Positions 1 through 64,000 of a stretch of DNA of 64,000 nt are shown one piece after another; the stretch's first letter is position 1, and each line of letters opens with the position of its first letter. Below the pieces are notes generated by a model, which had not been told where the DNA came from, ran no database searches, and was given only the letters and a program-made list of their open reading frames with translations. The translations under genes and the position numbers were made by a program. The stretch comes from Psammoneis japonica (lineage: Eukaryota), in assembly GCA_008632985.1 (NCBI GenBank), contig QPGO01000013.1, positions 620,001-684,000 on the forward strand. The letters run 5' to 3'.

Positions 1-2884
1 TTTTGCTGAAGTCAAGTGCACCAAAGTTGTTTGATGCTGACAATGGGAGGGCACAAGCAGTGCTGCACATGATGCCATTCTTGGGCTGGACAAAAATGCA
101 CTCTGCTCCTTGTTTGACCATGTGAAACTTGCAGAGTCCAACAAACAGAGTGGTGATGGTTTGCAGCATGGAGTCAAGTGTCCAGGAAGCACCCATGCCT
201 GAAGACATGGTGAGAGTTTGAACTTCAATTTTGACATGCACCATGCAAGAGGGATTGTGTCACAGCAGCAGCAGAAAAAGGCATTCTGTCAAGGAAGTCA
301 AGAACAGAAAAAGAGTGTGCAGGCCAGTTTGGTCGACAACTCCAGTGCAGGCTGTGGCCTGCAGTGAGTGGGTCCAGCCTCTCCTTGAGGAAGTGCAGCC
401 TTGCAACACAGTGACTGCCAAAGAAGAGAAGGAGCAGGAGCAAGAGGAGAAAAGTGAAGACAACAAAGTCTCAGAAGAGAGCACAGTTGAAGCACTGTCA
501 CAGCCACCAGCAACAACAACCAATGAATCCAGATGTCCAGAACTTGCCAAACTGGTCACCCCTGGTGTGATCTTTGACAACAAAGCAGCAAGTGCCTGGC
601 AAGGTGCTGGAGCAGGTGCTCATCAACACAAAAAGAAGGATGCTGTGCATGGAGAACTCACATGTGTGGTCCAGAACAAGAAGTGAGCAAGGTTGCTTGT
701 GTTGCCAAATGCCACCAACAATGACAAGCTCCAAAATGCTTTCTTCAAGAAGACTGTCATGGAGAGCATCAGCAGGAGTTGAGAGTGGCTGCAAGATTGT
801 TGCTGAGTTCACCATTGGACTCATGTCTGATTGCAAACCATCAACAATGTTGGCCAGCACAAAGGTCCTAAAAACAGATCATGTCTGCAACCTGATGGTG
901 CTCTAGACACCAGGGTGACAAGGAAGACTGTGTCTGTGTCTTGTTGCGCCCAAGCTGGCAAAAAAGGACCAGCTGGTGGCCCACTCTGGTGTGCAGGTGT
1001 GAGCACAATGGCTGCAAATGTCATCAAGCAGGCCATGCTGTGGAGAGAAAGACCTTGGGCTTGACTCTCAGAAAAGAAAAAGGGCAACACTTTTGTGAGC
1101 AAGCAGGAGACCACTTGGGGCACATGCTGGGGCTCACTGTGCTGGCTTTGTTGCATTGCAGCTGGAGGGAGAGAGCCAGGGGAAGTTTCACATTGCTGCA
1201 ATCATGAAATGCAAGGGGCAAGCATGTGATGCCATGAAAAAACAGTGGTCACATTTGAAAAAATTTGTTGCTGTGGTTCAGAGCTGAAATGTGCTTGACA
1301 AGAAGCCTGTGTTTTGATTCAGTGCTCATCCTTCATTGCAAAGGGGCAGCTTTTTGCAATTGACCAAATCAGCAAAGTGGGAAACCAGACTCAAGAAAAT
1401 TTGGTGTTGCAGCAATGTGTGGGCTCTTGACAAAATGACCCCTGCACTGGCAAAGCAGCAGGAGACAACAATGAGTGAAACATTCTTCATTTCTGTGCAC
1501 ACACATGGTCAGTTGTTTTGTTGCTCATTGGCTGGAGCATGCCAACAATTTGATTTGTTCATTTGTCAACTGTGGTGCACACTTTGCAATTTTGCTCTCT
1601 TGTGATGTTTGCTTCTGCCCTGGCAATGTTTGGCATTTGGTGCATGCTCTTGTTTCATGCTCTCATTTCATTGACTTTGCCCCCTCTTTTCTTAAGACAT
1701 TGTCCTGCCACCTCTTGCAGTCTGTTCTGCATCTCAGTGTTCTTGGCTGTGCTGCTTTTCATTGTGTGTGAGATGCAAGACAGCAATCCCTGACAGAAGA
1801 CAGCAGAGAAGTTGTCAGTTTGGCACTTTTTGTTTGGCAAGCATGGCACAATGCTGCTGTTTCTGCTTGCCTGTGTGCAGTGTTGCAGCACTTTGTTTCT
1901 TGTTCTTGGCTGTTTTTGTCAACTTGTCTGAGTTTCAAGAACAAAAAAAGGCAAAAAAGTGTCAACTTGTTTGTTTGCCACAAGCTTCCTGCTCCTTCGT
2001 CACACTTCTGACCTCTCACCTTTCCTGCAGCTTTTTTTTTTGTCAGTGTGTGAAGAGTCCTGGTTTTTGTCATTGCTTGTGTGCTGCTTGGGTGCACCCT
2101 GTGTTTGAGTTGTTTTGTGTGGCTGTGATGTGCCTTTTTTGCCATGGAGCTGAGCCAGTCAGCCTGGCAACCATTGCCTGTGTCATTTTTCAAGTGGTCA
2201 TTTTTTAAAAGCATTTTTGTCACATTTGTTTTTGATGTTTAGAGTCCTTTGAATCAACTTTTGGCAGATGAGTCATTTCACTGGTCTTTGTTGATGATGC
2301 ACCTCATTTGTGGTGGGGTTGTCATTTGTTCACCAGCTGCATGTTGAACATAATTTCAGACAGATGCAGCACATCTGTGTTCAAAGGAGACTGATGCCTC
2401 AATTTTTATGATCTCAGCTGGCTCTTGTCAAGAGTGAAATTTTCAAATTTGTGCTGGTCCACATGGCTTGTTTGTGTTTGCAAGACCACTGCTGTCACTT
2501 GCAGCTGATCTTTGCAACCGACCCAGCACATGCGCCCACAACAACCTTTGGTGTTGCTGCACTCTTGTCATGGTTGAAACTCATGGGCAGGAAGTCAGAA
2601 GAGGTCATGAAGTTGGTCACACAGGTGGTCGTGGACAAGGTGATTGTGGAGCTGGTCAAGCAAGAGGTCAACTGGTCTGGTCCATCCACGGTGCCAGGTG
2701 TGTGGGAATTGCCAGCACACAGCAGCTCCCAGAGACATGAGACAAGGGGGGCACTGCAGCTGCAGCACCTCCTGCCAATGTTCCTCCTCCCAAACAAGCA
2801 GCTGCACCATGTGCCAATGCAATCATGCGCTGTTGTGGCCCCATGTTGCCTTGTCTGTGACAGGTCATGGAGCAGACTTGTTCA

Positions 2885-3800
2885 GAGTGAAGGGGCCTCA
2901 TGATGGCGCCACCAACCAAGCCAACAACAGCAGGCGAGGGGCGCTGGTGGTCTCTGGTGGATCCCAGGTGACATTTCAAGAGCTGTGGTTGAGCAATGCA
3001 AGGCCAGTGTTGTGCAGTTGTGGCACCCTGTCGTGTCCTCCAAGCCAGAACAAGCACACTTCAAACTCCCAAGAACTCCGAAATGAAAGGACCCCATGAT
3101 GGCAGGCGCCATCCAACCCAACAAGAACTGCAAGCTGAGGAAGCTGGTGGTGTCTGACAGACCCCAGGCAACAGCCATTTTAAGAACCATGGTTGAGCAT
3201 TGCAAGGTTTGTTTTGCAGGGTCATGACCCCATGCCACCTTGACAGCAGGAGAGCAGACTTGAGTCTCCAAACTCCACAGGGAAAGGATCCCATGATGGC
3301 ACCAATGATGAACCTGACCAAGCTGAGGGTGTTGGTGGTCTCTGGTGGACTTCAGATGAGACTTTGAGAACTGTGGTTGGCCGTTGCAAGGTTGATCTCA
3401 GGTGTCATGACCCCATGTTACCTTGTCCCCCCAGCCCCCAAAATGGCAGCAGACTTGAACTTTGAACTTCTCTAAACTCCAGAGTGAAGAAAGGGCCCCG
3501 TGATGGTGCCAACAAACCCAACAACAGCAAGCTGCAGGCACTGGTTGTGTGTGGTCAACACCCCCAGGGGACAGCACTTTAAGGAGCATGGCTTGGTTGG
3601 GCAGTGCATGGCCTGTTTTTGCAGTTGTGGCTCCCTGTCACACCATCCTCTGTGCCAGAAAGAGGCTTCAAACCCACAGCTCCATGGTGAAAAGACCCCA
3701 TGATGGGGCAGACCAACCCAACAAGAGCAGGCTGAGGACATTGGTGGTGTCTGGTGGGTGCCAGGGATCACTTTAAGAACCACAGCTGAGCAGTGCAAGA
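2885..3800. repeat. Degenerate tandem repeat, unit about 200 bp, about 5 copies
   Basis: The motif ccatgatgg...aaccaac...gctgagg...tggtggtctctggtgg...actttaagaac recurs at about 2892, 3089, 3286, 3493 and 3693. Confidence 0.75.
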
Positions 3801-6349
3801 CCTGAAATCAAATGATGGAACCTTGTTTTTTGAGCTTTTCTGATTGGGCCAGCCCCACTTTTTTGGCTTGAATTTGCCAAAATGGCTTGTGATTTTTGCA
3901 AAAAAAAATTTTGCCACACTTGCAACGTGGCAGCTGTGGCAATTTTGGACAATTGAGGTGAGTGCAAAGGAGGGAGTCCTTTCACCAAGTCTTGTTTGTT
4001 TTGTGTTCCTTTTGCAGCATCAAAGGTCAGATGGGCATCAAAAGTTTGATGGCACCCACTGCACTTTGCCACACATGTCTGCTTGCACCATCAAGATGCA
4101 CCCATGTTGTGGTGCACATGCTGCGTTGCTTCAGCTTTTCAGATGAGACAAAAAATGCTGCCAAAATGAAAGACACAAAACAAAAAGGCTCTGCAGAGTC
4201 ATGACAGGGGGCAAGGATGGCTGAGAAGAGGGCACTTTCAGCCATGTGTCTCACTTCAAGCCAGAAGTGATGCTGACTGCTTTGTGGTTGACGGCACTGC
4301 TGTGTGGAACCCAACCATGTCAACACTTGCAGAGTGTGACTTTCTTGTTCAGGCATGTCTTTTCTTGTGATGACTTGCAGGGCTTGCAAAGATTGATGGG
4401 AGGTGCAAGAGATGTGTTTTGAACATGAGCAAATTGCAACAAGAGTTGGAGGTTGCACTCTTCAGATCTTGCTTGCTCACAATGTTCATCACTCAACTGT
4501 TTTGTGCATTGTCCATGCCTTGGTTTGCTGCACAAGAGGAAAAAGAGCAAGCAGGCTCATGCAGGGAAGGTTCAATGCAACAAAGTGCTCATGTTGAAGA
4601 ACCCAAGAAAACAATGGTGGTTGATGATTTGATGAGCAGGACTCATGCACTTCAAGCAATGCTCAGGTCTCCACTTTGCCCAGCATGGCACCAAGATCTC
4701 ATGGAGTGAGCTCAAAGTCATTGTTTGCTCCAGCTGTGTGTTGTGTTTTGCAGGTTTTGTGCAACATCCAGTGGCTGCTGTTTGCAGAGTTGTGCGTGGG
4801 TTAAAGGTTTTGCCCAGCTTTGCCAGAGGTGCAATTTTGCAATGGGTGATTGCTGCAAGCACTGGAGATGGGCACAGTCCAAAAAATGTTTGATGACATT
4901 TGGTGCATGTTTTGCTCTGGTCTTCTGACAGCATGCACAGCATCTGCAGCAGTGCAGCCCCTGGAGCCTTCATCACTTTGCATTGTTTCTCAGGCCATGC
5001 GCTGATCTGGGTCTGACTTTGCAGGCAAGCTTTGTCTCTCCATGAGCTGCACAATGAAGTTGAGTGCTGTGCACCCATGCATCCTCACGCAGTTGCTTGA
5101 CTTAAAGGACAGCCAATGTGCTGGCCTTGTTCAAAAAGGAAAAATGACCTGTTGAAAAGATGGGTCATGGCAGCACACAAAGAGCAAGCCCCAACTTGTT
5201 CACAGTGGGATGGTGAGGTCAAATTGCTCAATCATGAGCATTTGTGGCAACAGGAAGCATGAACAATGACAGAGACCAAATGACAACATGATGGCCATTG
5301 TGGGGGCTGGCTGCTTTGCATTGTGAATTGGGAGCAAGAGTGCAAACTGACATGGCAGGTGGAAGGAAAAGGGCTCAAGTTTAAAATTGTGCTGTCTGTC
5401 AAAAGGGCTTGGTTCAATGAGGAGCTCATTTTGAAAAGAAAGTCTTTTATTGTCATCAGACATGCAGCCAGGACACAGTGGATTGTGGCAGGGGGGTGCA
5501 CCATTGTTGTTGAAACAATGGTTTGTTGGTGGCTCAGTTGTGTGGGGGTGTCTGATGTGACCAAGAGACAAGTGCAACAGAAACACAGAAAGAACATGCA
5601 GCGGGCAACTGAAGGGAAGCATTTCCAAACAAATGAGTCAACTCTGAACAAGATGCTGTGCTGCAAAACATTGCAAATCTGTGACCACTGAAAAAATGAG
5701 CTGCCAACCTGAAGATGATGACTTTGGCAGTGCCAGATTTGTGGCTGAGAATGAACAAGCAGCAAAGCATCATTTGGAGCTGAGATGACAGAGAGCACCT
5801 TGGTTTTGAAAAAATGTGGTGCCTGTGGAGAGTGCAATCAATGTGCTGCAACATTTTGTTTCTTGTTCATGAGTGGTGGGCCATTGATCTTCTTGTGAAG
5901 CACAAAAACATGTTGCAGAGATGCATGCCTCCAGAGAAAGCTTGAAACAGCTTTGGGTGCTGGCTGTCACAGAGCTGCAAAGATGAGGCTGTGCAGCAAG
6001 CAGCAGCATCAGCACACCAAAGCAAGTGGCTCTCTGTTCCTTGACAAGAACAAATGCCAACTTGTGTGCTCTCACACAACGTCAAGGCTGAGAACAAAAC
6101 AACAGCACTCAAGAAGGATGGTGGGCAAGATGGGTCAGTCCAACAAAACACAAACTTGCAATGCCTGTTGTTGCTTCTGGTTCAATGCTCTTGGCTGCTG
6201 AGAAAAGCAGCATCATGCTGCACAACACCTTTCTGTTGGCAACTGGCAATCTCTGTCACAGTGTGGTGTTTGGCAAAGAAGGCATGCCCCTGCACTGGCG
6301 TGCAACAATGTCAACATTTTAGCATGCAACAGTCTGAAAAAGCATCCAA

Positions 6350-7460
6350 CAGAAGCAGAGGTGGACATGTGGACACAAGAGGAGCTCCAGGAGTCTCTTG
6401 AAGCCTTCAATGATGAGAAAAAGAGCAGACTGCCTTCTTGTTGGCCCCATGAGCCAAAGGGTGCCATTTTGTCAGTCTTGCACATGGTGCATCTGGGACT
6501 TGCCAAGGACACTTGGATGAGCCAGAGGACTGGCCACAAGACATGGCCCCACACAGTGATGAGGATGAGGAGTGTTGAGGACACTTGTTGGGAAGTGGCG
6601 GTTGACCATCAGATGCCATCCACAACCAACAGAAAATGAAAACTTGCCAATGTGGTGATGAAAGAGACAAAGGCTCAGTGAACCAAGGCAGCCAACATTC
6701 CTTTTTAACATCAGTGCAGTGCTCCTGAGATGACACAGGCAATGCAATGGAAAGGTTTGAAGAGTTGTCAACAGACACACTGCAAGAGTTGCAACAAAAA
6801 GACTTCTTTGGGGAAAGAGCTGGAAGATGTGATGACCACATTGCAGCTGAAACAAAACAAGGACATCATCAAGCACACCATGAGTTGGGGTGCACCTTTG
6901 CAGAGGATGCTTGCCATCACTCCACTGAGGAGGCACTGAAGCAACAATGCATGTTGCCAATGGCCCTCATGGAGTGTGCTTCATTGGTCTGCACATCAAG
7001 ATCTCAGCAGCTTGGTCAGATGACCTTGTGGGTCAACTTGCAGAGAGAACCCAAAGAGGTGCTGCCGTGAGGCTGCTTGTCCAAATGACATTGATGAGAA
7101 ATGCACTCCCAAGCAAAGCAACTCCTTGCTGTGCTCCATTGCATCATTGCTGCACTGACAAACCAAGCACCACATTGATGGATGAAAAAATCCAGAAACC
7201 AGAGAAAAGAGCAGCAGCAGAGCTTTCATTGTGCTGAGCATGATGCCAAAACTTCACTCAAAGCAGAAGGAGAGGGTTGCATTGTTGCACTCTAACTTGG
7301 CAGCCAGCACCACAATGGCCACACAGATGCACAACATTGACAAAACACCTTTGCCCACAAAGTTCTTTTTCAATGGATCATGTCATCTCAGAGTGGCTGC
7401 TGCAGATGCACACCTTGCATGTAAATTTTCACACTCTGGAGACACCCATTTTCTTTTGTG
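6350..7460 (+). mobile_element. Possible piggyBac-like DDE transposase relic
   Basis: Fragments HGVCFIGLHIK..ERTQRG (about 6965-7060) and DAHLACKF (about 7405) resemble my recollection of stramenopile piggyBac-like motifs (GLRFIGxxKT, DAYLAYKF). The region is heavily frameshifted and no TIR was seen. Confidence 0.3.
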
Positions 7461-7736
7461 CAAATGTCCAACCAGCAACATCTGCCTGAGTGTGCCAACA
7501 TTTTTCATGCGCACAGTGTGCAACCAAAATTCCCTTGTTGATTCTGAACTTTTTTGCACAGGAGTTTTGACCACATTTTGGCCCAAATTTGGTGCTCGTG
7601 GGACCCAGCCAATCTTGCAGGACCCAGCCATTGTCCTGACATTTCCATGTGAATGTTGTCACCAGACATTTTGCGTGAACCAACAGCAGCCAAAACCATC
7701 ACTCTCTCTTTTCTTGTGATGTCTTTCTTGTCTTGT

Positions 7737-7761
7737 CCCCCCCCCCCCCCCCCCCCCCCCC
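7737..7761. repeat. Poly-C tract (25 nt)
   Basis: Seen directly. Confidence 0.9.
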
Positions 7762-7829
7762 ATCCCAAGATGTTTCATCTGACACCCAAATCCACAAATC
7801 ATTGGTGGCTGTGGCAGCAAAAAAGAAAT

Positions 7830-8310
7830 GTTGCCAATTGCCCCAACTCTGGTTGGTCCTTTCTCATTTTGCTCTCAGATTGTCAGTCAAGTGAGGGGAA
7901 AGCATGATGTCTGCCATGGCAAAGGCAGAATCACACAACCCTTGTCAATGCTGAGGACAATTTTGCAAATGGAGAGGCTGCTGTGCCTTTGCCTCTTTTC
8001 CAACCAGTCTGTCACAGGAGACAGGAGACCATGAGTGGGACAGAGGGACAATGTTGCTCAAGGCAATCCTTGAGGTGCTTGCAATTTTTCTTTTTTTCAT
8101 GGGTTTCTGGGACTTTCTCTGGATCTTTTGAGCAGTGTGATTTGGTGCCCATGTCCTCTGCTGCAGCTCAAACATCAAATGTGGCATCAGCAAATTGCCT
8201 CCACCCCAACCGCATGCCATGGTGTTGCCCCTGTCACCATCTTTTGACTTCCTGAGGTTTCTGTTGACTTTGGCATGCTTGATCTTCTCACTGTCATCTT
8301 TTGAGGAGCT
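7830..8310 (-). mobile_element. Second, truncated CRE-like LINE fragment (RLE endonuclease region)
   Basis: 8060-8300 aligns by eye with 10005-10232. The two regions give parallel translations (GGGNLLMPHLMF..SRIALSNI versus GGGNLLMLHLML..SRLVWANI). Confidence 0.7.
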
Positions 8311-9799
8311 CCTTGCATTGCACAATCCCTTGCAGCTCCGCATCATTGAAGGTTTTGGTGTTGTGCTGATCAGATGCAGCACTCCCTTGACTGGTTTTCA
8401 GGCTGCTGTCCAGGAGTCACTTGGTTGATTGAATGAGCACTTCATGCTTTCCTGCACCCAAATCATCCATGTGTTTGATGAGAAATGAGCAAATGTTCTT
8501 GGCTCCTTTTGCCTCTCCACACCTTTGTCCAATCACTCTTTGATGTGCTGCAAGCATTTCCAAGCTCCATTTTTGGTCGACAACCCCATTTGTCAGCTCT
8601 GCAGTTGATTTGATGAATCACTGAGACAGACACAGGGTGCCAGCTGGTGCCAATGGCTTTGTCAAATGCAGTCACCCTCAACTCTGTCATCCAGATTTAG
8701 ACTGGCTGTCACACTTCATGCGCATGACCACCACAAAGAATGCAGTCTGCTTCAGAGCTGAAAGCCCTGGGTGGGTTCCAAGGGGCAGCAGCACCAACAC
8801 CCCTCTTGATTTTCCTCCATTTCCCTGTCAGTCTGACTTGGCTGGCAGCTCTTTTTCCCTTGAGGCAAGGTTGATCTCGTCCTCACCATTGTCACTCTCA
8901 ATGATTTCCTCTGCTTGTTTCTTTTGAGTGTGTTGTCCTTTTTGATTGCCAGAAGTGTTGCGGCATTCTTTTTCCTGCTGTCACTGGGTGCTGGGCTGTT
9001 GATGACTTGGCAAATGATTGGATTGGTGGGCAGGTGGAGATTTCAGGGAGACTGAAAGCTTCCACAGCTTTTCACCCGTTGTGAGTCCTTTCTTGTTCTT
9101 TCATTGCTGGAAGCAGGTGAAAGAGTGGCATGGTTTGTTGCTGCTGCAGCATGGACACCCATGCATTTGACCTGTTGGCACAATTGTGCAACCACAGCAC
9201 TTGCCAATTGTTGCTCTTTGGTGTTTGGCTCTTCTTGACATCAACCCAAAGCAGCACTTGAGTCTCTGCTTGTGCTCTTTTTGCAGGGGGCTTTGAGGGT
9301 GTCAGATTGAAGCTGCCATGGTCTCCTGTGCCCCATGTTGTTGTCACCCAACAGGGCCACCGGGTTTTGGTGGGTGATGTCACTTTGTGCCATGCAGTGC
9401 CAAATTGTTCAACTTTCAAATGAGTCAGTCACATTTGAATTTTCTCTCAATTCTCCAGCCAATGAGACAGTTTTTGAACAAATTCTGGGAAAGAAAGGGG
9501 CTCCAACTTGTGCAGTGTGTGCACAGCCAAAGCCACCAGGGTGCAGATGAAGTTGGTGGAATTGCAAACAGGTGTGGGGTTGCATGCCACCCACAATTGA
9601 AAGCAGTCATTGTTTGTGTGTCATGTGTTGTGGCATTGATTTGAACAGTTTTGGGGTGGACTTGTTGGCAATGCATGCATGCTTGTCATCACCAATTGGT
9701 GCTCATTCAATGATGTTGGCTCTTGAGCTGGTGGAGTTGGAGGGATGAGGAGCTGGCTCTGTGGCCCTCCCACATGGGGCGGCACTGGCTCATCTGACT

Positions 9800-12050
9800 G
9801 GATGGACCAACAAAGGCAGAGGTGAGCAGTGCATTTGATTGTGGCACTCATTTGGGCATTCACAAAGCCACATGCCTTGGAGTGTGGCCTTTGCCACTTG
9901 TCCAAGATCTTGGCTGCCATTGTGTGCAGCACAGCCCCCAACTCTTTTCTGACCAATCCATCAGAAGTTGCCATGAATGGGGTGAAGTGTCAATGTTGGC
10001 CCAAACAAGCCTTGAGATGCTTGTGCTTTTTCTCCCTTTTGTGGGCTTCCAGGACTTTTTCCAGATCTTTTGTCCTGGATGGTTGGGCATCCATGTCTGC
10101 CACCCCAACATCAAGTGCAGCATCAGCAGATTGCCCCCACCAACCATGCACCAGAATGTCACCTCTGTCACCACCCTTTGACTTCCTGAGTTTCTTGGTG
10201 ACTTCAGCTTGCTCATTGTTCTCAGCATCATCCAAATGAACTTGTCATTCTGAGAGATGACTGGGCTGCTGGCCTTTTTGACACTCCAGTGCATGTTGCA
10301 TGGAAATTTGTGCTTGCATTTGTCACACTCTTGTGGCAGATTAGGAGGTGCTGCATTGCAGTGCATGCAGAGAGCATCACAGAATTCTTGGTGGGACAAG
10401 CAAGTGCTGCTTGCAAGAAATGGATGGATGGTCAGCCAAGCTCCCATTTGGGTGCTTCTCTGCATGGCTCCAGCTTTTTCATCTGGCAGAGCATTGAGAA
10501 TGTTGCAAAGTTCATGCTCATTTGTGACATGGACTTGCAATCCTGGAGTGAGGGCTGGACTTCCTTGGAGTGTGCCAGCAGACTGCCAATTGGAGCTGAG
10601 TGCAAGTGCTTGGCTCACAATTCCCCAAAGCAGACTTTGTGGGACAAGGGATGGAAAGTCTTGCACATTCAATGGACAGGGAGGGTCATCCAGCCTTGTG
10701 GTCATCTTGGCTCAGCAAGTTGTTGAAAAGTGCCAGAAGAAAACAATGCACAATTGCAGCCTCAATCTTGGCAATTAACTTCTTCACAACACATTGGAGA
10801 CACTGCTGCTCATGCCATGAACCACATGTGCACCATCTGAGGGTGCTTGGCTGCACAACTCAGCTGGTCCTTTGATGACACCACCAGCCCACTTCTCAGA
10901 CTTCTCTTCCATCCTCTTTAGAAATTCTTTGTCCTTGCCAATGAAACTGCAAAGGTGTGTCTGCTTCCAGAGGCAGTGGTGAAGCCAAGATCTCCAAAGC
11001 AATGATTTGCTGCATCCAAGAAGTTGTGACTGGAGATGACTGAGATGTTCTTGTCATTGTCAGCTGGGAAGCATCTGACTCATGAACCTGGCTCTCTTGC
11101 AAACATGGAAAAAGTTCTCTGATTTGTTCAAACACACCAGCAGCTGCTGAGTCATCAGCATGCCATGAGGCAAATTCTTTGTTCAGTTGCCTGTTGCCTG
11201 ACTGGCAGGAGAAGACCCAGTCTACAAGCAACCACCACAAGTGGGTCACTCCACATGACAACCCTTCCTTGCTGAATGAGAAAAATGCCACACCAAAGCA
11301 TCCTCTGTTCACCAGGGCACTCCAACATTTGGGCACAAGGGTCAGAGATGCTTGACATTGTGTGGTGTCAGAATTCTGTTTTCTCCTCATTGAAGCTGTT
11401 GAAGGCATTGATGAAGAGAAGCCTGAATTCATCTTTGAATTTGTGCTGCTCCCAAAGGAGATCAACTGCATCAATTCCTCCCTTGATGCCTGCCTTGAGG
11501 CCAGCAGCACAAAATTGGTCAGCTCCACAGATGTCTTTGACTTCTGAGCCAGCACAAACCACCATCGCAGCTTCTGCACAATCCTTTGCCAGATCTCACC
11601 TGTGCCAGCCAGCCAGACACCTGGATTTGGGTTGAGAGCAAGCAGACATTTGGCCATGAGAGCGCGGCAGAGCCAGCCCATGGTGTCCAGTTTGTGAGCC
11701 TCCCAAGTGCCTCTCTTGGGAGTCCACTGGCATCTCCATGGCAGAGAAGCCAGCTTTGGTTTGTGAGCCTCCCAAGTGCCTCTCTTGGGAGTCCACTGGC
11801 ATCTCCATGGCAGAGAAACCAGCTTTGGAAACCACCTTGGCGATGGCTGAGCCAGCCAAGTTTGCCATCACACCCAGGTGGGGGCATCTTGCTGCTTTCT
11901 TCTCAACAGCACCATCTGAGACTGGCATGTCTTGGAAGTCTGGCAGCTTGCCAAAGTGTCTTGAAAGTGGGCTTCTTCTGGAACCCCAGCTTCTGGATGC
12001 TTTGCCAAGAGGACATCGCGTGGTGGGCTGGATCCTTGGTCTTGTCCGCA
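9800..12050 (-). mobile_element. Decayed non-LTR retrotransposon, CRE/R2-like (RT, zinc knuckle, restriction-like endonuclease)
   Basis: Motifs in order: LLALNPNPGVWLAGTGEIWQR, GADQFCAAGLKAGIKGG, LLFINAFNSFNE, SKEG, WHADD (for WYADD, 11165-11151), GAWLT..LSHQEFCDALC..PPNLPQECDKC, RGDILVHGWW..DVGVADMDA..EKKHKHLKAC..DGLV..KWQRPHS. Many frameshifts. Confidence 0.85.
11691..11828. repeat. 69-bp direct tandem duplication inside the LINE relic
   Basis: 11691-11759 and 11760-11828 differ at one base (gaagcc versus gaaacc). Confidence 0.9.
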
Positions 12051-12866
12051 AACCCGCCCGGGGATCGAGAGCCCCCCTTTTTGGCTGTTGGCTGTGCAGT
12101 GTGCTGCCTCACACAAGTTTCCTTGCAGCACCACACAGTCAAAGGCTTTGATGTGCTGGTCAGATGATGCGGCCCTTCCTCAGCTGGTTTTCTGGGTGCT
12201 CTCCTCTGGGGAAGCCGTTCCGCGGGTTGGACAAGAAGCAGCTCTCTTTCCTGCACACCCCAGTCATTCTTGGCACCTTTTGCTTTTCCATCTTGCTGCA
12301 AAGTCACCATTTGAAATGCTGTGAGCCTCTCCGAGTTCCACGTCTGCCGCTGGGTCGCACATCGCATTGCTGTGTCTCGGGTGGGGCACCAGCCGTCCAG
12401 ATTTGCGCCGTCACTTTGATGCATTATCCGCCTGATCACAAATCCCACCAGCAGAGATAGAACCCTGCGAGAACGCCTTGCAGTTACAGTATGTACAGTA
12501 CAGCACATGTTCCACAACATTCAAAATATCCATTTTTTTAAAAGAAAGGAAACATCTCTGCTGCGATACAAAGGAGCTAAACAGCAACCATTTATTTAAA
12601 TGCGCTGGCAACGTTCCATTATGTACTATACGCCAATGATGATTTGATCTTGATTCAGGAACGACGTGTTTTGCGACCTGCGACTGTTTTTCGCGATCGC
12701 AACGGTCACATGATGATTCGATTGATCTATCAAGCAGCGTTTTCGCGTTTGAGAACTCACAATTTGAAGAGATAGTTTACATACAGTACTGGTAGTTCTA
12801 GTAGAGAGTGTGGGCGTGAGCAGAGTACTCTGAGACATTCTTCATATTATATCAACTCGGGCAATC

Positions 12867-15800
12867 ATGACAGGAGCAAAACCATTGCTCAATGTCATTC
12901 TTGCAGTACTCGCATTCGTCTTGGTGGTTCGTGCTGTTGATGAAGACATCACCAAAGAGATTTTCGACAACGACAAGAGAGACGAAGCTTTTTGGCAACG
13001 ACTTTTGCAAGATTCTATTGACAGTATAACTCCACCTCCGACGCCACCACCTACGCCCCCCCCTGTTATTACAGATCCTCCCTCTCCTGCGCCGTCGACC
13101 CCTGAACCCACCACGGATCCACCTGTGCCAACGACAGCTCCTCCTAGTACTCCTGCGCCGTCGACCTCTGAACCTACTACAGAGCCACCTGTGCCAACGA
13201 CAGCTCCTCCTAGTACTCCTGCGCCGTCGACCTCTGAACCTACGACAGAGCCACCTGTGCCAACGACAGCTCCTCCTAGCACTCCTGCGCCGTCGACCTC
13301 TGAACCCACCACGGATTCACCAGTACCAACGACAGCTCCTCCTAGTACTCCTGCGCCGTCGACCTCTCAACCTACTACAGAGCCACCTGTGCCAACGACA
13401 GCTCCTCCTAGTACTCCTGCGCCGTCGACCTCTCAACCTACTACAGAGCCACCTGTGCCAACGACAGCTCCTCCTAGCACTCCTGCACCGACGACCCCTG
13501 AACCAACGACAGCAGTACCCACATCTCAGCAAGATGTGGCAGACTACATTGAACAAGTCGTGTTAGGCAGGCCCTTTGACCTAGATGTACTGTGGATGAC
13601 AGCCACTGCCGTACCAGAAGGTTCTTTTGTCCGCGACCGGGACCTTGAGGTTGCGGACGAGCCTGTACCTTATGATATGACGTGGGTTGTCATGCTCGAC
13701 GAGACGCCATTGGCCAACTGGGGACACCCTGTGACGTGGATATATGTTAGTGACACTCTAATGGAGCATGTAGTTGTAACTGGTAAGGATTTTCCACCCA
13801 CAGTATGGTTGGGAGAAGGAAGCAAAACTGTGTTTGAATGTGCGGCAGTGACTCCCATTGGTTGTCCAACCGATCCGCCGATTGCTACTGGTGGTGCCGT
13901 GTCGGCGACCATGGGTGCCGCGATGCGTCAGCTCCAGGATTTACGAGTCGACGACAAGGGTTGTCTCTATGCAATACTTCTTTCTGGTGGTGTTGATGAT
14001 AGGAATAACAGGAACAGGTACGCCACCAACCTCAAGAGTGCCTACAATAAACTTCGAGAGTGTGGCTACCCTGCCAATCAGATTTTCACTTATTACACGG
14101 ATGGGAGCGACCCGCTTGATCTTGACAACGCGGATGGTGACAATGATGACGCAACCGGGAGCGACATTACCGGCGGTACCAATGAAACCATTGTTAGGAT
14201 GAAGATCCGAGAGCTCTGCACGACTCTTAATCCAGATCGAGACACGCTCTTCATCTACACAACCAATCACGGGGGAGAGAATTCAGGACTCTACCTTTGG
14301 GACTTCAATGGAGACGGCAGGGACGATGCAGATGAAATCTATACTGTTGATGAACTCGCTGATGACACCGCCGATTGCATGGTCTGCCGTCTGTTCATTA
14401 CAATGGACCAGTGCTTCTCTGGCCAGTTCACGTCAATCGCTAGTCGTGCCACACATGACAATGTTGTAGTCCATACGGCTGCCAATTCAAGCGAGTCGAG
14501 CTACTGTCGCCAGTATATGGACTACTGGGAAGATGAAGACCCTTCGACCTCAACAATTAATGAAATGCATGCTGCAGTTGTTGCTGACATGGCTCCTCCG
14601 CAACGCGCTTGTGCTGCGGGGAGCAATCATTGCGGTGGATGTGTTTCAGATGCAGATTGCCCTGGCGGCGGCACGTGCAGAAATATCAGAACTTCTACGC
14701 CACAGAGTGCCGGCGATGCCAATGGTGATGTCTCGATATGCGACTGCTCGACGGGCAACGGTGGCAATGATTTCATCCTCAGCTTCCTGTACAATCAATT
14801 TGTTACCTCACCGGATCCTCAAAATGTTGAGCTACACCTTGCTTCCGTAGCGGCGAATACAAGCATGGTGACCATTGAATATCCTGTAGGAACACCGTTT
14901 GGAACCCCGATAAACATCACCAACAATGGGTTTACGATTGTGACTTTGCCGACGAATGCTTCTGTCGATTGGCAGCCCAATACTATCAGTGAAAATTCAG
15001 TAAGGGTCAGCGGAGAGGATGAATTCATTGTTTATATGGCGAATCGATTGAGAGCTCAATCGGATGCTTCGCTTGCCTTACCAATAGCCGCAACGAATAC
15101 AGAGTACATCGTCGTCGACTACAATGGCACAGTGCTTATGCAGAATGGTCTGCCTACTCATCCTGAGTTTGTCGTCACGGCATTGCATAATGACACAGTG
15201 GTCACGATTACACCTTCAGAGGATCTGGTTGGTCGAAGTGCAGGTGTACCCTTTGCCGTCACTCTGGACCGTGGCGAATCTTACTTTGGACAAGCTAACG
15301 AATCTACAGTAACTTTGACAGGTTCCACCATCTCAGCCTCCCGCCCAGTCTCTGTGAGCAATGGAGCCCACTGCTCCGACGTGCCTACAGGAACAGACTT
15401 TTGTGACCACCTCTTTGAGGTTGCCGTGCCTGTTCAGTCATGGGGCACGGCCATTGCGGTGGCGAATCTCCCCGACCGACCAAATGGAAGTGTGTATCGA
15501 ATTGTGGCCTCTGAGGATAACAGTGTCATCACTCAAGATGGTGCGACAATTGCTACACTCGATGCCAATCAGTACTTTGAGACCACACCGCTCCCTGGAG
15601 ACCACATTTTTGCGAGTGACAAGCCTATCTTCGTGGCCCAATTCATGACGGGTAGCGCACCTCAGGGGGGCACGGTTGGCGACCCAGCAATGGGCAACAT
15701 GGTGCCAATCGATCAATACCGCACAGAATATAAATTCTCGACCTTTGGCGGTGCGCAGTTTGGGACCAACTACGTCGTGATTATTGCGAATGATACTGAC

Positions 15801-16028
15801 GTTGGCATGGATATGTTGCTGCTCGATGGACAACCAGTGTCGACTGGAAACTTTACGCAGATTGGTTCGAGTGGCCTATCGTCTGCTACTATTCAACTCT
15901 CGCAAGGTCCTCATACGACAGAGTCCAACGTGAGTGGGCATAGCATTTCGGTTGTCGGTGTTGGGGTTCGTGACGCATACTTGTACACGGGAGGCGCTCG
16001 ATTTGCTGGTTGTGACGACCCCAGCTGA
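12867..16028 (+). CDS. Secreted protein: signal peptide, P/T/S repeats, clan CD (C13/legumain-like) peptidase domain, IgGFc-binding (FCGBP N-terminal-like) domain
   Basis: Uninterrupted 1053-aa ORF with a hydrophobic N-terminus. YAILLSGG..NRY, TLFIYTTNHGG (His at 14268) and FITMDQCFSG (Cys at 14412) match the clan CD dyad. SDASLALP..TEYIV..LTGSTISASRPVSV..CDHLFE..PVQSWGT matches the IgGFc-binding pattern. Confidence 0.85.
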   Translation: MTGAKPLLNVILAVLAFVLVVRAVDEDITKEIFDNDKRDEAFWQRLLQDSIDSITPPPTPPPTPPPVITDPPSPAPSTPEPTTDPPVPTTAPPSTPAPSTSEPTTEPPVPTTAPPSTPAPSTSEPTTEPPVPTTAPPSTPAPSTSEPTTDSPVPTTAPPSTPAPSTSQPTTEPPVPTTAPPSTPAPSTSQPTTEPPVPTTAPPSTPAPTTPEPTTAVPTSQQDVADYIEQVVLGRPFDLDVLWMTATAVPEGSFVRDRDLEVADEPVPYDMTWVVMLDETPLANWGHPVTWIYVSDTLMEHVVVTGKDFPPTVWLGEGSKTVFECAAVTPIGCPTDPPIATGGAVSATMGAAMRQLQDLRVDDKGCLYAILLSGGVDDRNNRNRYATNLKSAYNKLRECGYPANQIFTYYTDGSDPLDLDNADGDNDDATGSDITGGTNETIVRMKIRELCTTLNPDRDTLFIYTTNHGGENSGLYLWDFNGDGRDDADEIYTVDELADDTADCMVCRLFITMDQCFSGQFTSIASRATHDNVVVHTAANSSESSYCRQYMDYWEDEDPSTSTINEMHAAVVADMAPPQRACAAGSNHCGGCVSDADCPGGGTCRNIRTSTPQSAGDANGDVSICDCSTGNGGNDFILSFLYNQFVTSPDPQNVELHLASVAANTSMVTIEYPVGTPFGTPINITNNGFTIVTLPTNASVDWQPNTISENSVRVSGEDEFIVYMANRLRAQSDASLALPIAATNTEYIVVDYNGTVLMQNGLPTHPEFVVTALHNDTVVTITPSEDLVGRSAGVPFAVTLDRGESYFGQANESTVTLTGSTISASRPVSVSNGAHCSDVPTGTDFCDHLFEVAVPVQSWGTAIAVANLPDRPNGSVYRIVASEDNSVITQDGATIATLDANQYFETTPLPGDHIFASDKPIFVAQFMTGSAPQGGTVGDPAMGNMVPIDQYRTEYKFSTFGGAQFGTNYVVIIANDTDVGMDMLLLDGQPVSTGNFTQIGSSGLSSATIQLSQGPHTTESNVSGHSISVVGVGVRDAYLYTGGARFAGCDDPS
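13085..13512 (+). repeat. Coding tandem repeat, 66-bp (22-aa) unit PPVPTTAPPSTPAPSTSEPTTE, about 6.5 copies
   Basis: Near-identical units seen directly. Confidence 0.95.
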
Positions 16029-16565
16029 GCATACTCCGTTTTTTAGATCACCTCCGACCATGGATGTTGGTAGAGTGGCTTCCATGAGAGTTCCGAGTAA
16101 AAAATAGAAGCCTTTAGATGTCATGATGCTTCCTAGTTCCACAGTAACTAGATAATGTCACCTTTCTTGCTGTTCTTTGCGCTACCCGCCTAACTTACTG
16201 TACGTTACATACCGAAACTCAGTGCTTCGCCACTGACGATTTACGATGTGTGTTCCGTGGATGGAACAATTCCAAGCTTTGAGAAGAACAGAGCGAGTCG
16301 TCCTCTGCACAAAAAATTCGGCATCAGAGCCCATCACCAGCATCAACTACTAGCTACTAGAGAGAGTAGCTAGCTAGAAGAACTTCTCTAGCTACTAGTC
16401 TCTATTAGGCATCTTTTACGACCTCTATCTTGGATCTTACATCTTACATCGCATCGATCGATCCTCCTCGGCACTTGACGTCCGTCCGTCGTTCTCAAAA
16501 TTTCGAAATAATAAAAGAAACAAGAAACACCCTTTTTTTTTCACACAACACTGTATGCAACAACC

Positions 16566-17345
16566 ATGGACGCCCTCTGCGGTCCCCTGTTTCAGTTACG
16601 TTGGTATGGTACTATTTGTCCGTGTTTAGAGCAACCACAAGACGGTGAAGCAAGAGAAGCACTGTCGGTGCTTGGAAACAAGCGAGTCAAGTGGCATCGA
16701 GGAGCAAGCAGTGGCGGTAGCGGACGCTTGGGTGGATTTGTCTCGGGGCTATTCTCTTCGTCTTCGTCGTCCACGGGAGACAATGTCGTGGACGCCACAT
16801 TGCGCTTTGTTGATACCGATAGAGGTCCGCAATTGCATGTGGATCCGTCGTCGTCGTTGCTGTCTATGAATTTATCGCCCGGCAGCAACGACGGAGAAGC
16901 AGCAGCACCACCGATGAATCAATCCGCTGGCTACATGAAAACGATACCCCTTCGCAAAATCGACAAGGCCGTTGCGAGCTCGGGCAAAGTTATCAAATTA
17001 AAATCAGAAAAAGGTGAAGCTTCCGACGAGACCTTGGTCAAGATTGAATTGATGGAGCTAGACAGTGACTCGGTAGATTTGGTGATTGAATCCTTTACAC
17101 GCTTGATTGAATGGGACGGACGACGACGTGCCGCAAATCCAGAGGAGGACTTAGAGGAGGAAGAGTTTGAGAGTGGCATCAAGGCACGAGCACAAAAAGC
17201 GGCACACTTTGCCAAGCGGGAAATTGAATTGAAACAACAAAAGCGTGAACGAGAAAAGCGAAAAGAAAAGTACATGAATATGAAAAATGGTGGGCTGAAA
17301 TACACGGCAATCGCCATGGCAAATCGGGAGACGCAAATCACCTGA
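16566..17345 (+). CDS. Hypothetical protein with charged C-terminal coiled coil; paralogue of 23589-24356
   Basis: 259-aa ORF, ATG in a caaccATGg context, normal composition. Shares colinear motifs with the 255-aa ORF at 23.6-24.4 kb. Confidence 0.8.
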   Translation: MDALCGPLFQLRWYGTICPCLEQPQDGEAREALSVLGNKRVKWHRGASSGGSGRLGGFVSGLFSSSSSSTGDNVVDATLRFVDTDRGPQLHVDPSSSLLSMNLSPGSNDGEAAAPPMNQSAGYMKTIPLRKIDKAVASSGKVIKLKSEKGEASDETLVKIELMELDSDSVDLVIESFTRLIEWDGRRRAANPEEDLEEEEFESGIKARAQKAAHFAKREIELKQQKREREKRKEKYMNMKNGGLKYTAIAMANRETQIT

Positions 17346-17471
17346 AAGTTGAGCAACAGCTGGCTTGCTAGTAACTATTTATTGTGTTTTCTTATTATTG
17401 TTAGCAGCGGTACATTATCTCGTTCCCTTTTTTCTAGCATTCTTTTTTCTAATAATAGCATTTGTCCTTGT

Positions 17472-18599
17472 TCATCCCTCGGTTTTGGATCCTCCTCCGC
17501 CACCACGAGTTCCTTTTGCAGTAAGCACGACACGTCTCATTTGAAAGCCATTGTTTTCCAATGCCTCCTTGGGATCTGTGGGACCATCGCCCCACAATGT
17601 TTCAGCAGTTTCATCCGTTCCCACGGCTCCAACTTCATCTGTAGTCCAAAACAATTATAAAAAGTCAGAGACAACAAGAATACGCACATTTCGAAATTAC
17701 AATCAAAACATACCACTCGCAAGATCCAAACTCGCAATGAGCGATTTCGTCGAACACGGTTTCCATTCATCATTTGCAAATTCAAGCGCTCGTTGCCAAT
17801 CAAACGTGACAATACCGTGCTCATCACTCGAAAAGGTCCCCTCGGCCAAGATACAATCTTGATGCGCCAGAGACGTGTAACCAAGTGTTCCCAGTTTGAT
17901 GCGATACCCTTGCGTCGACACATCGACGGTCCCGCTCGACATTCGAATCGATTTCTGATCCATCATGGTTTGCTTGACGGAAGGATCTAACGCATGGTGC
18001 CACCATTCTTGTTTGGGTTTGTTCTTTTTTATCTCGTCATCCTTTCGTGGCCGTCGTGGACGTTTGGGTCCGGTGCAAGGACCGCCACCCGGTGCCGTCA
18101 CGTGGTCGGCACGGACTTGGCCGTTTTCATCCGTCACAATCTGAAACTCAACGATCCAACCTTCAATCTGAAAAAGAAGTAAAAACGAACGAACGGCACA
18201 GTTGAGTAGGTTGTCAATGAAAGAGGAGCCAGGTATCCTTAAAAGAATGGTATTAATTCAAAACAAAGAACGAGGAAAACAACTCGTGTACATCACAACG
18301 AATTTGCATTCCGAAATGAGAAAGTTGGAATCTCGAGTATCGAATCGATGACAGTTTCTCAAGTAGAAATCACGTTGCGCGTCGTACATACGTCATGAGA
18401 TCACACTTCTGTAGGATTCCTTTCTTTCGTTACGATATCATTCATTCCAACTCACAAGGGTATGGTATCCTTCACTCAAAATGGCACTTTGATGCACAAA
18501 AACATCATGATCATCCCCGCTATCGTTGGGAGTAATGAATCCATATCCTTTTTGATTCGAAAACCACTTGACAACTCCTTGCACCCGTTCCGACGACAT
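17472..18599 (-). CDS. Cold-shock domain protein, 3 exons (18599-18456, 18167-17714, 17638-17472)
   Basis: [26 protein letters not shown] (RNP1/RNP2). GT-AG introns join the exons in frame (..[12 protein letters not shown].. and ..LAS D|EVGAV..). Confidence 0.9.
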
Positions 18600-18941
18600 C
18601 TTCTTGAAGTGGGTGTCAATAAGGATGTTGTGCGTTGTCAAAATGTGGGCGGTATGGTGTGTGTTCTCTGTTTCGAAATTTTGTGTTTTGTCCATAGTTA
18701 CGTAGAAATGTACGTACTGTTGTACTGACGTTCTGTGTCGCACGTTGACATTCTGTGATATTGAATCATTCGACTAAAAGTCGTCTGTCCACACAACACA
18801 CAACGCCCGCCGCAACACGCAACCGATAACGAGACACCACACACCACCGCACTGTTGCCTGTTGGTGCTGCTGTTGTTATTGTAACTCTCTTACTCTCTC
18901 TCTCTTCATCCCTTCAATTATTCTACCAACAAACAAAAACA

Positions 18942-19189
18942 ATGGGATCCAAAGACAAGTTACCAGTACCCGATCAACTGGAAAAGCAGTTGGCCAAGTG
19001 TAAATCGGTACGGTCCTCCACTTATTACAAATCACGAGAAAAGACTCCACAGGTATGTGTTGTTTTGCGTGCGAAAATGTGTCGGTTTTGCATACAAGAC
19101 TATTCTCAGAATTGAACACCATTTTTATTATCATACAGGAAATCGAAGCTTCCAAGGCCAAACTTGATCCTCCTCCCGCATCCAAGTAG
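18942..19189 (+). CDS. Spliced 53-aa microprotein (exons 18942-19052 and 19139-19189)
   Basis: ATG in an aacaATGg context, donor CAG|gtatgt, acceptor tacag|. The in-frame join gives MGSKDKLPVPDQLEKQLAKCKSVRSSTYYKSREKTPQ|EIEASKAKLDPPPASK*. Confidence 0.6.
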
Positions 19190-19336
19190 TAAACAGAAAC
19201 AAGACGAGCTGACGAGCATAGCATCCCACATGGTAGTATTGGGAAACGTACAGAAAAGTCGCTGTTGTACAAATATTTACAAGCAAGACTTTGTCCAAGA
19301 TGGTTATCCTCTAAATACGCATCATCTTTTTCTCAA

Positions 19337-20860
19337 TCAATTGTCCTTTAGCATGTTTTCCAGTTTGTCCTTGACGGCATCTTGCCAAACCTTGTATCCC
19401 GCTTGGGTCGGATGTCCTCGAATGGAAATCATATTGGACAAGAGCACGTCTTGACCATTGTTGTTACTGGGTTCGGTAAAGAGCGACGTGGCATCAAAAA
19501 ATTCCACACGACGATCATCATGTTTGCGACTGTAGTCGCGTAGCTCTCGATTAATGGCGACAATGGACGTCCACAGGGGCAAGCGGTTCTTGTGGAAACG
19601 GAGCGCATTGTATTTTTTCATTTTGGTTTGAAACTCGTCCATTTTGGGATTGATTCGATCGTGTTTGATTTTCTTTTCAAATTGACGAATGTCCTTTTTG
19701 GAAATTGTAGTGGTATCGTCTTGACGACGCAATGCGCGATTGTTGTTGTTGTTGTTGGCACGCACAAAACTAGAATCACGAAGAAGGCTAGTAGTACCAC
19801 CCATTTTCTTGTTGTTGCGAATCATCATGGCATCCTTGAAATCTATCGGTTTGGGATACACTCCACCCCGCAGTTCTGCCATGGGCAAAAGTGAATTGAT
19901 TACAATTTTGGCATTTGGTTTCGTTTCGAGGAGTCGCTCCACCACGTTTAAAATTCCCATGACTACCACCTCTTCGCTGCATTTCATTCTTGCCAAATCA
20001 TTCATACCCAACGACAACCACCAAATCTTGGGATTCAAGTCGCCTTCGCCATTTAAGAATCGCCACAAGACATTGGGAGACTAATGGGGAATGGTGGAAA
20101 CGGGTGTAACGCGCAAAAGTGAGTACACAGTATTCACACGTTAGTTCACTACAGCACAATACACTATACAACTCACCGCATCTCCCGCAACACCCAATGC
20201 CACAGCCTTGATCTTGCCATCATTATCAAAGTGTTTATGAAATGTCTGTTCCACGCTTTTAAGAGAGGGCGGTTGCAGCCCCATCCATCGTCCAGCCATT
20301 TCCTCCACGACCGAACTACCCAAAAACGCGACATTTACGTTATCGCTACTAGCAGTAGCAACCATGTTCTTATTGAGCATGTGTGCCTTGGTCCATGATT
20401 TGAATTCCAATCGTGGTTGTGGTTCGAGCGGGTCTTCGCAGGCACACTTGTCGTTGCTACCGTCAATGCACCAATGGTCAATGTTTGCCACTTTCAATTC
20501 CGAGGCCGAATGAATCGACGAATAGTCGTGTTGGATAGTTCCAAAGAATTCGGTAGGATTGAATGCCCAATCGGAAAAGATCAAGACAATACCCACAATA
20601 CCAATCAAACCAAGTACGACACATAAACGAAAATGTGCTTGACAGAGTAATGTCGTGTAGTCCAGCAACGTTTGTAGAGAAGAGGAGCTTGTTGTTGCTC
20701 CATGAAAATGATTGACAGATTGTTCTTCGTTTTCCTTTGGATCAGGAGTAGACTCCTCTGTCATCAAGTCTTCCAAGTCATGGTCGTAGTGCTCATCCGT
20801 CAAGGGGCGTGTCTCTTCCTCGGAATGATGGTCGTCGTCGGGGTCCTTATTTTCCGTCAT
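19337..20860 (-). CDS. Membrane-anchored SGNH/GDSL hydrolase (PAF-acetylhydrolase-like), exons 20860-20177 and 20080-19337
   Basis: Blocks FLGSS, LGVAGDA|SPNVLWR, LGMND and GHPT..GY; one TM segment; GT-AG intron. Confidence 0.85.
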
Positions 20861-20877
20861 TGTCAAGCAAGGTTTTG

Positions 20878-21672
20878 AGACCCGTCGTACTCGTGGAAAT
20901 TGGGGTGTAATTCGGGGTGTAATTTGGGGGTGTAAAAACGCGCATCGCGCGAATTTACACCCCAAAATTACACCCATTTTTCGCACGAGTACGAGAGTGT
21001 GAAACTTGGCATCTGCAAATCTGCGAGCAATGATATATCCGTTGAATATATACTCCTGAAAAAATGTTGATATACAATCAGGAATAATACCATATATCCA
21101 TTTTTAATCAACTTATCTGTACGCGAGGTTGAACATGATATTGACTGCATCAAACCACCATGGCGTTCGGCGGCTCCGCTGCGACCTTACACATATCAAA
21201 ACACTGTTCTGACAAGCCTAATCGATGTATAATAACGTGATTAATATTATGTGTTACTGATGTATCCATATCTAAGGTATCAGCAACCATATGACGTGTT
21301 TTTCTTCTGAAAAGGCATGGAGTTGCCATCATTTTGTTCTCCGTTGACTTCAATCTCATCGTTTTTCGCCGTTCTTTCTTTCATAAACACATCATAATAG
21401 CTCCCCAGCAACGATTTTTCACATCTCTTATTGACTGACGTTCGTTGTTGATTGTTGGTTGCCATTGTTGTTCGACAATTCTGATGTTATCTGCCGTCAT
21501 GGACGATGATGAGTCTGTTTTCGTACGAAAAATTACAGGCTCGCAGAATTTTTTACAGGAAAAAAAATACATGCCTCTGGCGGCCTATTTGTTGGCTGTA
21601 ATTTTTTTTGAGGGGTGTAACCCCAAAATTACACCCCGAATTACACCCCTCCGCCACGAGTACGACGGGTCT
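20878..21672. mobile_element. Putative MITE/non-autonomous TIR element (about 795 bp)
   Basis: Perfect 19-bp inverted termini AGACCCGTCGTACTCGTGG / CCACGAGTACGACGGGTCT, subterminal GGGGTGTAATT repeats at both ends, AT-rich non-coding interior. No TSD identified. Confidence 0.75.
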
Positions 21673-21974
21673 GGAGTGTTGATTGATTGATTGATGATGC
21701 GGGCATGCGGCATGTTGAAGGAATCTATTTCCTCGTTGCTGAAGAAATGAATGCAAGATTCAAACTGCCGGTTGGCATCCTCATCGACGTAGCTTTTATA
21801 CCATGATCTACGTACCGTATGTTGTTACAGCATTTTCACGTAACTCCCTCCAACACGAAAGATCCGGGACGACACGTGATCTTTTTTTTTTTCGCCAATG
21901 ATCCCGTCATCAGAAAAAATATCTGCGCATTGCTTCTTTTGCAATAACTAGTAACCTCTACAGCCAAAACAACC

Positions 21975-23234
21975 ATGGAGCAACCCGACGGTGTGTATTC
22001 GATTCATTACAACTCGGAGAATCACTGTTCTGTGATTTTTCAGAACCGTGGATCGGTTTGGCAAAAGGCATGTTAAGATTTTGCAGTGTCGCTCGTTGCA
22101 GTAGTCCCGGATCTGCAATTCGCTCACCAACTACTGTACTCGTTTCTTATACATAATTTCCACTCAGGTCCTTCCCTATGCCATTCTCAATGCATCCGTC
22201 ATGATTTTGATTTCCTACCTCAAGGAATATCAAGACATTGATTTGAGCATTACCGACAAGGGCCATTCCTTCATGACGCTCTTTGTCGCCTTTTTGATTG
22301 TTTCTCGCGTTTCCATTTCACTGGGACGGTACAACGAAGCCCGTACCAATCTCGGTGTCATGTACCGCGAGGCACGCGAATTGATTCAAAACATGAGTGT
22401 CTTTACCAAGGAAGATCAATCGACACAAGCCAAGGAGTGGCGTCATGAAACGGCCTATTATGTGTGTCTCTTGTTGCGTCTTGCCATGGCGGTGATTGAT
22501 TATCCCACGAAAAAACAAGACTGTACGGATTTGCCCGAATTGACGGGTTATCCCAAGGAATTTGTGCAAAAGCATTTGCCCAATAGTGATTGGACGTCGC
22601 ATCAAGCGGCGTGGGAAAACAATATGCGGGTGCCCATTCGCATGGCGTATTTGGTACGAACGACTCTTTATAGCTCCAAGGATCGACTCAAGGTGCCCTT
22701 GGAAACTTGGCAAATTGGAAAATTGTTTGGTGCGGTTGATACGTTTATGGGTGGATATTATGGGTAAGCTTTTTATTGTGTTTTGTGTGTTGCTACACTG
22801 TTGTTTGTTCTGCGCGACTCACTCCTCGCCCCTGTATCTCTTTTCTTTCCAGAATGCGCAAATTCATGACAACGCCCTTTCCCTTTCCCCTCGTCCAAAT
22901 GGCTCGTACCTTTTTGTTTCTCTACGTCTTTACACTCCCCTTTGCACTCTTGTCGGATTCGAGTGAATGGATCGCACACGCCACGGTCATTTTCATGGTG
23001 ACCTATGGCTTTGTCGGACTCGAAACCGTTTCCATTGAATTGGACGATCCCTTTGGAGATGATGAGAATGATTTTGATAATTTGGGCATGGCTCTGACGG
23101 CCTTTGAAGATACCTTTTTGTCCATTGACGATGTCGATGGACCCGAGTGGACCGAAAAGTTGAGGGTCAAAATGAATCCTCCCGAAATGAATGGTGGAGT
23201 TACGCCGACGGAAACGACCAATTTGATTGTGTAA
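21975..23234 (+). CDS. Bestrophin-family (UPF0187-type) anion channel, exons 21975-22067, 22168-22763, 22853-23234
   Basis: GSVWQK|VLPY, FLIVSR..RYNEAR, TPFPFPLVQMARTFLFLYVFTLPF, GLETVSIELDDPFGDDENDFD. The first intron is GC-AG. Confidence 0.9.
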
Positions 23235-23588
23235 CAACAAAAGTTGTTGTGACGATGAGAAACAGTTGTTGTTGGAGTAGAGTAGTATTTTAGAGCGAGT
23301 ATGTGTGGTCGTTTGGGGTGAGCTAGGACCTCTCAAGCTTACAGGTTCACTCGAGCCCCTTCTAGCTATAGAGGCTGCAACGTAGTAGTGTAACCTCAAA
23401 GGCTACGTGTTTGTAACGAAAAAAGAAAACCGAGTATGATGTAGGTCGATTTGAGTATAGTAGTATTTCTTAGGACGAGCGTAATCGGATTGTAGACCAG
23501 AGAGATGTCAACGCTTCATCACTCTCAAGCTCTACCGTAGAGAAAGGATCATTATCCTGAGAGACTACTTTTGAGAAACAAAATTTAA

Positions 23589-24356
23589 TTATTCTTTCTC
23601 AAACGACACGTCATCGTCGTCACTCTCTGTAAAGGAACGCTCGTCTAGGGATTCTCGAATGTCTTGTTCCAAGAGCCAAATTTGCTCGCGTTGCACGTCT
23701 TCCAAGAGATCCAGTCTTCGAAACTTGTCCCAAAGAAGCAAAGAACGAACATGTTCCACCACCAAGAGGGTATCCTCCTCTGAGTCGCCGTGGATTCGAA
23801 ATTTCAAAATTTGCTTGTCTGGATCACTGCTGTGGAAAAAGACAATTTCGTTGACATTTTTGTCGTCACTACAAACATTTACTTTTCCAATCTGACTCAG
23901 CGGAATCCAATACACTAGCTCTTTTGTGGAGTCCATTGTCGTTTCAGATAGATTGCTCGTCAAGAGTTGATCCGAGTCGCAAAAGTCTTTGTTTTTCGCG
24001 TCAAGCTGCGATGATATTTGAATCACTGGCCCCAAAGGAAAATCTCTCACGCAAAGAGTCGAGTTGAGCCATAAGACTTTTGTTTCTCTTTCTTCTTCTT
24101 CCTTTATTGTCTCTTCGCAACTCTCCTTGGATGATTCTGCCACTGTCTGCTCTTTCTCTATTCTCTCATCAGAAGAAGTAGAAGAACATGATGTAGCTTT
24201 ACGATGCCATTGGATTGGCAAAGATTCCAGAGCGTCAATGGCTCCACGCGCATCATACTCATCCTCGCTTTCATGACACGGACAAAAGAAACCAAACCAT
24301 ACCAATTTACGCAGTGCACCCACGCGGGAGCAACAACAACAGCAGCAACAAGGCAT
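23589..24356 (-). CDS. Hypothetical protein with poly-Cys N-terminus; paralogue of 16566-17345
   Basis: 255-aa ORF sharing colinear motifs with the 259-aa ORF. Confidence 0.75.
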   Translation of the reverse strand: MPCCCCCCCSRVGALRKLVWFGFFCPCHESEDEYDARGAIDALESLPIQWHRKATSCSSTSSDERIEKEQTVAESSKESCEETIKEEEERETKVLWLNSTLCVRDFPLGPVIQISSQLDAKNKDFCDSDQLLTSNLSETTMDSTKELVYWIPLSQIGKVNVCSDDKNVNEIVFFHSSDPDKQILKFRIHGDSEEDTLLVVEHVRSLLLWDKFRRLDLLEDVQREQIWLLEQDIRESLDERSFTESDDDDVSFEKE

Positions 24357-25033
24357 TCTTTTTGAGAGAGGTCGTTGCTACCGTCCTACCGTACCAGGGG
24401 GTAGGCTTGCGACTCTCTACTTTATTTTAGTAGAACGAGTGCGGTATAAAATCAAGTTTTCTTTCCTGACGACTGCGGCTTTATAAAAATCACGTTTTCT
24501 CTCCCGATAACCATAGAGATGCCCAGTTGTCCCCACTCCAAGATAGACAATGATCTCCACAGTAGACACAGCGTAAGGTATCGCAACACCCCTCTCAAGA
24601 ACTTCGAAACTCCCCGCTTCTCGACTGGACTAAACAACATTGTCGCACCGCATTCCGCATTGGATGCAACGCGAGCAAGTCAGTCGTGGGATGTGATTAT
24701 CGTCATTCGGAACTGGATACATACAAGTAGTGCTCACGACTGAACTACCCGGGGGTGCGGCGGCGCCTGATCGCGCGTCCGATTTTGCTTGATTGAATGA
24801 TTTGCTGTGCTCTGCAGCAAACGAGACCAAGAACTATAACTAAACTGCAAAAATAACAATCGCTATCATTCTCTTTTCCCATTACAATTTGCCATATGCT
24901 CTAATTAGTATTCGCGAGAATAATATATCTTAACGGGAACACGCTACACATGAAAACATTGAAAAGAATCTTCAGATAGTGCAACTCGGGTCGATGGGCG
25001 TCGACAAGCATAGAGTAGAACATTGATTGAACA

Positions 25034-25826
25034 TTAACAGCAGTTGGACATTGCGCTCCGTCTATCATCTTCTCCAGTTCCTCCATCATTGCCCAAAACA
25101 ACAGTGTCTCTCACCACCGACGGAGTTTCCGAAGCACCAGCTCCAGGCATACCACCGCTGCCCTCCAACTCATCGATTCTCTTGTGTTTAATAGTCGTAG
25201 CTAATGCCGTAAACATGCTCTCTACATTGTGCCCCGTCAAAGCAGAGGTTTCAAAAAACTGGACACCATATTCTTCCGCCAGATTCTTGCCCTCGTCAAA
25301 TGTCACAACCCGATCATTGTCGAGATCACTCTTGTTACCACAAAGGACAATATCGCAGTCTGGCGGGGCTCGGGTTTTAATATCACGCATCCAACCAACC
25401 ACGTGATCAAATGAAGGGCGATTTGAAATATCATAGCAAAGAACAAAGCCATCGGCTCGTCCGAAAAAGTTCGATGTCAGCGATCGAAAGCGTTCTTGTC
25501 CAGCGGTATCCCAGAGTTGAAGACGCATTGGAGCTCCTTCAATCTAACCGACGACAAAAATTCGAAACCGGTCAGCAACGTCCATAACTAGAAGAAATAT
25601 ACTCATCCAACATTATAAATCATACCTTGACCATTTTATCTCTGTAATCGACTCCGATTGTAGTAACAAACTTGGTTGAAAACACGTTCTGGTCGAATCG
25701 GAGCACCAGCGACGTCTTTCCACACGCTGAATCGCCTACCATTAGCAGTCGTACAATATAAGCCCCCTTTGCTCCCATTTGCAAGGGACGCGGCTGCCCC
25801 GATGCTCCTTGGTCTTGTGTTGCCAT
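25034..25826 (-). CDS. Rab small GTPase (Rab8/Rab1-like), exons 25826-25626 and 25543-25034
   Basis: GDSACGKT, TTIGVDY, WDTAGQERF, GNKSD, ETSA and a C-terminal CC prenylation motif. Confidence 0.95.
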
Positions 25827-26669
25827 GGTCAAACGGTATGTTTTCTGAAAGAATGACAATGCAAAAAGCAGCGACACGGACCGTGTGAGCTCGAGAGAGA
25901 CGGTCAACGGAACAAATAATAGCATACGTGACTGAATTTAGAACATTTAGAGATGAATTCTCATCGAACATTCAGATTCTACCAGAACTGAATATTTGGA
26001 TAACCAAAATCCATTAATAAAAACGCGAGTCCGACAAAATGCCATCGCGACGTCGGTTCCCGCCGCCGAACAGTTGAATTTTGCCGGCTCGCAATGACAA
26101 CAACGTGCAACGCAAAAAGCAAAAGGACTGTCCATCAAGGCACTCACAGTTGTCTCGACTATCAGGAAAAAGAAAACAAACAAATCTGTAGTGACCAAAC
26201 TCGATAAGAGATGCTGGGTTGCGACCTAGGCGTTGCGAAAACGCAGACACGGTCTTGTGTGATTGTGTAAAACGTCGTCGTACAAAACGTACGTCGCGTT
26301 ACAGTATTGCCACCAGAACACCCGTTGAATTTTTTGGTACGACGTGTCTCGTAATGTTTGTACGTACACGATTTCCCGTACCCGGTTCAGAATTCAATGG
26401 GATGATTATTCGATCGCTTGGATTTGATCCTCGGTCTCCTCGGTATGGTACTGTAAGTCCCTCTCTCTACTCTACTAGCTAGAGAGGCACTCCTCTCGCA
26501 ATCGTACTGTAGCATGTAAGATACATGCTACAACACCATTCTCTTTTAGACATGCTATGCTAGTCCAGACGCTGAATCTTTGCTGTGCTAAAAGGAATCA
26601 CCGAACAAATGGACTCGACTTTTGGGATTCTATATTACAGCGTTAGTTGCTAGCTTCTAGAGAGAAGAC

Positions 26670-27611
26670 TTATCCGAACTGTGAAACGCAAAATGAAAAA
26701 AGGACAGAATGAGTGAGGCATTACAATCAAAGCCAAACTATACAAAGAACAGTTCATCAAAGTAGAACTCACAGGAGCCATGGGTTCACCATCATAGTGG
26801 GAAACTAGTCCCTTGAGAAGAGGAACAGATCCTTCGACTCGTTGTTCCGCCAAGAAACCGAGGATACCAATCTGAGCAAGACGTCCGTTGTTGAGCTCCT
26901 TGATGAGTCCTTCCGCCTTTTGCTCCTCGGTTTTTCCCTTGGAGAAACCAAAGGGATCAAAAAGGTTGAGAGGAACCGGGTGGGGGATCAACTCGGTGTG
27001 ATCCGAAAAGTTGGGGAATGCGCCGGGCTTGCCACCGCGCATGTAATGTTCCCCAGCAGCTTCCGAAAACCATTCCAAGAAACCGATAAAGAGAATAATC
27101 TGCCACTTGGCTGCATCGGGAAGAGCATCCCATTGTTCCGGGGGCGAGCCAGCGTCAGCGGGGAAAGGATCTCCAGAGAAGGTCATTGGCCAGGGGAAGT
27201 GGACTCCGTTGGATTGGAGGATGTATCCTACAAAGGCAGCCATGGCAACACGTCCGTGCTTAATCTCAGAGTGACGCAAGAAAGCAATGGTGGCTTCATT
27301 TGATTCACCCCAGATCGTGGTGGTAGACAACTCCAAAGGATCATAGTACTACATTGAGTAAAATAGCACGAGTGAGTGAATAACATTCTCCCATATTCTC
27401 ACATGAATTCGCGCCGAGCTAGGGTCTCGCTAATCTACAGTAAACAAGCATTCCATACCTTCAAGACAGGGTTTGACTTTTCGGCAATGGCTTTGAGGTC
27501 ATCAATGTTGGCAAGAGCACCATTGAGAGAAGTTGCGGTACGTGCTTCATGACCTGACGGTGTGAAGGCAGCGGCCGATCCGGCAACGAGAGAAGCAATT
27601 GCGAGTTTCAT
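26670..27611 (-). CDS. Fucoxanthin-chlorophyll a/c light-harvesting protein (Lhcq-like), exons 27611-27459, 27348-26773, 26678-26670
   Basis: Signal peptide plus AAAFTP (ASAFAP-type) plastid leader. LHC helices FLRHSEIKHGRVAMAAFVG and KELNNGRLAQIG. A 9-nt last coding exon gives ..EPMAP|FG*. Confidence 0.95.
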
Positions 27612-28102
27612 GGTGCTTTTGACGGAATTCAAAAGTGGATCGCGTTCAACGTGAGCAACGACCACGATGAGATTTTGCTCGCGGCATGCCAATCTTTCCT
27701 TGGTATGTTTCTCGTAGGACTCTACGTGAGCGAAATGGCGGGCATGGGTCTTGCACGGTCCGTCCCTTGAACTTCAAGGATCGCGTTGACGCGCGCGGCA
27801 CGCGCTGTTTGTTTACGAACAATGAAGCTTCGTTGCTGTATAAAAGAATACATTTGATGTTGCCTGACCTCGCAATAACGGACGACGACACGACGACAAT
27901 GACAATGACAACCTGACAACGACCGTATGCTATCCGACAACCTCAGCACAGAGACACTCCGAGCACAAAGTGACAGGCAACGATACCATTAAGCAACACT
28001 GAAGAAGCGACAAGCGAAGAAGTAGATTGATAGCGACCAAGCACGTACTGAGAGCCTTCTTATTAGTACTCAACTTCCTTTCTGGAGATTCTCACTGTAA
28101 GC

Positions 28103-29596
28103 ATGGCGCTGATTATTATGGGAGCCGGCGCCTATGCGGCCTATATTGCTTCCAAGCAAGGAGAAGGTGAGGCGGTTGAAGCACCAGCGTTCGATGAGAG
28201 CTTTGACCTTTCCGGAAAAATACAAGAAGATTTGTTGCCCATGGAAGTGACGCTTGATGTGTTGGAAACCTCCATGACAACCATTACCTTTCTCCAAGGC
28301 AACTACAATGAAGCGGCAGTATTCTTTCGAAAACGTGTTGCAGACGTTGTGTACCGGAACCCCTTTCTCGGTGGTTGGCTCGTCATCAAACCAGGCGAAA
28401 AATTTCCAAAGCTCGTCTATGATCCGAGTAGTGATGATGTCTGCGACGGTATTTTAAAAGTATTGGAACCGGGAGAAGTAAATCTGAGTTTCCCCGAAAC
28501 ACCTTATGAAGAGTACGGTACGGTAATCGGCTCGCACGGAAAGGTCCCAATGACGAAATCCTTGATCAATCGACAAGATGAACCTATTTTTCGAGTGGCG
28601 ATCATTCCAGACGCCCTGCATTCACCCAATAGGTTTGCCTTGGTAATGAGCATGAGTCACCAATGCGGCGATCCTTATACCTTTTATCGGATTCATTCCA
28701 TGCTGCTCAGTAGCAACGACGACGTGGCAACCATGAACCCTCATCGAAAACTTAATTTCTCAGAGGCTCTCTTTCATCGAATGGGACAACATGAAGCATA
28801 TTATATTCGAAACGCACTGTCGAGTCCCTTTTGGGAGTGGTCTCCAAAGAAATCAGAAGGGGTTCGTATTGTGAGAAAAATGTTTTATGTATGCAACGCG
28901 TGGCTCGAACGCGAGCAAGAGGCACAGCAGCAAGACAGCCACGCCGGATTGCTCAAGCCGTCACAAACGAGTGTACTGAGTTGCTGGTTCTTCAACCTGG
29001 TAAAACCTACGGTTGGTTTCATTCCGCTTAATTTCAGAAATCAACTCCCCGAATGCGGTATTGGTGATGAGGATGCGGGGACATATCATAATGTTGTTCC
29101 ATTCACGAGGTGAGAACTGGGGTTGATCGTTTCGTTGCTAGCTATCTTTGTTTCATATTGTCATTTCTAACAGCATTTTCGTACTGTATTGATTAGCGTG
29201 GAATACGCGAATCCTACATTGATTGAGAGATCACTTTTGAAAGGCAGACGGACTGTCGGTAATGCGGATCCTGGTGCACTCCCGCGGTTCCAACGCAATG
29301 CCACGTATTCAGTGGTTGCAAATTGGAGCATCTACACAGAGGATTCCAAACAGTTTTTATCTGCAAATTGTGACAAGTTCCGCCCCCTCCTGCACATGCC
29401 ACTTTACAATGCAAAAGACATGAAGGTCTTGCCGGAAAAGTTGTCCTTTCTACAAATCTTTGCAGCGTCTCCTACTGCTGTTGACGACAGTGAAGACCAC
29501 TCTGTTAGACTTGGTGCGTTCATGGTGGTGCCAGAGCCCTTCATGATGGAAATAGACTCGTGTGGTATTGTAGACGAGGTGATTGCTCAAGTTTAA
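28103..29596 (+). CDS. CoA-dependent acyltransferase-like (HXXXD) protein, exons 28103-29109 and 29197-29596
   Basis: NPFLGG..L and FALVMSMSHQCGD motifs; in-frame GT-AG intron. Confidence 0.7.
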
Positions 29597-30091
29597 AGAT
29601 AGCAATGTGGGGCTACTCTAGCTAGCTGAAGAGCATCTTAGTTCGTGCTCATTCCTAAATCACTGCATTCTGGTGGTTGCCCAGTTGGGCGGTTTTGGCA
29701 TGCAAAATGAGAATGATTGACAAATTCGTCACGCACGTCCGTCCGTGCACAGCGTCACGCACAATCGCAACCAAACGTGTGGCGCGCCAGAGGTGCATAA
29801 ATCGTCTGCTGTCTCAGCGCGCGCACGAACGACAACAGACGATTTATGCACCTCTGTGGCGCGCCGGGAATGACCATTGAATCATATTTGTAAATGAATA
29901 TACTTTAATATATTTGAAATTTCTTTCCCGTTGCGGTACTCCCAACGGCAAAACATACCGTTGTTCTGTGGTACAAGAAATTACGTTGATTTCTACGGAA
30001 TCGCATTTAGCGAACTCCAACGCCATCTGCGTGCATCCTTGCAATGCACACACGATACACACAATAACAAACTTTTTGCACATCACCCACC

Positions 30092-33000
30092 ATGTACCGG
30101 TCCACGTTGTTGTTGCGGCATCCTCGACCGCTGTTGCGGAAACGATTACAACACGCCATTGTAACAATATCACGTCAAGAACGAATAACAATACAAGAGA
30201 CGACGGCAACAAGAGCGTTATCCACGACAGCATCAACATCAACAACAGAGAGTGATGGGTCATTTGCACGGTATGCCGGAGTAATGGCCGTGGTTGCGAC
30301 GACAGCCTATCTCCATGATGTAGTAAAGCAACACCAACAACAAAAGGATTGTCAATGTGACGCCATGGCAACACCCTTTATGGACACACAACAACGAAGA
30401 ACCGTTTCGTTGTCTTCCAAAGTCGCGTCCACCGAGGGCAATACTACAACAAGCATTGCTCCACAACCCACGCGACGATCGACTTATCGTCAAGGACCAC
30501 GTAATGTTATGTTACAACACATGAGAAGTGTACGTGCACGAACGTTGGTGGAAAAGTACAAGGTGGATTGGGATACAGTGCTTGGTGAAGGAGCGTATGG
30601 GAGCGTGTATCCAGCACGATTGGCCACGACGGGAGAAAAGGTGAGTGTCGTGAATTGCGGAATCATGACAATGGAAAGACACTTGTCGTTGCTTTCACAC
30701 TGTACGGCACCAATTGCAATGCGAGAGTACCAAACGTTGTCTCTTTTCGACACGCCATGGTGCATGCAATTTTCCTGTGTGACACTCGCTCTGCGCACTT
30801 GTCATAAGTAGAAATGACGTGTGAATGATAAAAAGTGACGCGTCAATGACGTTTGTCGTTAAATAAAGTGAAATCGGCGACCTTTGTCGGTCGTTTGCAA
30901 TTGCCTCCATCCGGAAGTTTTTTGGCGCGTCGTGCTCATGACATCAAGTCGTCGTCACGCTGTTTTGTTTTGTGTGGCCAATGATGTTTTTCGTTTTTCC
31001 ACGCGTCATTGACATGAGAGTGTTTACGAACTCGTCATGATGGAATCATGATCTTCTCTCCCTCACATTTTCACAATTTCTACGTTTTATTTTCAGGTTG
31101 CTCTGAAGAAAATCTCCAAACGCTACACCAACTCGTCGTCCTTCAAGACGGAAACCGACGCACTCCTTCGTATCTTTGACAATGGCGGTCATCCCAACAT
31201 TTCGGGATTGCGTGACATGTACGAGGATGCGACTCATTTTTATCTCATGTGAGTACTAGCTAGTTCATTTGTTTTCGTATTTTTCAAAGAAGAAGCGAGA
31301 AAATCTCAGTAAAATCATGATTATTTTGTTGATCACCAGTCTTGATCTCGTATCGGGCGGAGAAATGTTTGAACACTTGATCAATTACGGAGCCTACAGT
31401 GAAGCGGACGCGGCACGGCTCATGCAAGAAGTCGCATCGGCCTTGGCCTTTATTCACGGCGTGGGTGTGGTGCATGCCGATTTGAAACCCGAAAATTTGT
31501 TGTTGTGTTCCAAGAACCGTCACGATGGAACGATTAAAATGATTGATTTTGGCTGTGCCGTGGTGAATGAGGGATTGACCGACGAAGACGACAATGACGA
31601 CGGTTTCTTTGCCAAACGCAAACGCCACAAACCCAAAATGGCATCGTCGACGGGAACGACGGCGTATTGGCCACCGGAGCGGTTTGCCAACAAGGGAGAA
31701 GCGGACGCTCCCATGGACATGTGGGGTGTCGGTGTCATTTTGTACATTATGTTGACGGGCATTCATCCCTTTGACGAACGAGGCAATTCGACGGATGCCG
31801 AGATTGAAGCGAGAATACGCGACAATTCCTCTCCACCGTTGGGACCCGGTTACACGGATCACTTGTCCGAGTCGGCGGTGGATTTGATTGTCAAGCTCAT
31901 GCACAAGGATCCGAAACAGCGCATTTCAGCCTATGACATGTTGCATCATCCGTGGGTACGTGGCGAAACGGCGGCACGGGAGAAAATGGTGGATTCCGAC
32001 AAAAAGTTGTCGCGGTTCAAGGATTTGCGCAGCACGTTGGAAGCGGGGATTTTTGCCGTTTTGGTGAGCAATGCATACCGCAATGTCGATTTGAAGGAAC
32101 GCAAACGCAACACCAAGAATGTCTTTGGTGGACACGACGAGGATGATGACGGCAAGTCGTCGACGCATATTATGAAGCGCGCTTTTGAGATTTTTGACGC
32201 GGAAGGCAAGGGATTCGTCACGACGGATGATTTGAGGAGCGTGGTTCGCGATCGGACCGGATCGGAACTGTCCTCGTCGGATACGCAAGAGTTTCTCACC
32301 CAGGGCGGTGCCGCGGAGCGTTTGAGTTTGTCGGATTTTTCCAGTCTCTTTTCGAGTCTCCATCACAAGCACTTTCCACGCGGTCACGTGATTTTTCATG
32401 CCGGTGACGAGGGCGATGCCATGTACTTTTTGTGTTCGGGTAAGGTGGAGGTGCAAACGAGAAAGGGACAGCTTGTGTCCATTTTGCGAAGCGGGGATTT
32501 CTTTGGTGAGGGCAGTCTTTTGGATGATGAAAACAAGCGATTTACGACCATCAAGTGTGCGACGCCTGTGGATGTATTGAAAATTGGAAGAGAAGACTTT
32601 GATCGGTGCGTGTCTTTCTATTCCTTTGTGTATTGTATTGCTATTGATGTGCTTCTTTCTTGCTCATTTCCATCATTGATTACTACAATACAGTTACGTC
32701 ACGTCGTCCGAAAGAGCCCGCAACGAGCTTCGCTTAAAGTGGCGCGGTCGCAACCTGGCGTACGCCAAGAATTTGATTCGCTTGCAAACCAATGTTCAAA
32801 CGAAAATTTTGAAACGGGGCGATGTCGTGTACCGCGAGGGCGATGTCGGCACGAGCATGTACCGCGTCTGCGACGAACACGGCGGGGAACTTGCCGTGTC
32901 TCACGGCGACACGGTTGTGCACAAGTACACCGAGGGCGAGTCGTTTGGAGAGTCATCCCTCTTGTTTGCTCGTCCCCGGTCTTCGACCGTGACGTGTGTT

Positions 33001-33381
33001 TCCGACACGTGCAAGGTGCACAAGATGCGTGGCGAGGATTTCATGGCGCTGGTGGAGGCGTCTCCGGAAATGGCAGCGTCGTTGCGTGACATGTGTCGTA
33101 AGCGTCTTTTCAAAAAGGCGGTGAAATCATACTCGTTGGAGCGCAGCCAGGGTTTGAGCAATGCCCACATTGAAGCCGCCTTTCATGATGCCGATGCGGA
33201 TCATTCCGGTTTTTTGAATTACGAAGAAGTCAAGCGTTTGATGCATTTGATGGATCCTCATTTTCCCGTGGCGGAGATTGAAGCGTTGTTGAAATTTATC
33301 GATGTCGATGAGGATGGATTGGTGAGTTTGGAGGAATTCAAGAATTTATTTCGACAATTTGAAGACGAACAAGAGCTGTAA
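30092..33381 (+). CDS. CAMK/CDPK-type kinase with EF-hands and two cyclic-nucleotide-binding domains; 4 exons (about 30092-30640, 31097-31248, 31339-32605, 32694-33381)
   Basis: Kinase motifs LGEGAYGSV, VALK, HADLKPEN, DFG, GTTAYWPPE. EF-hands DAEGKGFVTTDDL, DADHSGFLNYEE, DVDEDGLVSLEEF. cNMP motifs GDEGDAMYF..GDFFGEGSLL and GDVGTSMY..GESFGESSLL..PRSSTV. Confidence 0.9.
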
Positions 33382-33804
33382 GAGCGCGATTTTTGGATAT
33401 TGTACAAAGCATAGAAAAACGAAACTAGTAGAATAATGCGCGCTCTTTTGCAACGGCAGGAGTTTGTTTGTATTGGTAGACAACATGCGACGTGAGAGTT
33501 TGTGGTTGCTACTCTACTAGCTATTGTAGAGGGAGTGGACCAGCCGCCACATTGCTCCAACCGTGCATACCGGTACCTGCTAGCTAGAGTCTACTCTCTA
33601 GATTTCGGATGTCTCGGTGTCTTGCATACGAGTGGAAAGAATACTAGAGAATGATATCGCACTTGTACAAAACAATAGTTTGTTTCTAATAGTTGAGAGT
33701 CTTGTGAGAATGCGACAAGATCGTCTCGTAAATTACTACTCAAAGGCCCGTACGATAGGTGTAGACAGCAGCAACAGAGCACTGCAGGGTCGTACTACAA
33801 TTCT

Positions 33805-35004
33805 CTAAATCTGCTTCATTTCGGCGTCTTCCTCCTCCTCCTCCTTTTCGTCCTTGACTTCAGTTGCCTCAACCTTGGCAAAGTACTCTTCATAGACGAG
33901 ATCCTTATCGAGTTTGCCGTTCAGAGTCGCAAATCCCTCGGGAATGCACTCGTCTCCCAGCGCCTCTTCCAAGACGGCATTGTCCTCCAAGACTTGAATA
34001 CGTCCACGCACCTTTTTCCCCACAATGGGTTTCAAGAGTTGCACCATGACATTGCACCACACGGGGCTTTCCAACAAAAAGAGCGACTTTACTTTAATGG
34101 GCAAAACGCCAATCGAGAGTCGATCCAATTTGAGCAACAGTTTGGGAGGCACAAGCGTCATGCCGGTCCAAAACTTGATGCGTCCCATACAGTTCGCCAC
34201 CACCATGCCAAAGTCTTGTGCCTTGGTATCCAACAAAATGTAATGCGCCAACCACACAAAGAGACGAAGCGTGTCATTCAAATCACGACCTTTAATGGCA
34301 TCCAAATCCTCCATGGCTGCCACATTGATCCACCACACCAAACGACCGTGCGTATCGTGCGATAGTTGAAATTTCCAAGCCTCCCATGCCTCCTTGACGG
34401 ACGCCGTGGATAAACCTTCCAACGAGGTCGCATTGGCATGCATCCACGAGGCATACGATTCGAGACGTGCAAACGCCTTGGTAATGTTATACGTGGTTTC
34501 CACCGTATCTTCATTTTCTTCCACCACACCCCACTTGACAAAGGCAACAAAGACGTCCTTTAAAGTCTTGCCAAAGACGGCAGCCGGTACGGATTCAAAG
34601 TCCCACTTGGCGGCATTCTTCTTTTCAACAGATCGCTTTTCTTCCACCAATTTCTGGAGTTGCGTCACACCACTTTCAATAGAATCACTGTATAGAATAC
34701 TCGAATCAGCATTATTTTTCGATTCTTGCTTTTTTTCTTGTTGCTTTTGCTTGAGATTTTCAACCGATTTCTGAATGGCACGTGTCGAAGAAGCCTTGGC
34801 GGTTTGATAACGTTGTTTGAGGTCTTGCACGAGACGCTCCTTTTTGTTCGTGGTACTGCTTGACGACGTAGTTGCTTCGTCAGTGTCAGTAGTCTCGTCG
34901 TTTGTAGCTGTGGCTACGGGAGCAGCAATATCTTCTGTAACAGGAGGAGGAGTCGTCTCGGTAGAGGGAGCTGCGGCGGCAGGAGCGTCGTCGGATTGCG
35001 TCAT
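33805..35004 (-). CDS. CRAL-TRIO (Sec14-like) lipid-binding protein
   Basis: Long ORF with ATG at 35004; C-terminal PIKVKSLFLLESPVW..LLKPIVGKKVRGRI..IPEGF..GKL pattern. Confidence 0.8.
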   Translation of the reverse strand: MTQSDDAPAAAAPSTETTPPPVTEDIAAPVATATNDETTDTDEATTSSSSTTNKKERLVQDLKQRYQTAKASSTRAIQKSVENLKQKQQEKKQESKNNADSSILYSDSIESGVTQLQKLVEEKRSVEKKNAAKWDFESVPAAVFGKTLKDVFVAFVKWGVVEENEDTVETTYNITKAFARLESYASWMHANATSLEGLSTASVKEAWEAWKFQLSHDTHGRLVWWINVAAMEDLDAIKGRDLNDTLRLFVWLAHYILLDTKAQDFGMVVANCMGRIKFWTGMTLVPPKLLLKLDRLSIGVLPIKVKSLFLLESPVWCNVMVQLLKPIVGKKVRGRIQVLEDNAVLEEALGDECIPEGFATLNGKLDKDLVYEEYFAKVEATEVKDEKEEEEEDAEMKQI

Positions 35005-35319
35005 GGTTGAAAAAGATACAACAATGTGTGCTGTCGTGGCGATAGCGTGCATGCGGAAGAAAAAAATGACCGAATGACCTACGCATGGAATGTACGGAAT
35101 GCCACGTAGAAAGAGTTCTCGCACAGAAATTCTCGTTTTATTTCGAAACGGCGTTTGTGCTGTAATGTGCTCTGCTCAAGCTATCTGTCTGTCTATCTGT
35201 CAATCTATCTACCTCGGCAGCAAGGTTGCTGCACTCTTCATCATCTCAATAGTTTGTTGATTTCTTGTGCTGAAGAAGGGTTTGCCATTGAAGAGGTTCA
35301 TGCTGCCTGTTATAAGTGG

Positions 35320-36340
35320 CAAAGTGTGTGGTGTGTGGTGCGACACTTTGCTCTTGGCTGCACACGCTCAGAGGCAACCCCGGCTCACTTGGCTGTGCCC
35401 AAAAAACACACCAGTGCAGCTGTCATGGTCAACCACATGATCAAGTCAGCAGGGTGGCAAAAGGAGTGTCCACTTCACATTCATGCTGCAAAGGTGCAAC
35501 AAGAAGTGATTGTGAGAACCTCCCCAGAGCACGTTGTCGGTGGGGTGGCTGCAATTTCGTGCACCACCCTCTCATGACAACCAAACAATCGATGGCAAGA
35601 GCTGACAAGAGCTGACATGAAATCAAGACAATTTCTCATTGCTTCCATTTTTGCATGAGTTGTTCCTTGGAACTTCCAGAGAGAATGACGTAGACAACTG
35701 CCATTTCCACAAACTTGTTTGCCCCCCCCCCATGTGTTGTGCCCAGTTTTGGATCAACCAAGGTGACAGCATTCTAAGTCTAAAAGGGTTGAGCAGTTGG
35801 CAATTTAAAGACACATGGTTTGTGCACAATGGCACTTGCTTCTGTTTGAGCAGATGTGCAGCACATCTGAGATGACCAGTCATTTCTGCTGCCGTGCTTG
35901 TTGCTCAGCTCAGGTGCTGCCTGGGCAAAAGGAAGCCAAGACCAGCACATCTCATCATGTTGGTGCTGTTGGTGCGCACCTTGGGATGCAAGTTGGCTGC
36001 CATTTCACATCTGCCTTGCCCTCATCAACCCCTCAACTTTTCTGTCATTTTCCAGCACATCTTTGCTCTCAAACTTTGTGCTGTTGGTCATCTTCTGTGA
36101 TGGTGAGGACAATGAAGAGTGAAAGACTTGTTGCTCTGGAGAGCAGGAGCAGGCCCTGCTGTTCTGGTTGTCTGTGGATGCAATGTCACAGATGGCCAGA
36201 TGCTCAATGAGCAACTGTGGGCACCTGCACAATGTGACAAGGATGAGAACAAATCCTTTGTCAGAGCAAGACCAAAGTCTTGTTGATTGCCACATCTTTG
36301 TTCTCTTTGTCCAATGCTCAGCTGCGTCTCGGTTGCATTT
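35320..36340. other. Hypermutated block 2 (TpA/CpG-depleted, origin unidentified)
   Basis: Same dinucleotide signature as block 1, lying between two intact genes. Confidence 0.8.
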
Positions 36341-36541
36341 TCTCAATGTACTGTTTCTTTGAGTCGGATGGACAGACGGATCCAACTCTCGTCGAACCAA
36401 AAACGAACCTTCTCCATTCCCGAGCAAAAGAAGAGACCTTACCTGATACATGATGTGTAGCTACAATTAGATAGCAATGTGGAGCAATGCATCTCTCTAA
36501 ATAACCAACTATACGTCTAAACAAATACAATGCGATGGGTC

Positions 36542-39271
36542 TCACTCCACCTCAACTACTGGCTGCCACCAATGGACGAGTTCTGGAGTTACCATGTTGA
36601 AATATGTGGTTGTGATATGTGCCGCCGCTTCCCCCATTGGCACACCGAGGAAAGGATGGCTGAACGGATCCTCCGCAAAGTCCAGAGCGCCCAAGAGATA
36701 TTGCGCAAAAAGAAACACGAATCCTTGCCTCTTGTCGTTTCCGAACACGCTCGCTCGTGACATGAAGGGATCCCACTGGAGAATTCTGCCAAGGCTGCAC
36801 ACAAACTGTTCCATCTGAGCGCCGGATTCGACAAAATTGAATGCCAACATGGACTGCTCAGCCTCTATAGCATCGAGTGTATCGTTCACGCGAACCGCTA
36901 CTTCATAAAGCTCGGTATCCTTTGCTTTACGCCGCTGCTCGGGAGTGTGGTATTTATCTTTTACTCCACGGAAGTCTCGGTCGCAAATTCTTCGGAAGCT
37001 TGTGGATATCTCCGATGGCTCAATTGGCTTCAGTTTTCTCGTCCGGAAAGATTGTAGACACAGCGAGAGAGCATCATCTGACGGCTCAACGCAATGGCCA
37101 CCGATGTCTCGTAGCGCCATTTGTGCCATCGTCTTGGCATTAACCGCATTCATGCCAAAGCACGTCCAGAATCGCTGGCAAAACTCTCCCTTCTTTGGCA
37201 GAGGGCCCTCCCAAACAGCTCGGCTTGGCCGGAAAGCATCGTACATCAAATCTAGGAAAGGGATTTGACCTTTAGTAAGAAAGCCATTCTCGAGCAGAGC
37301 GTGATACAGATGCAGTGTGATGCGGAGCTGGGAACGACAGTCTAGCAATGCTAGACCAGCTTCCATGTTGCCAAAGTAGCAAACATACGAGATAATAGTA
37401 CCACCACAGAGAGGGTTAAAGATAGCTCGGTCACCAAAGACAGGAAGTCCAAGATTTTCCAAGAAACCGATAGACATCATATTCTTTGCAGAAGCGCGGC
37501 TAACATGAGTGTCCCTCTCTTTTGTGGCTATTTTCGCCGCATGCTTTACTTGATCAAAGTACATGCCGAAGGAAAGCTTACTGATGTCGACAATTTGATC
37601 GAAGATTTCATCAGTTTCGAGAACCGCTGTGAGCATTGCATGTACCGCAAATGCTATAGCCCAATTGACGGGACGGCCGGCATCTTCGACAAATGTGCGA
37701 AGCTGAACCAGCAAAGGGCAGAGTTCATTCTCCCTCGGTAATTTGTGAAGGCCGATGATGCCCTTTCTGCACATGGTCACCCATGATGGCATGATATCGG
37801 ACATGAGTAACTCGTCGAGATCTCCGTGAATCTTTCTAGCGCGACCGGGACGCCAGGGAGATGAACCAAAAAATCCTTTCTTTGGGACTAAAAGGCGATC
37901 ATCAGGTGTTGTGCGCACGACACCACCAAACATCTGGAGAAGACGAATGGTGTGATGAATGGAACGATCTCCTCCAATGAACTTGGAATTTGGAAGCCAT
38001 GAATGCGACGTAGTTCCCGTAAGACGAGAAGCGATCCCCATTATACCAGCGTTCATATATAGCTCCGGACCGATAGGAACTTCTAGGTATACAACATTCT
38101 GACATCCAGCAACTGTCTCTTGTAGCTTAGCGAAACCGGTTTCATCGACTTGTAGTTCTGTACAGAACTCTTGAACAATAGCGTCCTTGCGATTCAGATC
38201 ATCGGAAGGGTTTCGAAAGCAACATTCTAAGCAATCGCCTAGAAAGGAAGATACTCTCTTCTCATCACAACGCTTGCTTGCGTGTTTACGAAGAACATCT
38301 GTTACGTGCCTTGTTACATCAGGGAGTACCAGAGTTGCCAGTAGCCGATACGGAGTTGTGAAGTGTTCGTGTTGCGCCTCAAGGTCTGCCTGAAGTTGCT
38401 GCACCTTTTGAATCATCATGTTGGTCGCTACCGACGCCTCAAGAAACTTTTCGATCAACGCCAACTGGGGCACACCCTCGTTTTCATTTGCATTATAGTT
38501 AGTCAGAATCGATTTGTAATGCGTGGAAACAAATCCCATCATCTCGTCAATCGAATCAAGGAAAAGGATGGCTTCCATACGATCTTCGGCCTTCATTAGA
38601 TCCTCTAGACTCAACGGCTCTGCCATTGGTTCAGGACGGGCTATGGGAGAAGTCGGGAATAGTTCCTCATCTTCTTCCATGTCTTCATTTTCATTCTCCA
38701 ACTCAATAAGGGCTGCGAAGCGATTCTCTTCCTTGGTGGGAGGAGCTTCAGCAATCTTGTTCACTGCTTCCTCCTGCTTGGGAAGCCTATTCAATACGGT
38801 CCAACAATACCTCAGAACCTTATTGAAGTGCGCATGGCCTGCATCACCGCCACCATACACTGATTTGGCAACCCGAGATCGAAGCCGGATGGCCAGCTTC
38901 AGATCACGTAAAATAGAGCGGGGAAGAACGTGTTGCTGAGCTTCCATCCAATCGGCCGTCAGGGAAAGCACGTCAACGCTCTTTTTCTTGCCACCACGTA
39001 CTACATCCTCCGGACATTTGTCAATCATATAATCCATGAATCGGTTCGTCGCCTGCTTGTAGCGGGAGTAGACCGTGGGGTAATTCTCGTACAGTGCTTT
39101 GGCCTTCTCGTACTCCTTCCAGTTGTCAGGAGAAATGCCCTGCAAAACGTTGGATGGTATCTTTGGGCCGGCGGCAGCATTACCGGCGGTATTTCCAGCA
39201 GCTCTCGACCTGCTCCTGCTCTTCCCCTTCTTCTTTTTGTTTGTTGCGTTACTTTTCTTTCCGCGTGCCAT
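36542..39271 (-). CDS. 909-aa protein with a DUF6604-like N-terminal domain
   Basis: Intact ORF; YSRYKQAT..LKLAIRLR..GHAHFNKVL..ENRFAAL pattern. The family assignment is from memory. Confidence 0.75.
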   Translation of the reverse strand: MARGKKSNATNKKKKGKSRSRSRAAGNTAGNAAAGPKIPSNVLQGISPDNWKEYEKAKALYENYPTVYSRYKQATNRFMDYMIDKCPEDVVRGGKKKSVDVLSLTADWMEAQQHVLPRSILRDLKLAIRLRSRVAKSVYGGGDAGHAHFNKVLRYCWTVLNRLPKQEEAVNKIAEAPPTKEENRFAALIELENENEDMEEDEELFPTSPIARPEPMAEPLSLEDLMKAEDRMEAILFLDSIDEMMGFVSTHYKSILTNYNANENEGVPQLALIEKFLEASVATNMMIQKVQQLQADLEAQHEHFTTPYRLLATLVLPDVTRHVTDVLRKHASKRCDEKRVSSFLGDCLECCFRNPSDDLNRKDAIVQEFCTELQVDETGFAKLQETVAGCQNVVYLEVPIGPELYMNAGIMGIASRLTGTTSHSWLPNSKFIGGDRSIHHTIRLLQMFGGVVRTTPDDRLLVPKKGFFGSSPWRPGRARKIHGDLDELLMSDIMPSWVTMCRKGIIGLHKLPRENELCPLLVQLRTFVEDAGRPVNWAIAFAVHAMLTAVLETDEIFDQIVDISKLSFGMYFDQVKHAAKIATKERDTHVSRASAKNMMSIGFLENLGLPVFGDRAIFNPLCGGTIISYVCYFGNMEAGLALLDCRSQLRITLHLYHALLENGFLTKGQIPFLDLMYDAFRPSRAVWEGPLPKKGEFCQRFWTCFGMNAVNAKTMAQMALRDIGGHCVEPSDDALSLCLQSFRTRKLKPIEPSEISTSFRRICDRDFRGVKDKYHTPEQRRKAKDTELYEVAVRVNDTLDAIEAEQSMLAFNFVESGAQMEQFVCSLGRILQWDPFMSRASVFGNDKRQGFVFLFAQYLLGALDFAEDPFSHPFLGVPMGEAAAHITTTYFNMVTPELVHWWQPVVEVE

Positions 39272-39529
39272 CTTGAAAAGTTTGCTTGCCTCTTCTTATT
39301 GTGTGAAAAAAAATCTGCATGAACAACATCCAACATCGCAAAGATGGAAGAGAGCAGAACGCGAGGAGCGAGAGCGCCACGCGAGCGAAGGCGAGGAATG
39401 CTCAAAAAATAAAAAAAAAATGAAAAACAAAAAACACTGTTTTCTTGGCCAAAACGTCAAAATGCGCTGCGTCGTTTTCACGAACAAACTTTTTTGTCGA
39501 AGACCCATGACCTTATGCCGGTGTAATGC

Positions 39530-41855
39530 AAATGAGGCAACAGCACGTCATCCTCCATCTACACCGCTGCTGTGAACGACAAGCGCCAGGGACCTTCGTT
39601 TGTGGAAATCGGTGCTGCACTCATAAAGAAAAATGTGGGTTTGTGTGCATTTCATTGGCTGAAATGCGGTGGCACGTGCGAACACATCTGTTGTCGCCGC
39701 TGCAAACAACATCGCACCACTTCACTCATCATTTGCATTGAATCTGTTCTTTGTTTGTGCAGAAAGCATGGCATCATGTTGGCCTGTCTAGATGTCAATT
39801 TCATGGAAGCAGAGTCATGTGTCATTGGGGATGCTGGGTTGACACAATGATTTTCTCTCAACAAGAACGAGAAAAGCAACAAAGCAAGAAGAAGCCCGTT
39901 GACTCGGAGGGGCTCGTTCTCATGATGGCATCATGAAAAAACAAAAAGGCCTTGACTGTGAGGCAATGGACAGTGGGATGATGTCACATTTCAGATGACA
40001 CCTTCTTGTGCACAATGAATGAGCCAGCTGAAAACACAAATGTCTCCTCTTCACCCTTTCTTTGGTCACCCCACAGCCGGTGGCAGCCTTTGCCATTTCT
40101 GGGCCTGTGCCTTGTCACTCAACAATGCCAGATGTGTGTGATTCCATCAAGGCATCCATTGATGAAGCCAGCCAAATCTGCGCCAATTGCCGCATGTGTG
40201 TCAAGAGTGTCAAGTTGCGTGGGACATCATTGAAGAGTTGGAAGCTGCACAAAGGCATTGTTGCTGGACAAAGCACTTCAGCAGTTTTTTTTCAACATTG
40301 GACAGTTTTGACATTGCAGAATGCATGGACAGACAATGGTTGAGACAATCAATCTGCTCAAGATGCCAAAAATTCAGACCAAGAGAAGATGATGGGAGTG
40401 TCATCTGAAGATCCCAACAACCTCGTTGAATCCTTGGAGCAGATTGGAAGGAATTTGGGCCGGAGCAGCATTGGGTTGAACAATGATGCACACTGCACTG
40501 CATGCACCACTTGATCACAGGTTGGGAGACATGTCTGGACAACTGCTGTTCGAACAATCTTGCACAGAATTTGCACTGGAGAACAGTCTGTCAATCAGCG
40601 CACTTGGGGCATTCGGGAAAATTGTGTGAGCAGAGGACAGACTCTTCCTCTGTTTCACACATTGAAATTGCACTGACAAATGCCGTAAATTCACAGATGG
40701 ACAGAATTCATTTGAACAGCAGCCATCCAGACACGTCTCCCATGGTGCATTGAAGAAGCACCATGAAGACCACTGCACAGGGGACAGGTGGGCGGCGTGG
40801 GGCAGTGAGACGTGATGGATGCTTGAGCACCTGTCGAGAAAAGACACATGACTTGGAATTGAGCTGCACTCACATTTTTGTGGTGCACACCATCCATTTA
40901 ATTGCAAATTGAAAACAATGGGCTCCATTGACCCTGAGAGACAATCAATGTGGAAAGCACTTGAGCAGTTAGAAGCTCACAAATTCCAAAAGAGCACTTC
41001 ATGTGATTGTCAAAACTTGCTCACATTCTGGCAAAGATTGTTCAACAAACCCTCTCTGTTTGTCCTTTGCTGACACTTTGATTGTTGGCATTGTGTGCCA
41101 GCAAGCTTGTGGGCTCACAACTCCACTTCAGCAACTGCCACACTGCCCCCCTGATGAGCAAGGGTGCACATTCAGCCACCGACTGTGCATTCTCACTTTC
41201 TCTCACATCATGGCACCAGCATTGATGAAGCAACCCATTCCATCAAGAAATTTAAAGATCTTGAGTGCAGCTTCATGGGTCCATTGATTGGTGCAAGGGA
41301 TGACGAGCCTTTTGAACGAATGTGAAATGTCATGTTGAGTGTCAGGTTGGGGATGCTGTCCGACGCTTTGCCTTGCTCCACCCCCGACATTGTGCACGAC
41401 CATCCAGAAAGGGACAAGACAAGTGCATCAATTGCATCAGCAGTGCCACGCACCTGCATTCAACACAAGATAACGCACCTTTGTGGCAAAATGGTTTCAA
41501 AACTGACACGCACGAAACATGCTGCTTTTGAAAGCTCAGCAGCATGCATTCACGACAATGATGGTGCGTTGCCACTTTTTTGTCGGTTGCTTCTTCAGTC
41601 TGTCCGCTTGCAACTCTTCTTGATGTGGTCGACAACACACATCACATCTATGGTTCTCAAGACGATGGAAAATCTTTCACCAATGATCCGATCAATGTCC
41701 CTCTTCAGCATGTCGTTGATGATTCGGTCGTTACGTCGCGTGCGGTAGAAGGCAAGTGTGACAATCCCGACTCGTGTCGATGTTTGGATAAAGAAGAATA
41801 CAAGCCAAGGACGAGACAAGGCATGGCGGCATTCTACGGATTTGGTAGCAGGTAA
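39530..41855 (+). pseudogene. Hypermutated block 3: decayed gene whose 3' end (about 41640-41855) retains normal composition
   Basis: TA is depleted over 39530-41640. The reading frame ..HHIYGSQDDGKSF..FYGFGSR* continues out of the block. The 5' part is duplicated at 44887-45482. Confidence 0.55.
39590..40187. repeat. About 600-bp diverged direct repeat, copy 1 (copy 2 at 44887-45482)
   Basis: Shared colinear blocks: tttgtggaaatc.gtgctgca, gatgtcaatttcatggaa, ttttctctcaacaaga, tgtgaggcaatggacagtg, tcactcaacaatgcc, ccaaatctgcgccaat. Confidence 0.9.
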
Positions 41856-42115
41856 CAGGTCTAAGCAAAAGAAGTCGCGCCAAAGCAATGCTCCGGGAAC
41901 GCCACGGTTCAGCTCATCATTTCGTGGTCAGGCGTACTATAATTTTTTTGCGGAAACTATTCATGACTTAACTATCTGACACCGCAGCCAAAAAACAAAC
42001 TGCAGTAACAAACCACAATCAACGTTTCTGATACCATCAAGAAAATATACACTCACACTAACAAAAAACCGTACACACCTTCATCTCAAATGGCGTCCAC
42101 GGTCTGTTTCACTAC

Positions 42116-44053
42116 CTACTCTTGAGACAAAGATACGCGAGGGCGCTTCGCAATTGGTTCCGGAGTAACCTGGGAAGACGTATCCAAGGAGCGAGTATTA
42201 GCGCCCTCTCCGTCACTTTCTGTCATCACTCCATGAGCATCCATGTAGTTGCTTTCAACTTGGGAGAGTTCCGTATTGAGCGTCTCGATCACTTGAAGAA
42301 GCGAAGTCTTGGATACCTCGGGATCGACAAGCAAACTAGAAAGCACCGCTTGCGCCAAGGAGGGTTTCCTGTTTGGTTGTGCTTTGGCCTTCAATGCATC
42401 GAGACGAGATTTCAACGATTGAGCAACGTTTTTCAATGTCTCGAGTGAATCGCCTGGATCATCATCTTGTCCAACCAAGGCTATAAATGCTTGCTCTGAT
42501 TTCCTTGCTTCACCTGCAATTTGAATGGTGGTGGCAAGCTTTCCTTCGAGCGACACCTTTTCGTTCTTGATGGTCAGATTCTCTTCTTCGACCGCCGCAA
42601 GATTCTCCTCCAGTTGCTTTTGCTTCTCGGTGACAGATGTGAGCGAATCCTCAACTGCTTTCTTTTCCTCTTTCAACGAAGAAAGCGACTCCTCAAGTTG
42701 CCGTTTGTCGTTCTCGACTGAGGAAAGATCTGCAGCTTCTGCACCTGAAGAGCAGATCTCCAGCATTTTGGCCACTGCCGCGGACCTACATTTCGCAAAC
42801 CGGGATCGAACACAAAAGGCATAGATTGGGAGACATCCTCCACCGTGGGAATCTTTTTCGTTCATTCCCGCTGGATAAGCTTTCGCAAGAATTTTCATCT
42901 GACTGCCCCAACGGTCAAACCTTGATGCCAAATGAATCGGTAGTTCTCCGGCCCCGTTTCTGAGCTTTGCTCCCTCTGGATCGATGCGTACCAGCTCTTC
43001 CAATACCACTGATTGCTCATATTCGTCCTCCAGCGACGCTGCCACGTGGATTGGCAGATTTCCTTTACCATTCGCGTGTCTGAGGCCACCGCGATATCGC
43101 TCAGCTAGCTCACGGAGCAGGTCCCTTCTAGAAGAATTGTAGGAGGCAGCAACATGAATCGGTAGGTTTCCTTCTTCGTTCTCCTCTTTGAGGCCCTGCG
43201 GATAGGTGTCTGCAAGAAACTTGACAATTTCCGTTCCCTTGCCGTTCCCGTCCCAGAGATCAGCGGCTCTGTGAATTGGTAGATTTCCGTCCTCGTCTTT
43301 GATCTTCACGCCCTCGGGACACGCCTCAGCTAGTTCACGAATTAAGCCGATGTCGGCATATTCCGATATGGCCAAATGAATAGGTAACTCTCCTTTGTCA
43401 TTTTTCTCTAGAAGGCCTTGCCGGTACCTCGTACCTAGCATATTAACAATGTCGATTCCACGACAGCGACGCATTGCAATGTGGATGGGCAGCTCGCCGG
43501 TCTTGTTTGTCTTTTCCAGCCCCTCCGGATAGAGCTCAATCATATCAGCGATTAAGCATATATCTGAAGCTTCCGATGCCGCGAAATGAATAGGTAGGTC
43601 TCCCTCCTTATTTTTCTCTTTCATCCCCGGTGGGTACTTCGTTCCAAGGAACATAACAACTTCCATTCCATTTTTACTGCGTACCGCTATATGGATGGGT
43701 AGTTCACCGGCGTTGTTCTTCGCCTCCAGCCCCTTGGGGTATATGTCAGCTAAGAGTTTAACAACAAAGGGCTCATATTGCAAAACACCTGCCGCCATGT
43801 GGATGGGTAGGTTGCCTTGATTGTTTCTGGTCTTAAGACCATCACGGTAGCTATTCACGAGCGCTTCGACCATGAGACTTGCACCCGCTTTCTTCAAAAT
43901 GTTTCGATTCATCAATAGGCTGTGCAGAGGCAGATTTCCATTTTCATCAGGTTCCTTCGCCAACGCGTCGCCTTTGTCTGAATTGAGAACAACCGTTGCT
44001 TGCTCGAAATTATGAACGCAAATCAAGCGATGGAGTTCGTTTCCTCCTGCCAT
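42116..44053 (-). CDS. Ankyrin-like repeat protein with a C-terminal coiled coil
   Basis: About ten G(N/E/D)LPIHxA repeats spaced about 35-39 aa apart, then heptads; ATG at 44053 (MAGGNELH). Confidence 0.9.
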   Translation of the reverse strand: MAGGNELHRLICVHNFEQATVVLNSDKGDALAKEPDENGNLPLHSLLMNRNILKKAGASLMVEALVNSYRDGLKTRNNQGNLPIHMAAGVLQYEPFVVKLLADIYPKGLEAKNNAGELPIHIAVRSKNGMEVVMFLGTKYPPGMKEKNKEGDLPIHFAASEASDICLIADMIELYPEGLEKTNKTGELPIHIAMRRCRGIDIVNMLGTRYRQGLLEKNDKGELPIHLAISEYADIGLIRELAEACPEGVKIKDEDGNLPIHRAADLWDGNGKGTEIVKFLADTYPQGLKEENEEGNLPIHVAASYNSSRRDLLRELAERYRGGLRHANGKGNLPIHVAASLEDEYEQSVVLEELVRIDPEGAKLRNGAGELPIHLASRFDRWGSQMKILAKAYPAGMNEKDSHGGGCLPIYAFCVRSRFAKCRSAAVAKMLEICSSGAEAADLSSVENDKRQLEESLSSLKEEKKAVEDSLTSVTEKQKQLEENLAAVEEENLTIKNEKVSLEGKLATTIQIAGEARKSEQAFIALVGQDDDPGDSLETLKNVAQSLKSRLDALKAKAQPNRKPSLAQAVLSSLLVDPEVSKTSLLQVIETLNTELSQVESNYMDAHGVMTESDGEGANTRSLDTSSQVTPEPIAKRPRVSLSQE

Positions 44054-44100
44054 CTCTGATTGTTGATCAACACGCCCACGGTGCAACGGTTTCAGAGAGC

Positions 44101-44127
44101 GATGATGATGATGATGATGATGATGAT
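44101..44127. repeat. (GAT)9 microsatellite
   Basis: Seen directly. Confidence 0.9.
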
Positions 44128-44389
44128 TCGATGTGAGAAAAGATAAAATGAGATTAGCATGAAGCCGGTAAGCAAACCACACAGACATCATGCCAAACTC
44201 CAGTGCACGTACGTAGAATCCTACGGGGTAAAAATGGCGCGAAGAATGATCAGATTGGGATACTTCCGGGTTATCGTAGCATCAGAAGAGCAACAACCAA
44301 CGCACTGAGCGCACAACGTGGGCCACATGCACATGGCCGCCTGCGTTTCCATACAGCGAAGCGCCGTTTGAGTGCCACACTGTAGCTTT

Positions 44390-46326
44390 CAATGTGATGA
44401 GGCTTCTTCTTCATCACTGATTGGTCCCTTGCAAGGTCACAGTGCAGTGGTGGGGGTGTCAAGCAAAGATGGAGGAAATGGCGCTTGAAGTTAAAGATGC
44501 CGTGTGATCAGATGGCATGTTTTTGACTGGATTTTTCGACTGACAGTTGGTGCAGATGATGGCAATGTGCACACAAAGCATGACTTGAAGCAGGCACTTG
44601 GAGGAGGAGTCATAGATGACAGGATGACAGCTGGCACATTGCTGGTTTGGTGCTGCTGGATTGATGTGGCACAACTGGCGCAGTTGTCAACGAGACATCG
44701 GAGCACCTCATGGGAATGTCAAGAGGCAGCTCTTCTCTGAATGTCATTGATGGGTGTCACTCAACAAATCATGGGATTGAGCAGATTGCAATGGCTTTGC
44801 TGCGTCATTTTGTGGTCAGGGCTGCCACTGCTGCAGTGAACAACAAGCGCGCAATTGCACATCCGCGGCCATTGTCCTCACTTGCAGGGTCTTTCATTTG
44901 TGGAAATCAGTGCTGCATTTGCAATGTGATGTTTGGATTTGTGTGCATTTTGTTGGCTAGAATGCAGTGGCATGCAAGCCAATGTGTTGTTGCTGCTGCC
45001 TCACTTGTCATTTGTGGCAAACCGTTCTTTGCTTCTTGTGCAGAAAATCTGACATCATGTTGGCCCATCCAGATGTCAATTTCATGGAACAAAATCATGT
45101 CATTGGAGACTCTGGGTTGACAAAAATTTTCTCTCAACAAGAGTGAGAAAAGTGATGAAGCTTGTTGACTTGGTGGGGCTCATTGTCATGATGACATTGA
45201 GGAACAAGAAGGCCTCACATGTGAGGCAATGGACAGTGTGGAACAATGCTGCACCTCAGATGATGGCTTGCACACAATGAATGTGGGCACATTAAAAACA
45301 AAAAAGCAACACAAAACCACAAGGATCTCTTCTTCACCCATTCTTTACGGTCACTGCAACTCCTGGCATGGCACAGCCTTCTTTGCCATTTCTCTGGGCC
45401 TGTTCCTCATCACTCAACAATGCCCAACTTGTGTGATTCCATTGAGGCAGCCATCAGCAAAGGCAACCAAATCTGCGCCAATGTCCCCAAAGGACAATTT
45501 CCCTCCATCTGACAATGATGCATTGGTGCACCATGCCAAGGAAGGATGGGAGCACATGAAAAAAGCCCAACAGCTCATGGCGCTGCACCCAAAAGAATGT
45601 CTCCAGGATCAAGCTCTTGCAAATGGTGAACAGATCATGCTCTGAAAAAAGGCCATGGGCACTGCCTGGCAAAGAACCCACACCAAGTCTCCATTGCACA
45701 TCCCTGCAAATCTTCTTGTGTGCAGACCAATGCAGCAAAGGGTCCAGCCTGCCAAGAGTCATTTTTGGATGGTTTCATTGAGTCTTCTGTGGATTTTGTC
45801 TGATCAGCGAGAGCCAGCTTGCAGCTCAGCTTGGCTAGATCATCAAACAGTGCTGCACGCAACATGGAACAACACTGGTTCATTTTTGATTGCAAGTGGG
45901 GTGTGCTTGGCAGCAAGGCGACACAGAGAACAAACAGCGGCATGTGCAACAGAGCAGGAAGGATTCATTTTTGATTGCACTTGGGGTGTGCTTGGCAACA
46001 AGGCAACGTAGAGAATGAACCGTGGCTGTTTAGACAAGGTTGGGTGAAAGATGTTGCATCACCGAGGGCTTGGACACATTGCAATCCCTCAATGGTGACA
46101 TCGTGGCTTGTTCTGATTTCTGTTTGGCAAAGGAAGATTCGATCCTGACCACTCCTTTGTTGTGGAGTCAGCGCATTGCTTGATGTTTGAACATTCTTGC
46201 TCAATGGCCTTTCGGACGTTGTCTAACCCAAGTTTTAATTGCTGTTCCAAGGATTGCCAAACTGTGCACTGGAAAGAATCTCACAAGAAGACTTGTGTCT
46301 GGCGACAAAGGCCGAAGAAGAAGTAG
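44390..46326 (+). pseudogene. Hypermutated block 4: MYND-zinc-finger gene relic
   Basis: 46240-46326 reads CCSKDCQTVHWKESHKKTCVWRQRPKKK*, matching the MYND C-terminal half YCSxxCQxxHWxxHKxxC with Y->C. Upstream sequence is frameshifted and TA-depleted and contains repeat copy 2 (44887-45482). Confidence 0.7.
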
Positions 46327-46566
46327 CTTCAACAAGTAGTGAACTCTAGAAGGGCAGAAGACATTGTCGGCAGAGTTCTCGCACTTGTATGACTGAATGA
46401 CCTGCAGTGTTAACTAGAAGGATCTTATTCTATGCTAGTCTTGTTTCGTGTCCCGTCATCACCTATTATCCGGGTAGTCCTAATCACTCAATCTGCTTTA
46501 GCATGCTGTTATTGTATGCATGTTTGCGATCGAATCACATATGCTTGTGTGTCCGACGCATCATGC

Positions 46567-47688
46567 TCACTTTTTATTCTTTCGAAAAGGTAGGAAACGT
46601 TTACCGCTAGTCTTGGCTGATTCTTCCTTTTGCTTCGTGTCTCGTTTTAAAATTGCCACTTTGCAAGCCGTCATTCCGTACTGCTTGACAACTTCGACAC
46701 AATGGTCCTCGGCCCAACGAATATGCAATGGAGTAATTTCGTCGGCTGTATCTACGGCCGGAATGTTGGGATCCACCACGGTCTTGTGTACCGCCAGAGT
46801 ACAATCGTCCTTGCCGTGTCCGTGAAAGTGAAACCATTTCGCCAACGGGTTGTCTTGCTGAAAATCTTGTAGCTCAAACACGCCATCGCCCAAGACAAAA
46901 AAAGTCGTGTCTTGTGACTTTGATTTTTTCATATAGCGTGACCAAGACCATGTCGGCAAGGGATCCTTGACTTTTGGTAACGTAATGTATTGTTCCGGTG
47001 TACGGGTTGGAATAAAGGGCACAGCCATGATTGTATGATCAATATATTCATCGTCTACTCCGTACTTGCGCATTCCCTGGGAAATCAGCTTGAGATAGCG
47101 TTCTTGTGGCAACGCCTCCTCAATTGGCTTATCAAGTAGCGCTATATCTTCTGGTATGGGTATTTCAAACATGTACGCCAGGACGGGATGATCGGGATCA
47201 TCGTAGGGAACCACCTGCTGCAACACGGGCGTGTTGCCTGAATCAAATTCCAAGAGCCGCTTCCAATCGTCTCGTGATTCCAACGTCATTAACAACCCAT
47301 GTACTTCATATCCTCGTTGCTGAACGACCGATGCATTGCCACCAAAGTGAAACGTCAAGCGATAGTCGTAGAGATAAGCTGCTTGCACGTTTTTGGTGGA
47401 GATGTTTCGGCGATGTCGCACCATGTCGTTGACAATCGGGCCGTATCCAAAGTAATGAATATCCTCCACGCGATCTTCTTCCAATGGACTGCCATCTCCT
47501 GTAAATTCTACAGTGGGAGTCTCTGTGTTGCTGTCTTGATGGTGCTTGAGCTTGGAGTACTCATCATCTTCTTCTTCGGCTGCGGCGGCCGCTGCTGCCG
47601 CATGTGACTGACGTCCGCCACTCCCACGTTTCTTGGATTGCCTCTGCTTGAGCATACTTGATACCGACGCCTTTATCACCTTACTCAT
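46567..47688 (-). CDS. Gamma-glutamylcyclotransferase (GGCT/AIG2)-like protein
   Basis: YFGYGPIVN..AYLYDYRLTF..ASVV..EVHGLL..P.ERYLKLISQGM. Confidence 0.8.
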   Translation of the reverse strand: MSKVIKASVSSMLKQRQSKKRGSGGRQSHAAAAAAAAEEEDDEYSKLKHHQDSNTETPTVEFTGDGSPLEEDRVEDIHYFGYGPIVNDMVRHRRNISTKNVQAAYLYDYRLTFHFGGNASVVQQRGYEVHGLLMTLESRDDWKRLLEFDSGNTPVLQQVVPYDDPDHPVLAYMFEIPIPEDIALLDKPIEEALPQERYLKLISQGMRKYGVDDEYIDHTIMAVPFIPTRTPEQYITLPKVKDPLPTWSWSRYMKKSKSQDTTFFVLGDGVFELQDFQQDNPLAKWFHFHGHGKDDCTLAVHKTVVDPNIPAVDTADEITPLHIRWAEDHCVEVVKQYGMTACKVAILKRDTKQKEESAKTSGKRFLPFRKNKK

Positions 47689-49749
47689 GACGCTGTGTTC
47701 TTCTTGCTCAGTGTTTTCGTCGTGTTGTTGGTTGTTGTAACAACAGAGAACAGAGGGGATATTCTACGACTAGCTAGCGACTACGAGTTGCTATGCTCGA
47801 ATACACCTGACAAAATGCCGGTTGAACTGAGAAAGTTCGCCGAAGCTGGCAGATGATTTTCGACATGGGCGTTTATGCTTTTGAATAATGAAAAAATGGG
47901 AATATGAAGGATAATTATTTGACACACACATGAATGACGTGTGAATGAGAAGGAATGAACATCTTCAAATCGGATGTCAATATAAAACTACTGACGGCGT
48001 TTTGCACACCTACCTACCTGCCGCTGCTGCAACATCCGTCCGCTCCGACAAAATCCCAAAATCCACAAGAGAAACGTCACCATCCCGCCAAAGCCCCCCC
48101 TCGCCCTCCTCCCGGTCTGCCTGCTCCTTCTTCCCCAGTTCTAACTGAGGCACACACCATGCGAGTGCGAGGTCAAAGTTTTTTGGACCCACTGCCTCCT
48201 TTTCCGATGGCTCCCTCACCATTCAGTCTCTCAATGATGGCAGGGTCTTCCTCCTTCCTTTTGCTGCAAATCACCTCGGTGGTCTTGGTGCCTCCCTGGC
48301 CCTGGCCCGACTCCTCTCCTGCTTTCCAAGGCTCTGATCCTTTCTGCCTCGCCTTTGACCGCGCTCTCTCACTTTGACCGCTGCTCTTGGTGTTCTTTTC
48401 GTCAACCAGCTGCGCTTGTTGCGATGGCATCTCAGAGCTCCTCTGAGCAGTCAATCCACCGGCTCTGAGGCTTGTGAGCAGCCAGGAAAAATTGTCGAGC
48501 TGCTGCCCTTTCTTGCAGCAAAGCATCCTCAAAGCAAGGTGGTGATGCTGGGCTTGAGGACAAAAATGCCAGGCCGCTGAGCATTGTTGGCAGCTGTTGC
48601 ACATGTTCTCAATGTGCGCTTGCCCCTTTTTCCATGTTGCTTGCACGTGTTTTGCAGCTTTGCACCAGCGGGCTGCCATCTCGTCAAACTGCTGTGACAA
48701 AGCAACATCTGGGAAATGCACCACCAGTTGAGCATTTCAATCAATCCACAAGGAAGTCTGTTGGGGAGCAAGCTCAAGTGTTGCAGGATCTGGTGAAGAA
48801 CAGCATCATCTCTTGTCAACTCAGCACTGTCCTGGCTTTTTGCCGCATTTTCCAAGAACCGCGTGCATGTGACAAAGTGCACTGTGATTCTCTGGTGCAC
48901 CACTGAGCACCTTCAGCACTGACAACAAGACCTCCATTTGGTCTTGCCATCTTCTTGTCAGTGCCAGAGGTGCCCAGCACATTGGAGGCTGCCCCACCAC
49001 CAAAGCAGCTGCTGCTTGGTTGTGGGGCAGGGTCATGCACACTCAGAAGTTGACGTGCAGCACAGCACTCACAAATGGCAGATGTCAGCACATGAAGGTC
49101 AGGCACAAGGTGCAGATGCATTGTCCATTGTGCAAGCTCACACAACTCATGATGCATGCCCTGCCAAGCAAGTGTGTCAACACAATGGCGCGCCACCCAC
49201 AAGCAAACCTTTGTGTTGCCAGGATCCCCCATTTGGATGCCCCCCAAAGCCAAGCCAAGTGAACAAATGCCAAACACCTCATGTGCAACAATCCATGTGT
49301 GTCACACAGCACTCTCAATGAGAACCAAGATGAAGAGGACTTTGCATGAAGCCTTTTGTTTGAGGATGGAAATTTTCAAATGTGCGCACAAAGTGAGCAC
49401 ACAGTTCACACAACTGAACACTCCTCAGCAAAACACACCAACTCAAAAACAACCTCACATTTGTTGTCAACAGCAATTTTTGCAACTGCCTTTAAATTCT
49501 TCATCAAATTTGGTGCACAAGGCACAGCATGTCTCTCCTGAAAGTCTGCTCAGAAACCTGCCAAAATTTTCAAACACCATTCAGCAACACATGCTTGTCA
49601 AACCACCCACAACTGCAGCTGTGAAGAGGATTGCTCCTCCTGCTGTTCCCCTTAAATGTCCTGAGAAAAAAGAGCTGCAGAAAGATGAGTGTCAGATGCA
49701 TGACACTCCATCACTGACAAAAACAGCCCAGTGCACAGGGTGAGTGTGT

Positions 49750-51550
49750 GCTGCTGCACTCCAGCACCAGAACAAGCAAAAAGAGAGTCTGCTCTTCTTG
49801 TGCAACTTGGAGTCTATCACATGTAGACATCACATCATTGGCACACCAGAGAAGCACCTGCTTGACTGTGCACAAGCCATCAGAGGTCAGAGAGTGACAA
49901 CAAAACTGTGTTCAATGCAAGGCAGCAGAATTCACCACTGAGACAAACCAAAGCTTTGCAGAATGCTCAGACACAGTGACCAAAAGCACATCTTTCCCTG
50001 GAAGGTGGAGACATGCTGCAAAGACTTGGGGCTGTGCTGTTGCAAGGGCTGCTGAAGTGAGTGGTTGCTCAAAGCATTTTTCACCCATGGTTGAAGATGC
50101 AGGGGCAGTCTCTGCAACCATCCTGAGGGGCTCATGGAACACACCAGATGTGTTTGAGGAAAAAATGCCAGGTCCATTCCAAGATTTGTCTTTGTGTGTG
50201 TGAACATGGACAACCCACTGACCATCACAAAGGGACTCACTCTTTGATTTGAAGGCCATCTTGAGAAAGTGGACAAGGTTCTTAAAGAGGCAGCAAGAAA
50301 CTGGGTTTGAGGCAAGTGCTGGTGGGCCAATGTTCTGCCTGACTCAGAATTTGGATCATGGCCTTGGATGCAAAGTCACAAGGGAAGGTTGAGGGTTGAA
50401 GCAACTGAGCAAATGCCAAGCCAAAGAACACAAGAAAACTGTGCTCATTTGTGGAAATGACCAGCCAGTGCTGAGATGCACAGCCACAGTGTTTGGACAT
50501 TTTGGTGCCCCATGCTGGACATGCAGGTGGGGCTTCTAAATGGGGGCTGGGTGCACATCAAAGACAAAGCACTCAATGCTGTCAAGTGTGGCACCAGATC
50601 TGAAGAAGTGTTGCTCATGTGCATCCAGACTTCAACAAAAAATTGAAGTGCGCACACAAACATGCCCAAGCATCAACTCAGAACAGTGGCACAAAACAAG
50701 TTAGTTGACCAATGGCCTTTTGCAGCAGAAAGTAAATTGTGCAATCACAGAGAAAATTTCTTGCCTTCAGAGAGACCTGAAAGAACTCAGCTCTGTCCTT
50801 CCCAAACAATGGATCCGCTGGTGGCTGCACACACTGTCTCAAAAACTTTCCCATGCAAAGCCCCAGCTGGCACCAAGCACATCATGTGTTGGCACTTCAC
50901 ATGCAAAAAACACTGGCCAGAGCTGCAGTGTGTTTAAAGGCCACCACAATTTGGTTGCTGATGCACCAAGTCATCTCAACCTCAGCCCACCCATCGAGGC
51001 TGAGAGAGACCCAATGGTTGTAGAAATGATGCAACAAGAGTGCACCCTTTGCATGGGGCTTTCCTGACAGAAAAGTGAAGGAAGCACAGACAATTTCCAT
51101 TGGCTTCAAGAAGATTCAAACTGAGTGGCAAAGGGACAAGTGCCTGTCATGGACAGCTTGTTGGGGGGGATTCGCCATCAAGGCAAAACTGCAAAAGTGT
51201 CTGTTGCCGAGCACTTCTTCCACTGGTGTGGGGTGAGAGCTGCAGCATGACACTCTGCATGCTGCAAGTGCAGAGTGTGTCAGAAGACAAAAAGACAAAA
51301 TTACAAAAGTGAAAAGTCGCTGAAAATGGCAAAAAACTGCTGCATTTGTGGGCAGCTGCAATGACTGGCCCATTGACTGGGTGGTTCAAAACAGCTGAAG
51401 TGTTGACCAGGAGCACTGTGCTGGTGTCATGTCTGTCATTGTCAAGGAAACCTGGCTGCACAGACATCCATGGCCAAGGCAGGTTCTTGTCTTCAATGGA
51501 AAAACAAAAATCTCAGCTGAACCCAGTCCAATTGTGCAAAATGGCTGTGG
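49750..51550 (+). mobile_element. Ty3/gypsy pol relic (RT, RNase H, integrase start)
   Basis: NTPDVFEEKM..FQDL..MDN..ITKG..HLEKVDKVLK (RT); PDFNKK..HTN..KHQL..MAFCSRK (RNase H); ELQC..KGHHNLVADAPSHL; CRVCQKTK; MTGPLTGWFKTAE (integrase). The order is the gypsy order. Confidence 0.85.
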
Positions 51551-54300
51551 TCTGTGGTGATGTCAATCACAGGTGAGCTCCACAGTGGAGCATGTGCACC
51601 AGATGATTGGGGATGCACTGTGGTCATTTTCAGTCATCCAGGGCATGGCTGGAGTTGAAGAATGAAGGTGATTTGCAGAGCAGCCATGTGTTCTCAAGAG
51701 CTGCACTTGCCACACAAGTGGTGGTGCACACTGCTGCTTGAGCAAGCCCAGCGCAGCTGGCATTTGGCAGAGATGCCGGCATGTTGAATGTCACCCACTG
51801 CGCCATGTGAAAATGCACTCAGAACAGAAAGCAGAAGCTTGTCCACACAAACAAGGTGCTGTGGGGCCACTGGCACTTGTCAAACAGGAGCAAAAGACCA
51901 AACATGGGACTGATTGTCATGCAGGCCCTGCCAGAATTGTCTGTGCAAATGACAGTCATGGCACACTGTGCTCTCAAGATTGTGTGCTGACAGACATGTG
52001 CAACATTTGCAGCAGATTGCACCCCATCTTTGGCAAGAAATCTGGTGCTCTCTGCAGCCCTTGCCATTGGGGAGCATGCAGCATGCACACTGACAACTGG
52101 CAAATCCCAGCATGTGTCCTGTGACATGATTGCCAAAGGTGAAGGTCAGGTGCAGATGACTGCATTTCAAAAGCCCACATGACTCACACTCAGTCCCACT
52201 CCACTGAGCAGACATGTTGGCATGAGCAATTGTGCACCAGCTGCAAAAAGTGGGCTAACATCACAACAAGGACATGACCATGCCTTCACAGCTGGCTTCT
52301 TTAAAGTTGTGTGGAGTGAACAAAGACAATGCACACCAAGCCATGCTTTGGGCAGCACCAGAAGATGAGCTTTGTCTGAAGCCTTTTGCTCATGAATGGA
52401 GAAGCTCACAAGCATGCTCTGAGTGAGTGCACAACTCATGCAGCCAAATGAACTGGCCTCACATGGCCATTGTCAACAGCAACCTTTGCCCCCCCTCCTT
52501 GCAATGGAGAGAGACACAAGCATGAGGAGATGCTTTGTTTGCTTTCAGTCAAAGCACCAGGGCATTCACAAGTCTTGCTGCTGTTTGTTGTGACTTGGAG
52601 GAATTTGGTTTTTTGGTCCAGCCAACCATCAAAGTGTTCTTGTTGCACCACACTGCAATGTGTCTGTCTTGGACATCTGCTGCCATCTCTAGAATCTAGA
52701 ACAAGATGGTGACTCACCATTTCAAGGTTGCTCTGGATGCCAATGGCACCAATTGGTGTTTTTGAAGATGCCAAAGCCTCTCCAATGTTGTCAGGCCATT
52801 GCTGCAAGACCAGCAGTTGCAGACAGTCTGCTTGGTTTGCAGAGAACCAAACACCTCTCCAATGCTCAGTTTTGAAACATCACTGAATGCATTGCATTGT
52901 GTCAGCTCAGGCCACCAGCTTGCTGAAGGTGGCTGGTTCATTGGCAATGAGGCATGGAAGAGTGCAGAAGTTGCACAGGACTTCTGTGAGCTCTTGATTT
53001 GGTTTGGTGTGAGTGCAGTGCTTGGGCAAGTTTGGGGTGCAGTCCACTGGGCTTGTGAGCCCCTTTTCTCCTGGGGTGCCAAATGACACATGGCACATCT
53101 TGTCTTGCACTTCCACTGCCTCCCCTTGTGGGCAAGAGCACCAGCATGTGAACCACTGGAAAGTTTGCAATCAAGTTTCTTGGCTTTGTCTGCTGGCAAT
53201 TTGAGGACTTGTTGCTCCATGCCATCAAAGATCCTCTGACAGAGCATTTTGTTGTGGATTGCCCACACTCCTTTGCCTTTTCCCCATTTCTTTTACAGAT
53301 GAGATGGGATTGTCTTGCACAGCTTTCCATCAAGGAGCACACCCTGTGAGTGGTCAAGGAAGATTCAGTGGGCACAACCTCTGTGTGGAATGGCAGTGAC
53401 AGGTGACAGCAATGGAAGCTTTTTGAGTGGATTGTTCTTTGTGACATTCCTCTTGTGAAGAAGTGACAAACTGCTTTCCTTTTCCTTGTCTTGCATTTCT
53501 TGTTCACAGCAGTGCAAGCTGCACCTGACTCTCTTGCCAAGTGGTGGCATCCTCAAGTCAGGGTGGCCTTGCGCACATTGTTTCATTTCCATTCAGTGCC
53601 CACATCCATGGACGGGCACCCATTTTTTGCATGACACCCCCCCCCCCCCCCCCCCATGGTGCAATGAGGCCACCCAGGTGTTGTTCACACTTACACTGTG
53701 TGCCATTTTGGGGCAAATTGCTTTCCCTGTGTGCCCAACCACCATCTGTTTTGTTTGTGTGCATGCTGGAGCTGCCCCCATTGCTCCCACAGCAATTTGT
53801 GTCATTGTCTGGGGCAGCGCCACACTCTTTGCATGTTGTCAATGGTGGAGTTGCAAGCTGCAGAGGCCTGTGGCATGATTTGCTCAAATGCAGCAGGTGC
53901 TGGCCTTCTGCTGCAGGAGGCATGTGATGCCAATGGAGGGTGGCCACAGTTGTGCCCTCTCCCAGCATGGCACCAGTGGGGTGCTCCTGTCATTCACACC
54001 TGCACTTCATCAGGTTCTTTGCCAGTGCTGCTGTGATGCCTCTAGGTGCAGCTTGTCAAGGAGCTTTTTGTGTGAGACTCTGAGTCAAGATCTGTGGAAG
54101 CAGAGGGGGCATCTGGGTTCTTTTTGAGCTGCCAGCAGTGTGGAGCACACCTGCCCTTCAGGCACCATGAGCTGTGCTGCCTTTGGCAGATCAAAGGTTG
54201 GGGGGTGCTGCCAAACTTGTCAATGCCCAAGTGTTTTGCAACTCTGCCAAGCACCACATCCAGGAACTTCTTCTTCTGCACCAACAGCTCAGTGAGCTCT
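51550..54300 (-). mobile_element. Possible Ty1/copia pol relic
   Basis: QRIFDG..P.DKAKKLDCK..G resembles the post-integrase LRxFG..KRxKLDxK segment. VHCLCSLHTTLKKPAVKAW resembles the RT motif SLYGLKQA..W and lies downstream of it. Very degenerate. Confidence 0.4.
53637..53655. repeat. Poly-C tract (19 nt)
   Basis: Seen directly. Confidence 0.9.
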
Positions 54301-54909
54301 CCAGTGTTTTGGACAACATTGGCATCTGTTTGCTCTGTTGTTCATGTTGCTCTCCTGGCTGTGTTGGTGCTGCTTGGTTTGGTGGCAGAAAGGTGGTGAG
54401 AAGTCAGCCGGCATGTCAAGGAGTGTTGTCTGTTGTGTGGCTGCTGATTGACAAGAGCAGTGCTCCAGCATTTGGACCACTCGCGACAGACTTGGCTGGC
54501 CGTTTGGAGGAAAGATGCCTTTGCAGTTCACCCCCTCTGTCATCTTTGGACTCTCAGATGTTGAAGTTGTCATCCTTCTTCTGTGATGACAGAAAAGCAT
54601 GAGCACCATTGCACAGCAGTGTTCACTGGAAGTCTCTGTTGTCATGTCACGGCACGATCCAACACAAACTGAGGCCGGCTCATTCTTCGTGGAATGCCAA
54701 GCAACTGCTCACGATTTATTGGTCTGACCGTGACACGTGCAGAGCTCAAAAGCGGTCTAGGATGAAAAGGAGAGAAAAGACAGGAGGTGCTCCAGCTCAC
54801 TCACATCATCTATTCTTTCTTCTCTAAGTATTTTTTTCCTAAACTGTTCTTTTGTATGCTGGTGGTAGCTCTGAAAAAAAAAAAATCACGCAAATCACGA
54901 ACTGAAAAA

Positions 54910-57900
54910 CTAAGTGCAGTCATCTATTGGACTGCTGTTTGGCGTAGGCCTGGGAGGGTTAACACACACCTGCGGTGCAGACGTTGGTCCGTAGTTTGCT
55001 GAATTGGTGCAATTGAAGCCTCCGTCACAACAAAGGGGATCACCAGAAGATTTGCAAATTAGGCCAGTCGTGTTTGCAATAATGTCTGCACACGAAGGCA
55101 TGTTTTCGATCACGTTATCTGAAATGACACAAAAGGTAATGGGATAGGCTGGTGCTTGCCCCTGAGATGGACCAAGACAACCTGAGCCACAGTCAGTGCT
55201 GCAAGCTGTTGTGGCCTGAGCTCCCCAAGCACCTTGGACGCATCCTTGTGCTTCAGGACAACATTTGGCACGGTTGTTACGATCCCCGGTCATTGCTAGA
55301 AAGGCGTCATCGCATATTTGTTCCCTCTCGGCAGTGCAGGATCCAGGATCTTCAGAGGGCGCCGTCGAGGGGGTGACAGATGGGACATCACTAGGAGTTG
55401 CGGATGGAGTGACAGAGGGCACATCACTGGGTGCCGCACTCGGGACTGTAGATGGAGTAGCAGAAGGCACCGTCGAGGGTGTTAGAGACGGGACATCACT
55501 CGGAACTGCCGATGGTGTTGTTGAAGGCATATCACTAGGAGCCGCACTAGGGACTGTAGATGGAGCAGTGGAGGGCACCGTCGAGGGGGTGAGAGACGGG
55601 ACATCACTCGGAAGTGCGGATGGTGTTGTTGAAGGCATGTCACTCGGAGCAGTGCTCGGGACTGCAGATGGAGCAGTAGAGGGCACTGTCGAAGGTGTCA
55701 AAGACGGTACGTCACTTGGCTCTGTGGATGGTGTTGTTGAAGGCACGTCACTAGGAGCCGCACTCGGGACTGTAGATGGAGTAGCTGAAGGCACCTTTGA
55801 GGGGGTGACTGATGGGACATCACTCGGAACTGCGGATGGAGTGGCAGAGGGCACATCACTGGGAGCTGCACTCGGGACTGTAGATGGAACTGTAGAGGGC
55901 ACTGTCGAAGGGGTCAAAGACGGTAGGTCACTTGGCTCAGTGGATGGTGTTGTTGAAGGCTCGTCACTAGGAGCCGCACTGGGGACTGTAGATGGAGTAG
56001 CTGAAGGCACCGTTGAGGGGGTGACTGATGGGACATCACTCGGAACTGCGGATGGAGTTGCAGAGGGCACATCACTGGGAGCTGCACTCGGGACTGTAGA
56101 TGGAACTGTAGAGGGCACTGTCGAAGGGGTCAAAGACGGTACGTCACTTGGCTCAGTGGATGGTGTTGTTGAAGGCACGTCACTAGGAGCCACACTCGGG
56201 ACTGTAGATGGAGTAGCTGAAGGCACCGTTGAGGGGGTAACTGATGGGATATCACTCGGAACTGCGGATGGAGTGGCAGAGGGCACATCACTGGGAGCTG
56301 TACTCGGGACTGTAGATGGAGCATTAGATGGCGCTGTCGAAGGGGTCACAGATGGCGTGTTACTGGGTTCTGCTGAAGGTGTTGTTGAAGGCACTTCACT
56401 AGGAGCCGCACTCGGGACTGTAGATGGTGTAGCTGAAGGCACCGTTGAGGGGGTGAGTGAAGGGGCCAATGATGGCATATTACTAGGTTCAGAGGATGGA
56501 GCAGACGATGGTACGTTGCTTGGCACCGCACTTGGTATTTCTGATGGTGTAGACGATGGTGCACTACTCGGTACAGCTGATGGAGTCGTGGACGGTGCTG
56601 TACTCGGCATAGCTGAAGGTGCCCGTGACGGTACATCACTTGGCGTAGACGACGGGGTGGTTGATGGTGCGTTGCTAGGAGCTACACTCGGGGCTTTAGA
56701 CGGGGTGGTAGATGGCACCGTTGAAGGTGCAACCGATGGCACATTGCTCGGTTGAGAGGATGGAGCAGATGATGGTACTTTACTTGGCACCGCACTCGGT
56801 AGATGTGATGGTGTCAGGGATGGCGCACTACTCGGTGCTGCTGATGGAGTGGTGGACGGTACTGCACTCGGCATAGCTGAAGGTGCACGTGACGGTACAT
56901 CACTTGGCGTAGACGACGGGGTGGTTGATGGTGCGTTGCTAGGAGCTGCACTCGGGGCTTTAGACGGGGTGGTAGATGGCACCATTGAAGGTGGAACCGA
57001 TGGCACATTGCTTGGTTGAGAGGATGGAGCAGATGATGGTACTTTACTTGGCACCGCACTCGGTAGTTGCGATGGTGTCGAGGATGGCGCACTACTCGGT
57101 GCTGCTGATGGAGTGGTGGACGGTACATCACTTGGCATAGCTGAAGGTGCACGCGAGGGTGCATCACTGGGCGCAGACGATGGGGTATCTGATGGTGCAT
57201 CGCTAGGAGCTGTACCCGGGGCTTCAGACGGGGTAGTAGATGGCACCGTCGAAGGCGCAACCGATGGCACATTGCTTGGTTCAGAGGATGGAGCAGATGA
57301 TGGTACTTTACTTGGCACCGCACTCGGTAGATGTGATGGTGTCAGGGATGGCGCACTACTCGGTGCTGCTGATGGAGTGGTGGATGGTACATCACTTGGT
57401 ATAGCCGAAGGTGCACGTGACGGCACATTACGTGGCAAAGACGATGGAGTGTCTGATGGTGCATCGCTAGGAGCTGTACCCGGGGCTTCAGACGGGGTAG
57501 TAGATGGCACCGTCGAAGGCGCAACCGATGGCACATTGCTTGGTTCAGAGGTTGGAGCAGACGATGGTACTTTACTTGGCACCGCACTCGGTAGTTGCGA
57601 TGGTGTCGAGGATGGCGCACTACTCGGTGCTGCTGATGGAGTGGTGGAAGGTACATCACTTGGCATAGCTGAAGGTGCACGTGACGGTACATCACTTGGC
57701 TTTGACGACGGGGTGGTTGATTGTGCATTGCTAGGAGCTGCACTCGGGGCTTTAGACGGGGTGGTAGATGGCACCGTTGAAGGTGCAACCGATGGCACAT
57801 AGCTTGGTTGAGAGGATGGAGCAGATGATGGTACTTTACTTGGCACCGCACTTGGTATTTCTGATGGTGTCAACGATGGCGCACTACTCGGTGTAGATGA

Positions 57901-60204
57901 TGGAGTCGTGGACGGTACACGTGACGGTACATCACTTGGCATTGTGGATGTCATACGTGACGGCACATTACTCGGCACAGAAGATGGAGGTGTTGATGGT
58001 ATAGCACTTGGACCTGCACTGGGGGCTTCGGACGGCGTGGTAGAGGGGAGTGATGAAGGTTTAAGCGATGGTTCAGCCGATGGATTCTTCGAAGGCACAT
58101 CGCTTGGTTCAGACGATGGAGTTGACGATGGTGCATTGCTTGGTTGCGAGCTTGGTTCTTTGGATGACAGTAAAGATGGCGTGCCACTCGGTTCAGCTGA
58201 AGGAGCTGTTGACGGGAAAATGCTAGGAGATCCACTCGGAGCTAACGAAGGCATAGTTGCTGGCATATCGCTTGGTGTGGAGGATGGTGTAAATGAAGGT
58301 GTATTGCTTGTGTCCAAAGATGGCTTCATTGACGGTATTTCGCTGGGCACCACACTTGGCAATTTGGATGGGTTTATAGACGGCAAAACGGATGGTGTCA
58401 ATGATGGTACACCACTGGGATTAGCCGATGGTACTGTCAATGGCATGTTGCTTGGAAACACACTAGGCGCCATGGACGGAGTACTTGACGGTGTAGTGGA
58501 TGGAGTAAGTGAAGGCATACCACTCGGTTTGGTCGAGGGAGTCGTAGACGGAACAGAGCTTGCTATTGTGCTCGGGACTGTGGAAGGACTTGTCGATGGT
58601 ACCGTTGAAGGCCGCTGTGACGGCTCACCACTTGGGACAGACGATGGCATCGTAGATGGTGCATCACTGGGAAGCGCACTCGGACCTCTTGAAGGTGATA
58701 TGGATGGTACATCACTGGGTTGAAATGATAGCTTTGCTGATGGTAGACTACTAGGGACCGTGCTTGGAACCGTCGAAGGTGTTGTTGATACATCAGCAGT
58801 TGGTGTTCTTGATGGCATATTGCTCGGTACATTTGATGGAATTGTTGATGGCACATCACTTTGCTCTGAGGTTGGAAATCCTGATGGAATTGCGGAGGCC
58901 ACGACGGAGGGCCTCAAAGATGGTACACGACTAGGTTCAGCCGATGGAGTTGTAGATGGCATATTGCTTGGAAATACACTAGGTGCCACGGATGGAGTAG
59001 TTGATGGCACAGTGGATGGATTAATTGAAGGCATATCGCTCGGTTTGGTTGAGGGATCGGCAGACGGAGCGGAGCTTAGAATTGTACTGGGGAATGCAAA
59101 AGGACTAGTTGATGGCTCCGTTGAAGGTCCCAAAGAAGATACATCACTAGTAGGAGTCGTGCTTGGCAATGATGAAGGTGCTCTTGATGGCAAGGCTGAA
59201 GGTCGCTGTGACGGTTTGCCACTAGGGAGAGACGACGGTATTGCGGACGGTTCTTCACTGATAGGTGCACTCGGAAATGCTGATGGTGATGCGGACTGTA
59301 CATCGCTTGGCTTGAATGATGGATTCGTCGACGGTAATTGACTAGTAGCCACACTCGGCGCCGTCGAAGGAGTAGTACTTGGCGTTATTGAAGGCACACC
59401 ACTCGGTGAATCTGACGGAAGTGTTGATGGCACGACACTGGGCAATAAGCTCGGAGATCCTGTCGGAATTCTAGAGGGCACTATAGATGGCATCAATGAT
59501 GGCGCAAAAGTTGGTTCAGCCATTGGCATGATTGATGGCGTGGAACTTGGAAGTGTACTTAGCGCCATTGAGGGGATAGTTGATGGAAAAGTAGATGACG
59601 GAGCTTGACTGGGCATTCTTGACGGAAATGTCGAAGGGATATTGCTAGCTGTAGATGTTGGGGCTTGGCTTGGTATATTCGATGGGACAGCCGATGGGTT
59701 TTCGCTTGGAGAGTTAGAAGAAATAGCACTAGGAAAGGTTGAAGGTGCTCGGCTTGGAACCACGGATGTTGCGCCTGAAGGCGCATTGCTGGGAATGATC
59801 AATGTCGGCGTGCTAGATGGAAGGTTCGTTGGTGTCCTAGAAGGAGCTGTAGTTGGCTCATCGTCTGGGATAAGACGTGAAGGTGGAGGTGAAGGTCTCC
59901 TGGTGCTACTTAGAGGTCTTGTTGGTCTCCGAGTAGGTGATCCTATAGTAGGCCGACTTCTGGAGAAATTGCCCCGTGTAGAAGACCGTAAGCTTGATGG
60001 CGATTTTTCAACATATTCTTGATTTCCTGATGGATCAATGCTTACATTTCTCGTTCTTTTTCTTGGCTTTGTCGTTCGCTTTGTTCCTCTGGATGTGGTT
60101 CGATCCATCAAATTGTTATGCCGCGTCCGTCCTAGCCTTTCGGCAGCCAATGCAGTACAAACACCAATTGCTAATAGAAGTAGGATAGCAAAAATGCGCA
60201 TCAT
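54910..60204 (-). CDS. Giant secreted mucin-like P/S/T-rich protein with a Cys-rich C-terminal domain
   Basis: Single ORF of about 1764 aa from ATG 60204: signal peptide, basic R/T-rich segment, hundreds of PSxx tetrapeptides, then a Cys-rich tail of about 140 aa. Confidence 0.9.
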   Translation of the reverse strand: MMRIFAILLLLAIGVCTALAAERLGRTRHNNLMDRTTSRGTKRTTKPRKRTRNVSIDPSGNQEYVEKSPSSLRSSTRGNFSRSRPTIGSPTRRPTRPLSSTRRPSPPPSRLIPDDEPTTAPSRTPTNLPSSTPTLIIPSNAPSGATSVVPSRAPSTFPSAISSNSPSENPSAVPSNIPSQAPTSTASNIPSTFPSRMPSQAPSSTFPSTIPSMALSTLPSSTPSIMPMAEPTFAPSLMPSIVPSRIPTGSPSLLPSVVPSTLPSDSPSGVPSITPSTTPSTAPSVATSQLPSTNPSFKPSDVQSASPSAFPSAPISEEPSAIPSSLPSGKPSQRPSALPSRAPSSLPSTTPTSDVSSLGPSTEPSTSPFAFPSTILSSAPSADPSTKPSDMPSINPSTVPSTTPSVAPSVFPSNMPSTTPSAEPSRVPSLRPSVVASAIPSGFPTSEQSDVPSTIPSNVPSNMPSRTPTADVSTTPSTVPSTVPSSLPSAKLSFQPSDVPSISPSRGPSALPSDAPSTMPSSVPSGEPSQRPSTVPSTSPSTVPSTIASSVPSTTPSTKPSGMPSLTPSTTPSSTPSMAPSVFPSNMPLTVPSANPSGVPSLTPSVLPSINPSKLPSVVPSEIPSMKPSLDTSNTPSFTPSSTPSDMPATMPSLAPSGSPSIFPSTAPSAEPSGTPSLLSSKEPSSQPSNAPSSTPSSEPSDVPSKNPSAEPSLKPSSLPSTTPSEAPSAGPSAIPSTPPSSVPSNVPSRMTSTMPSDVPSRVPSTTPSSTPSSAPSLTPSEIPSAVPSKVPSSAPSSQPSYVPSVAPSTVPSTTPSKAPSAAPSNAQSTTPSSKPSDVPSRAPSAMPSDVPSTTPSAAPSSAPSSTPSQLPSAVPSKVPSSAPTSEPSNVPSVAPSTVPSTTPSEAPGTAPSDAPSDTPSSLPRNVPSRAPSAIPSDVPSTTPSAAPSSAPSLTPSHLPSAVPSKVPSSAPSSEPSNVPSVAPSTVPSTTPSEAPGTAPSDAPSDTPSSAPSDAPSRAPSAMPSDVPSTTPSAAPSSAPSSTPSQLPSAVPSKVPSSAPSSQPSNVPSVPPSMVPSTTPSKAPSAAPSNAPSTTPSSTPSDVPSRAPSAMPSAVPSTTPSAAPSSAPSLTPSHLPSAVPSKVPSSAPSSQPSNVPSVAPSTVPSTTPSKAPSVAPSNAPSTTPSSTPSDVPSRAPSAMPSTAPSTTPSAVPSSAPSSTPSEIPSAVPSNVPSSAPSSEPSNMPSLAPSLTPSTVPSATPSTVPSAAPSEVPSTTPSAEPSNTPSVTPSTAPSNAPSTVPSTAPSDVPSATPSAVPSDIPSVTPSTVPSATPSTVPSVAPSDVPSTTPSTEPSDVPSLTPSTVPSTVPSTVPSAAPSDVPSATPSAVPSDVPSVTPSTVPSATPSTVPSAAPSDEPSTTPSTEPSDLPSLTPSTVPSTVPSTVPSAAPSDVPSATPSAVPSDVPSVTPSKVPSATPSTVPSAAPSDVPSTTPSTEPSDVPSLTPSTVPSTAPSAVPSTAPSDMPSTTPSALPSDVPSLTPSTVPSTAPSTVPSAAPSDMPSTTPSAVPSDVPSLTPSTVPSATPSTVPSAAPSDVPSVTPSATPSDVPSVTPSTAPSEDPGSCTAEREQICDDAFLAMTGDRNNRAKCCPEAQGCVQGAWGAQATTACSTDCGSGCLGPSQGQAPAYPITFCVISDNVIENMPSCADIIANTTGLICKSSGDPLCCDGGFNCTNSANYGPTSAPQVCVNPPRPTPNSSPIDDCT
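55360..57960 (-). repeat. Higher-order coding repeats: 216-bp period (about 55.5-56.4 kb) and 264-bp period (about 56.5-57.9 kb)
   Basis: gtcaaagacgg-type anchors at 55697, 55913, 56129, 56345; gtt(g/c)agagg anchors at 56487, 56751, 57015, 57279, 57543, 57807. Confidence 0.85.
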
Positions 60205-61114
60205 GTTGAGGACCGCTTTTGACAACCAGGAATGATATGCTGATCATCGGCATGTTTATTGTGATGAGATATTACGTGATGTTGTTTTGTCGTTTACCGT
60301 TAAAATTCAAAAACTGTTGAATGAAAAACAAAAATGTCTACGACATAACGGACATTTTCTTACTCTTCAACACTAACAAAGAATTTAAAATATTTCTCAT
60401 ACAAGGTCGTGATAAATAAGACGGCAAATCATGTAATTGTATTATATATATACACAAATAAAAATTTTTCTTGTAGCTTAGGTGCCGTTGCACGTCAGAA
60501 AGTGCTCAATTGTGATAGTGACTTTTTATATCTACAGTACAGTACCGACACTTCTTCACAACATACGGTAGACTGTACTGTAGGTATCATCATACCGGCA
60601 CTGCGAGCAGGTACAATTTTTTGGAAGAGCAATGACATGCGATGTCAGCAGCGCTTCTCGTCCAGTTGCTATGTTCTTGTTATCGCTCTCGCAGTTGTGT
60701 TGTTTTGCTGCTCTTAAATTTGTTGTGATGTCCAGTCAAACAATGTCCAGGATGGCTCGAATTTCTCCCAATGAACTCATGACAAGAAAACGCTGCAAAG
60801 TCGCCAAAGATGATGCCTCAACGACAGGGAGTGTCTTTTGGATCATTCATCGTGAAGGAAGGACAGAGTGACGCAAACGATGAATGGCCTTGTGCACTGG
60901 AGTGTTGTGTGGAATTCTGAGCAAAAGAATGAGAGCCGTCACACGACCGTGATGGGAAGACGAAGCGTTTGTGGACATCCAGACCCTTTCAGCTGGTCTT
61001 CTGATGTTGCGAAGAAGAGCGCTCGGGAAGAATTGCTGGGGCCACTGCTAGATGCCCAGCACATTAACTGCCAATGTGAACGATGCATGACACAGACTGT
61101 GTCACAAGACATTC

Positions 61115-63200
61115 TCAAGCTGCTCCTCCTGCGGACTCCGTGCTCATGCGCCTTGTGCTCTCGTTGTCTGGCAAGATGGAAAAAATGTGGTCATCCTCTG
61201 CTTCTCTGGCCTTGAGCTTGTCGGGCATTTCTTTGATAAAGGCAGCTGAATTTGGTGGTGTCGATTTGTTCTTTGATTCCCTGATGGCTCTTTCAATTGT
61301 CTCGATGGCAATCCGGTCTCCGTCGGGAAGCCGGCTGGCAAAATCCTTTGCACGCGCCGCCATTTCCTTGTCATCTAAAACCTGCCTGACCAGATCGCCT
61401 GCGCCGTTGAGTTCATCCGGTGCCATGACTCCAATGCCTGCATCGACTGTGCGTTGAGTGCTAAAATGCTGATCCGCAAAGGCCGGACAGCAAATGAGTG
61501 CGTGGCCACCCTGGATGTCCCACGTGGCTGACAAAGACTCGATTCTTTCCACTCTTGAGCACGTCAGCTTGCAGGATGATTTGGATGCAGAGATGTCCAT
61601 TGAGATGCTCTAGATGACCTCCGGACTTGGATGTTGGAGAACTGCCAATGGCAGCATCGAAGATTGGATGCAGCCGCTTTTGCTCCGATGGCCTCATGCA
61701 GCATGCATGCAGACAAAAGGCCATTTTTGTCATGCCCTTTGTGACATTTAAAGGCTGCAACACGTCGCCGTGACACATTGGCTCTTGTTGGCAGCTGTGC
61801 ATTGCACTCCTCCCCATGTGTCACGCATCCACATGCGGCTCTTTGCCAACGTGCACTGACGCTGCACGGTTTTGGCGGAACAGTGTGGGCACGTGCGAAG
61901 GAACACACAGAACTGCACAGAGTTTTGCGCATTCGACAGTGATCAACATTGCTGCAGACAACTCCCACTCAGGGTTCCTAACCCCTGGCCTCCTGCCCAA
62001 TGGTTGCGATGAACCACTCCGCTGTGAATTCACAACGCAGCATGCGTGCAGACAAAAGGTTGTTTTTGTCACGCCCTTTGTGACATTTAAAGGCTGCAAC
62101 ACGTCACCGTGATACATCAACTCTTGTTGGCAGCTGTGCATTGCACTCAAGGTGAAGAGGGTCGGGCACTGACCACCGTCGTAGGATGCCAGGCTGCGAG
62201 GAAGGTCGCCTGTCACAGCCTTTGCCTCATTCTCATTGAGCTCTGCCCTGGTGCCAAAGCAGGTGCAAATGATGCCACTGTTGGCCTTTTGCAGCCACAG
62301 ATTCAAGTCGTGGTCCATTTCAACAGCAGGGCCATTGGGGGCACTCAAGGTGCCAATGCATCTTGTGGACGCCTTGAGGCAACACTCTTCTCATCCGAGA
62401 ATGGGGCCACACCACCTGCGCACATGCAAGGATGCCGCCTTTGCCAGCCACAATGTCCATTTGTATTCGGTGCGAGACCATGTCGTGTTCGACATGCATT
62501 TGCAATTCTGCCTGATTTTCTGCACTTGCAGGTGCTCACCAAACCGTCCAAGAACTGCCAAACGAGTTGGACCAGGCACCGAAAGACATTTTTGGGAAGA
62601 CAGGTGGAGTGAGCACCAACGTGAGGGTGCGAGGTGAATGTCCGTGGCAGGAACCACGTCTTGAAGTCTCCACGGCAAGCACAAGGATCGTGCGGAAAAG
62701 ATGAAAACACAACGATGGGAGCGTCGACATGATCTCCCAAGTCACTCACAGTGTTGCCTGCAGTGCCAGCCATCCCATGGAGGGGCGCCATTGCATCGTA
62801 GTCACCTTTCTTGATGAGCTCCTTGATTGGCTCATGCATGCCTTCTTGTGACAACAGTGGGGTCTCTGGCACTGCATCTGCAAGTGGGAATGGGTTGAAC
62901 AAATGCTGCTGCCAGAACGTTTTCCAAGAGTTGGGGTTTGTGACACCCACTTCATTGAGGCACTTGGTTGAGCTGCTTGCACCAACAATGATGCATTTGA
63001 TGTTTTTCACAGCTTGGGTTTCGTGAACAACAAGGTCGTGTGACTTTCCCGAGGCAGTCGTGAGAGCAACTTGGTGTCCCGCGGCGCCGCAAACACAAGC
63101 AAGCTTTGACACCGCACAGAGATGGCTGGTCATGTCATCAGAGACGATGAGAACTCGTGATGGATTTTGAGTTGAAGTGACAGTCATTTCAGCTTTTGCA
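61115..63200 (-). pseudogene. UDP-glycosyltransferase (GT1) pseudogene within hypermutated block 6 (about 60730-63440)
   Basis: RVLIVSDDMTSHL (N-terminal His), LNLWLQ..GIICTCFGT, LQADVLKSGKNRVFVSHVG, GGHALICCPAFADQ..DAGIG (PSPG-box-like). Frameshifted and interrupted by a TRIM. Confidence 0.85.
61697..62145 (-). mobile_element. TRIM (miniature LTR element, 449 bp) inserted in the UGT gene
   Basis: 110-bp direct repeats at 61697-61806 and 62036-62145; outer ends TG...CA; 4-bp TSD CTCA (61693-61696 and 62146-62149); minus-strand polypurine tract GGGGAGGAG (61815-61807) abutting the 3' LTR. No PBS recognised. Confidence 0.85.
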
Positions 63201-63677
63201 CAATTCATTTTTGTTCTGTTGTCGAGGATTTTTTTGTCACCCTCCAATCCATCATGTGCAGCTTGTTGTCGTGCAGAACTGCGGGTTCGCTCACCACCCA
63301 CGCATTTTGTGAGGTTCACTTCCTGTCACAAAATGGACGCAATGCGACACTCAAGGAGTCTGAATGGCTCATAGAGAAGTGAACTTCACTCCGCGACACA
63401 CTGCACGGACGTCGCTGCCTGTGCGATTGCATTTTTCGTGTCTGGCGCCATTACTGTAGGGCCCTACTCTAGCTAGCTAGTGTTTGTGAGAGGTTCACAC
63501 TTCACTCGGGACTGACTTTTGTACATTCATTGAAAAGATTCAGACATGAAGGATCTTTATTATCGCAATCAGAACTTCCCCCCAACCCCCCACCCGCATT
63601 CAATCAACTCACCCTTCACAAGACAAAGAACAAGAAACAAGAACTGCCAAAGATGATTCACCTTTCAGCATGACACC

Positions 63678-64000
63678 ATGATGGCTAAGAATCTCTTACG
63701 ACTGTTGTTTTCTTTAACATTGACAATTATTACTGTCTTGAATGTCTTGGCAACCGTGAATAATATCCCGGGAGACACGCCCTTGTATGAGGTCCCGTTT
63801 CTCATGTCTCATGCTTCCGCCACAGGATACCTTGGTCGAAATGACATTGATTTGTATACAAACCGACAACAAGATGATGAAACTCCCGAGGATATACTCA
63901 TAGCATGGTCCAAGACACAGATTGGCAATATAACGCAACAGTTGAATTGTGGAGCACGAGCCTTTGATTTGCACCCCCACTTGACACTGAATCTTGAATT
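63678..64000 (+). CDS. Secreted PLC-like phosphodiesterase (PI-PLC X-domain-like), 5' part, runs off the window
   Basis: MMAKNLLRLLFSLTLTIITVLNVLA..PFLMSHASATGY..WSKTQIGNITQQLNCGARAFDL. Not in the ORF track. Confidence 0.8.
   Translation, partial: MMAKNLLRLLFSLTLTIITVLNVLATVNNIPGDTPLYEVPFLMSHASATGYLGRNDIDLYTNRQQDDETPEDILIAWSKTQIGNITQQLNCGARAFDLHPHLTLNLE

Follow-up and report, generated by a model that had tools for sequence, protein, structure and literature searches.

TpA-depleted blocks in a diatom genome: probable TpA-to-TpG/CpA hypermutation of mobile DNA

Described systems of context-specific transition mutation

The closest described system comes from Bigelowiella natans, a chlorarachniophyte (rhizarian) alga. 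Two viral regions integrated in its genome acquired 231 single-nucleotide mutations in mutation-accumulation lines, of which 230 were A-to-G or T-to-C changes, all of them at TpA (Mettrop et al., bioRxiv 10.64898/2026.01.13.699255). The same preprint describes 124 clusters that are TpA-poor, CpA+TpG-rich and enriched for reverse-transcriptase or transposase domains, and it names ADAT2 as a candidate. The original prediction for the DNA considered here, a 64,000-bp stretch of a diatom genome (the whole stretch is referred to as the window), knew of no described mechanism of this kind, a statement overtaken by the hypermutation measured in B. natans. A search of the full-text literature turned up no description of the signature from a diatom. 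The window is a first diatom case of TpA hypermutation, at saturation, of a signature that is already known from B. natans and has been reported only this once before, in an unrelated alga.

As in B. natans, the changes run from TpA to TpG or CpA on both strands in bounded regions of foreign DNA, a foreign origin that is here proven for block 1, and the lasting footprint is TpA depletion with a gain of CpA and TpG. The host is, however, a diatom (stramenopile), the identified target is a retroelement rather than a virus, and only the historical footprint is seen here, whereas the preprint records new mutations. Depletion is also more complete, with a TA observed/expected ratio (O/E) of 0.03-0.09 in six segments, as compared to a Rho of 0.45 for the NCLDV region of B. 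natans. Two further features, a loss of CpG nested within the TA-depleted segments and a flank rule that spares TTAA, set the window apart from the main text of the preprint, in which CpG has 0 occurrences and such a rule is absent.

Fungal RIP converts CpA to TpA, creates TA, lowers the G+C content and makes stop codons. The blocks resemble RIP in that transition hypermutation is limited to mobile or duplicated DNA and leaves relics beyond recognition by similarity search, but TA is here destroyed (O/E 0.04) while CA rises to 1.89, the G+C content is unchanged and the TA arm is incapable of making stops. With regard to the duplication trigger of RIP, a genic tandem repeat in the window (55355-58215, 70-83% identity) is unaffected, with a TA O/E of 0.79. 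In ADAR hyper-editing of double-stranded RNA and ADAT-type A-to-I editing of mRNA, an adenine after U/T is preferred and A is read as G. The same adenine is targeted in the blocks, but these systems act on RNA, whereas in the blocks the changes have become fixed in DNA and affect both strands, non-coding margins included. The Pol-eta phase of immunoglobulin somatic hypermutation, which follows cytosine deamination, has a WA signature, which includes AA as well as TA. It shares with the blocks the A-to-G change at TA motifs in a targeted region, but AA is not depleted here.

Extent and composition of the blocks

The window was partitioned by a two-state segmentation that scored TA versus TG/CA over its 64,000 bp. 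All six of the bounded TA-poor blocks originally proposed were recovered, with boundaries that agree almost to the base. They amount to 26,971 bp, or 42.1% of the window; one extra stretch of 433 bp, located inside a gene, was also called.

Block 1, 4-12422, no strand: 25 TA, O/E 0.03; CG-depleted core 4-12014, TA-only margin 12015-12422.
Block 2, 35317-36347, no strand: TA O/E 0.06, CG O/E 0.19.
Block 3, 39562-41720, no strand: TA O/E 0.05, CG O/E 0.41; CG-depleted core 39715-41301, TA-only margins on both sides.
Block 4, 44280-46220, no strand: TA O/E 0.08, CG O/E 0.31; CG-depleted core 44369-46004.
Block 5, 48019-54710, no strand: TA O/E 0.05, CG O/E 0.13; CG-depleted core 48501-54648.
Block 6, 60721-63449, no strand: 14 TA, O/E 0.09; 122 CG, O/E 0.66; TG+CA O/E 1.63.

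The 25 TAs counted in segment 4-12422 match the number that had been estimated by eye for the first 12 kb, and compare to about 500 if TA were as frequent as in the normal regions of the window and to about 800 expected from base composition. Within positions 1-12000, each 1-kb interval contains 0-5 TA (O/E 0.00-0.08) and 0-8 CG (O/E 0.00-0.13), with a TG+CA O/E of 1.69-1.98, whereas 21-60 TA were counted per 1-kb interval outside of the six blocks. TG+CA O/E in the six segments is 1.6-1.9 (1.63-1.86). The core blocks contain 54 TA (O/E 0.04) and 107 CG (O/E 0.09), and O/E is 1.85 for TG and 1.89 for CA. The ratio of TG+CA to TA in the core blocks is 92, which gives, as a rough bound and assuming that the blocks are at equilibrium, a loss of TA about 90 times faster than its regain. 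The TA loss of the original prediction is real, but the depletion of CG, which is close to that of TA in five of the six blocks, had been understated.

The G+C content is flat, at 0.487 in the blocks and 0.482 elsewhere, and TA is the sole A/T-containing step that has been lost; GC-biased gene conversion was rejected on these grounds. The process is strictly TpA-specific and leaves AA untouched (O/E 1.19 in the blocks versus 1.11 elsewhere).

With the window's normal regions taken as the starting composition of the elements, the core blocks have gained 84.1 TG+CA per 1000 dinucleotides and lost 53.1 CG and 37.8 TA; since the gain exceeds the loss of CG, a loss of TA is needed. In 61000-63000, the gain of TG+CA is 58.6 per 1000 dinucleotides, with losses of 16.1 CG and 33.8 TA, and the decay of methylated CpG alone was rejected as an explanation from these figures. 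Such decay in silenced transposons also converts CG to TG or CA on both strands and accounts for the CG arm of the changes, but is incapable of removing TA.

The retroelement of block 1 and the direction of change

When 225 stop-to-stop frames of the blocks were searched against Pfam, none had a match above the curated cut-offs. Of these frames, 102 lie in block 1, where an E-value limit of 0.05 left five noise-level matches, all below cut-off; for the 123 frames in the other blocks, searched with a limit of 0.01, CP12 was the only match. A family profile places a retroelement in block 1. The features are as follows.

Decayed reverse-transcriptase retroelement, 9810-11675, minus strand: placed by family profile in three reading frames; 4 TA, 3 CG; WHADD motif.
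Second, more decayed copy fragment of the same retroelement family, 8021-8215, minus strand: profile E 4e-7.
Near-threshold CP12 match in block 3, 40166-40405, plus strand: Pfam 22.4 bits, cut-off 22.7.
About 600-bp repeat, block 3 copy, 39587-40187, plus strand: CG kept at 10 sites where the block 4 copy has TG or CA.
About 600-bp repeat, block 4 copy, 44885-45482, plus strand: 80% identity to the block 3 copy over 559 aligned bases; TG opposite CA at 13 sites.
Small element in block 6, 61696-62148, plus strand: 112-bp direct terminal repeats, 91% alike.

The three strongest profile pieces on 9810-11675(-) have E-values of 3e-33, 9e-22 and 5e-12, and two more are weaker. The family has 106 relatives, of which the full-length ones bear RVT_1, and the window element is colinear with the relative P0097 in BLASTP. 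On this sequence evidence, block 1 is proven to hold a relic of mobile DNA, a reverse-transcriptase retroelement. A word-indexed homologue search of frame 10899-11867(-), which BLASTP and the family profile did place afterwards, had given zero matches. The element has a TA O/E of 0.033 and a CG O/E of 0.027. It reads WHADD where the family has W-Y/F-ADD; among the 13 relatives with a W-x-ADD motif, the variable residue is Y in nine, including the relative that shares the following 'SAA', F in three and C in one, in agreement with the originally predicted change from WYADD to WHADD in a LINE reverse transcriptase.

The coincidence of the blocks with dead transposons and pseudogenes, as first proposed, holds for block 1; a family match is absent from the other five, and blocks 2-6 are putative mobile-DNA relics. 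Three more specific readings are not supported. The gypsy RNase H of block 5 has no Pfam support, including in a read-through scan of 49501-52502(+) in three frames, which gave 0 families at E up to 1. For MYND, the match falls below threshold (E 0.055), and the frame of the UGT motif is itself matchless, with only a glycosyltransferase-type match of E 0.16 in a neighbouring frame. In and around block 6, a word-indexed homologue search of frame 62348-63325(-) gave zero matches, and 60400-63800 yielded 0 rows with Tandem Repeats Finder and 0 matches in Rfam at E up to 0.1.

Residues conserved in the family indicate the direction of change. None of the 19 family-consensus tyrosines is kept in the window element, and 11 are replaced by His (6) or Cys (5); in 20 intact relatives on the same profile, all of them remote, with 33-58% identity to the query protein, 228 of 320 are kept and 12 of 320 are His or Cys (Fisher p 2e-10 and 5e-10, respectively). 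Two of the window profile pieces overlap in different frames, such that a few columns may be double-counted, and a conservative recount of three non-overlapping pieces, which addresses the overlap, leaves 11 tyrosine positions, of which none is kept and six are His or Cys. Likewise, 10 of 49 consensus arginines are kept and 22 of 49 are Cys, His, Gln, Trp or stop, as compared to 588 and 42 of 831 in the control relatives (p 2e-12 and 3e-14). The arginine changes fit CGN-to-TGN/CAN. The loss of TA and CG is thus mutational, and the direction of both changes is set.

Conceivably, the elements could have had almost no TA or CG from the start, for instance if selected to evade a host nuclease, and the small multi-copy element of block 6 is indeed TA-poor. 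Contigs from sequencing run X1 pile up in great number on 61696-62148(+), and a family-intrinsic TA-poor state is possible for this part of block 6 of about 450 bp. As an account of the blocks, intrinsic composition is nevertheless very improbable, given that the replacements at conserved Tyr and Arg are precisely those that one transition at TA or CG would produce. In addition, related loci on metagenome contigs, searched with a profile from a 9-sequence alignment, have ordinary TA and CG in all of the 80 best-scoring of 369, a ranking that excludes decayed copies (TA O/E 0.30-0.77, CG O/E 0.22-1.17); in 54 of these 80 loci, at least 98% of the match lies within the longest open frame. Three observations had been named at the outset as refuting the prediction: intact family members that are equally TA-poor, substitutions without an excess of TA to TG/CA, and a sequence that fails to be reproduced. 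As far as the available data reach, none of the three was observed. Nor are the open frames of the blocks in excess of an order-2 Markov model: the longest are 323, 204 and 326 aa, against simulated 95th percentiles of 336, 357 and 293 and 99th percentiles of 436, 416 and 368. An intact coding capacity of the blocks was also rejected, the long frames being explained by the absence of TAA and TAG.

An artefact of sequencing, base-calling or polishing in modified DNA is barely credible. Only one sample, possibly the window's own source, contains this DNA, and run X1 is from that sample. The independently built Logan 31-mer contigs of X1 reproduce the blocks, share 97% of sampled words with the window and bridge the junctions between blocks and genes, differing by two letters in 44001-48130, two in 48101-53655 and none in 53637-55579, which speaks against the earlier concern that the sequence might be irreproducible. 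Moreover, an artefact would not convert conserved Tyr to His or Cys within a recognisable protein alignment. Run X2, recorded with a query as DNA, covers genic parts only, with zero cover over the blocks. No RNA data sets were among those listed as containing this stretch.

Strand use, footprint and mechanism

Both DNA strands are used at random. In the blocks, TG (2537) and CA (2412) are near equal in number, runs tests on their strand order give z-values from -1.07 to +1.58, and the TG/CA variance in windows is near binomial (5.6 versus 5.0, 11.6 versus 10.0 and 22.2 versus 20.0). The surviving TAs follow a flank rule: TA is spared in T-TA-A and gone from R/A-TA-Y. TTAA accounts for 18 of the 54 survivors, versus 3.3% of the TA contexts in normal regions, and GTAC, ATAT, ATAC and GTAT for none of the 54, versus 32.9% together.

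Repeat copies were compared in five pairs within blocks, in which TG stands opposite CA in 31 of 58 adjacent double transitions, and in four pairs from normal regions, with 5 of 21; the overlapping, self-aligned pairs 3084-3425/2888-3242 and 55571-58215/55355-57915 were left out, and from TG/CA discordance alone an ancestral TA is inseparable from an ancestral CG. Between the two retroelement copies (9971-10232 and 8029-8298, 73% identity), the discordance is 11 of 19. Repeat copies were resolved independently after duplication, in support of mutation in place. The same TG/CA differences would also be expected from independent insertions of copies edited beforehand, their transcripts or cDNA having been deaminated by an ADAR- or APOBEC-like activity, and the sole identified element is a retroelement. 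Editing before integration is nonetheless improbable: it predicts a strand bias, contrary to the even use of TG and CA and to the mixture of His and Cys at tyrosine positions, and the TA loss extends to margins and to sequence with no retroelement signal, with block edges that are sharp against genes, the neighbouring genes being spared.

The most probable explanation is that relics of mobile DNA were changed in place by a TpA-to-TpG/CpA process together with ordinary CpG decay. A TA-specific transition process apart from CpG decay, as originally postulated, is supported by the replacement of Tyr by His or Cys, the mass balance, the TA-only segments, the 80 TA-normal relatives and the reproducing contigs. 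Mobile DNA would have inserted first, after which two context-specific transition processes would have acted on it. The first would change A:T to G:C at TpA on either strand, turning TA into TG or CA, and may be a targeted deamination of adenine to inosine, read as G, directed against foreign or silenced DNA and presumably of the same kind as in B. natans. The second would change C:G to T:A at CpG, turning CG into TG or CA, probably by deamination of 5-methylcytosine in methylated transposon DNA, either spontaneous or aided by a RID-related DNMT4. By the genetic code, TpA editing would delete every Tyr codon, including that of the reverse-transcriptase Y-x-DD, and convert TAA and TAG to CAA, CAG, TGG or TGA without ever making a new stop codon; stops would be supplied by CpG decay (CGA to TGA). 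TATA-type and AATAAA-type signals would likewise be erased.

A broader reading is tentative and rather less than evenly probable. Diatoms may possess a defence dedicated to editing adenine in DNA, one that clears invading mobile DNA of TpA. Its own flank rule would spare T-TA-A and favour TA-Y, and its action would be quicker and reach further than the decay of methylated CpG; a natural adenine deaminase that works on double-stranded DNA or on chromatin would be responsible. Since a rhizarian alga has the same signature, such a pathway would be ancient and common across the SAR supergroup. For the TpA process of the main explanation itself, diatoms would be the second lineage, from another major group than B. 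natans, and what looked like a curiosity of one species would become a candidate for a general defence of the genome among marine algae. An adenine deaminase with TpA specificity on DNA would be of interest for base editing. A saturated system such as this one allows a direct reading of the footprint, of the flank rule and of how the process relates to CpG methylation. For annotation, it matters that edited relics evade domain searches, as did all 225 frames here, which may partly explain why much diatom repeat DNA remains unclassified; a genome preprint on Chaetoceros muelleri gives 38.8% repeats, with only 17.9% classified transposons.

The TA-loss footprint is wider than the CG-loss footprint, and CG-depleted segments are nested within TA-depleted ones: 22,833 of the 22,994 CG-depleted bp are also TA-depleted, and depletion of TA only covers 4,571 bp, versus 161 bp for CG only. 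At block edges, the loss of TA overshoots that of CG by about 150-480 bp, comparable to the length of a repair patch. Both the nesting and the overshoot would fit a by-product of methylation-linked repair, in which T:G mismatches from deaminated 5-methylcytosine are processed by error-prone patch repair that mis-copies TpA, with no dedicated adenine editor. We consider this unlikely. A Pol eta-like enzyme, one of the mechanisms first suggested, is disfavoured by the intact AA, which its WA signature includes, and in block 6 TA is gone over 2.7 kb while CG is largely kept. The B. natans regions, as the preprint describes them, had no GC-to-AT excess during the process. Finally, the environmental relative P0030, with 30% identity to the window copy, has lost 10 of 10 consensus Tyr and keeps 10 of 14 consensus Arg, a pattern that also hints at further hosts of the TpA process.

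TA-depleted blocks and the genes between them

Two-state segmentation on TA recovered the six bounded blocks of the original prediction, which together account for 26,971 bp, or 42.1% of the window:

Block 1: 4-12422 (25 TA, against about 500 expected at the normal-region rate)
Block 2: 35317-36347
Block 3: 39562-41720
Block 4: 44280-46220
Block 5: 48019-54710
Block 6: 60721-63449

Across positions 1-12000, each 1-kb window contained 0-5 TA and 0-8 CG, with TG+CA at 1.7-2.0 times expectation, while the 1-kb windows beyond the six blocks contained 21-60 TA each. The predicted TA depletion was confirmed when five core blocks (21,197 bp) were pooled and compared with the other 42,803 bp: the observed/expected ratio (O/E) was 0.04 for TA (54 dinucleotides) and 0.09 for CG (107), as compared to 0.54 and 0.94 in the rest of the window. 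TG (2537, O/E 1.85) and CA (2412, O/E 1.89) were correspondingly high, as compared to 1.26 for TG/CA elsewhere, and the G+C fraction was equal (0.487 in the core blocks, 0.482 in the rest). The segmentation made one additional call of 433 bp inside an ankyrin gene (42344-42776; 2 TA among 67 TA/TG/CA sites), which is probably due to chance or to a coding effect.

The regions between the blocks are occupied by ordinary eukaryotic genes:

Between blocks: chlorophyll a/c-type antenna protein gene
Between blocks: kinase with EF-hand and cyclic-nucleotide domains
Between blocks: ankyrin protein gene
Between blocks: CRAL/TRIO protein gene

The antenna gene matches the PSI-FCPI chains of the diatom Chaetoceros gracilis (E about 1e-115 over 193 residues). 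This assigns the window to a Chaetoceros-type diatom, in agreement with the host having been labelled a diatom. A 1064-aa open frame at 12834-16028(+) contains an IgGFc-binding-type domain (E 9e-64) and a partial Peptidase_C13 match. Another frame of 1777 aa at 54910-60243(-) has PT-type repeats as well as long tandem repeats within it at 55355-58215 (70-83% alike); these are not hypermutated despite their repetition (TA O/E 0.79). Contigs over this gene showed many skips and back-joints, suggestive of repeat-number variation or collapse.

The blocks are no artefact of the deposited assembly, because independently assembled Logan contigs of sequencing run X1 reproduce them and cross the block junctions into the genes. 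The DNA was found in a single sample, possibly the window's own source, and 97% of the sampled 31-mers were common to the window and these contigs. Contigs over 44001-48130, 48101-53655 and 53637-55579 had 2, 2 and 0 other letters, respectively. The four differing sites inside blocks (51022, 48618, 45724, 44892) are too few to interpret; three lie at pyrimidine-purine steps, namely 51022 (TA vs TG), 48618 (CG vs CA) and 45724 (CA vs CG). In a second sequencing run, X2, recorded with a question mark as DNA, contigs over 44001-64000 covered the genic parts only (e.g., a 1290-nt contig at 46510-47799) and left the blocks uncovered, a transcriptome-like pattern.

A decayed retroelement and the direction of change

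None of the 225 stop-to-stop frames from the blocks scored above the curated cut-off in a comparison with Pfam, and none of the open frames in the blocks exceeded the length predicted by an order-2 Markov model. Long open frames are unremarkable here because TA is nearly absent, leaving TGA as the sole stop. The gypsy RNase H proposed originally found no support, read-through frames included; the proposed MYND finger is a sub-threshold match (E 0.055), and the UGT rests on a glycosyltransferase-type match in the adjacent frame (E 0.16). A near-threshold CP12 match in block 3, at 40166-40405(+) (22.4 bits vs cut-off 22.7, E 2e-4), may be a decayed host-gene copy.

An exhaustive HMMER search with the frame 9863-10711(-) identified 106 relatives (best E 1.2e-9). 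In the full-length relatives, the matched part is preceded by a weak RVT_1 reverse-transcriptase domain, for which the relative P0097 scored 31.1 bits (cut-off 29.6). A family profile built from 16 relatives gave two matches in block 1 and no further match in the other blocks:

9810-11675, minus strand: nearly complete retroelement, broken over three frames (profile pieces with E 3e-33, 9e-22 and 5e-12, and two weaker)
8021-8215: fragment of a second copy of the same family

The recovery of this broken element by the family profile indicates, on sequence similarity, that a dead retroelement forms the end of block 1.

One common family profile was used to score both the element and 20 intact relatives. 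None of the element's consensus tyrosines were kept, and most of its consensus arginines were lost as well.

Table. Consensus residues in the window element and in 20 intact relatives (Fisher p).
Tyr kept: element 0/19; relatives 228/320; p 2e-10
Tyr to His/Cys: element 11/19 (6 His, 5 Cys); relatives 12/320; p 5e-10
Arg kept: element 10/49; relatives 588/831; p 2e-12
Arg to Cys/His/Gln/Trp/stop: element 22/49; relatives 42/831; p 3e-14

A recount on three non-overlapping pieces gave the same picture, with 0/11 tyrosines kept (6 now His/Cys) and 6/28 arginines kept (11 changed to His/Gln/Cys/stop). Tyrosine is encoded by TAY, histidine by CAY and cysteine by TGY, so that the tyrosine replacements correspond to TA to CA and TA to TG at the codon level. 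The predicted change from WYADD to WHADD was upheld, as WHADD aligns with the W-x-ADD motif of the family, in which 13 relatives have Y (9), F (3) or C (1); the relative with the same SAA after the motif carries Y.

The TA poverty is not shared by the intact relatives. Among the best 80 of 369 related metagenome loci, which are distant relatives and from which decayed copies were left out by the ranking, none was as TA-poor as the window element (TA O/E 0.033, CG O/E 0.027). Both ratios were ordinary in all 80 (TA 0.30-0.77, CG 0.22-1.17), and the longest open frame spanned at least 98% of the match in 54 of them. A protein from an environmental assembly, P0030 (396 aa, 30% identity to the window copy), has none of its 10 consensus tyrosines, 7 of which are now Cys/His (including WCADD), and 10 of its 14 consensus arginines; it resembles a copy, from another genome, that was TA-edited but still has its CpG intact.

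Two substitution processes within the blocks

The blocks have been subject to a TpA-specific A:T to G:C process, acting in place and on both strands, and to a CpG C:G to T:A process, both confined to the blocks. Direct evidence on the direction of change supports the second, TA-directed mutator that was proposed to act in bounded domains of dead mobile DNA. For every 1000 dinucleotides, TG+CA rose by 84.1 in the core blocks, and CG fell by 53.1 and TA by 37.8; in 61000-63000, TG+CA rose by 58.6, and TA fell by 33.8 and CG by only 16.1. The loss of CG is insufficient for the gain of TG+CA, and loss of TA is also needed. In five repeat pairs within blocks, 31 of the 58 adjacent double transitions placed TG opposite CA, as compared to 5 of 21 in four pairs from normal regions (two self-overlapping pairs excluded); such mismatches between block copies are the expected scar of independent resolution. 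Blocks 3 and 4 share a repeat, and its less CG-depleted copy has retained CG at 10 positions that are TG or CA in the other copy.

TG and CA counts were similar, z values in runs tests lay between -1.07 and +1.58, and the variances among windows were near binomial in the blocks (normal regions were over-dispersed). Both strands were converted at random, which speaks against an editor working on only one RNA or cDNA strand, and also against long strand-coherent tracts.

The main rival is that repair-coupled mutagenesis downstream of 5-methylcytosine deamination removed the TA. The nesting of CG-depleted within TA-depleted segments fits this explanation: of the 22,994 bp depleted in CG, 22,833 are depleted in TA as well, and CG-only depletion covers just 161 bp. 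TA-only depletion covers 4,571 bp, made up of most of block 6 and of block margins that are roughly 150-480 bp long. The TA-only state of block 6 does not fit the rival, however, and neither does P0030, which lost all 10 consensus tyrosines while retaining 10 of 14 arginines. Nor is AA depleted (O/E 1.19 in blocks vs 1.11 elsewhere), which also speaks against a polymerase signature at WA motifs.

We favor two separate activities: the TpA process would be targeted adenine deamination, and the CpG process would reflect 5-methylcytosine deamination in methylated transposons. Given the genetic code, no tyrosine codon survives TpA editing, which never creates a stop, and the TGA stops in the blocks derive from CGA changes of the CG arm. 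Enzymes of the DNMT4 type could add to this arm; the available text of a survey of 60 diatom species reports DNMT4 for 23 centric and 8 pennate ones and describes it as RID-related and of unknown function (PMC9998398).

The surviving TAs follow a flank rule. TTAA accounts for 18 of 54, as compared to a 3.3% share of normal-region TA contexts, and CTAA/TTAG contexts are 4-6 fold enriched, while GTAC, ATAT, ATAC and GTAT (32.9% of normal contexts) have no survivors. This pattern differs from that of back-mutation out of TG/CA (chi-square p 1e-13), and it is symmetrical, the flank effect of the base 3' of A being indistinguishable from that of the base 5' of T. Surviving CGs are enriched in GCGC (27/107 vs 4.5% in normal regions). 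If the blocks are at equilibrium, the (TG+CA)/TA ratio of 92 would imply that TA is lost about 90 times faster than regained; the corresponding ratio to CG in the core blocks is 46.

TTAA is also retained in both terminal repeats of a small element in block 6:

61696-62148: small element with direct terminal repeats of 112 bp (91% alike, separated by 339 bp)

Run X1 has a heavy excess of contigs over this element (summed word depth about 22,000-39,000 vs about 62 in neighbouring contigs), with many joints and loose ends at 61830-61833 and 62022-62032. It is probably a miniature element present in multiple copies.

Relation to known hypermutation systems

The original statement that no mechanism had been described no longer holds, as our literature search found one description of the TpA signature, in a 2026 preprint on Bigelowiella natans, and none for diatoms. 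According to its main text, two integrated viral regions yielded 231 single-nucleotide mutations, of which 230 were A-to-G or T-to-C changes located exclusively at TpA, and the rates were about 1000 times the genome baseline; 124 TpA-poor, CpA+TpG-rich clusters were enriched in reverse-transcriptase and transposase domains, and an ADAT2-type deaminase was proposed (bioRxiv 10.64898/2026.01.13.699255). The main text mentions neither CpG, diatoms nor wider sequence context, although its supplements may hold flank data; the available text of the Chaetoceros muelleri genome preprint does not mention TpA, CpG or methylation. Fungal RIP is a functional analogue that works in the opposite chemical direction. 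We classify our finding as the first diatom case of the recently described TpA hypermutation, at saturation, to which it adds CpG decay nested within a wider TA footprint, a flank rule that spares TTAA, and the random use of both strands.

Follow-up and report, generated by a model that had tools for sequence, protein, structure and literature searches.

Flank bias of surviving TA sites in TA-poor blocks of a diatom-like genome points to context-dependent, locally targeted TpA hypermutation

The TA sites that survive in six TA-poor blocks of the window, the whole 64,000-nucleotide stretch of DNA analysed here, are strongly biased to the tetramer YTAR, and we read this bias as the footprint of the flank selectivity of a mutator. 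We consider it probable, with good confidence, that the bias was caused by context-dependent, locally targeted hypermutation of TpA; this confidence refers to the process and does not extend to the identity of an enzyme. In the mechanism that we propose, locally targeted and strand-symmetric hypermutation would drive the blocks near saturation, changing A:T to G:C in TpA only (TA to TG or CA), with CpG to TpG/CpA decay added on top. The A of T-A would be converted fast before a pyrimidine, several-fold more slowly before G or A, and most slowly in the half-site TA-R-A. Since either strand of a TA is open to attack, RTAY would be erased and TYTARA palindromes (TTTAAA, TCTAGA) would persist.

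The six blocks amount to 26.4 kb in total (Table 1). TA o/e was 0.04 and CG o/e 0.13 in the blocks, with TG at 1.83 and CA at 1.86, in comparison with 0.60 for TA, 1.00 for CG and 1.21 for TG/CA in the window outside the blocks. The dinucleotides AA, AC, AG and AT were not erased. All survival and gain figures reported here rest on proxy baselines (the rest of the window, which is mostly coding, and non-ORF DNA of other diatoms) and not on ancestral sequences; on these baselines the block cores lost about 815 TA and about 1120 CG and gained about 891 TG and about 896 CA. The sequence-only reading had suggested a comparison with the spectrum of Pol eta, an error-prone polymerase that changes WA to WG. 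Such a signature should lower AA too, but AA o/e was 1.20 inside the blocks and 1.09 outside, and the Pol eta signature was rejected.

Table 1. Blocks, repeats, pseudogene and surviving motifs in the window
Feature	Position	Strand	Remarks
Block 1	1..12424	.	25 TA in 12.4 kb; begins before the window start
Block 2	35314..36348	.	4 TA, 3 YTAR; CG-poor
Block 3	39561..41731	.	8 TA; CG depleted mid-block, kept at both edges
Block 4	44384..46223	.	8 TA; CG-poor
Block 5	48016..54716	.	21 TA, counted in limits 48000-54600
Block 6	60613..63371	.	17 TA, TA o/e 0.11; CG largely kept, o/e 0.65
Tandem units of about 200 bp, diverged	2680..3830	+	
Repeat	8029..8298	+	pairs with 9971-10232, 70% identity; 13 TG/CA double differences
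Repeat copy A	39587..40187	+	pairs with 44885-45482, about 70% identity
Repeat copy B	44885..45482	+	same element as copy A
UDP-glycosyltransferase pseudogene, algal, frameshifted (UDPGT / EryCIII-like_C)	61262..63169	-	frames -1, -3, -3, -1
Surviving TTTAAA, example	2204..2209	.	
TYTARA survivors, all blocks			TTTAAA 9, TCTAGA 5, TTTAGA 4, TCTAAA 4

All six blocks have sharp TA edges and adjoin genes of normal TA content. At position 60612, where a TA-rich stretch (60250-60612) adjoins block 6, TA fell from about 30 to about 2 per 300 bp within tens of bases. The TA-free margins extend past the CG-free cores. In block 1 almost no CG was present up to about 12016 and CG was back at 12017, while the last TA of the block lay at 11223 and the following TA at 12425; in block 5, CG faded only from about 48900 and resumed at about 54409. 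The loss of CG lags that of TA, being absent at the block margins and largely absent in block 6, and appears to represent ordinary 5-methylcytosine decay. The pattern respects gene edges, and frameshifts and indels occur as in real decay, which argues against a sequencing or assembly artefact. Contigs from the X1 run (word depth about 60-80) agreed with the window in blocks and genes alike, with 0-1 differences per multi-kb piece, although X1 may be the source data of the assembly and hence gives no independent check on systematic read error. An artefact, like a Pol eta-type polymerase, is in our judgement scarcely credible as the source of the pattern.

The blocks are silent, non-genic DNA, made up of decayed repeats with one or more dead genes of host type, and foreign DNA is possibly among their contents. 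Neither the six frames of block 1 nor 82 ORFs from the blocks contained a viral or transposon Pfam family, most of the block sequence yielded no homologue, and comparable blocks were absent from 146 kb of other diatoms (22 loci). The one identifiable block, block 6, is a host-type gene. At 1880-1904 in block 1, 31-35 different X1 contigs carried another letter, so that parts of the block are multi-copy, and most of block 1 had no extra X1 contigs at a likeness of at least 80%. Two gene families in the window have named relatives, and these are diatoms.

The flanks of the surviving TAs were then counted. The sequence-only reading had put about 19 of the 25 residual TAs at positions 860-11230, a region inside block 1, in YTAR; the recount was exactly the same (TTAA 10, TTAG 5, CTAA 3, CTAG 1), with no RTAY, and the TA positions that had been cited match TAs shifted by one (869, 904, 1693, 3181, 4802, 5103, 10776). 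The earlier fractions of 11/18 for block 5 and 8/13 for block 6 were close to our 12/21 and 9/17, which were obtained with different block limits, and the YTAR fractions of blocks 2, 3 and 4 were 3/4, 4/8 and 5/8. Over all six blocks, 52 of 83 survivors were YTAR and 3 of 83 were RTAY, and the five fully converted blocks retained no RTAY among 66 survivors. YTAR contributed 235 of 1521 TAs (15%) in the window outside the blocks, 78 of 338 (23%) in non-ORF DNA outside the blocks, and 370 of 1770 (21%) in the non-ORF DNA of the 22 other diatom loci. The excess of YTAR was significant (binomial p about 1e-13 to 1e-14), and the share in the blocks differed from the 21-23% of unmutated intergenic DNA, as had been predicted.

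Counts of the 16 NTAN tetramers inside and outside the blocks, which the earlier reading had called for, were fitted with a two-strand multiplicative model in which the 3' neighbour of the A in TpA determines how fast that A is lost. Survival was 0.67 for TTAA, 0.32 for CTAA/TTAG, 0.13 for CTAG, 0.009 for GTAC and 0 for ATAT. With the outside-window baseline, the rates were A 0.23, G 0.94, C 2.32 and T 2.59 (LRT chi2 128, p 1.6e-27); with the non-ORF baseline, they were A 0.90, G 1.20, C 2.17 and T 2.98 (LRT 84; fit X2 6.5, p 0.89). The 3'-base model fitted all tetramers, in the order T~C > G >= A, and the gap between A and G depended on the baseline, shrinking from 0.23/0.94 to 0.90/1.20. The division into Y and R is a simplification, and positions +/-2 also count, an effect that is new here. 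TYTARA made up 22 of the 83 survivors in comparison with 169 of 9046 unmutated TAs (1.9%; odds ratio 19, p 8e-19) and, within YTAR, 22 of 52 survivors in comparison with 169 of 1515 unmutated sites. TA-R-A is the resistant half-site.

The surviving TAs could instead have been made anew after an old one-off event, or been kept by selection (for example as functional TTTAAA or TCTAGA). The blocks are of sufficient age that transversions between repeat copies have reached about 8% (47/564), so some back-mutation must occur. However, TAs arising from the CA and TG of the blocks would be 22.6% YTAR and 6.3% TTAA, and the observed shares were 63% and 29%. Diverged repeat units have TTAA in common, which shows that the survivors are old and not new; in the tandem units, TTTAAG was kept in 3 of 5 aligned units, and the remaining two read TTCAAG and TTTGAG. 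No RNA families or protein domains were found on the surviving TAs. We therefore give this explanation very little weight.

The products of mutation were also investigated. YTGY plus RCAR outnumbered YCAY plus RTGR by 1567 to 1102 (1.42x) in the cores and by 246 to 166 (1.48x) in the zones that had lost TA only; this ratio was 1.00-1.02 in unmutated DNA and was raised in 6/6 blocks. In the TA-only zones, Y..Y flanks gained 55 TG and 10 CA, and R..R flanks gained 1 TG and 34 CA. The data showed that YTAY was converted to YTGY and RTAR to RCAR. The preference for TAY to TGY (equal to RTA to RCA), proposed from the sequence alone, was thus supported by the survival model, by the product counts and by the pseudogene codons given below.

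TG and CA were randomly interleaved, with no strand patches (runs test z -1.0 to +2.0). RNA A-to-I hyperediting by an ADAR-like or fungal ADAT-like enzyme, followed by reverse transcription and insertion, predicts A to G on one strand; here, a single gene carried both His (T to C) and Cys (A to G) products. ADAR prefers a 3' G, which is opposite to TAY, and TAG was several-fold more resistant than TAY. The TA-free margins also run in place past the CG-free cores. A 5' U preference, as would fit the data, is typical of ADAR and ADAT-type editing and is also described for them in the preprint on Bigelowiella natans (bioRxiv 10.64898/2026.01.13.699255), but overall we find RNA editing extremely improbable.

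Mutation of a once-coding gene was seen in block 6. The UDP-glycosyltransferase pseudogene was matched by tblastn with P0077 (E 3e-53, plus three more pieces), and its homologues contain PF00201 and PF06722. A true UDPGT relative was missed by word-based homology search and was found only by full HMMER. Conserved Tyr was kept in 1 of 10 columns, while other conserved residues were kept in 109 of 157; Tyr was replaced by His in five columns, Cys in three and Trp in one. Of 11 conserved Arg columns, 5 retained Arg, three had TGY Cys instead and two had CAT His. Since both His and Cys products are found within the pseudogene, both strands were hit.

The sequence-only reading had noted that His replaces Tyr after a purine and that Cys replaces it after T. 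In the pseudogene, Tyr to His followed a purine in four cases and a pyrimidine in one, and Tyr to Cys followed a pyrimidine in three and a purine in none; the rule held in 7 of 8 cases, which is weak evidence alone (Fisher p 0.14 in a strict set, about 0.05 in a looser one). The exceptions were one His after T and a YTAY Tyr codon at 62800 that survives. After a purine, Tyr gave His 4 and Cys 0, where about 2:2 was expected, and this counts against the simple model. The strings from block 1 that had been cited for His after a purine, WHADD (11151-11165), KHLKAC (10005-10022) and RPHS (9879-9890), are present on the minus strand with the codons described, but there was no homology support that their His residues had been Tyr. 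No Pfam family was found for these examples, and their Atlas recognition score of 869 was typical for non-protein sequence.

The repeats gave a second comparison of mutated DNA with its relatives. The left 600 bp of block 3 is a repeat of 44885-45482. Copy A retains CG and TA at sites that read CA or TG in copy B; for CG this is seen in its first 300 bp. Paralogues differed by 41 TG/CA double differences in 245 aligned YR steps, and the copies of a 112-bp repeat were separated by 10 transitions and no transversions. Of the 16 TG/CA double differences whose flanks were conserved, R..R accounted for 5, Y..R for 4, Y..Y for 7 and R..Y for 0, where the simple model expects R..Y.

Pseudogene and repeats both bear on whether the blocks had always been poor in TA and CG, as foreign or viral DNA under dinucleotide selection that was never mutated in place. 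CpG and UpA are suppressed in many viruses, and the lack of a found homologue for most block sequence would agree with such an origin. In contrast, 9 of the 10 conserved Tyr of the pseudogene became products of TA to CA/TG, copies A and B differ as described, and repeat copies differ predominantly by TG/CA double differences. No natural suppression known to us brings TA o/e anywhere near 0.04. An origin of this kind has only a slight chance of being correct.

Context-dependent hypermutation of TpA leaves the nature of its agent to be considered. The agent was probably an enzyme acting on DNA, and the chance that it was an adenine deaminase of the ADAT2/TadA type is roughly even. A to G in T-A-Y and T to C in R-T-A are one event read on opposite strands, and survival and product data cannot separate them. 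Thymine could therefore be the base attacked, with T changed to C in R-T-A through thymine modification (for example 5-hydroxymethyluracil:G mispairing) or biased T:G repair and without adenine deamination; owing to strand symmetry, survival, product direction and the Tyr to His/Cys rule would fit equally well. In dinoflagellates, 5hmU is located preferentially in TpA, but we know of no thymine-modifying system in diatoms. Very-short-patch (VSP) repair in E. coli depletes CTAG toward CCAG/CTGG. Under VSP repair CTAG is the most depleted word, whereas here it was relatively spared (0.13, against 0.009 for GTAC). The authors of the B. natans preprint favour an ADAT2-like deaminase, on the basis of a candidate gene only (bioRxiv 10.64898/2026.01.13.699255). 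Attack on thymine is in our view unlikely, though it deserves more attention than the alternatives above.

A broader and speculative proposal, in which we have little confidence, is that a single DNA deaminase, or deaminase system, erases both of the self-complementary YR steps wherever DNA carries a silent or foreign mark, attacking the A of T-A and the C of C-G. Its half-site would span four bases, T-A-Y being converted fast and T-A-R-A and G-C-G-C being refractory, and Rhizaria and stramenopiles would have it in common as an ancient SAR- or eukaryote-wide genome defence based on DNA editing. If the reading with one deaminase is true, the enzyme should be identifiable from the motif. The flank rule also provides a biochemical fingerprint by which candidate deaminases, glycosylases and thymine modifiers can be judged. 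Blocks of this kind contain long false ORFs rich in Cys, Trp, His and Gln because the stops TAA and TAG vanish, and they conceal pseudogenes from word-based homology searches.

The blocks were compared with known systems. Fungal RIP changes C to T mainly at CpA and creates TpA. The blocks resemble its targets in near-saturating transitions on both strands, dinucleotide specificity, gene inactivation and sharply bounded non-genic or duplicated DNA. However, RIP has the opposite direction, since TpA is almost absent here and CpA/TpG is doubled, and it was rejected. As for the duplication that marks RIP, the multi-copy stretch of block 1 and the in-window pairs stand beside the larger part of that block, which lacks extra contigs. 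Diatom DNMT4 enzymes are described as related to fungal RID (PMC9998398). Decay of 5-methylcytosine in CpG, as in methylated repeats, would explain the CG to TG/CA half of the footprint and leaves TA untouched; the low CG o/e with an excess of TG/CA, and the change of Arg CGY to TGY or CAT, were as expected from it.

The ADAT2/TadA family consists of adenine deaminases able to act on DNA, as in the TadA-derived base editors, and in its natural substrate the target A has a U on its 5' side (tRNA U33-A34). A matching requirement for a 5' T was found here, where only TA was lost. In E. coli, the adenine context preferred by amphioxus BjADAT2 is given as GAA and not TA-Y, and the enzyme is reported to deaminate C in TCG as well (PMC10354150). 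VSP repair in E. coli likewise turns a TA palindrome into CA/TG through T:G mismatch handling, but its victim is CTAG, and here CTAG ranks among the sites that survive best, particularly in TCTAGA.

The closest system is that of the chlorarachniophyte B. natans, in which DNA hypermutation at TpA only was first reported in 2026, in one species and without an enzyme being identified (bioRxiv 10.64898/2026.01.13.699255). Mutation-accumulation lines of this alga acquired 302 new mutations, of which 231 lay in two integrated viral regions and were A to G or T to C at TpA, an ongoing process with a measured rate about 1000x background, and its genome holds 124 clusters depleted of TpA and enriched in CpA+TpG (bioRxiv 10.64898/2026.01.13.699255). 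The blocks differ from these targets in several respects: the gene-family relatives are diatoms, TA loss is at saturation (o/e 0.04; the NCLDV region of B. natans has a reported Rho of 0.45), CG has been erased too, and one target is a host-type pseudogene, with no viral domain found in the blocks. As in B. natans, the change concerns TpA only (seen here indirectly, without ancestor sequence) and yields TpG or CpA on either strand, in discrete regions beside normal genes. The lasting footprint is likewise one of TpA-depleted, CpA+TpG-enriched clusters whose ORFs mostly cannot be annotated. Most of block 1 has no extra copies at a likeness of at least 80%, which agrees with the single-copy target described in B. 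natans, where repeats were not required. The main text of the preprint contains no flank, trinucleotide or context analysis and does not mention CpG (bioRxiv 10.64898/2026.01.13.699255); relative to that text, the window adds the flank rule TA-Y >> TA-G >= TA-A, the near immunity of TYTARA and the direction of the products. The process in the two organisms may well be of the same kind, and a footprint of this kind, at saturation, in a diatom-like stramenopile suggests that it is not the oddity of one species.

Dinucleotide counts per kb and per 300 bp were used to delimit six blocks of the window, in which TA was almost gone and TG and CA were roughly doubled. In blocks 1-5 (23.7 kb) the observed/expected ratio (o/e) was 0.04 for TA, 1.83 for TG, and 1.86 for CA, and CG was also nearly lost (0.13); in block 6 it was 0.11 for TA and 0.65 for CG. 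The window outside the blocks gave values of 0.60 for TA, 1.00 for CG, and 1.21 for TG/CA. Altogether, 83 TA were present in the 26,405 bp of the six blocks, compared with 1521 in the remaining 37,595 bp. The TA edges were sharp: the final TA of block 1 was at 11223 and the following TA at 12425, and at 60612 the density fell from about 30 to about 2 per 300 bp. Within the TA-free margins, CG returned at 12017, 54409, and 48022-48682; TA loss was therefore wider or faster, and the two losses can be separated.

Coordinates of the blocks and of other features of the window
Feature	Coordinates	Strand	Remark
Block 1	1-12424
Block 2	35314-36348
Block 3	39561-41731
Block 4	44384-46223
Block 5	48016-54716
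Block 6	60613-63371
UDP-glycosyltransferase match	63169-61262	minus	four pieces, two frame changes
325-aa ORF, block 6	62345-63319	minus
112-bp direct repeat, block 6	61698-61809; 62037-62148
Repeat copies	39587-40187; 44885-45482
Stacked X1 contigs	1343-3356; 5602-5621		80-95% likeness, up to 35 per site
Run of 25 C	7737-7761		read contigs break there
69-bp unit, tandem duplicate	11690-11828		98% identity, within TA-free margin
66-bp tandem repeats	13084-13512		88-93% identity, within the 1053-aa IgGFc-binding/peptidase C13 ORF
Stretches omitted by X2 contigs	17638-17714; 18167-18456; 19048-19135		ends CT..AC
1771-aa ORF	54910-60225	minus	long internal repeats, period about 216/432 bp, 64-83% identity; PT-repeat match
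Extremely TA-rich stretch	60250-60612		32 TA in 300 bp, including TATATATATA; upstream of the 1771-aa gene and adjoining block 6

Outside the blocks, the window was ordinary gene-dense eukaryotic DNA, encoding a kinase with cNMP-binding and EF-hand domains as well as CRAL/TRIO, ankyrin, DUF6604, and IgGFc-binding/peptidase C13 proteins. The named relatives of the DUF6604 protein were all diatoms, at 45-48% identity (Thalassiosira, Cyclotella, Cylindrotheca, Nitzschia, Skeletonema), and its best other relatives reached 65-70%. Judged from these names, the host is probably a diatom or a near ochrophyte relative. GC skew was +0.24 to +0.33 across 55-60 kb. Contigs of sequencing run X2 had spliced joints across the genes at 14959-20000, and the ends of the stretches they omitted correspond to GT..AG on the minus strand; X2 is therefore RNA-like, and the omitted stretches are minus-strand introns. 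Block 1 was almost uncovered by X2, which was not counted as evidence of silence. Contigs of run X1 differed from the window at 0-1 positions per multi-kb piece, in blocks and genes alike, an agreement that is not independent confirmation because the assembly may have been built from X1 itself. The additional X1 contigs stacked on block 1 indicated that parts of it belong to repeat families. TRF found small arrays only.

The repeat copies within the window differed chiefly by transitions, and 41 TG-versus-CA double differences were found among 245 aligned YR steps. The copy starting at 39587 retained CG and TA at sites that were CA or TG in the copy starting at 44885. The two units of the 112-bp repeat showed 10 transitions and no transversions; their differences included the triplets CCA versus TTG and TGG versus CAA, as if both C's of CCG/CGG had been converted. 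Relatives of the block-6 gene were reached from an Atlas lead and a full HMMER search. These homologues were algal UDP-glycosyltransferases carrying PF00201 and PF06722 (named ones from Triceratium, Thalassiosira profunda, and Chromera), and tblastn placed UDP-glycosyltransferases on block 6, the first piece with an E value of 3e-53. On these alignments, block 6 is a dead UDP-glycosyltransferase gene. In columns with at least 70% agreement among at least 10 homologues, Tyr was kept in only 1 of 10 (replaced by His five times, Cys three times, and Trp once), compared with 109 of 157 columns for the other conserved residues (p = 3e-4). Of 11 columns with conserved Arg, 5 retained it, and the others had Cys (TGY) three times, His (CAT) twice, and Val once. 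The repeat copies and the dead gene are taken as proof that the blocks are mutated, once-normal sequence.

The content of the blocks was also searched directly. Pfam gave no family in a six-frame read-through of 1-12300 and none above cut-off in 82 block ORFs; neither search revealed a viral or transposon domain. A CP12 match in one block ORF (22.4 bits, cut-off 22.7) was treated as chance. When six block-6 ORFs were searched at E ≤ 10, only a weak EryCIII-like_C hint was obtained (E = 0.16). The TA-free blocks give rise to long ORFs with few stops and much Cys, Trp, His, and Gln. No match to the blocks was found by tblastn with 149 ORFs of the window and of 22 loci of other diatoms (146 kb, obtained by metagenome scan with alignment), and these loci contained no 500-bp window with a TA o/e below 0.15. 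Rfam gave no match at gathering score, and a metagenome scan with a single protein gave no relative. When the 325-aa block-6 ORF was queried in a word-indexed homologue search, no relatives were found, though HMMER and tblastn reached an E value of 3e-53; true relatives exist, and the blank result is therefore not evidence of absence.

The TA sites that survived in the blocks were then compared by flank. A bias of the survivors to YTAR (TTAA, TTAG, CTAA, CTAG) had been claimed in the sequence-only reading, and an exact recount bore this out: 860-11230 contained exactly 25 TA, 19 of them in YTAR (TTAA 10, TTAG 5, CTAA 3, CTAG 1). In the six blocks pooled, 52 of 83 survivors were YTAR and 3 were RTAY, the opposite flank class, all three in block 6. 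The same reading had named an equal YTAR share in unmutated intergenic DNA as the result that would speak against it. The YTAR share was 15% in the whole window outside the blocks, 23% (78/338) in its non-ORF part, and 21% (370/1770) in the non-ORF part of the 22 loci; these unmutated shares of 15-23% are far lower than the 63% in the blocks, and the observation therefore stands. If the survivors were new TA formed by transitions from block CA or TG, 22.6% YTAR and 6.3% TTAA would be expected, whereas 63% and 29% were observed (p = 7e-15).

Survival of each tetramer, taken as its count in the blocks relative to its density outside them, was highest for TTAA (0.67), followed by CTAA/TTAG (0.32), CTAG (0.13), GTAA/TTAC (0.06), ATAA/TTAT (0.054), CTAC/GTAG (0.048), ATAG/CTAT (0.037), ATAC/GTAT (0.013), GTAC (0.009), and ATAT (0). 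A model in which TA is lost by a hit to either strand, at a rate set only by the base 3' of the adenine, reproduced all 16 NTAN counts. With the outside-window baseline the rates were 0.23 for A, 0.94 for G, 2.32 for C, and 2.59 for T (chi2 = 128 and p = 1.6e-27 in a likelihood-ratio test against one common rate). With the non-ORF baseline (29 kb, 2108 TA) they were 0.90, 1.20, 2.17, and 2.98, respectively (likelihood ratio 84; Pearson X2 = 6.5 on 12 d.f.). The contrast between pyrimidine and purine as the 3' base is robust; the size of the gap between A and G varies with the baseline chosen.

The next base outward also matters. Among the survivors, the half-sites TA|AA and TA|GA were enriched 4.4-fold and 3.2-fold, and TA|AT was not enriched. 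TYTARA accounted for 22 of 83 survivors (TTTAAA 9, TCTAGA 5, TTTAGA 4, TCTAAA 4) versus 169 of 9046 TA in unmutated DNA (odds ratio 19), and within YTAR alone for 22 of 52 versus 169 of 1515. In the CG-poor cores of blocks 1-5, GCGC made up 28 of 115 surviving CG, with a survival of 0.49 compared with 0.05-0.11 for all other NCGN. Surviving GCGC often lay in TGCGCA or GTGCGCAC (for example at 35975, 49385, 50651, 53572, and 7510). Unlike TA survival, CG survival misfits a per-strand multiplicative rule, GCGA/TCGC reaching only 0.046.

Survival alone cannot separate YTAY→YTGY from YTAY→YCAY, which product counts can. In fully converted cores, the approximate gains were 331 TG and 118 CA at sites with Y..Y flanks, and 126 TG and 364 CA at those with R..R flanks. 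In the zones depleted of TA only (block 6, 12000-12300, and 48000-48900) the gains were 55 TG versus 10 CA with Y..Y flanks and 1 TG versus 34 CA with R..R flanks. In a baseline-free comparison, YTGY+RCAR outnumbered YCAY+RTGR in the cores (1567:1102) and in the TA-only zones (246:166), with a ratio of 1.18-1.54 in each of the six blocks, and nearly equalled it outside the blocks (1517:1494) and in the 22 loci (5740:5728). The changed base is therefore the one beside the susceptible flank, TA-Y becoming TG-Y (on the other strand, R-TA becoming R-CA). Inside the blocks AT was down (0.81) and GC up (1.26), which agrees via ATA→ACA and GTA→GCA. The TG/CA double differences with conserved flanks were too few (n = 16), and R..Y flanks occurred in 0 of 16, against the simple expectation.

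For the Tyr codons of the block-6 pseudogene, 11 columns were used, each with five or more homologues of which half or more had Tyr. The sequence-only reading had held that Tyr becomes His after a purine and Cys after T. Taken as purine versus pyrimidine, this rule was followed in 7 of 8 homologous columns: His stood after a purine in four cases and a pyrimidine in one, and Cys after a pyrimidine in three and a purine in none (Fisher p = 0.14). In a looser Tyr set, the purine/pyrimidine counts were 5/1 for His and 0/4 for Cys. The fit was imperfect in three respects: Tyr after a purine gave His and Cys at 4:0 where about 2:2 is expected, one ex-Tyr His was preceded by T, and one Tyr codon in YTAY was still present. 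The block-1 strings on which that reading had drawn (WHADD, KHLKAC, RPHS) exist, but their ORFs have no Pfam family and a non-protein-like Atlas score, and its reverse-transcriptase-like interpretation of the WHADD ORF was not upheld (Atlas recognition 869, typical of non-protein; no family). Its proposed TAY→TGY preference was supported and sharpened by the survival model, the product counts, and the pseudogene codons. Along the blocks, TG and CA followed each other at random (z of -0.98 to +2.03 in runs tests); both strands were hit, without strand-coordinated patches. This random order speaks against the editing of one RNA strand only, as does the presence of both His and Cys products within the pseudogene.

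In the literature, the only match for TA→TG/CA hypermutation was a 2026 preprint on Bigelowiella natans, and it was not found described elsewhere. According to the accessible part of that preprint, 231 of 302 new mutations in mutation-accumulation lines fell in two integrated viral regions; the rate there was close to 6e-7 per site per generation, and with a single exception these mutations were A→G or T→C, at TpA (bioRxiv 10.64898/2026.01.13.699255). The same source describes 124 genomic clusters depleted of TpA and enriched in CpA and TpG, with mostly unannotated ORFs, and a large target region that is single-copy and silent; its authors propose an ADAT2-like deaminase as the agent (10.64898/2026.01.13.699255). 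GAA and TCG are reported in the accessible part of PMC10354150 as contexts in which amphioxus ADAT2 deaminates DNA in E. coli. An ADAT2-type agent is plausible here; the DNA context published for ADAT2 in that part does not match. We infer an enzyme as the agent and A or T as the attacked base. Fungal RIP creates TpA, the reverse of what is seen in the blocks; diatom DNMT4 is related to the RIP enzyme RID, with function unknown in the accessible part of PMC9998398. The YTAR observation is confirmed and its interpretation supported, and the phenomenon belongs to a very recently described kind. As far as the accessible preprint describes that process, the window is therefore a saturated footprint of the B. 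natans type in a different algal lineage. The preprint's main text, as accessible, is without the words trinucleotide, tetranucleotide, flanking, context, and CpG, and its supplements may bear on flanks (10.64898/2026.01.13.699255). To that main text, the present analysis adds the flank rule, the erasure of CG alongside TA, and the finding that one target is a host-type pseudogene.

Follow-up and report, generated by a model that had tools for sequence, protein, structure and literature searches.

In the window analysed here, a stretch of 64,000 nucleotides from the diatom Psammoneis japonica, the TA-purged and partly CG-decayed domain designated block 6 (60716-63451) covers the whole of a UDP-glycosyltransferase (UGT) gene and extends a few hundred bases past it at each end. 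The gene lies on the reverse strand as a pseudogene, namely an N-terminal domain in one frame (62393-63199; 22 relatives at E <= 0.001, the best at 3e-41, supported by tblastn and composition), a middle piece beyond a frameshift near 62390 (62146-62360; tblastn frame -3 to -2) and C-terminal pieces, frameshifted again near 61510 (61262-61696; tblastn to the protein P0122, E 8e-17 and 1e-12). The UGT relic named in the first-pass annotation is thus real, since it aligns by tblastn over both domains (P0122 residues 13-512) to proteins with the PF00201 domain (E 1e-11 in P0122, found in four of the five relatives scanned); the longest ORF of the relic itself gave no Pfam match. Within the UGT coding sequence sits a TRIM (61697-62145, reverse strand), i.e. 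a non-coding mini LTR retroelement, which is short and exhibits direct repeats of about 110 bp (61697-61806 and 62036-62145; self-BLAST 61698-61809 vs. 62037-62148, 91%), TG...CA ends, a 4-bp target duplication (61693-61696 and 62146-62149) and a purine tract, from which its sense strand was inferred. As read from the sequence, block 6 is therefore a single-copy UDP-glycosyltransferase pseudogene split by a 449-bp TRIM, all of its non-TRIM DNA, including that of the UGT, being single-copy.

Using HMMs run separately for TA and CG, together with change-point edges (those for CG not being meaningful at this block), 60716-63451 is TA-low and not CG-low. The observed/expected ratio (o/e) of TA is 0.09 vs. 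a background of 0.58, and that of CG 0.66 vs. 1.09; the non-TRIM part gives 0.08 and 0.67, with background CG retained at 0.80 per base. Between 60730 and 63440, where about 13 TA had been claimed, 14 were counted, the background o/e predicting 89 (Poisson p 4e-23), together with 121 CG vs. 196 expected (p 7e-9). The abundant CG reported by the first-pass annotation is present at 61313-61410, 62690-62730 and 63050-63115, holding 10, 4 and 7 CG for 1, 0 and 0 TA, respectively, but over the block CG is lowered rather than intact. It is nonetheless far from being as low as TA, and CG retention greatly exceeds TA retention (Fisher p 2e-13).

That such low TA content came from TA-poor source elements, selection or an assembly artefact is most improbable and is refuted as a general cause. 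Coding DNA in the window can reach a TA o/e of about 0.25 (31400-32600, 42400-43100), but the conserved Tyr of the UGT have been destroyed: 1 of 10 is kept and 8 became His or Cys, whereas 154 of the remaining 245 conserved columns are unchanged (p 0.001). Conserved Arg is kept at 6 of 14 positions, five having become Cys or His, and among the 244 aa of the N-terminal piece Tyr occurs once, Cys 12 times and His 13 times. The UGT was polarised at the protein level only, the named pieces showing 24-55% identity; no close paralogue or orthologue was found for polarisation at the DNA level, a word-based protein search yielded no close relative among 698 candidates, and the nearest paralogue in the genome, on C13, is 24-43% identical. 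Regarding the assembly, contigs of run X1, which may be the source sample, differ from it near block 6 at 4 of 3886 and 2 of 1882 bases, and depth in this run is flat at about 61, in line with the non-TRIM DNA being single-copy; at least eight single-contig differences outside repeats occur among those listed, too few for use. As for source elements, a newborn TRIM copy, L098, with LTRs identical at 109 of 110 positions, retains 34 of its 35 TA-class sites and all 23 CG-class ones (35 TA in 446 bp) inside a flank that is itself purged, and the LINE originally carried no fewer than 95 TA sites over 3.2 kb.

The LTR pattern of the TRIM has 442 matches in the genome. Because a first set of copies (the best 40 of 320 candidates, one duplicate dropped) was biased to the alleles of the window, rates were obtained from a pattern-found set, i.e. 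68 loci examined from the first 100 of the 442 matches, of which 50 distinct full copies were kept once 8 partial loci and duplicates were dropped; the 4-bp target duplication is identical in 41 of the 50. Polarised against L098, leaving out one TA private to it and one site changed in its left LTR, these copies keep 220 of 1694 TA (13%) and 1059 of 1197 CG (88%), which gives a TA:CG loss rate ratio of 16.4 (bootstrap CI 10-28) and bears out the earlier proposal that TA erosion outpaces CpG decay. The TA sites became TG (836), CA (612) or CG (14), and only 12 of the 1474 changed sites carry transversion products, losses being 99% transitions. The suggestion that TA loss does not await completed CpG mutation is confirmed as well, as 8 of the 50 copies have all 24 CG intact with 18-31 of 34 TA already gone. 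For the LINE, the 6 of 10 fetched loci sharing the 3.2 kb were used, keeping 281 of 570 TA and 982 of 1038 CG, a ratio of about 13. In the TRIM copies, G>A changes amount to 0.055 at CG vs. 0.004-0.007 elsewhere, copies that retain more TA also tend to retain more CG (rho 0.57), and the reverse change from TG or CA to TA occurs at 2 of 3526 sites. A TpA mutator that is separate from CpG decay, faster than it and active after insertion is, almost certainly, at work in this genome.

New CG also arises, in 68 of 3526 older TG/CA sites and 14 of 1694 former TA sites, so the route from TA through CA or TG to CG that had been suggested for block 6 exists, but most new CG comes from older TG/CA sites. 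As anticipated, some CG of the block is new, though a minor share, about 8-14%, i.e. 3 of 21 in the TRIM and a predicted 8 or so of 102 in the rest. Of the 35 TA and 24 CG sites of the window TRIM, 3 and 18, respectively, are still present; its CG retention of 0.75 (CI 0.53-0.90) overlaps the 0.6-0.8 of the UGT relic, and the TRIM may either have triggered the silencing of block 6 or have inserted into already silent DNA. Since this TRIM has itself lost 6 of 24 CG, CG decay is active in block 6, and since CG loss of TRIM copies is not lower in CG-rich domains (rho -0.10 with flank CG level, p 0.48, n 51), block 6 is likely young rather than unmethylated or protected, as the first-pass annotation had surmised.

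The alternative to a young block 6, in which the TA mutator reaches DNA with little or no 5mC and the fringes of other blocks are its overhang, is rather unlikely. The cores of block 1 (1-12016; CG o/e 0.06, TA o/e 0.03) and block 5 (48683-54408; 0.07 and 0.05 over 48600-54480) are old by comparison with block 6, and fringes flank block 1 on the right (12017-12424, TA-purged with CG partly kept, 0 TA and 17 CG lying in 12020-12410), block 3 on the right (41304-41731, absent from the earlier list) and block 5 on both sides (48016-48682 and 54409-54716). Among the four fringes listed earlier as lacking TA while retaining CG, the TA deficit is significant in three (0 vs. 9.0 expected at 12020-12410, 0 vs. 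11.4 at 48150-48580 and 1 vs. 9.0 at 54480-54740); at 39540-39720, on the left of block 3, it is weak and not significant (2 vs. 6.0, p 0.064), with overlapping edge intervals. In the three TA-deficient ones CG is present but reduced too (o/e 0.46-0.60). Across the edges of blocks 1-5, the change-points show TA depletion reaching 308-667 bp past that of CG in 4 of the 9 cases, which favours an overhang. In 4 others the two are indistinguishable (+115, +89, -18, -123) and, at the left edge of block 2, where the change-point fit is spurious and not meaningful, the HMM has CG depletion reaching 161 bp past that of TA. The idea that TA loss spreads further may hold and is not needed for the explanation. 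Multi-kb tracts poor in TA with CG o/e of 0.8-1.1 (on C353, C1 and C7) also speak for a reach beyond 5mC. Against it, CG is lowered in block 6 itself as in three of the four fringes, the 6 CG lost by the window TRIM exceed the mean of about 2.8, the CG loss of TRIM copies is independent of their flanks, and the end of a LINE-family copy occupies 48074-48289 in the left fringe of block 5, so that differing age can explain this fringe; comparing 48074-48288 with a young LINE copy was uninformative for polarising (10 CG and 2 TA sites, 73% identity).

Regarding the character of the TA mutator, A>G changes per A in TRIM copies reach 0.44 at TA vs. 0.029 at AA, 0.022 at CA and 0.005 at GA, and by 3' context 0.55 at TAC, 0.51 at TAT, 0.35 at TAG and 0.29 at TAA, these context rates stemming from the 34 TA and 24 CG sites of one element, which are therefore pseudo-replicated. 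The order of contexts is 5' T far above A or C, then G, and 3' pyrimidine above G, then A; in the 166 TA-low tiles of the survey described below, survival is 0.54 for TTAA and 0.004-0.015 for RTAY classes. The two LTRs of one TRIM copy show CA vs. TG in 175 of 544 TA-site comparisons, LTR concordance equals the independent expectation, and sites are unlinked (r2 0.034 vs. 0.031 under the null, four gametes in 240 of 253 site pairs). TA changes in TRIM copies show no strand clustering (z variance 0.87, adjacent same-strand changes 630 vs. 635 expected). They are spatially patchy (p 0.005 for the TRIM, 0.01 for the LINE), and same-strand TAA>TGG is in excess (23 of 214 vs. 14 of 452, p 2e-4). 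A-to-I editing acting on retroelement RNA ahead of reverse transcription would share the 5' U preference, described as ADAR-like in the discussion of Mettrop et al., and would suit the slight sense-strand excess of the LINE in 3 of 4 contexts. It is nevertheless refuted by the 175 opposite-strand products between LTRs of one copy, by both strands being hit in every TRIM copy, by the TRIM excess lying on the inferred antisense strand (0.63) and by the purge in place of a single-copy host gene, leaving it virtually no probability.

The two kinds of loss share domains, as seen in a survey of 368 tiles, 208 of which are contiguous (C14, 104 kb) and 160 taken from loci picked for CG-rich flanks: none of the 79 CG-poor tiles has normal TA (o/e >= 0.35). 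TA loss could accordingly be thought a by-product of the repair of T:G mismatches, patches being filled by an error-prone polymerase and CG often restored. The model for such a polymerase is pol eta, which acts at WA in antibody hypermutation and leaves a large share of transversions. Besides the shared domains, the correlation of TA and CG kept across copies, the patchiness of TA changes and the 27 matches to PF00145 (C5-methyltransferase) in the genome would agree with this. Yet it is improbable in view of the mere 12 transversions among changed TA sites, a TA rate 15-fold above that at AA, TA loss not enriched within 100 bp of a lost CG (55 vs. 971 sites, p 0.25), the absence of same-strand runs and a TA dose that does not scale with CG dose. 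Of note, C5-methyltransferase loci on C297 and C301 are themselves TA-purged.

Sequence reads damage to A and damage to the paired T alike, and a heterochromatic base mark at TpA (6mA on A, or 5hmU/5fU on T) mutating to G:C would likewise predict that nothing but transitions occurs, whichever the strand; a preference that reads R-T-A from the T is T-A-Y when seen from the A. This explanation is unlikely: the rate, 16 times that of CpG decay, would be hard to reach for a passive mark, and the weak CA/AA events with the same 3'-pyrimidine rule, together with the TAA>TGG excess, fit an enzyme of graded specificity; no Tet_JBP match was found in the genome, a weak argument as the control was also blank. 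More probably than not, the agent is an adenine deaminase converting adenine to inosine as a TadA/ADAT2-type enzyme would, the likeliest chemistry. A PF00383 search of the genome gave 9 matches among 11 candidates, without any unusual deaminase; going by motifs, one, on C26, is presumably ADAT2-like and one TadA-like. Any eukaryote is expected to have ADAT2-like and TadA-like genes, ADAT2 serving tRNA editing.

Taken together, the data are probably explained by two mutational processes operating in common silenced domains. The slow one would be the decay of CG to TG/CA, presumably by 5mC deamination. The fast one turns A:T into G:C, the A of 5'-TA-3' becoming G on either strand of chromosomal DNA, in many independent rounds and local patches, with a preference for a 3' pyrimidine and weak activity at CA and AA; the LTR comparisons place it after insertion or silencing. 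In young sequence its rate is about 15 times that of CG decay, which leaves a recently silenced locus TA-empty yet CG-rich. Block 6 is probably such a locus, a dead single-copy UGT that carries a TRIM and has been purged across its full length; because the purged UGT DNA is single-copy, targeting would follow the chromatin domain and not homologous pairing.

The two processes did not keep step over time. In the contiguous 104 kb, about 35% is TA-purged (72 of 208 tiles), and the state with CG >= 0.7 and TA < 0.2 occurs in 2 of these 208 tiles vs. 37 of the 160 picked ones. Survival of YTAR, the resistant class, is 0.26 where CG survival is 0.06, 0.27 where it is 0.63 and 0.28 in the TRIMs, and the oldest blocks had about 1.5-2 times the young TA dose for more than 10 times the CG decay; TA dose looks capped. 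A constant 16:1 ratio was rejected, as it predicts an equilibrium of 2-9 TA vs. 57 observed and a CG/(TG+CA) of 0.157 vs. 0.015: the TA:CG loss ratio is not constant. The oldest DNA, 38 kb, has 175 CG left, RCGY-rich and YCGR-poor (64/90/21); a single dose of TRIM size predicts 149, and 45% of ancestral survivors should be YCGR, the YCGR loss class comprising 3 sites only. A single early burst per locus is disfavoured, as leftover CG are unlike survivors (chi-square p 6e-18) and old flanks beside TRIMs are only slightly more purged (YTAR 0.15-0.18 vs. 0.20-0.26); a steady state at low level gives a poorer fit (p 0.004 vs. 0.12, from few sites) but may still apply. Leftover CG in the oldest blocks look newly made (CAY>CGY-like), which suggests a recent onset. 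Tentatively, then, the A-to-G mutator may have been acquired or switched on recently, throughout a genome whose CpG-decayed heterochromatin is much older. If so, every silent domain received about the same dose whatever its age, the diatom lineage harbours a natural chromatin-targeted adenine base editor, and sister lineages should have CG-poor but TA-normal heterochromatin, comparison with which would expose the gene.

TpA-specific A-to-G hypermutation is thereby extended from one rhizarian preprint to a diatom, where a near-complete purge also destroys a single-copy host gene. TA loss is separate from CpG decay, and both clocks together date silent domains; in the P. japonica genome, silent chromatin could be located and dated from the o/e of TA and that of CG by themselves. 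Besides, the context fingerprint and the signs of a capped, possibly recent dose offer a route to a naturally occurring deaminase of adenine in DNA, a type of activity for which most known examples are engineered editors.

Among known systems, fungal RIP proceeds by C:G to T:A transitions, mostly at CpA, thereby creating TpA; it needs paired duplicates, and its dinucleotide-specific transitions destroy elements and can leak into genes. The process here resembles RIP, described in the available text as repeat-focused mutagenesis (PMC2621366), in its repeat-focused dinucleotide-specific transitions, but is opposite in that TpA is removed and depleted (TG/CA to TA, 2 of 3526) and differs by the single-copy UGT and other non-TRIM DNA of block 6 and by the lack of strand-clustered runs; a lost duplicate partner or leakage from the TRIM may be involved at that block. 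Regarding 5mC decay, the excess of CG to TG/CA changes in repeats is found here, and diatom TE islands bear DNMT5-dependent CG methylation in a study whose text mentions neither TpA nor deamination (Hoguin et al. 2023, PMC9998398), the process in P. japonica being read from DNA sequence. The recognition site of natural TadA is U(-1)A(0)C(+1)G(+2). In line with the present process, TadA/ADAT2 and the editors derived from TadA turn A into I, which is read as G, where U/T stands at -1 and C at +1, and bystander edits occur as well (PMC10586758). The natural substrate of TadA is a tRNA loop and the editors are engineered and guide-targeted, whereas the diatom enzyme is putative.

The literature search, most subscription papers being outside its scope, returned no diatom report of TpA loss, and TpA A-to-G hypermutation was otherwise found reported for one unrelated alga only, the rhizarian Bigelowiella natans, as opposed to a stramenopile here. 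In this alga, integrated NCLDV and virophage DNA undergoes TpA-restricted hypermutation, active in some lines only and at a local rate raised about 1000-fold (Mettrop et al., bioRxiv 10.64898/2026.01.13.699255). As there, A:T to G:C changes are confined to TpA (0.44 vs. 0.005-0.029 elsewhere), yield TpG/CpA on both strands of chromosomal DNA as near-pure transitions, occur after integration (CA vs. TG between LTRs in 175 of 544 comparisons, no linkage) and form regional TpA-poor, CpA+TpG-rich clusters with enrichment in TE domains and single-copy targets; in both organisms an ADAT2-type deaminase is a proposal. Rates were measured directly in Bigelowiella and obtained by phylogenetic inference here; as far as the accessible text of Mettrop et al. 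goes, it contains neither "CpG" nor "diatom" and reports no 3' context, off-target contexts or capped dose. In P. japonica, a 3' preference and off-target contexts are seen and the dose looks capped; the hypermutation comes on top of CpG decay, TA is almost wholly purged (o/e 0.03-0.09 vs. 0.45 in the Bigelowiella NCLDV region) over about 35% of the contiguous 104 kb, and the targets include a host pseudogene.

Normal DNA of the window, with a CG o/e of about 1.0-1.1 and a TA o/e of about 0.55, alternates with six TA-poor blocks, five of which are CG-poor as well (o/e 0.06-0.29). Segmented by separate HMMs for each dinucleotide, block 6 (60716-63451) is low in TA and not in CG. Where the first-pass annotation had described this block as having abundant CG and few TA, the near-absence of TA stands (14 in 60730-63440 vs. 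89 expected, o/e 0.09) and the abundance of CG has to be tempered (121 vs. 196 expected, o/e 0.66, p 7e-9); CG is down by about 20-40% through decay, and the contrast between the two dinucleotides is nonetheless real (Fisher p 2e-13). Likewise, in the four block margins listed there as CG-present and TA-absent, the TA deficit is significant in three, in which CG is reduced as well, and not in the fourth (39540-39720). At four of nine block edges, the TA edge lies clearly outside the CG edge. TA loss and CG loss are spatially nested; among genome tiles scored for both dinucleotides, none of the 79 CG-poor ones has normal TA, and 39 are CG-rich and TA-empty, namely 2/208 contiguous tiles and 37/160 picked for CG-rich flanks. 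A 600-bp repeat of 70% identity is common to blocks 3 and 4 (39587-40187 and 44885-45482). Adjoining blocks 5 and 6, the gene at 54910-60243 (minus strand), encoding a 1777-aa Pro/Thr/Ser-rich tandem-repeat protein, has normal TA; since this internally repetitive gene is not purged, repetition alone is no trigger of the mutator.

The assembly amounts to 91.4 Mb, and the named best matches of a light-harvesting protein encoded in the window are nearly all diatoms. Block 6 harbours a UDP-glycosyltransferase (UGT) pseudogene on the minus strand, which aligns with 22 relatives (PF00201 present in four of the five scanned) and carries frameshifts near 62390 and 61510. Inside its coding sequence lies a 449-bp TRIM, a non-coding mini LTR retroelement (61697-62145) whose terminal repeats measure about 110 bp and which is flanked by a 4-bp target duplication; the LTRs of this family account for 442 genome matches to a 21-base pattern. 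Outside the TRIM, the block is single-copy, at a depth of 61-62 in sequencing run X1. Only one of ten family-conserved Tyr of the UGT is kept, eight having become His or Cys (p 0.001 vs. other columns), and 6/14 conserved Arg are kept, five having become Cys or His.

The first 100 pattern matches gave 50 distinct full TRIM copies besides that of the window. One copy, L098 (G000:C9:30200-32800), serves as a natural proxy for the ancestral element, with 34/35 TA-class and 23/23 CG-class sites kept and LTRs identical at 109/110 positions, in a purged flank (CG 0.11, TA 0.02); judging by the site lists, the one position at which its LTRs differ seems to be TA vs. CA, perhaps the first mutation. 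Relative to L098, the other 50 copies keep 220/1694 TA sites, the changed ones having become TG (836), CA (612), CG (14) or transversion products (12), and 1059/1197 CG sites. The resulting ratio of TA to CG loss rates, 16.4 (CI 10-28), bears out the proposal that TA erodes faster than CpG, as does a LINE family that carries an RT domain, with a ratio near 13 calculated from the sites kept in six copies (TA 281/570, CG 982/1038). Eight TRIM copies with 24/24 CG intact are down to 3-16/34 TA, and the window copy keeps 3/35 TA and 18/24 CG (p 2e-7). TRIM flanks are TA-poor in 51/51 cases (o/e 0.00-0.28), their CG ranging from 0.09 to 0.83. These polarised copies support the uncoupling of TA loss from CpG loss as an interpretation, nested as the losses are in space.

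The two LTRs of one element are identical when inserted. At TA sites, CA in one LTR faces TG in the other in 175/544 comparisons, TA sites of TRIM copies are unlinked and strand clustering is absent; it follows that chromosomal DNA was the substrate, changed in many independent events that hit either strand. TA loss is mildly patchy in space (p 0.005 in the TRIM, 0.01 in the LINE). Regarding context, A>G per A reaches 0.44 with a preceding T, vs. 0.029, 0.022 and 0.005 with a preceding A, C and G, respectively, and a 3' pyrimidine is favoured in each class; genome tiles are concordant (survival of TTAA 0.54, of RTAY <0.02). Same-strand TAA>TGG is in excess, part of which is explicable by a two-step route. 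Such features would fit a TadA/ADAT2-like enzyme as the putative mutator; natural TadA, as described in the accessible text of PMC10586758, recognises U-A-C-G. The genome holds one ADAT2-like and one TadA-like gene, with no expansion of such genes visible in it, an inventory that speaks neither for nor against such an enzyme. An unusual fusion worth listing as a candidate, L129 (G000:C79:87006-90176), joins a deaminase-fold domain to a 2OG-Fe(II) dioxygenase in a single 491-aa frame and probably serves nucleobase metabolism. In LINE copies L152, L154, L155 and L157, the roughly 18 TA sites closest to one end are almost intact, and in L156 and L159 they are mutated, a contrast that marks a mutation front within the LINE. 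At a few positions inside blocks, run X1 departs from the assembly (window positions 51022, 60822, 48618, 61689 and 45724); these changes include TA>TG, CG>TG, CG>CA, TG>CG and CA>CG, hinting that both processes are still ongoing.

Across TRIM copies, TA kept correlates with CG kept (rho 0.57). Because CG loss in TRIMs is independent of flank CG (rho -0.10) and TA loss is not concentrated around lost CG (p 0.25), block 6 is best read, from sequence, as a recently silenced domain, in agreement with the earlier suggestion of a young one. That some of its CG is newly arisen was also rightly anticipated, new CG making up 3/21 in the window TRIM and an estimated 8/102 or so in the UGT relic; in the TRIM set it arose at 68/3526 TG/CA sites and 14/1694 TA sites. 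The evidence leans towards the TRIM having inserted into an already dead gene rather than having started the domain, given that the five youngest TRIMs all lie within old domains and that no clear halo surrounds four LINE copies whose flanks are mostly normal.

A constant 16:1 ratio throughout is rejected: it predicts 2-9 TA in the oldest tiles vs. 57 observed, and a CG/(TG+CA) near 0.157 (LINE 0.144) vs. 0.015 observed. YTAR survival is 0.26 where CG survival is 0.06, 0.27 where it is 0.63, and 0.28 in TRIMs; calculated over six context classes, the dose in old tiles is about 1-2 times that in CG-rich tiles. CG loss in TRIMs is fastest at RCGY (15%) and slowest at YCGR (2%, 3 sites). Over 38 kb, the oldest DNA still has 175 CG (64 RCGY, 90 mixed, 21 YCGR); CAY>CGY gains from a single dose as large as that of TRIMs would give 149 (72/70/7). 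The context-class fit rejects survivors alone; a single dose together with a few survivors agrees with the counts (p 0.12), a steady state agrees less closely (p 0.004), and 60-81% of this CG is estimated to be new. On the simplest reading, the CG loss of old blocks is ancient and their A>G dose recent. A recent genome-wide onset of the mutator is a tentative explanation, given somewhat less than an even chance; an early burst followed by low steady activity is about equally probable, other histories sharing the rest.

The genome has 27 PF00145 matches. C5-methyltransferase copies L139 (G000:C301:34166-37723), L140, L141 and L145 (G000:C297) sit in TA-purged, CG-rich DNA (TA o/e 0.00-0.07, CG 0.68-0.82), some with stops, and are possibly element- or virus-borne. 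At L142 (G000:C34:42155-45664), a chromodomain ORF adjoins such a match, possibly forming a chromomethylase-like gene. Apparent duplicated segments on separate contigs, L021/L022 (G000:C112 and C94) and L125/L126 (C41 and C317), may be haplotigs.

Among known systems, RIP fails as the identity of the process, which in Psammoneis japonica differs in mutation direction and apparently proceeds without the duplication that RIP requires. TE islands of diatoms are CG-methylated by DNMT5a, according to the accessible part of PMC9998398; the term 'TpA' does not occur in that of PMC12344493. No diatom report of this process was found in the literature searched, most subscription papers falling outside its scope. 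The pattern itself is secure. In Bigelowiella natans, the available text of Mettrop et al. (bioRxiv 10.64898/2026.01.13.699255), from which 'CpG' and 'diatom' are absent, describes a hypermutation, A:T>G:C and confined to TpA, that strikes integrated viral DNA, and proposes ADAT2 as the enzyme. As far as that text goes, Psammoneis japonica bears the same signature and differs in host lineage, in the completeness of the purge, in having a host gene as target, in the overlay on CpG decay and in its apparently capped dose.
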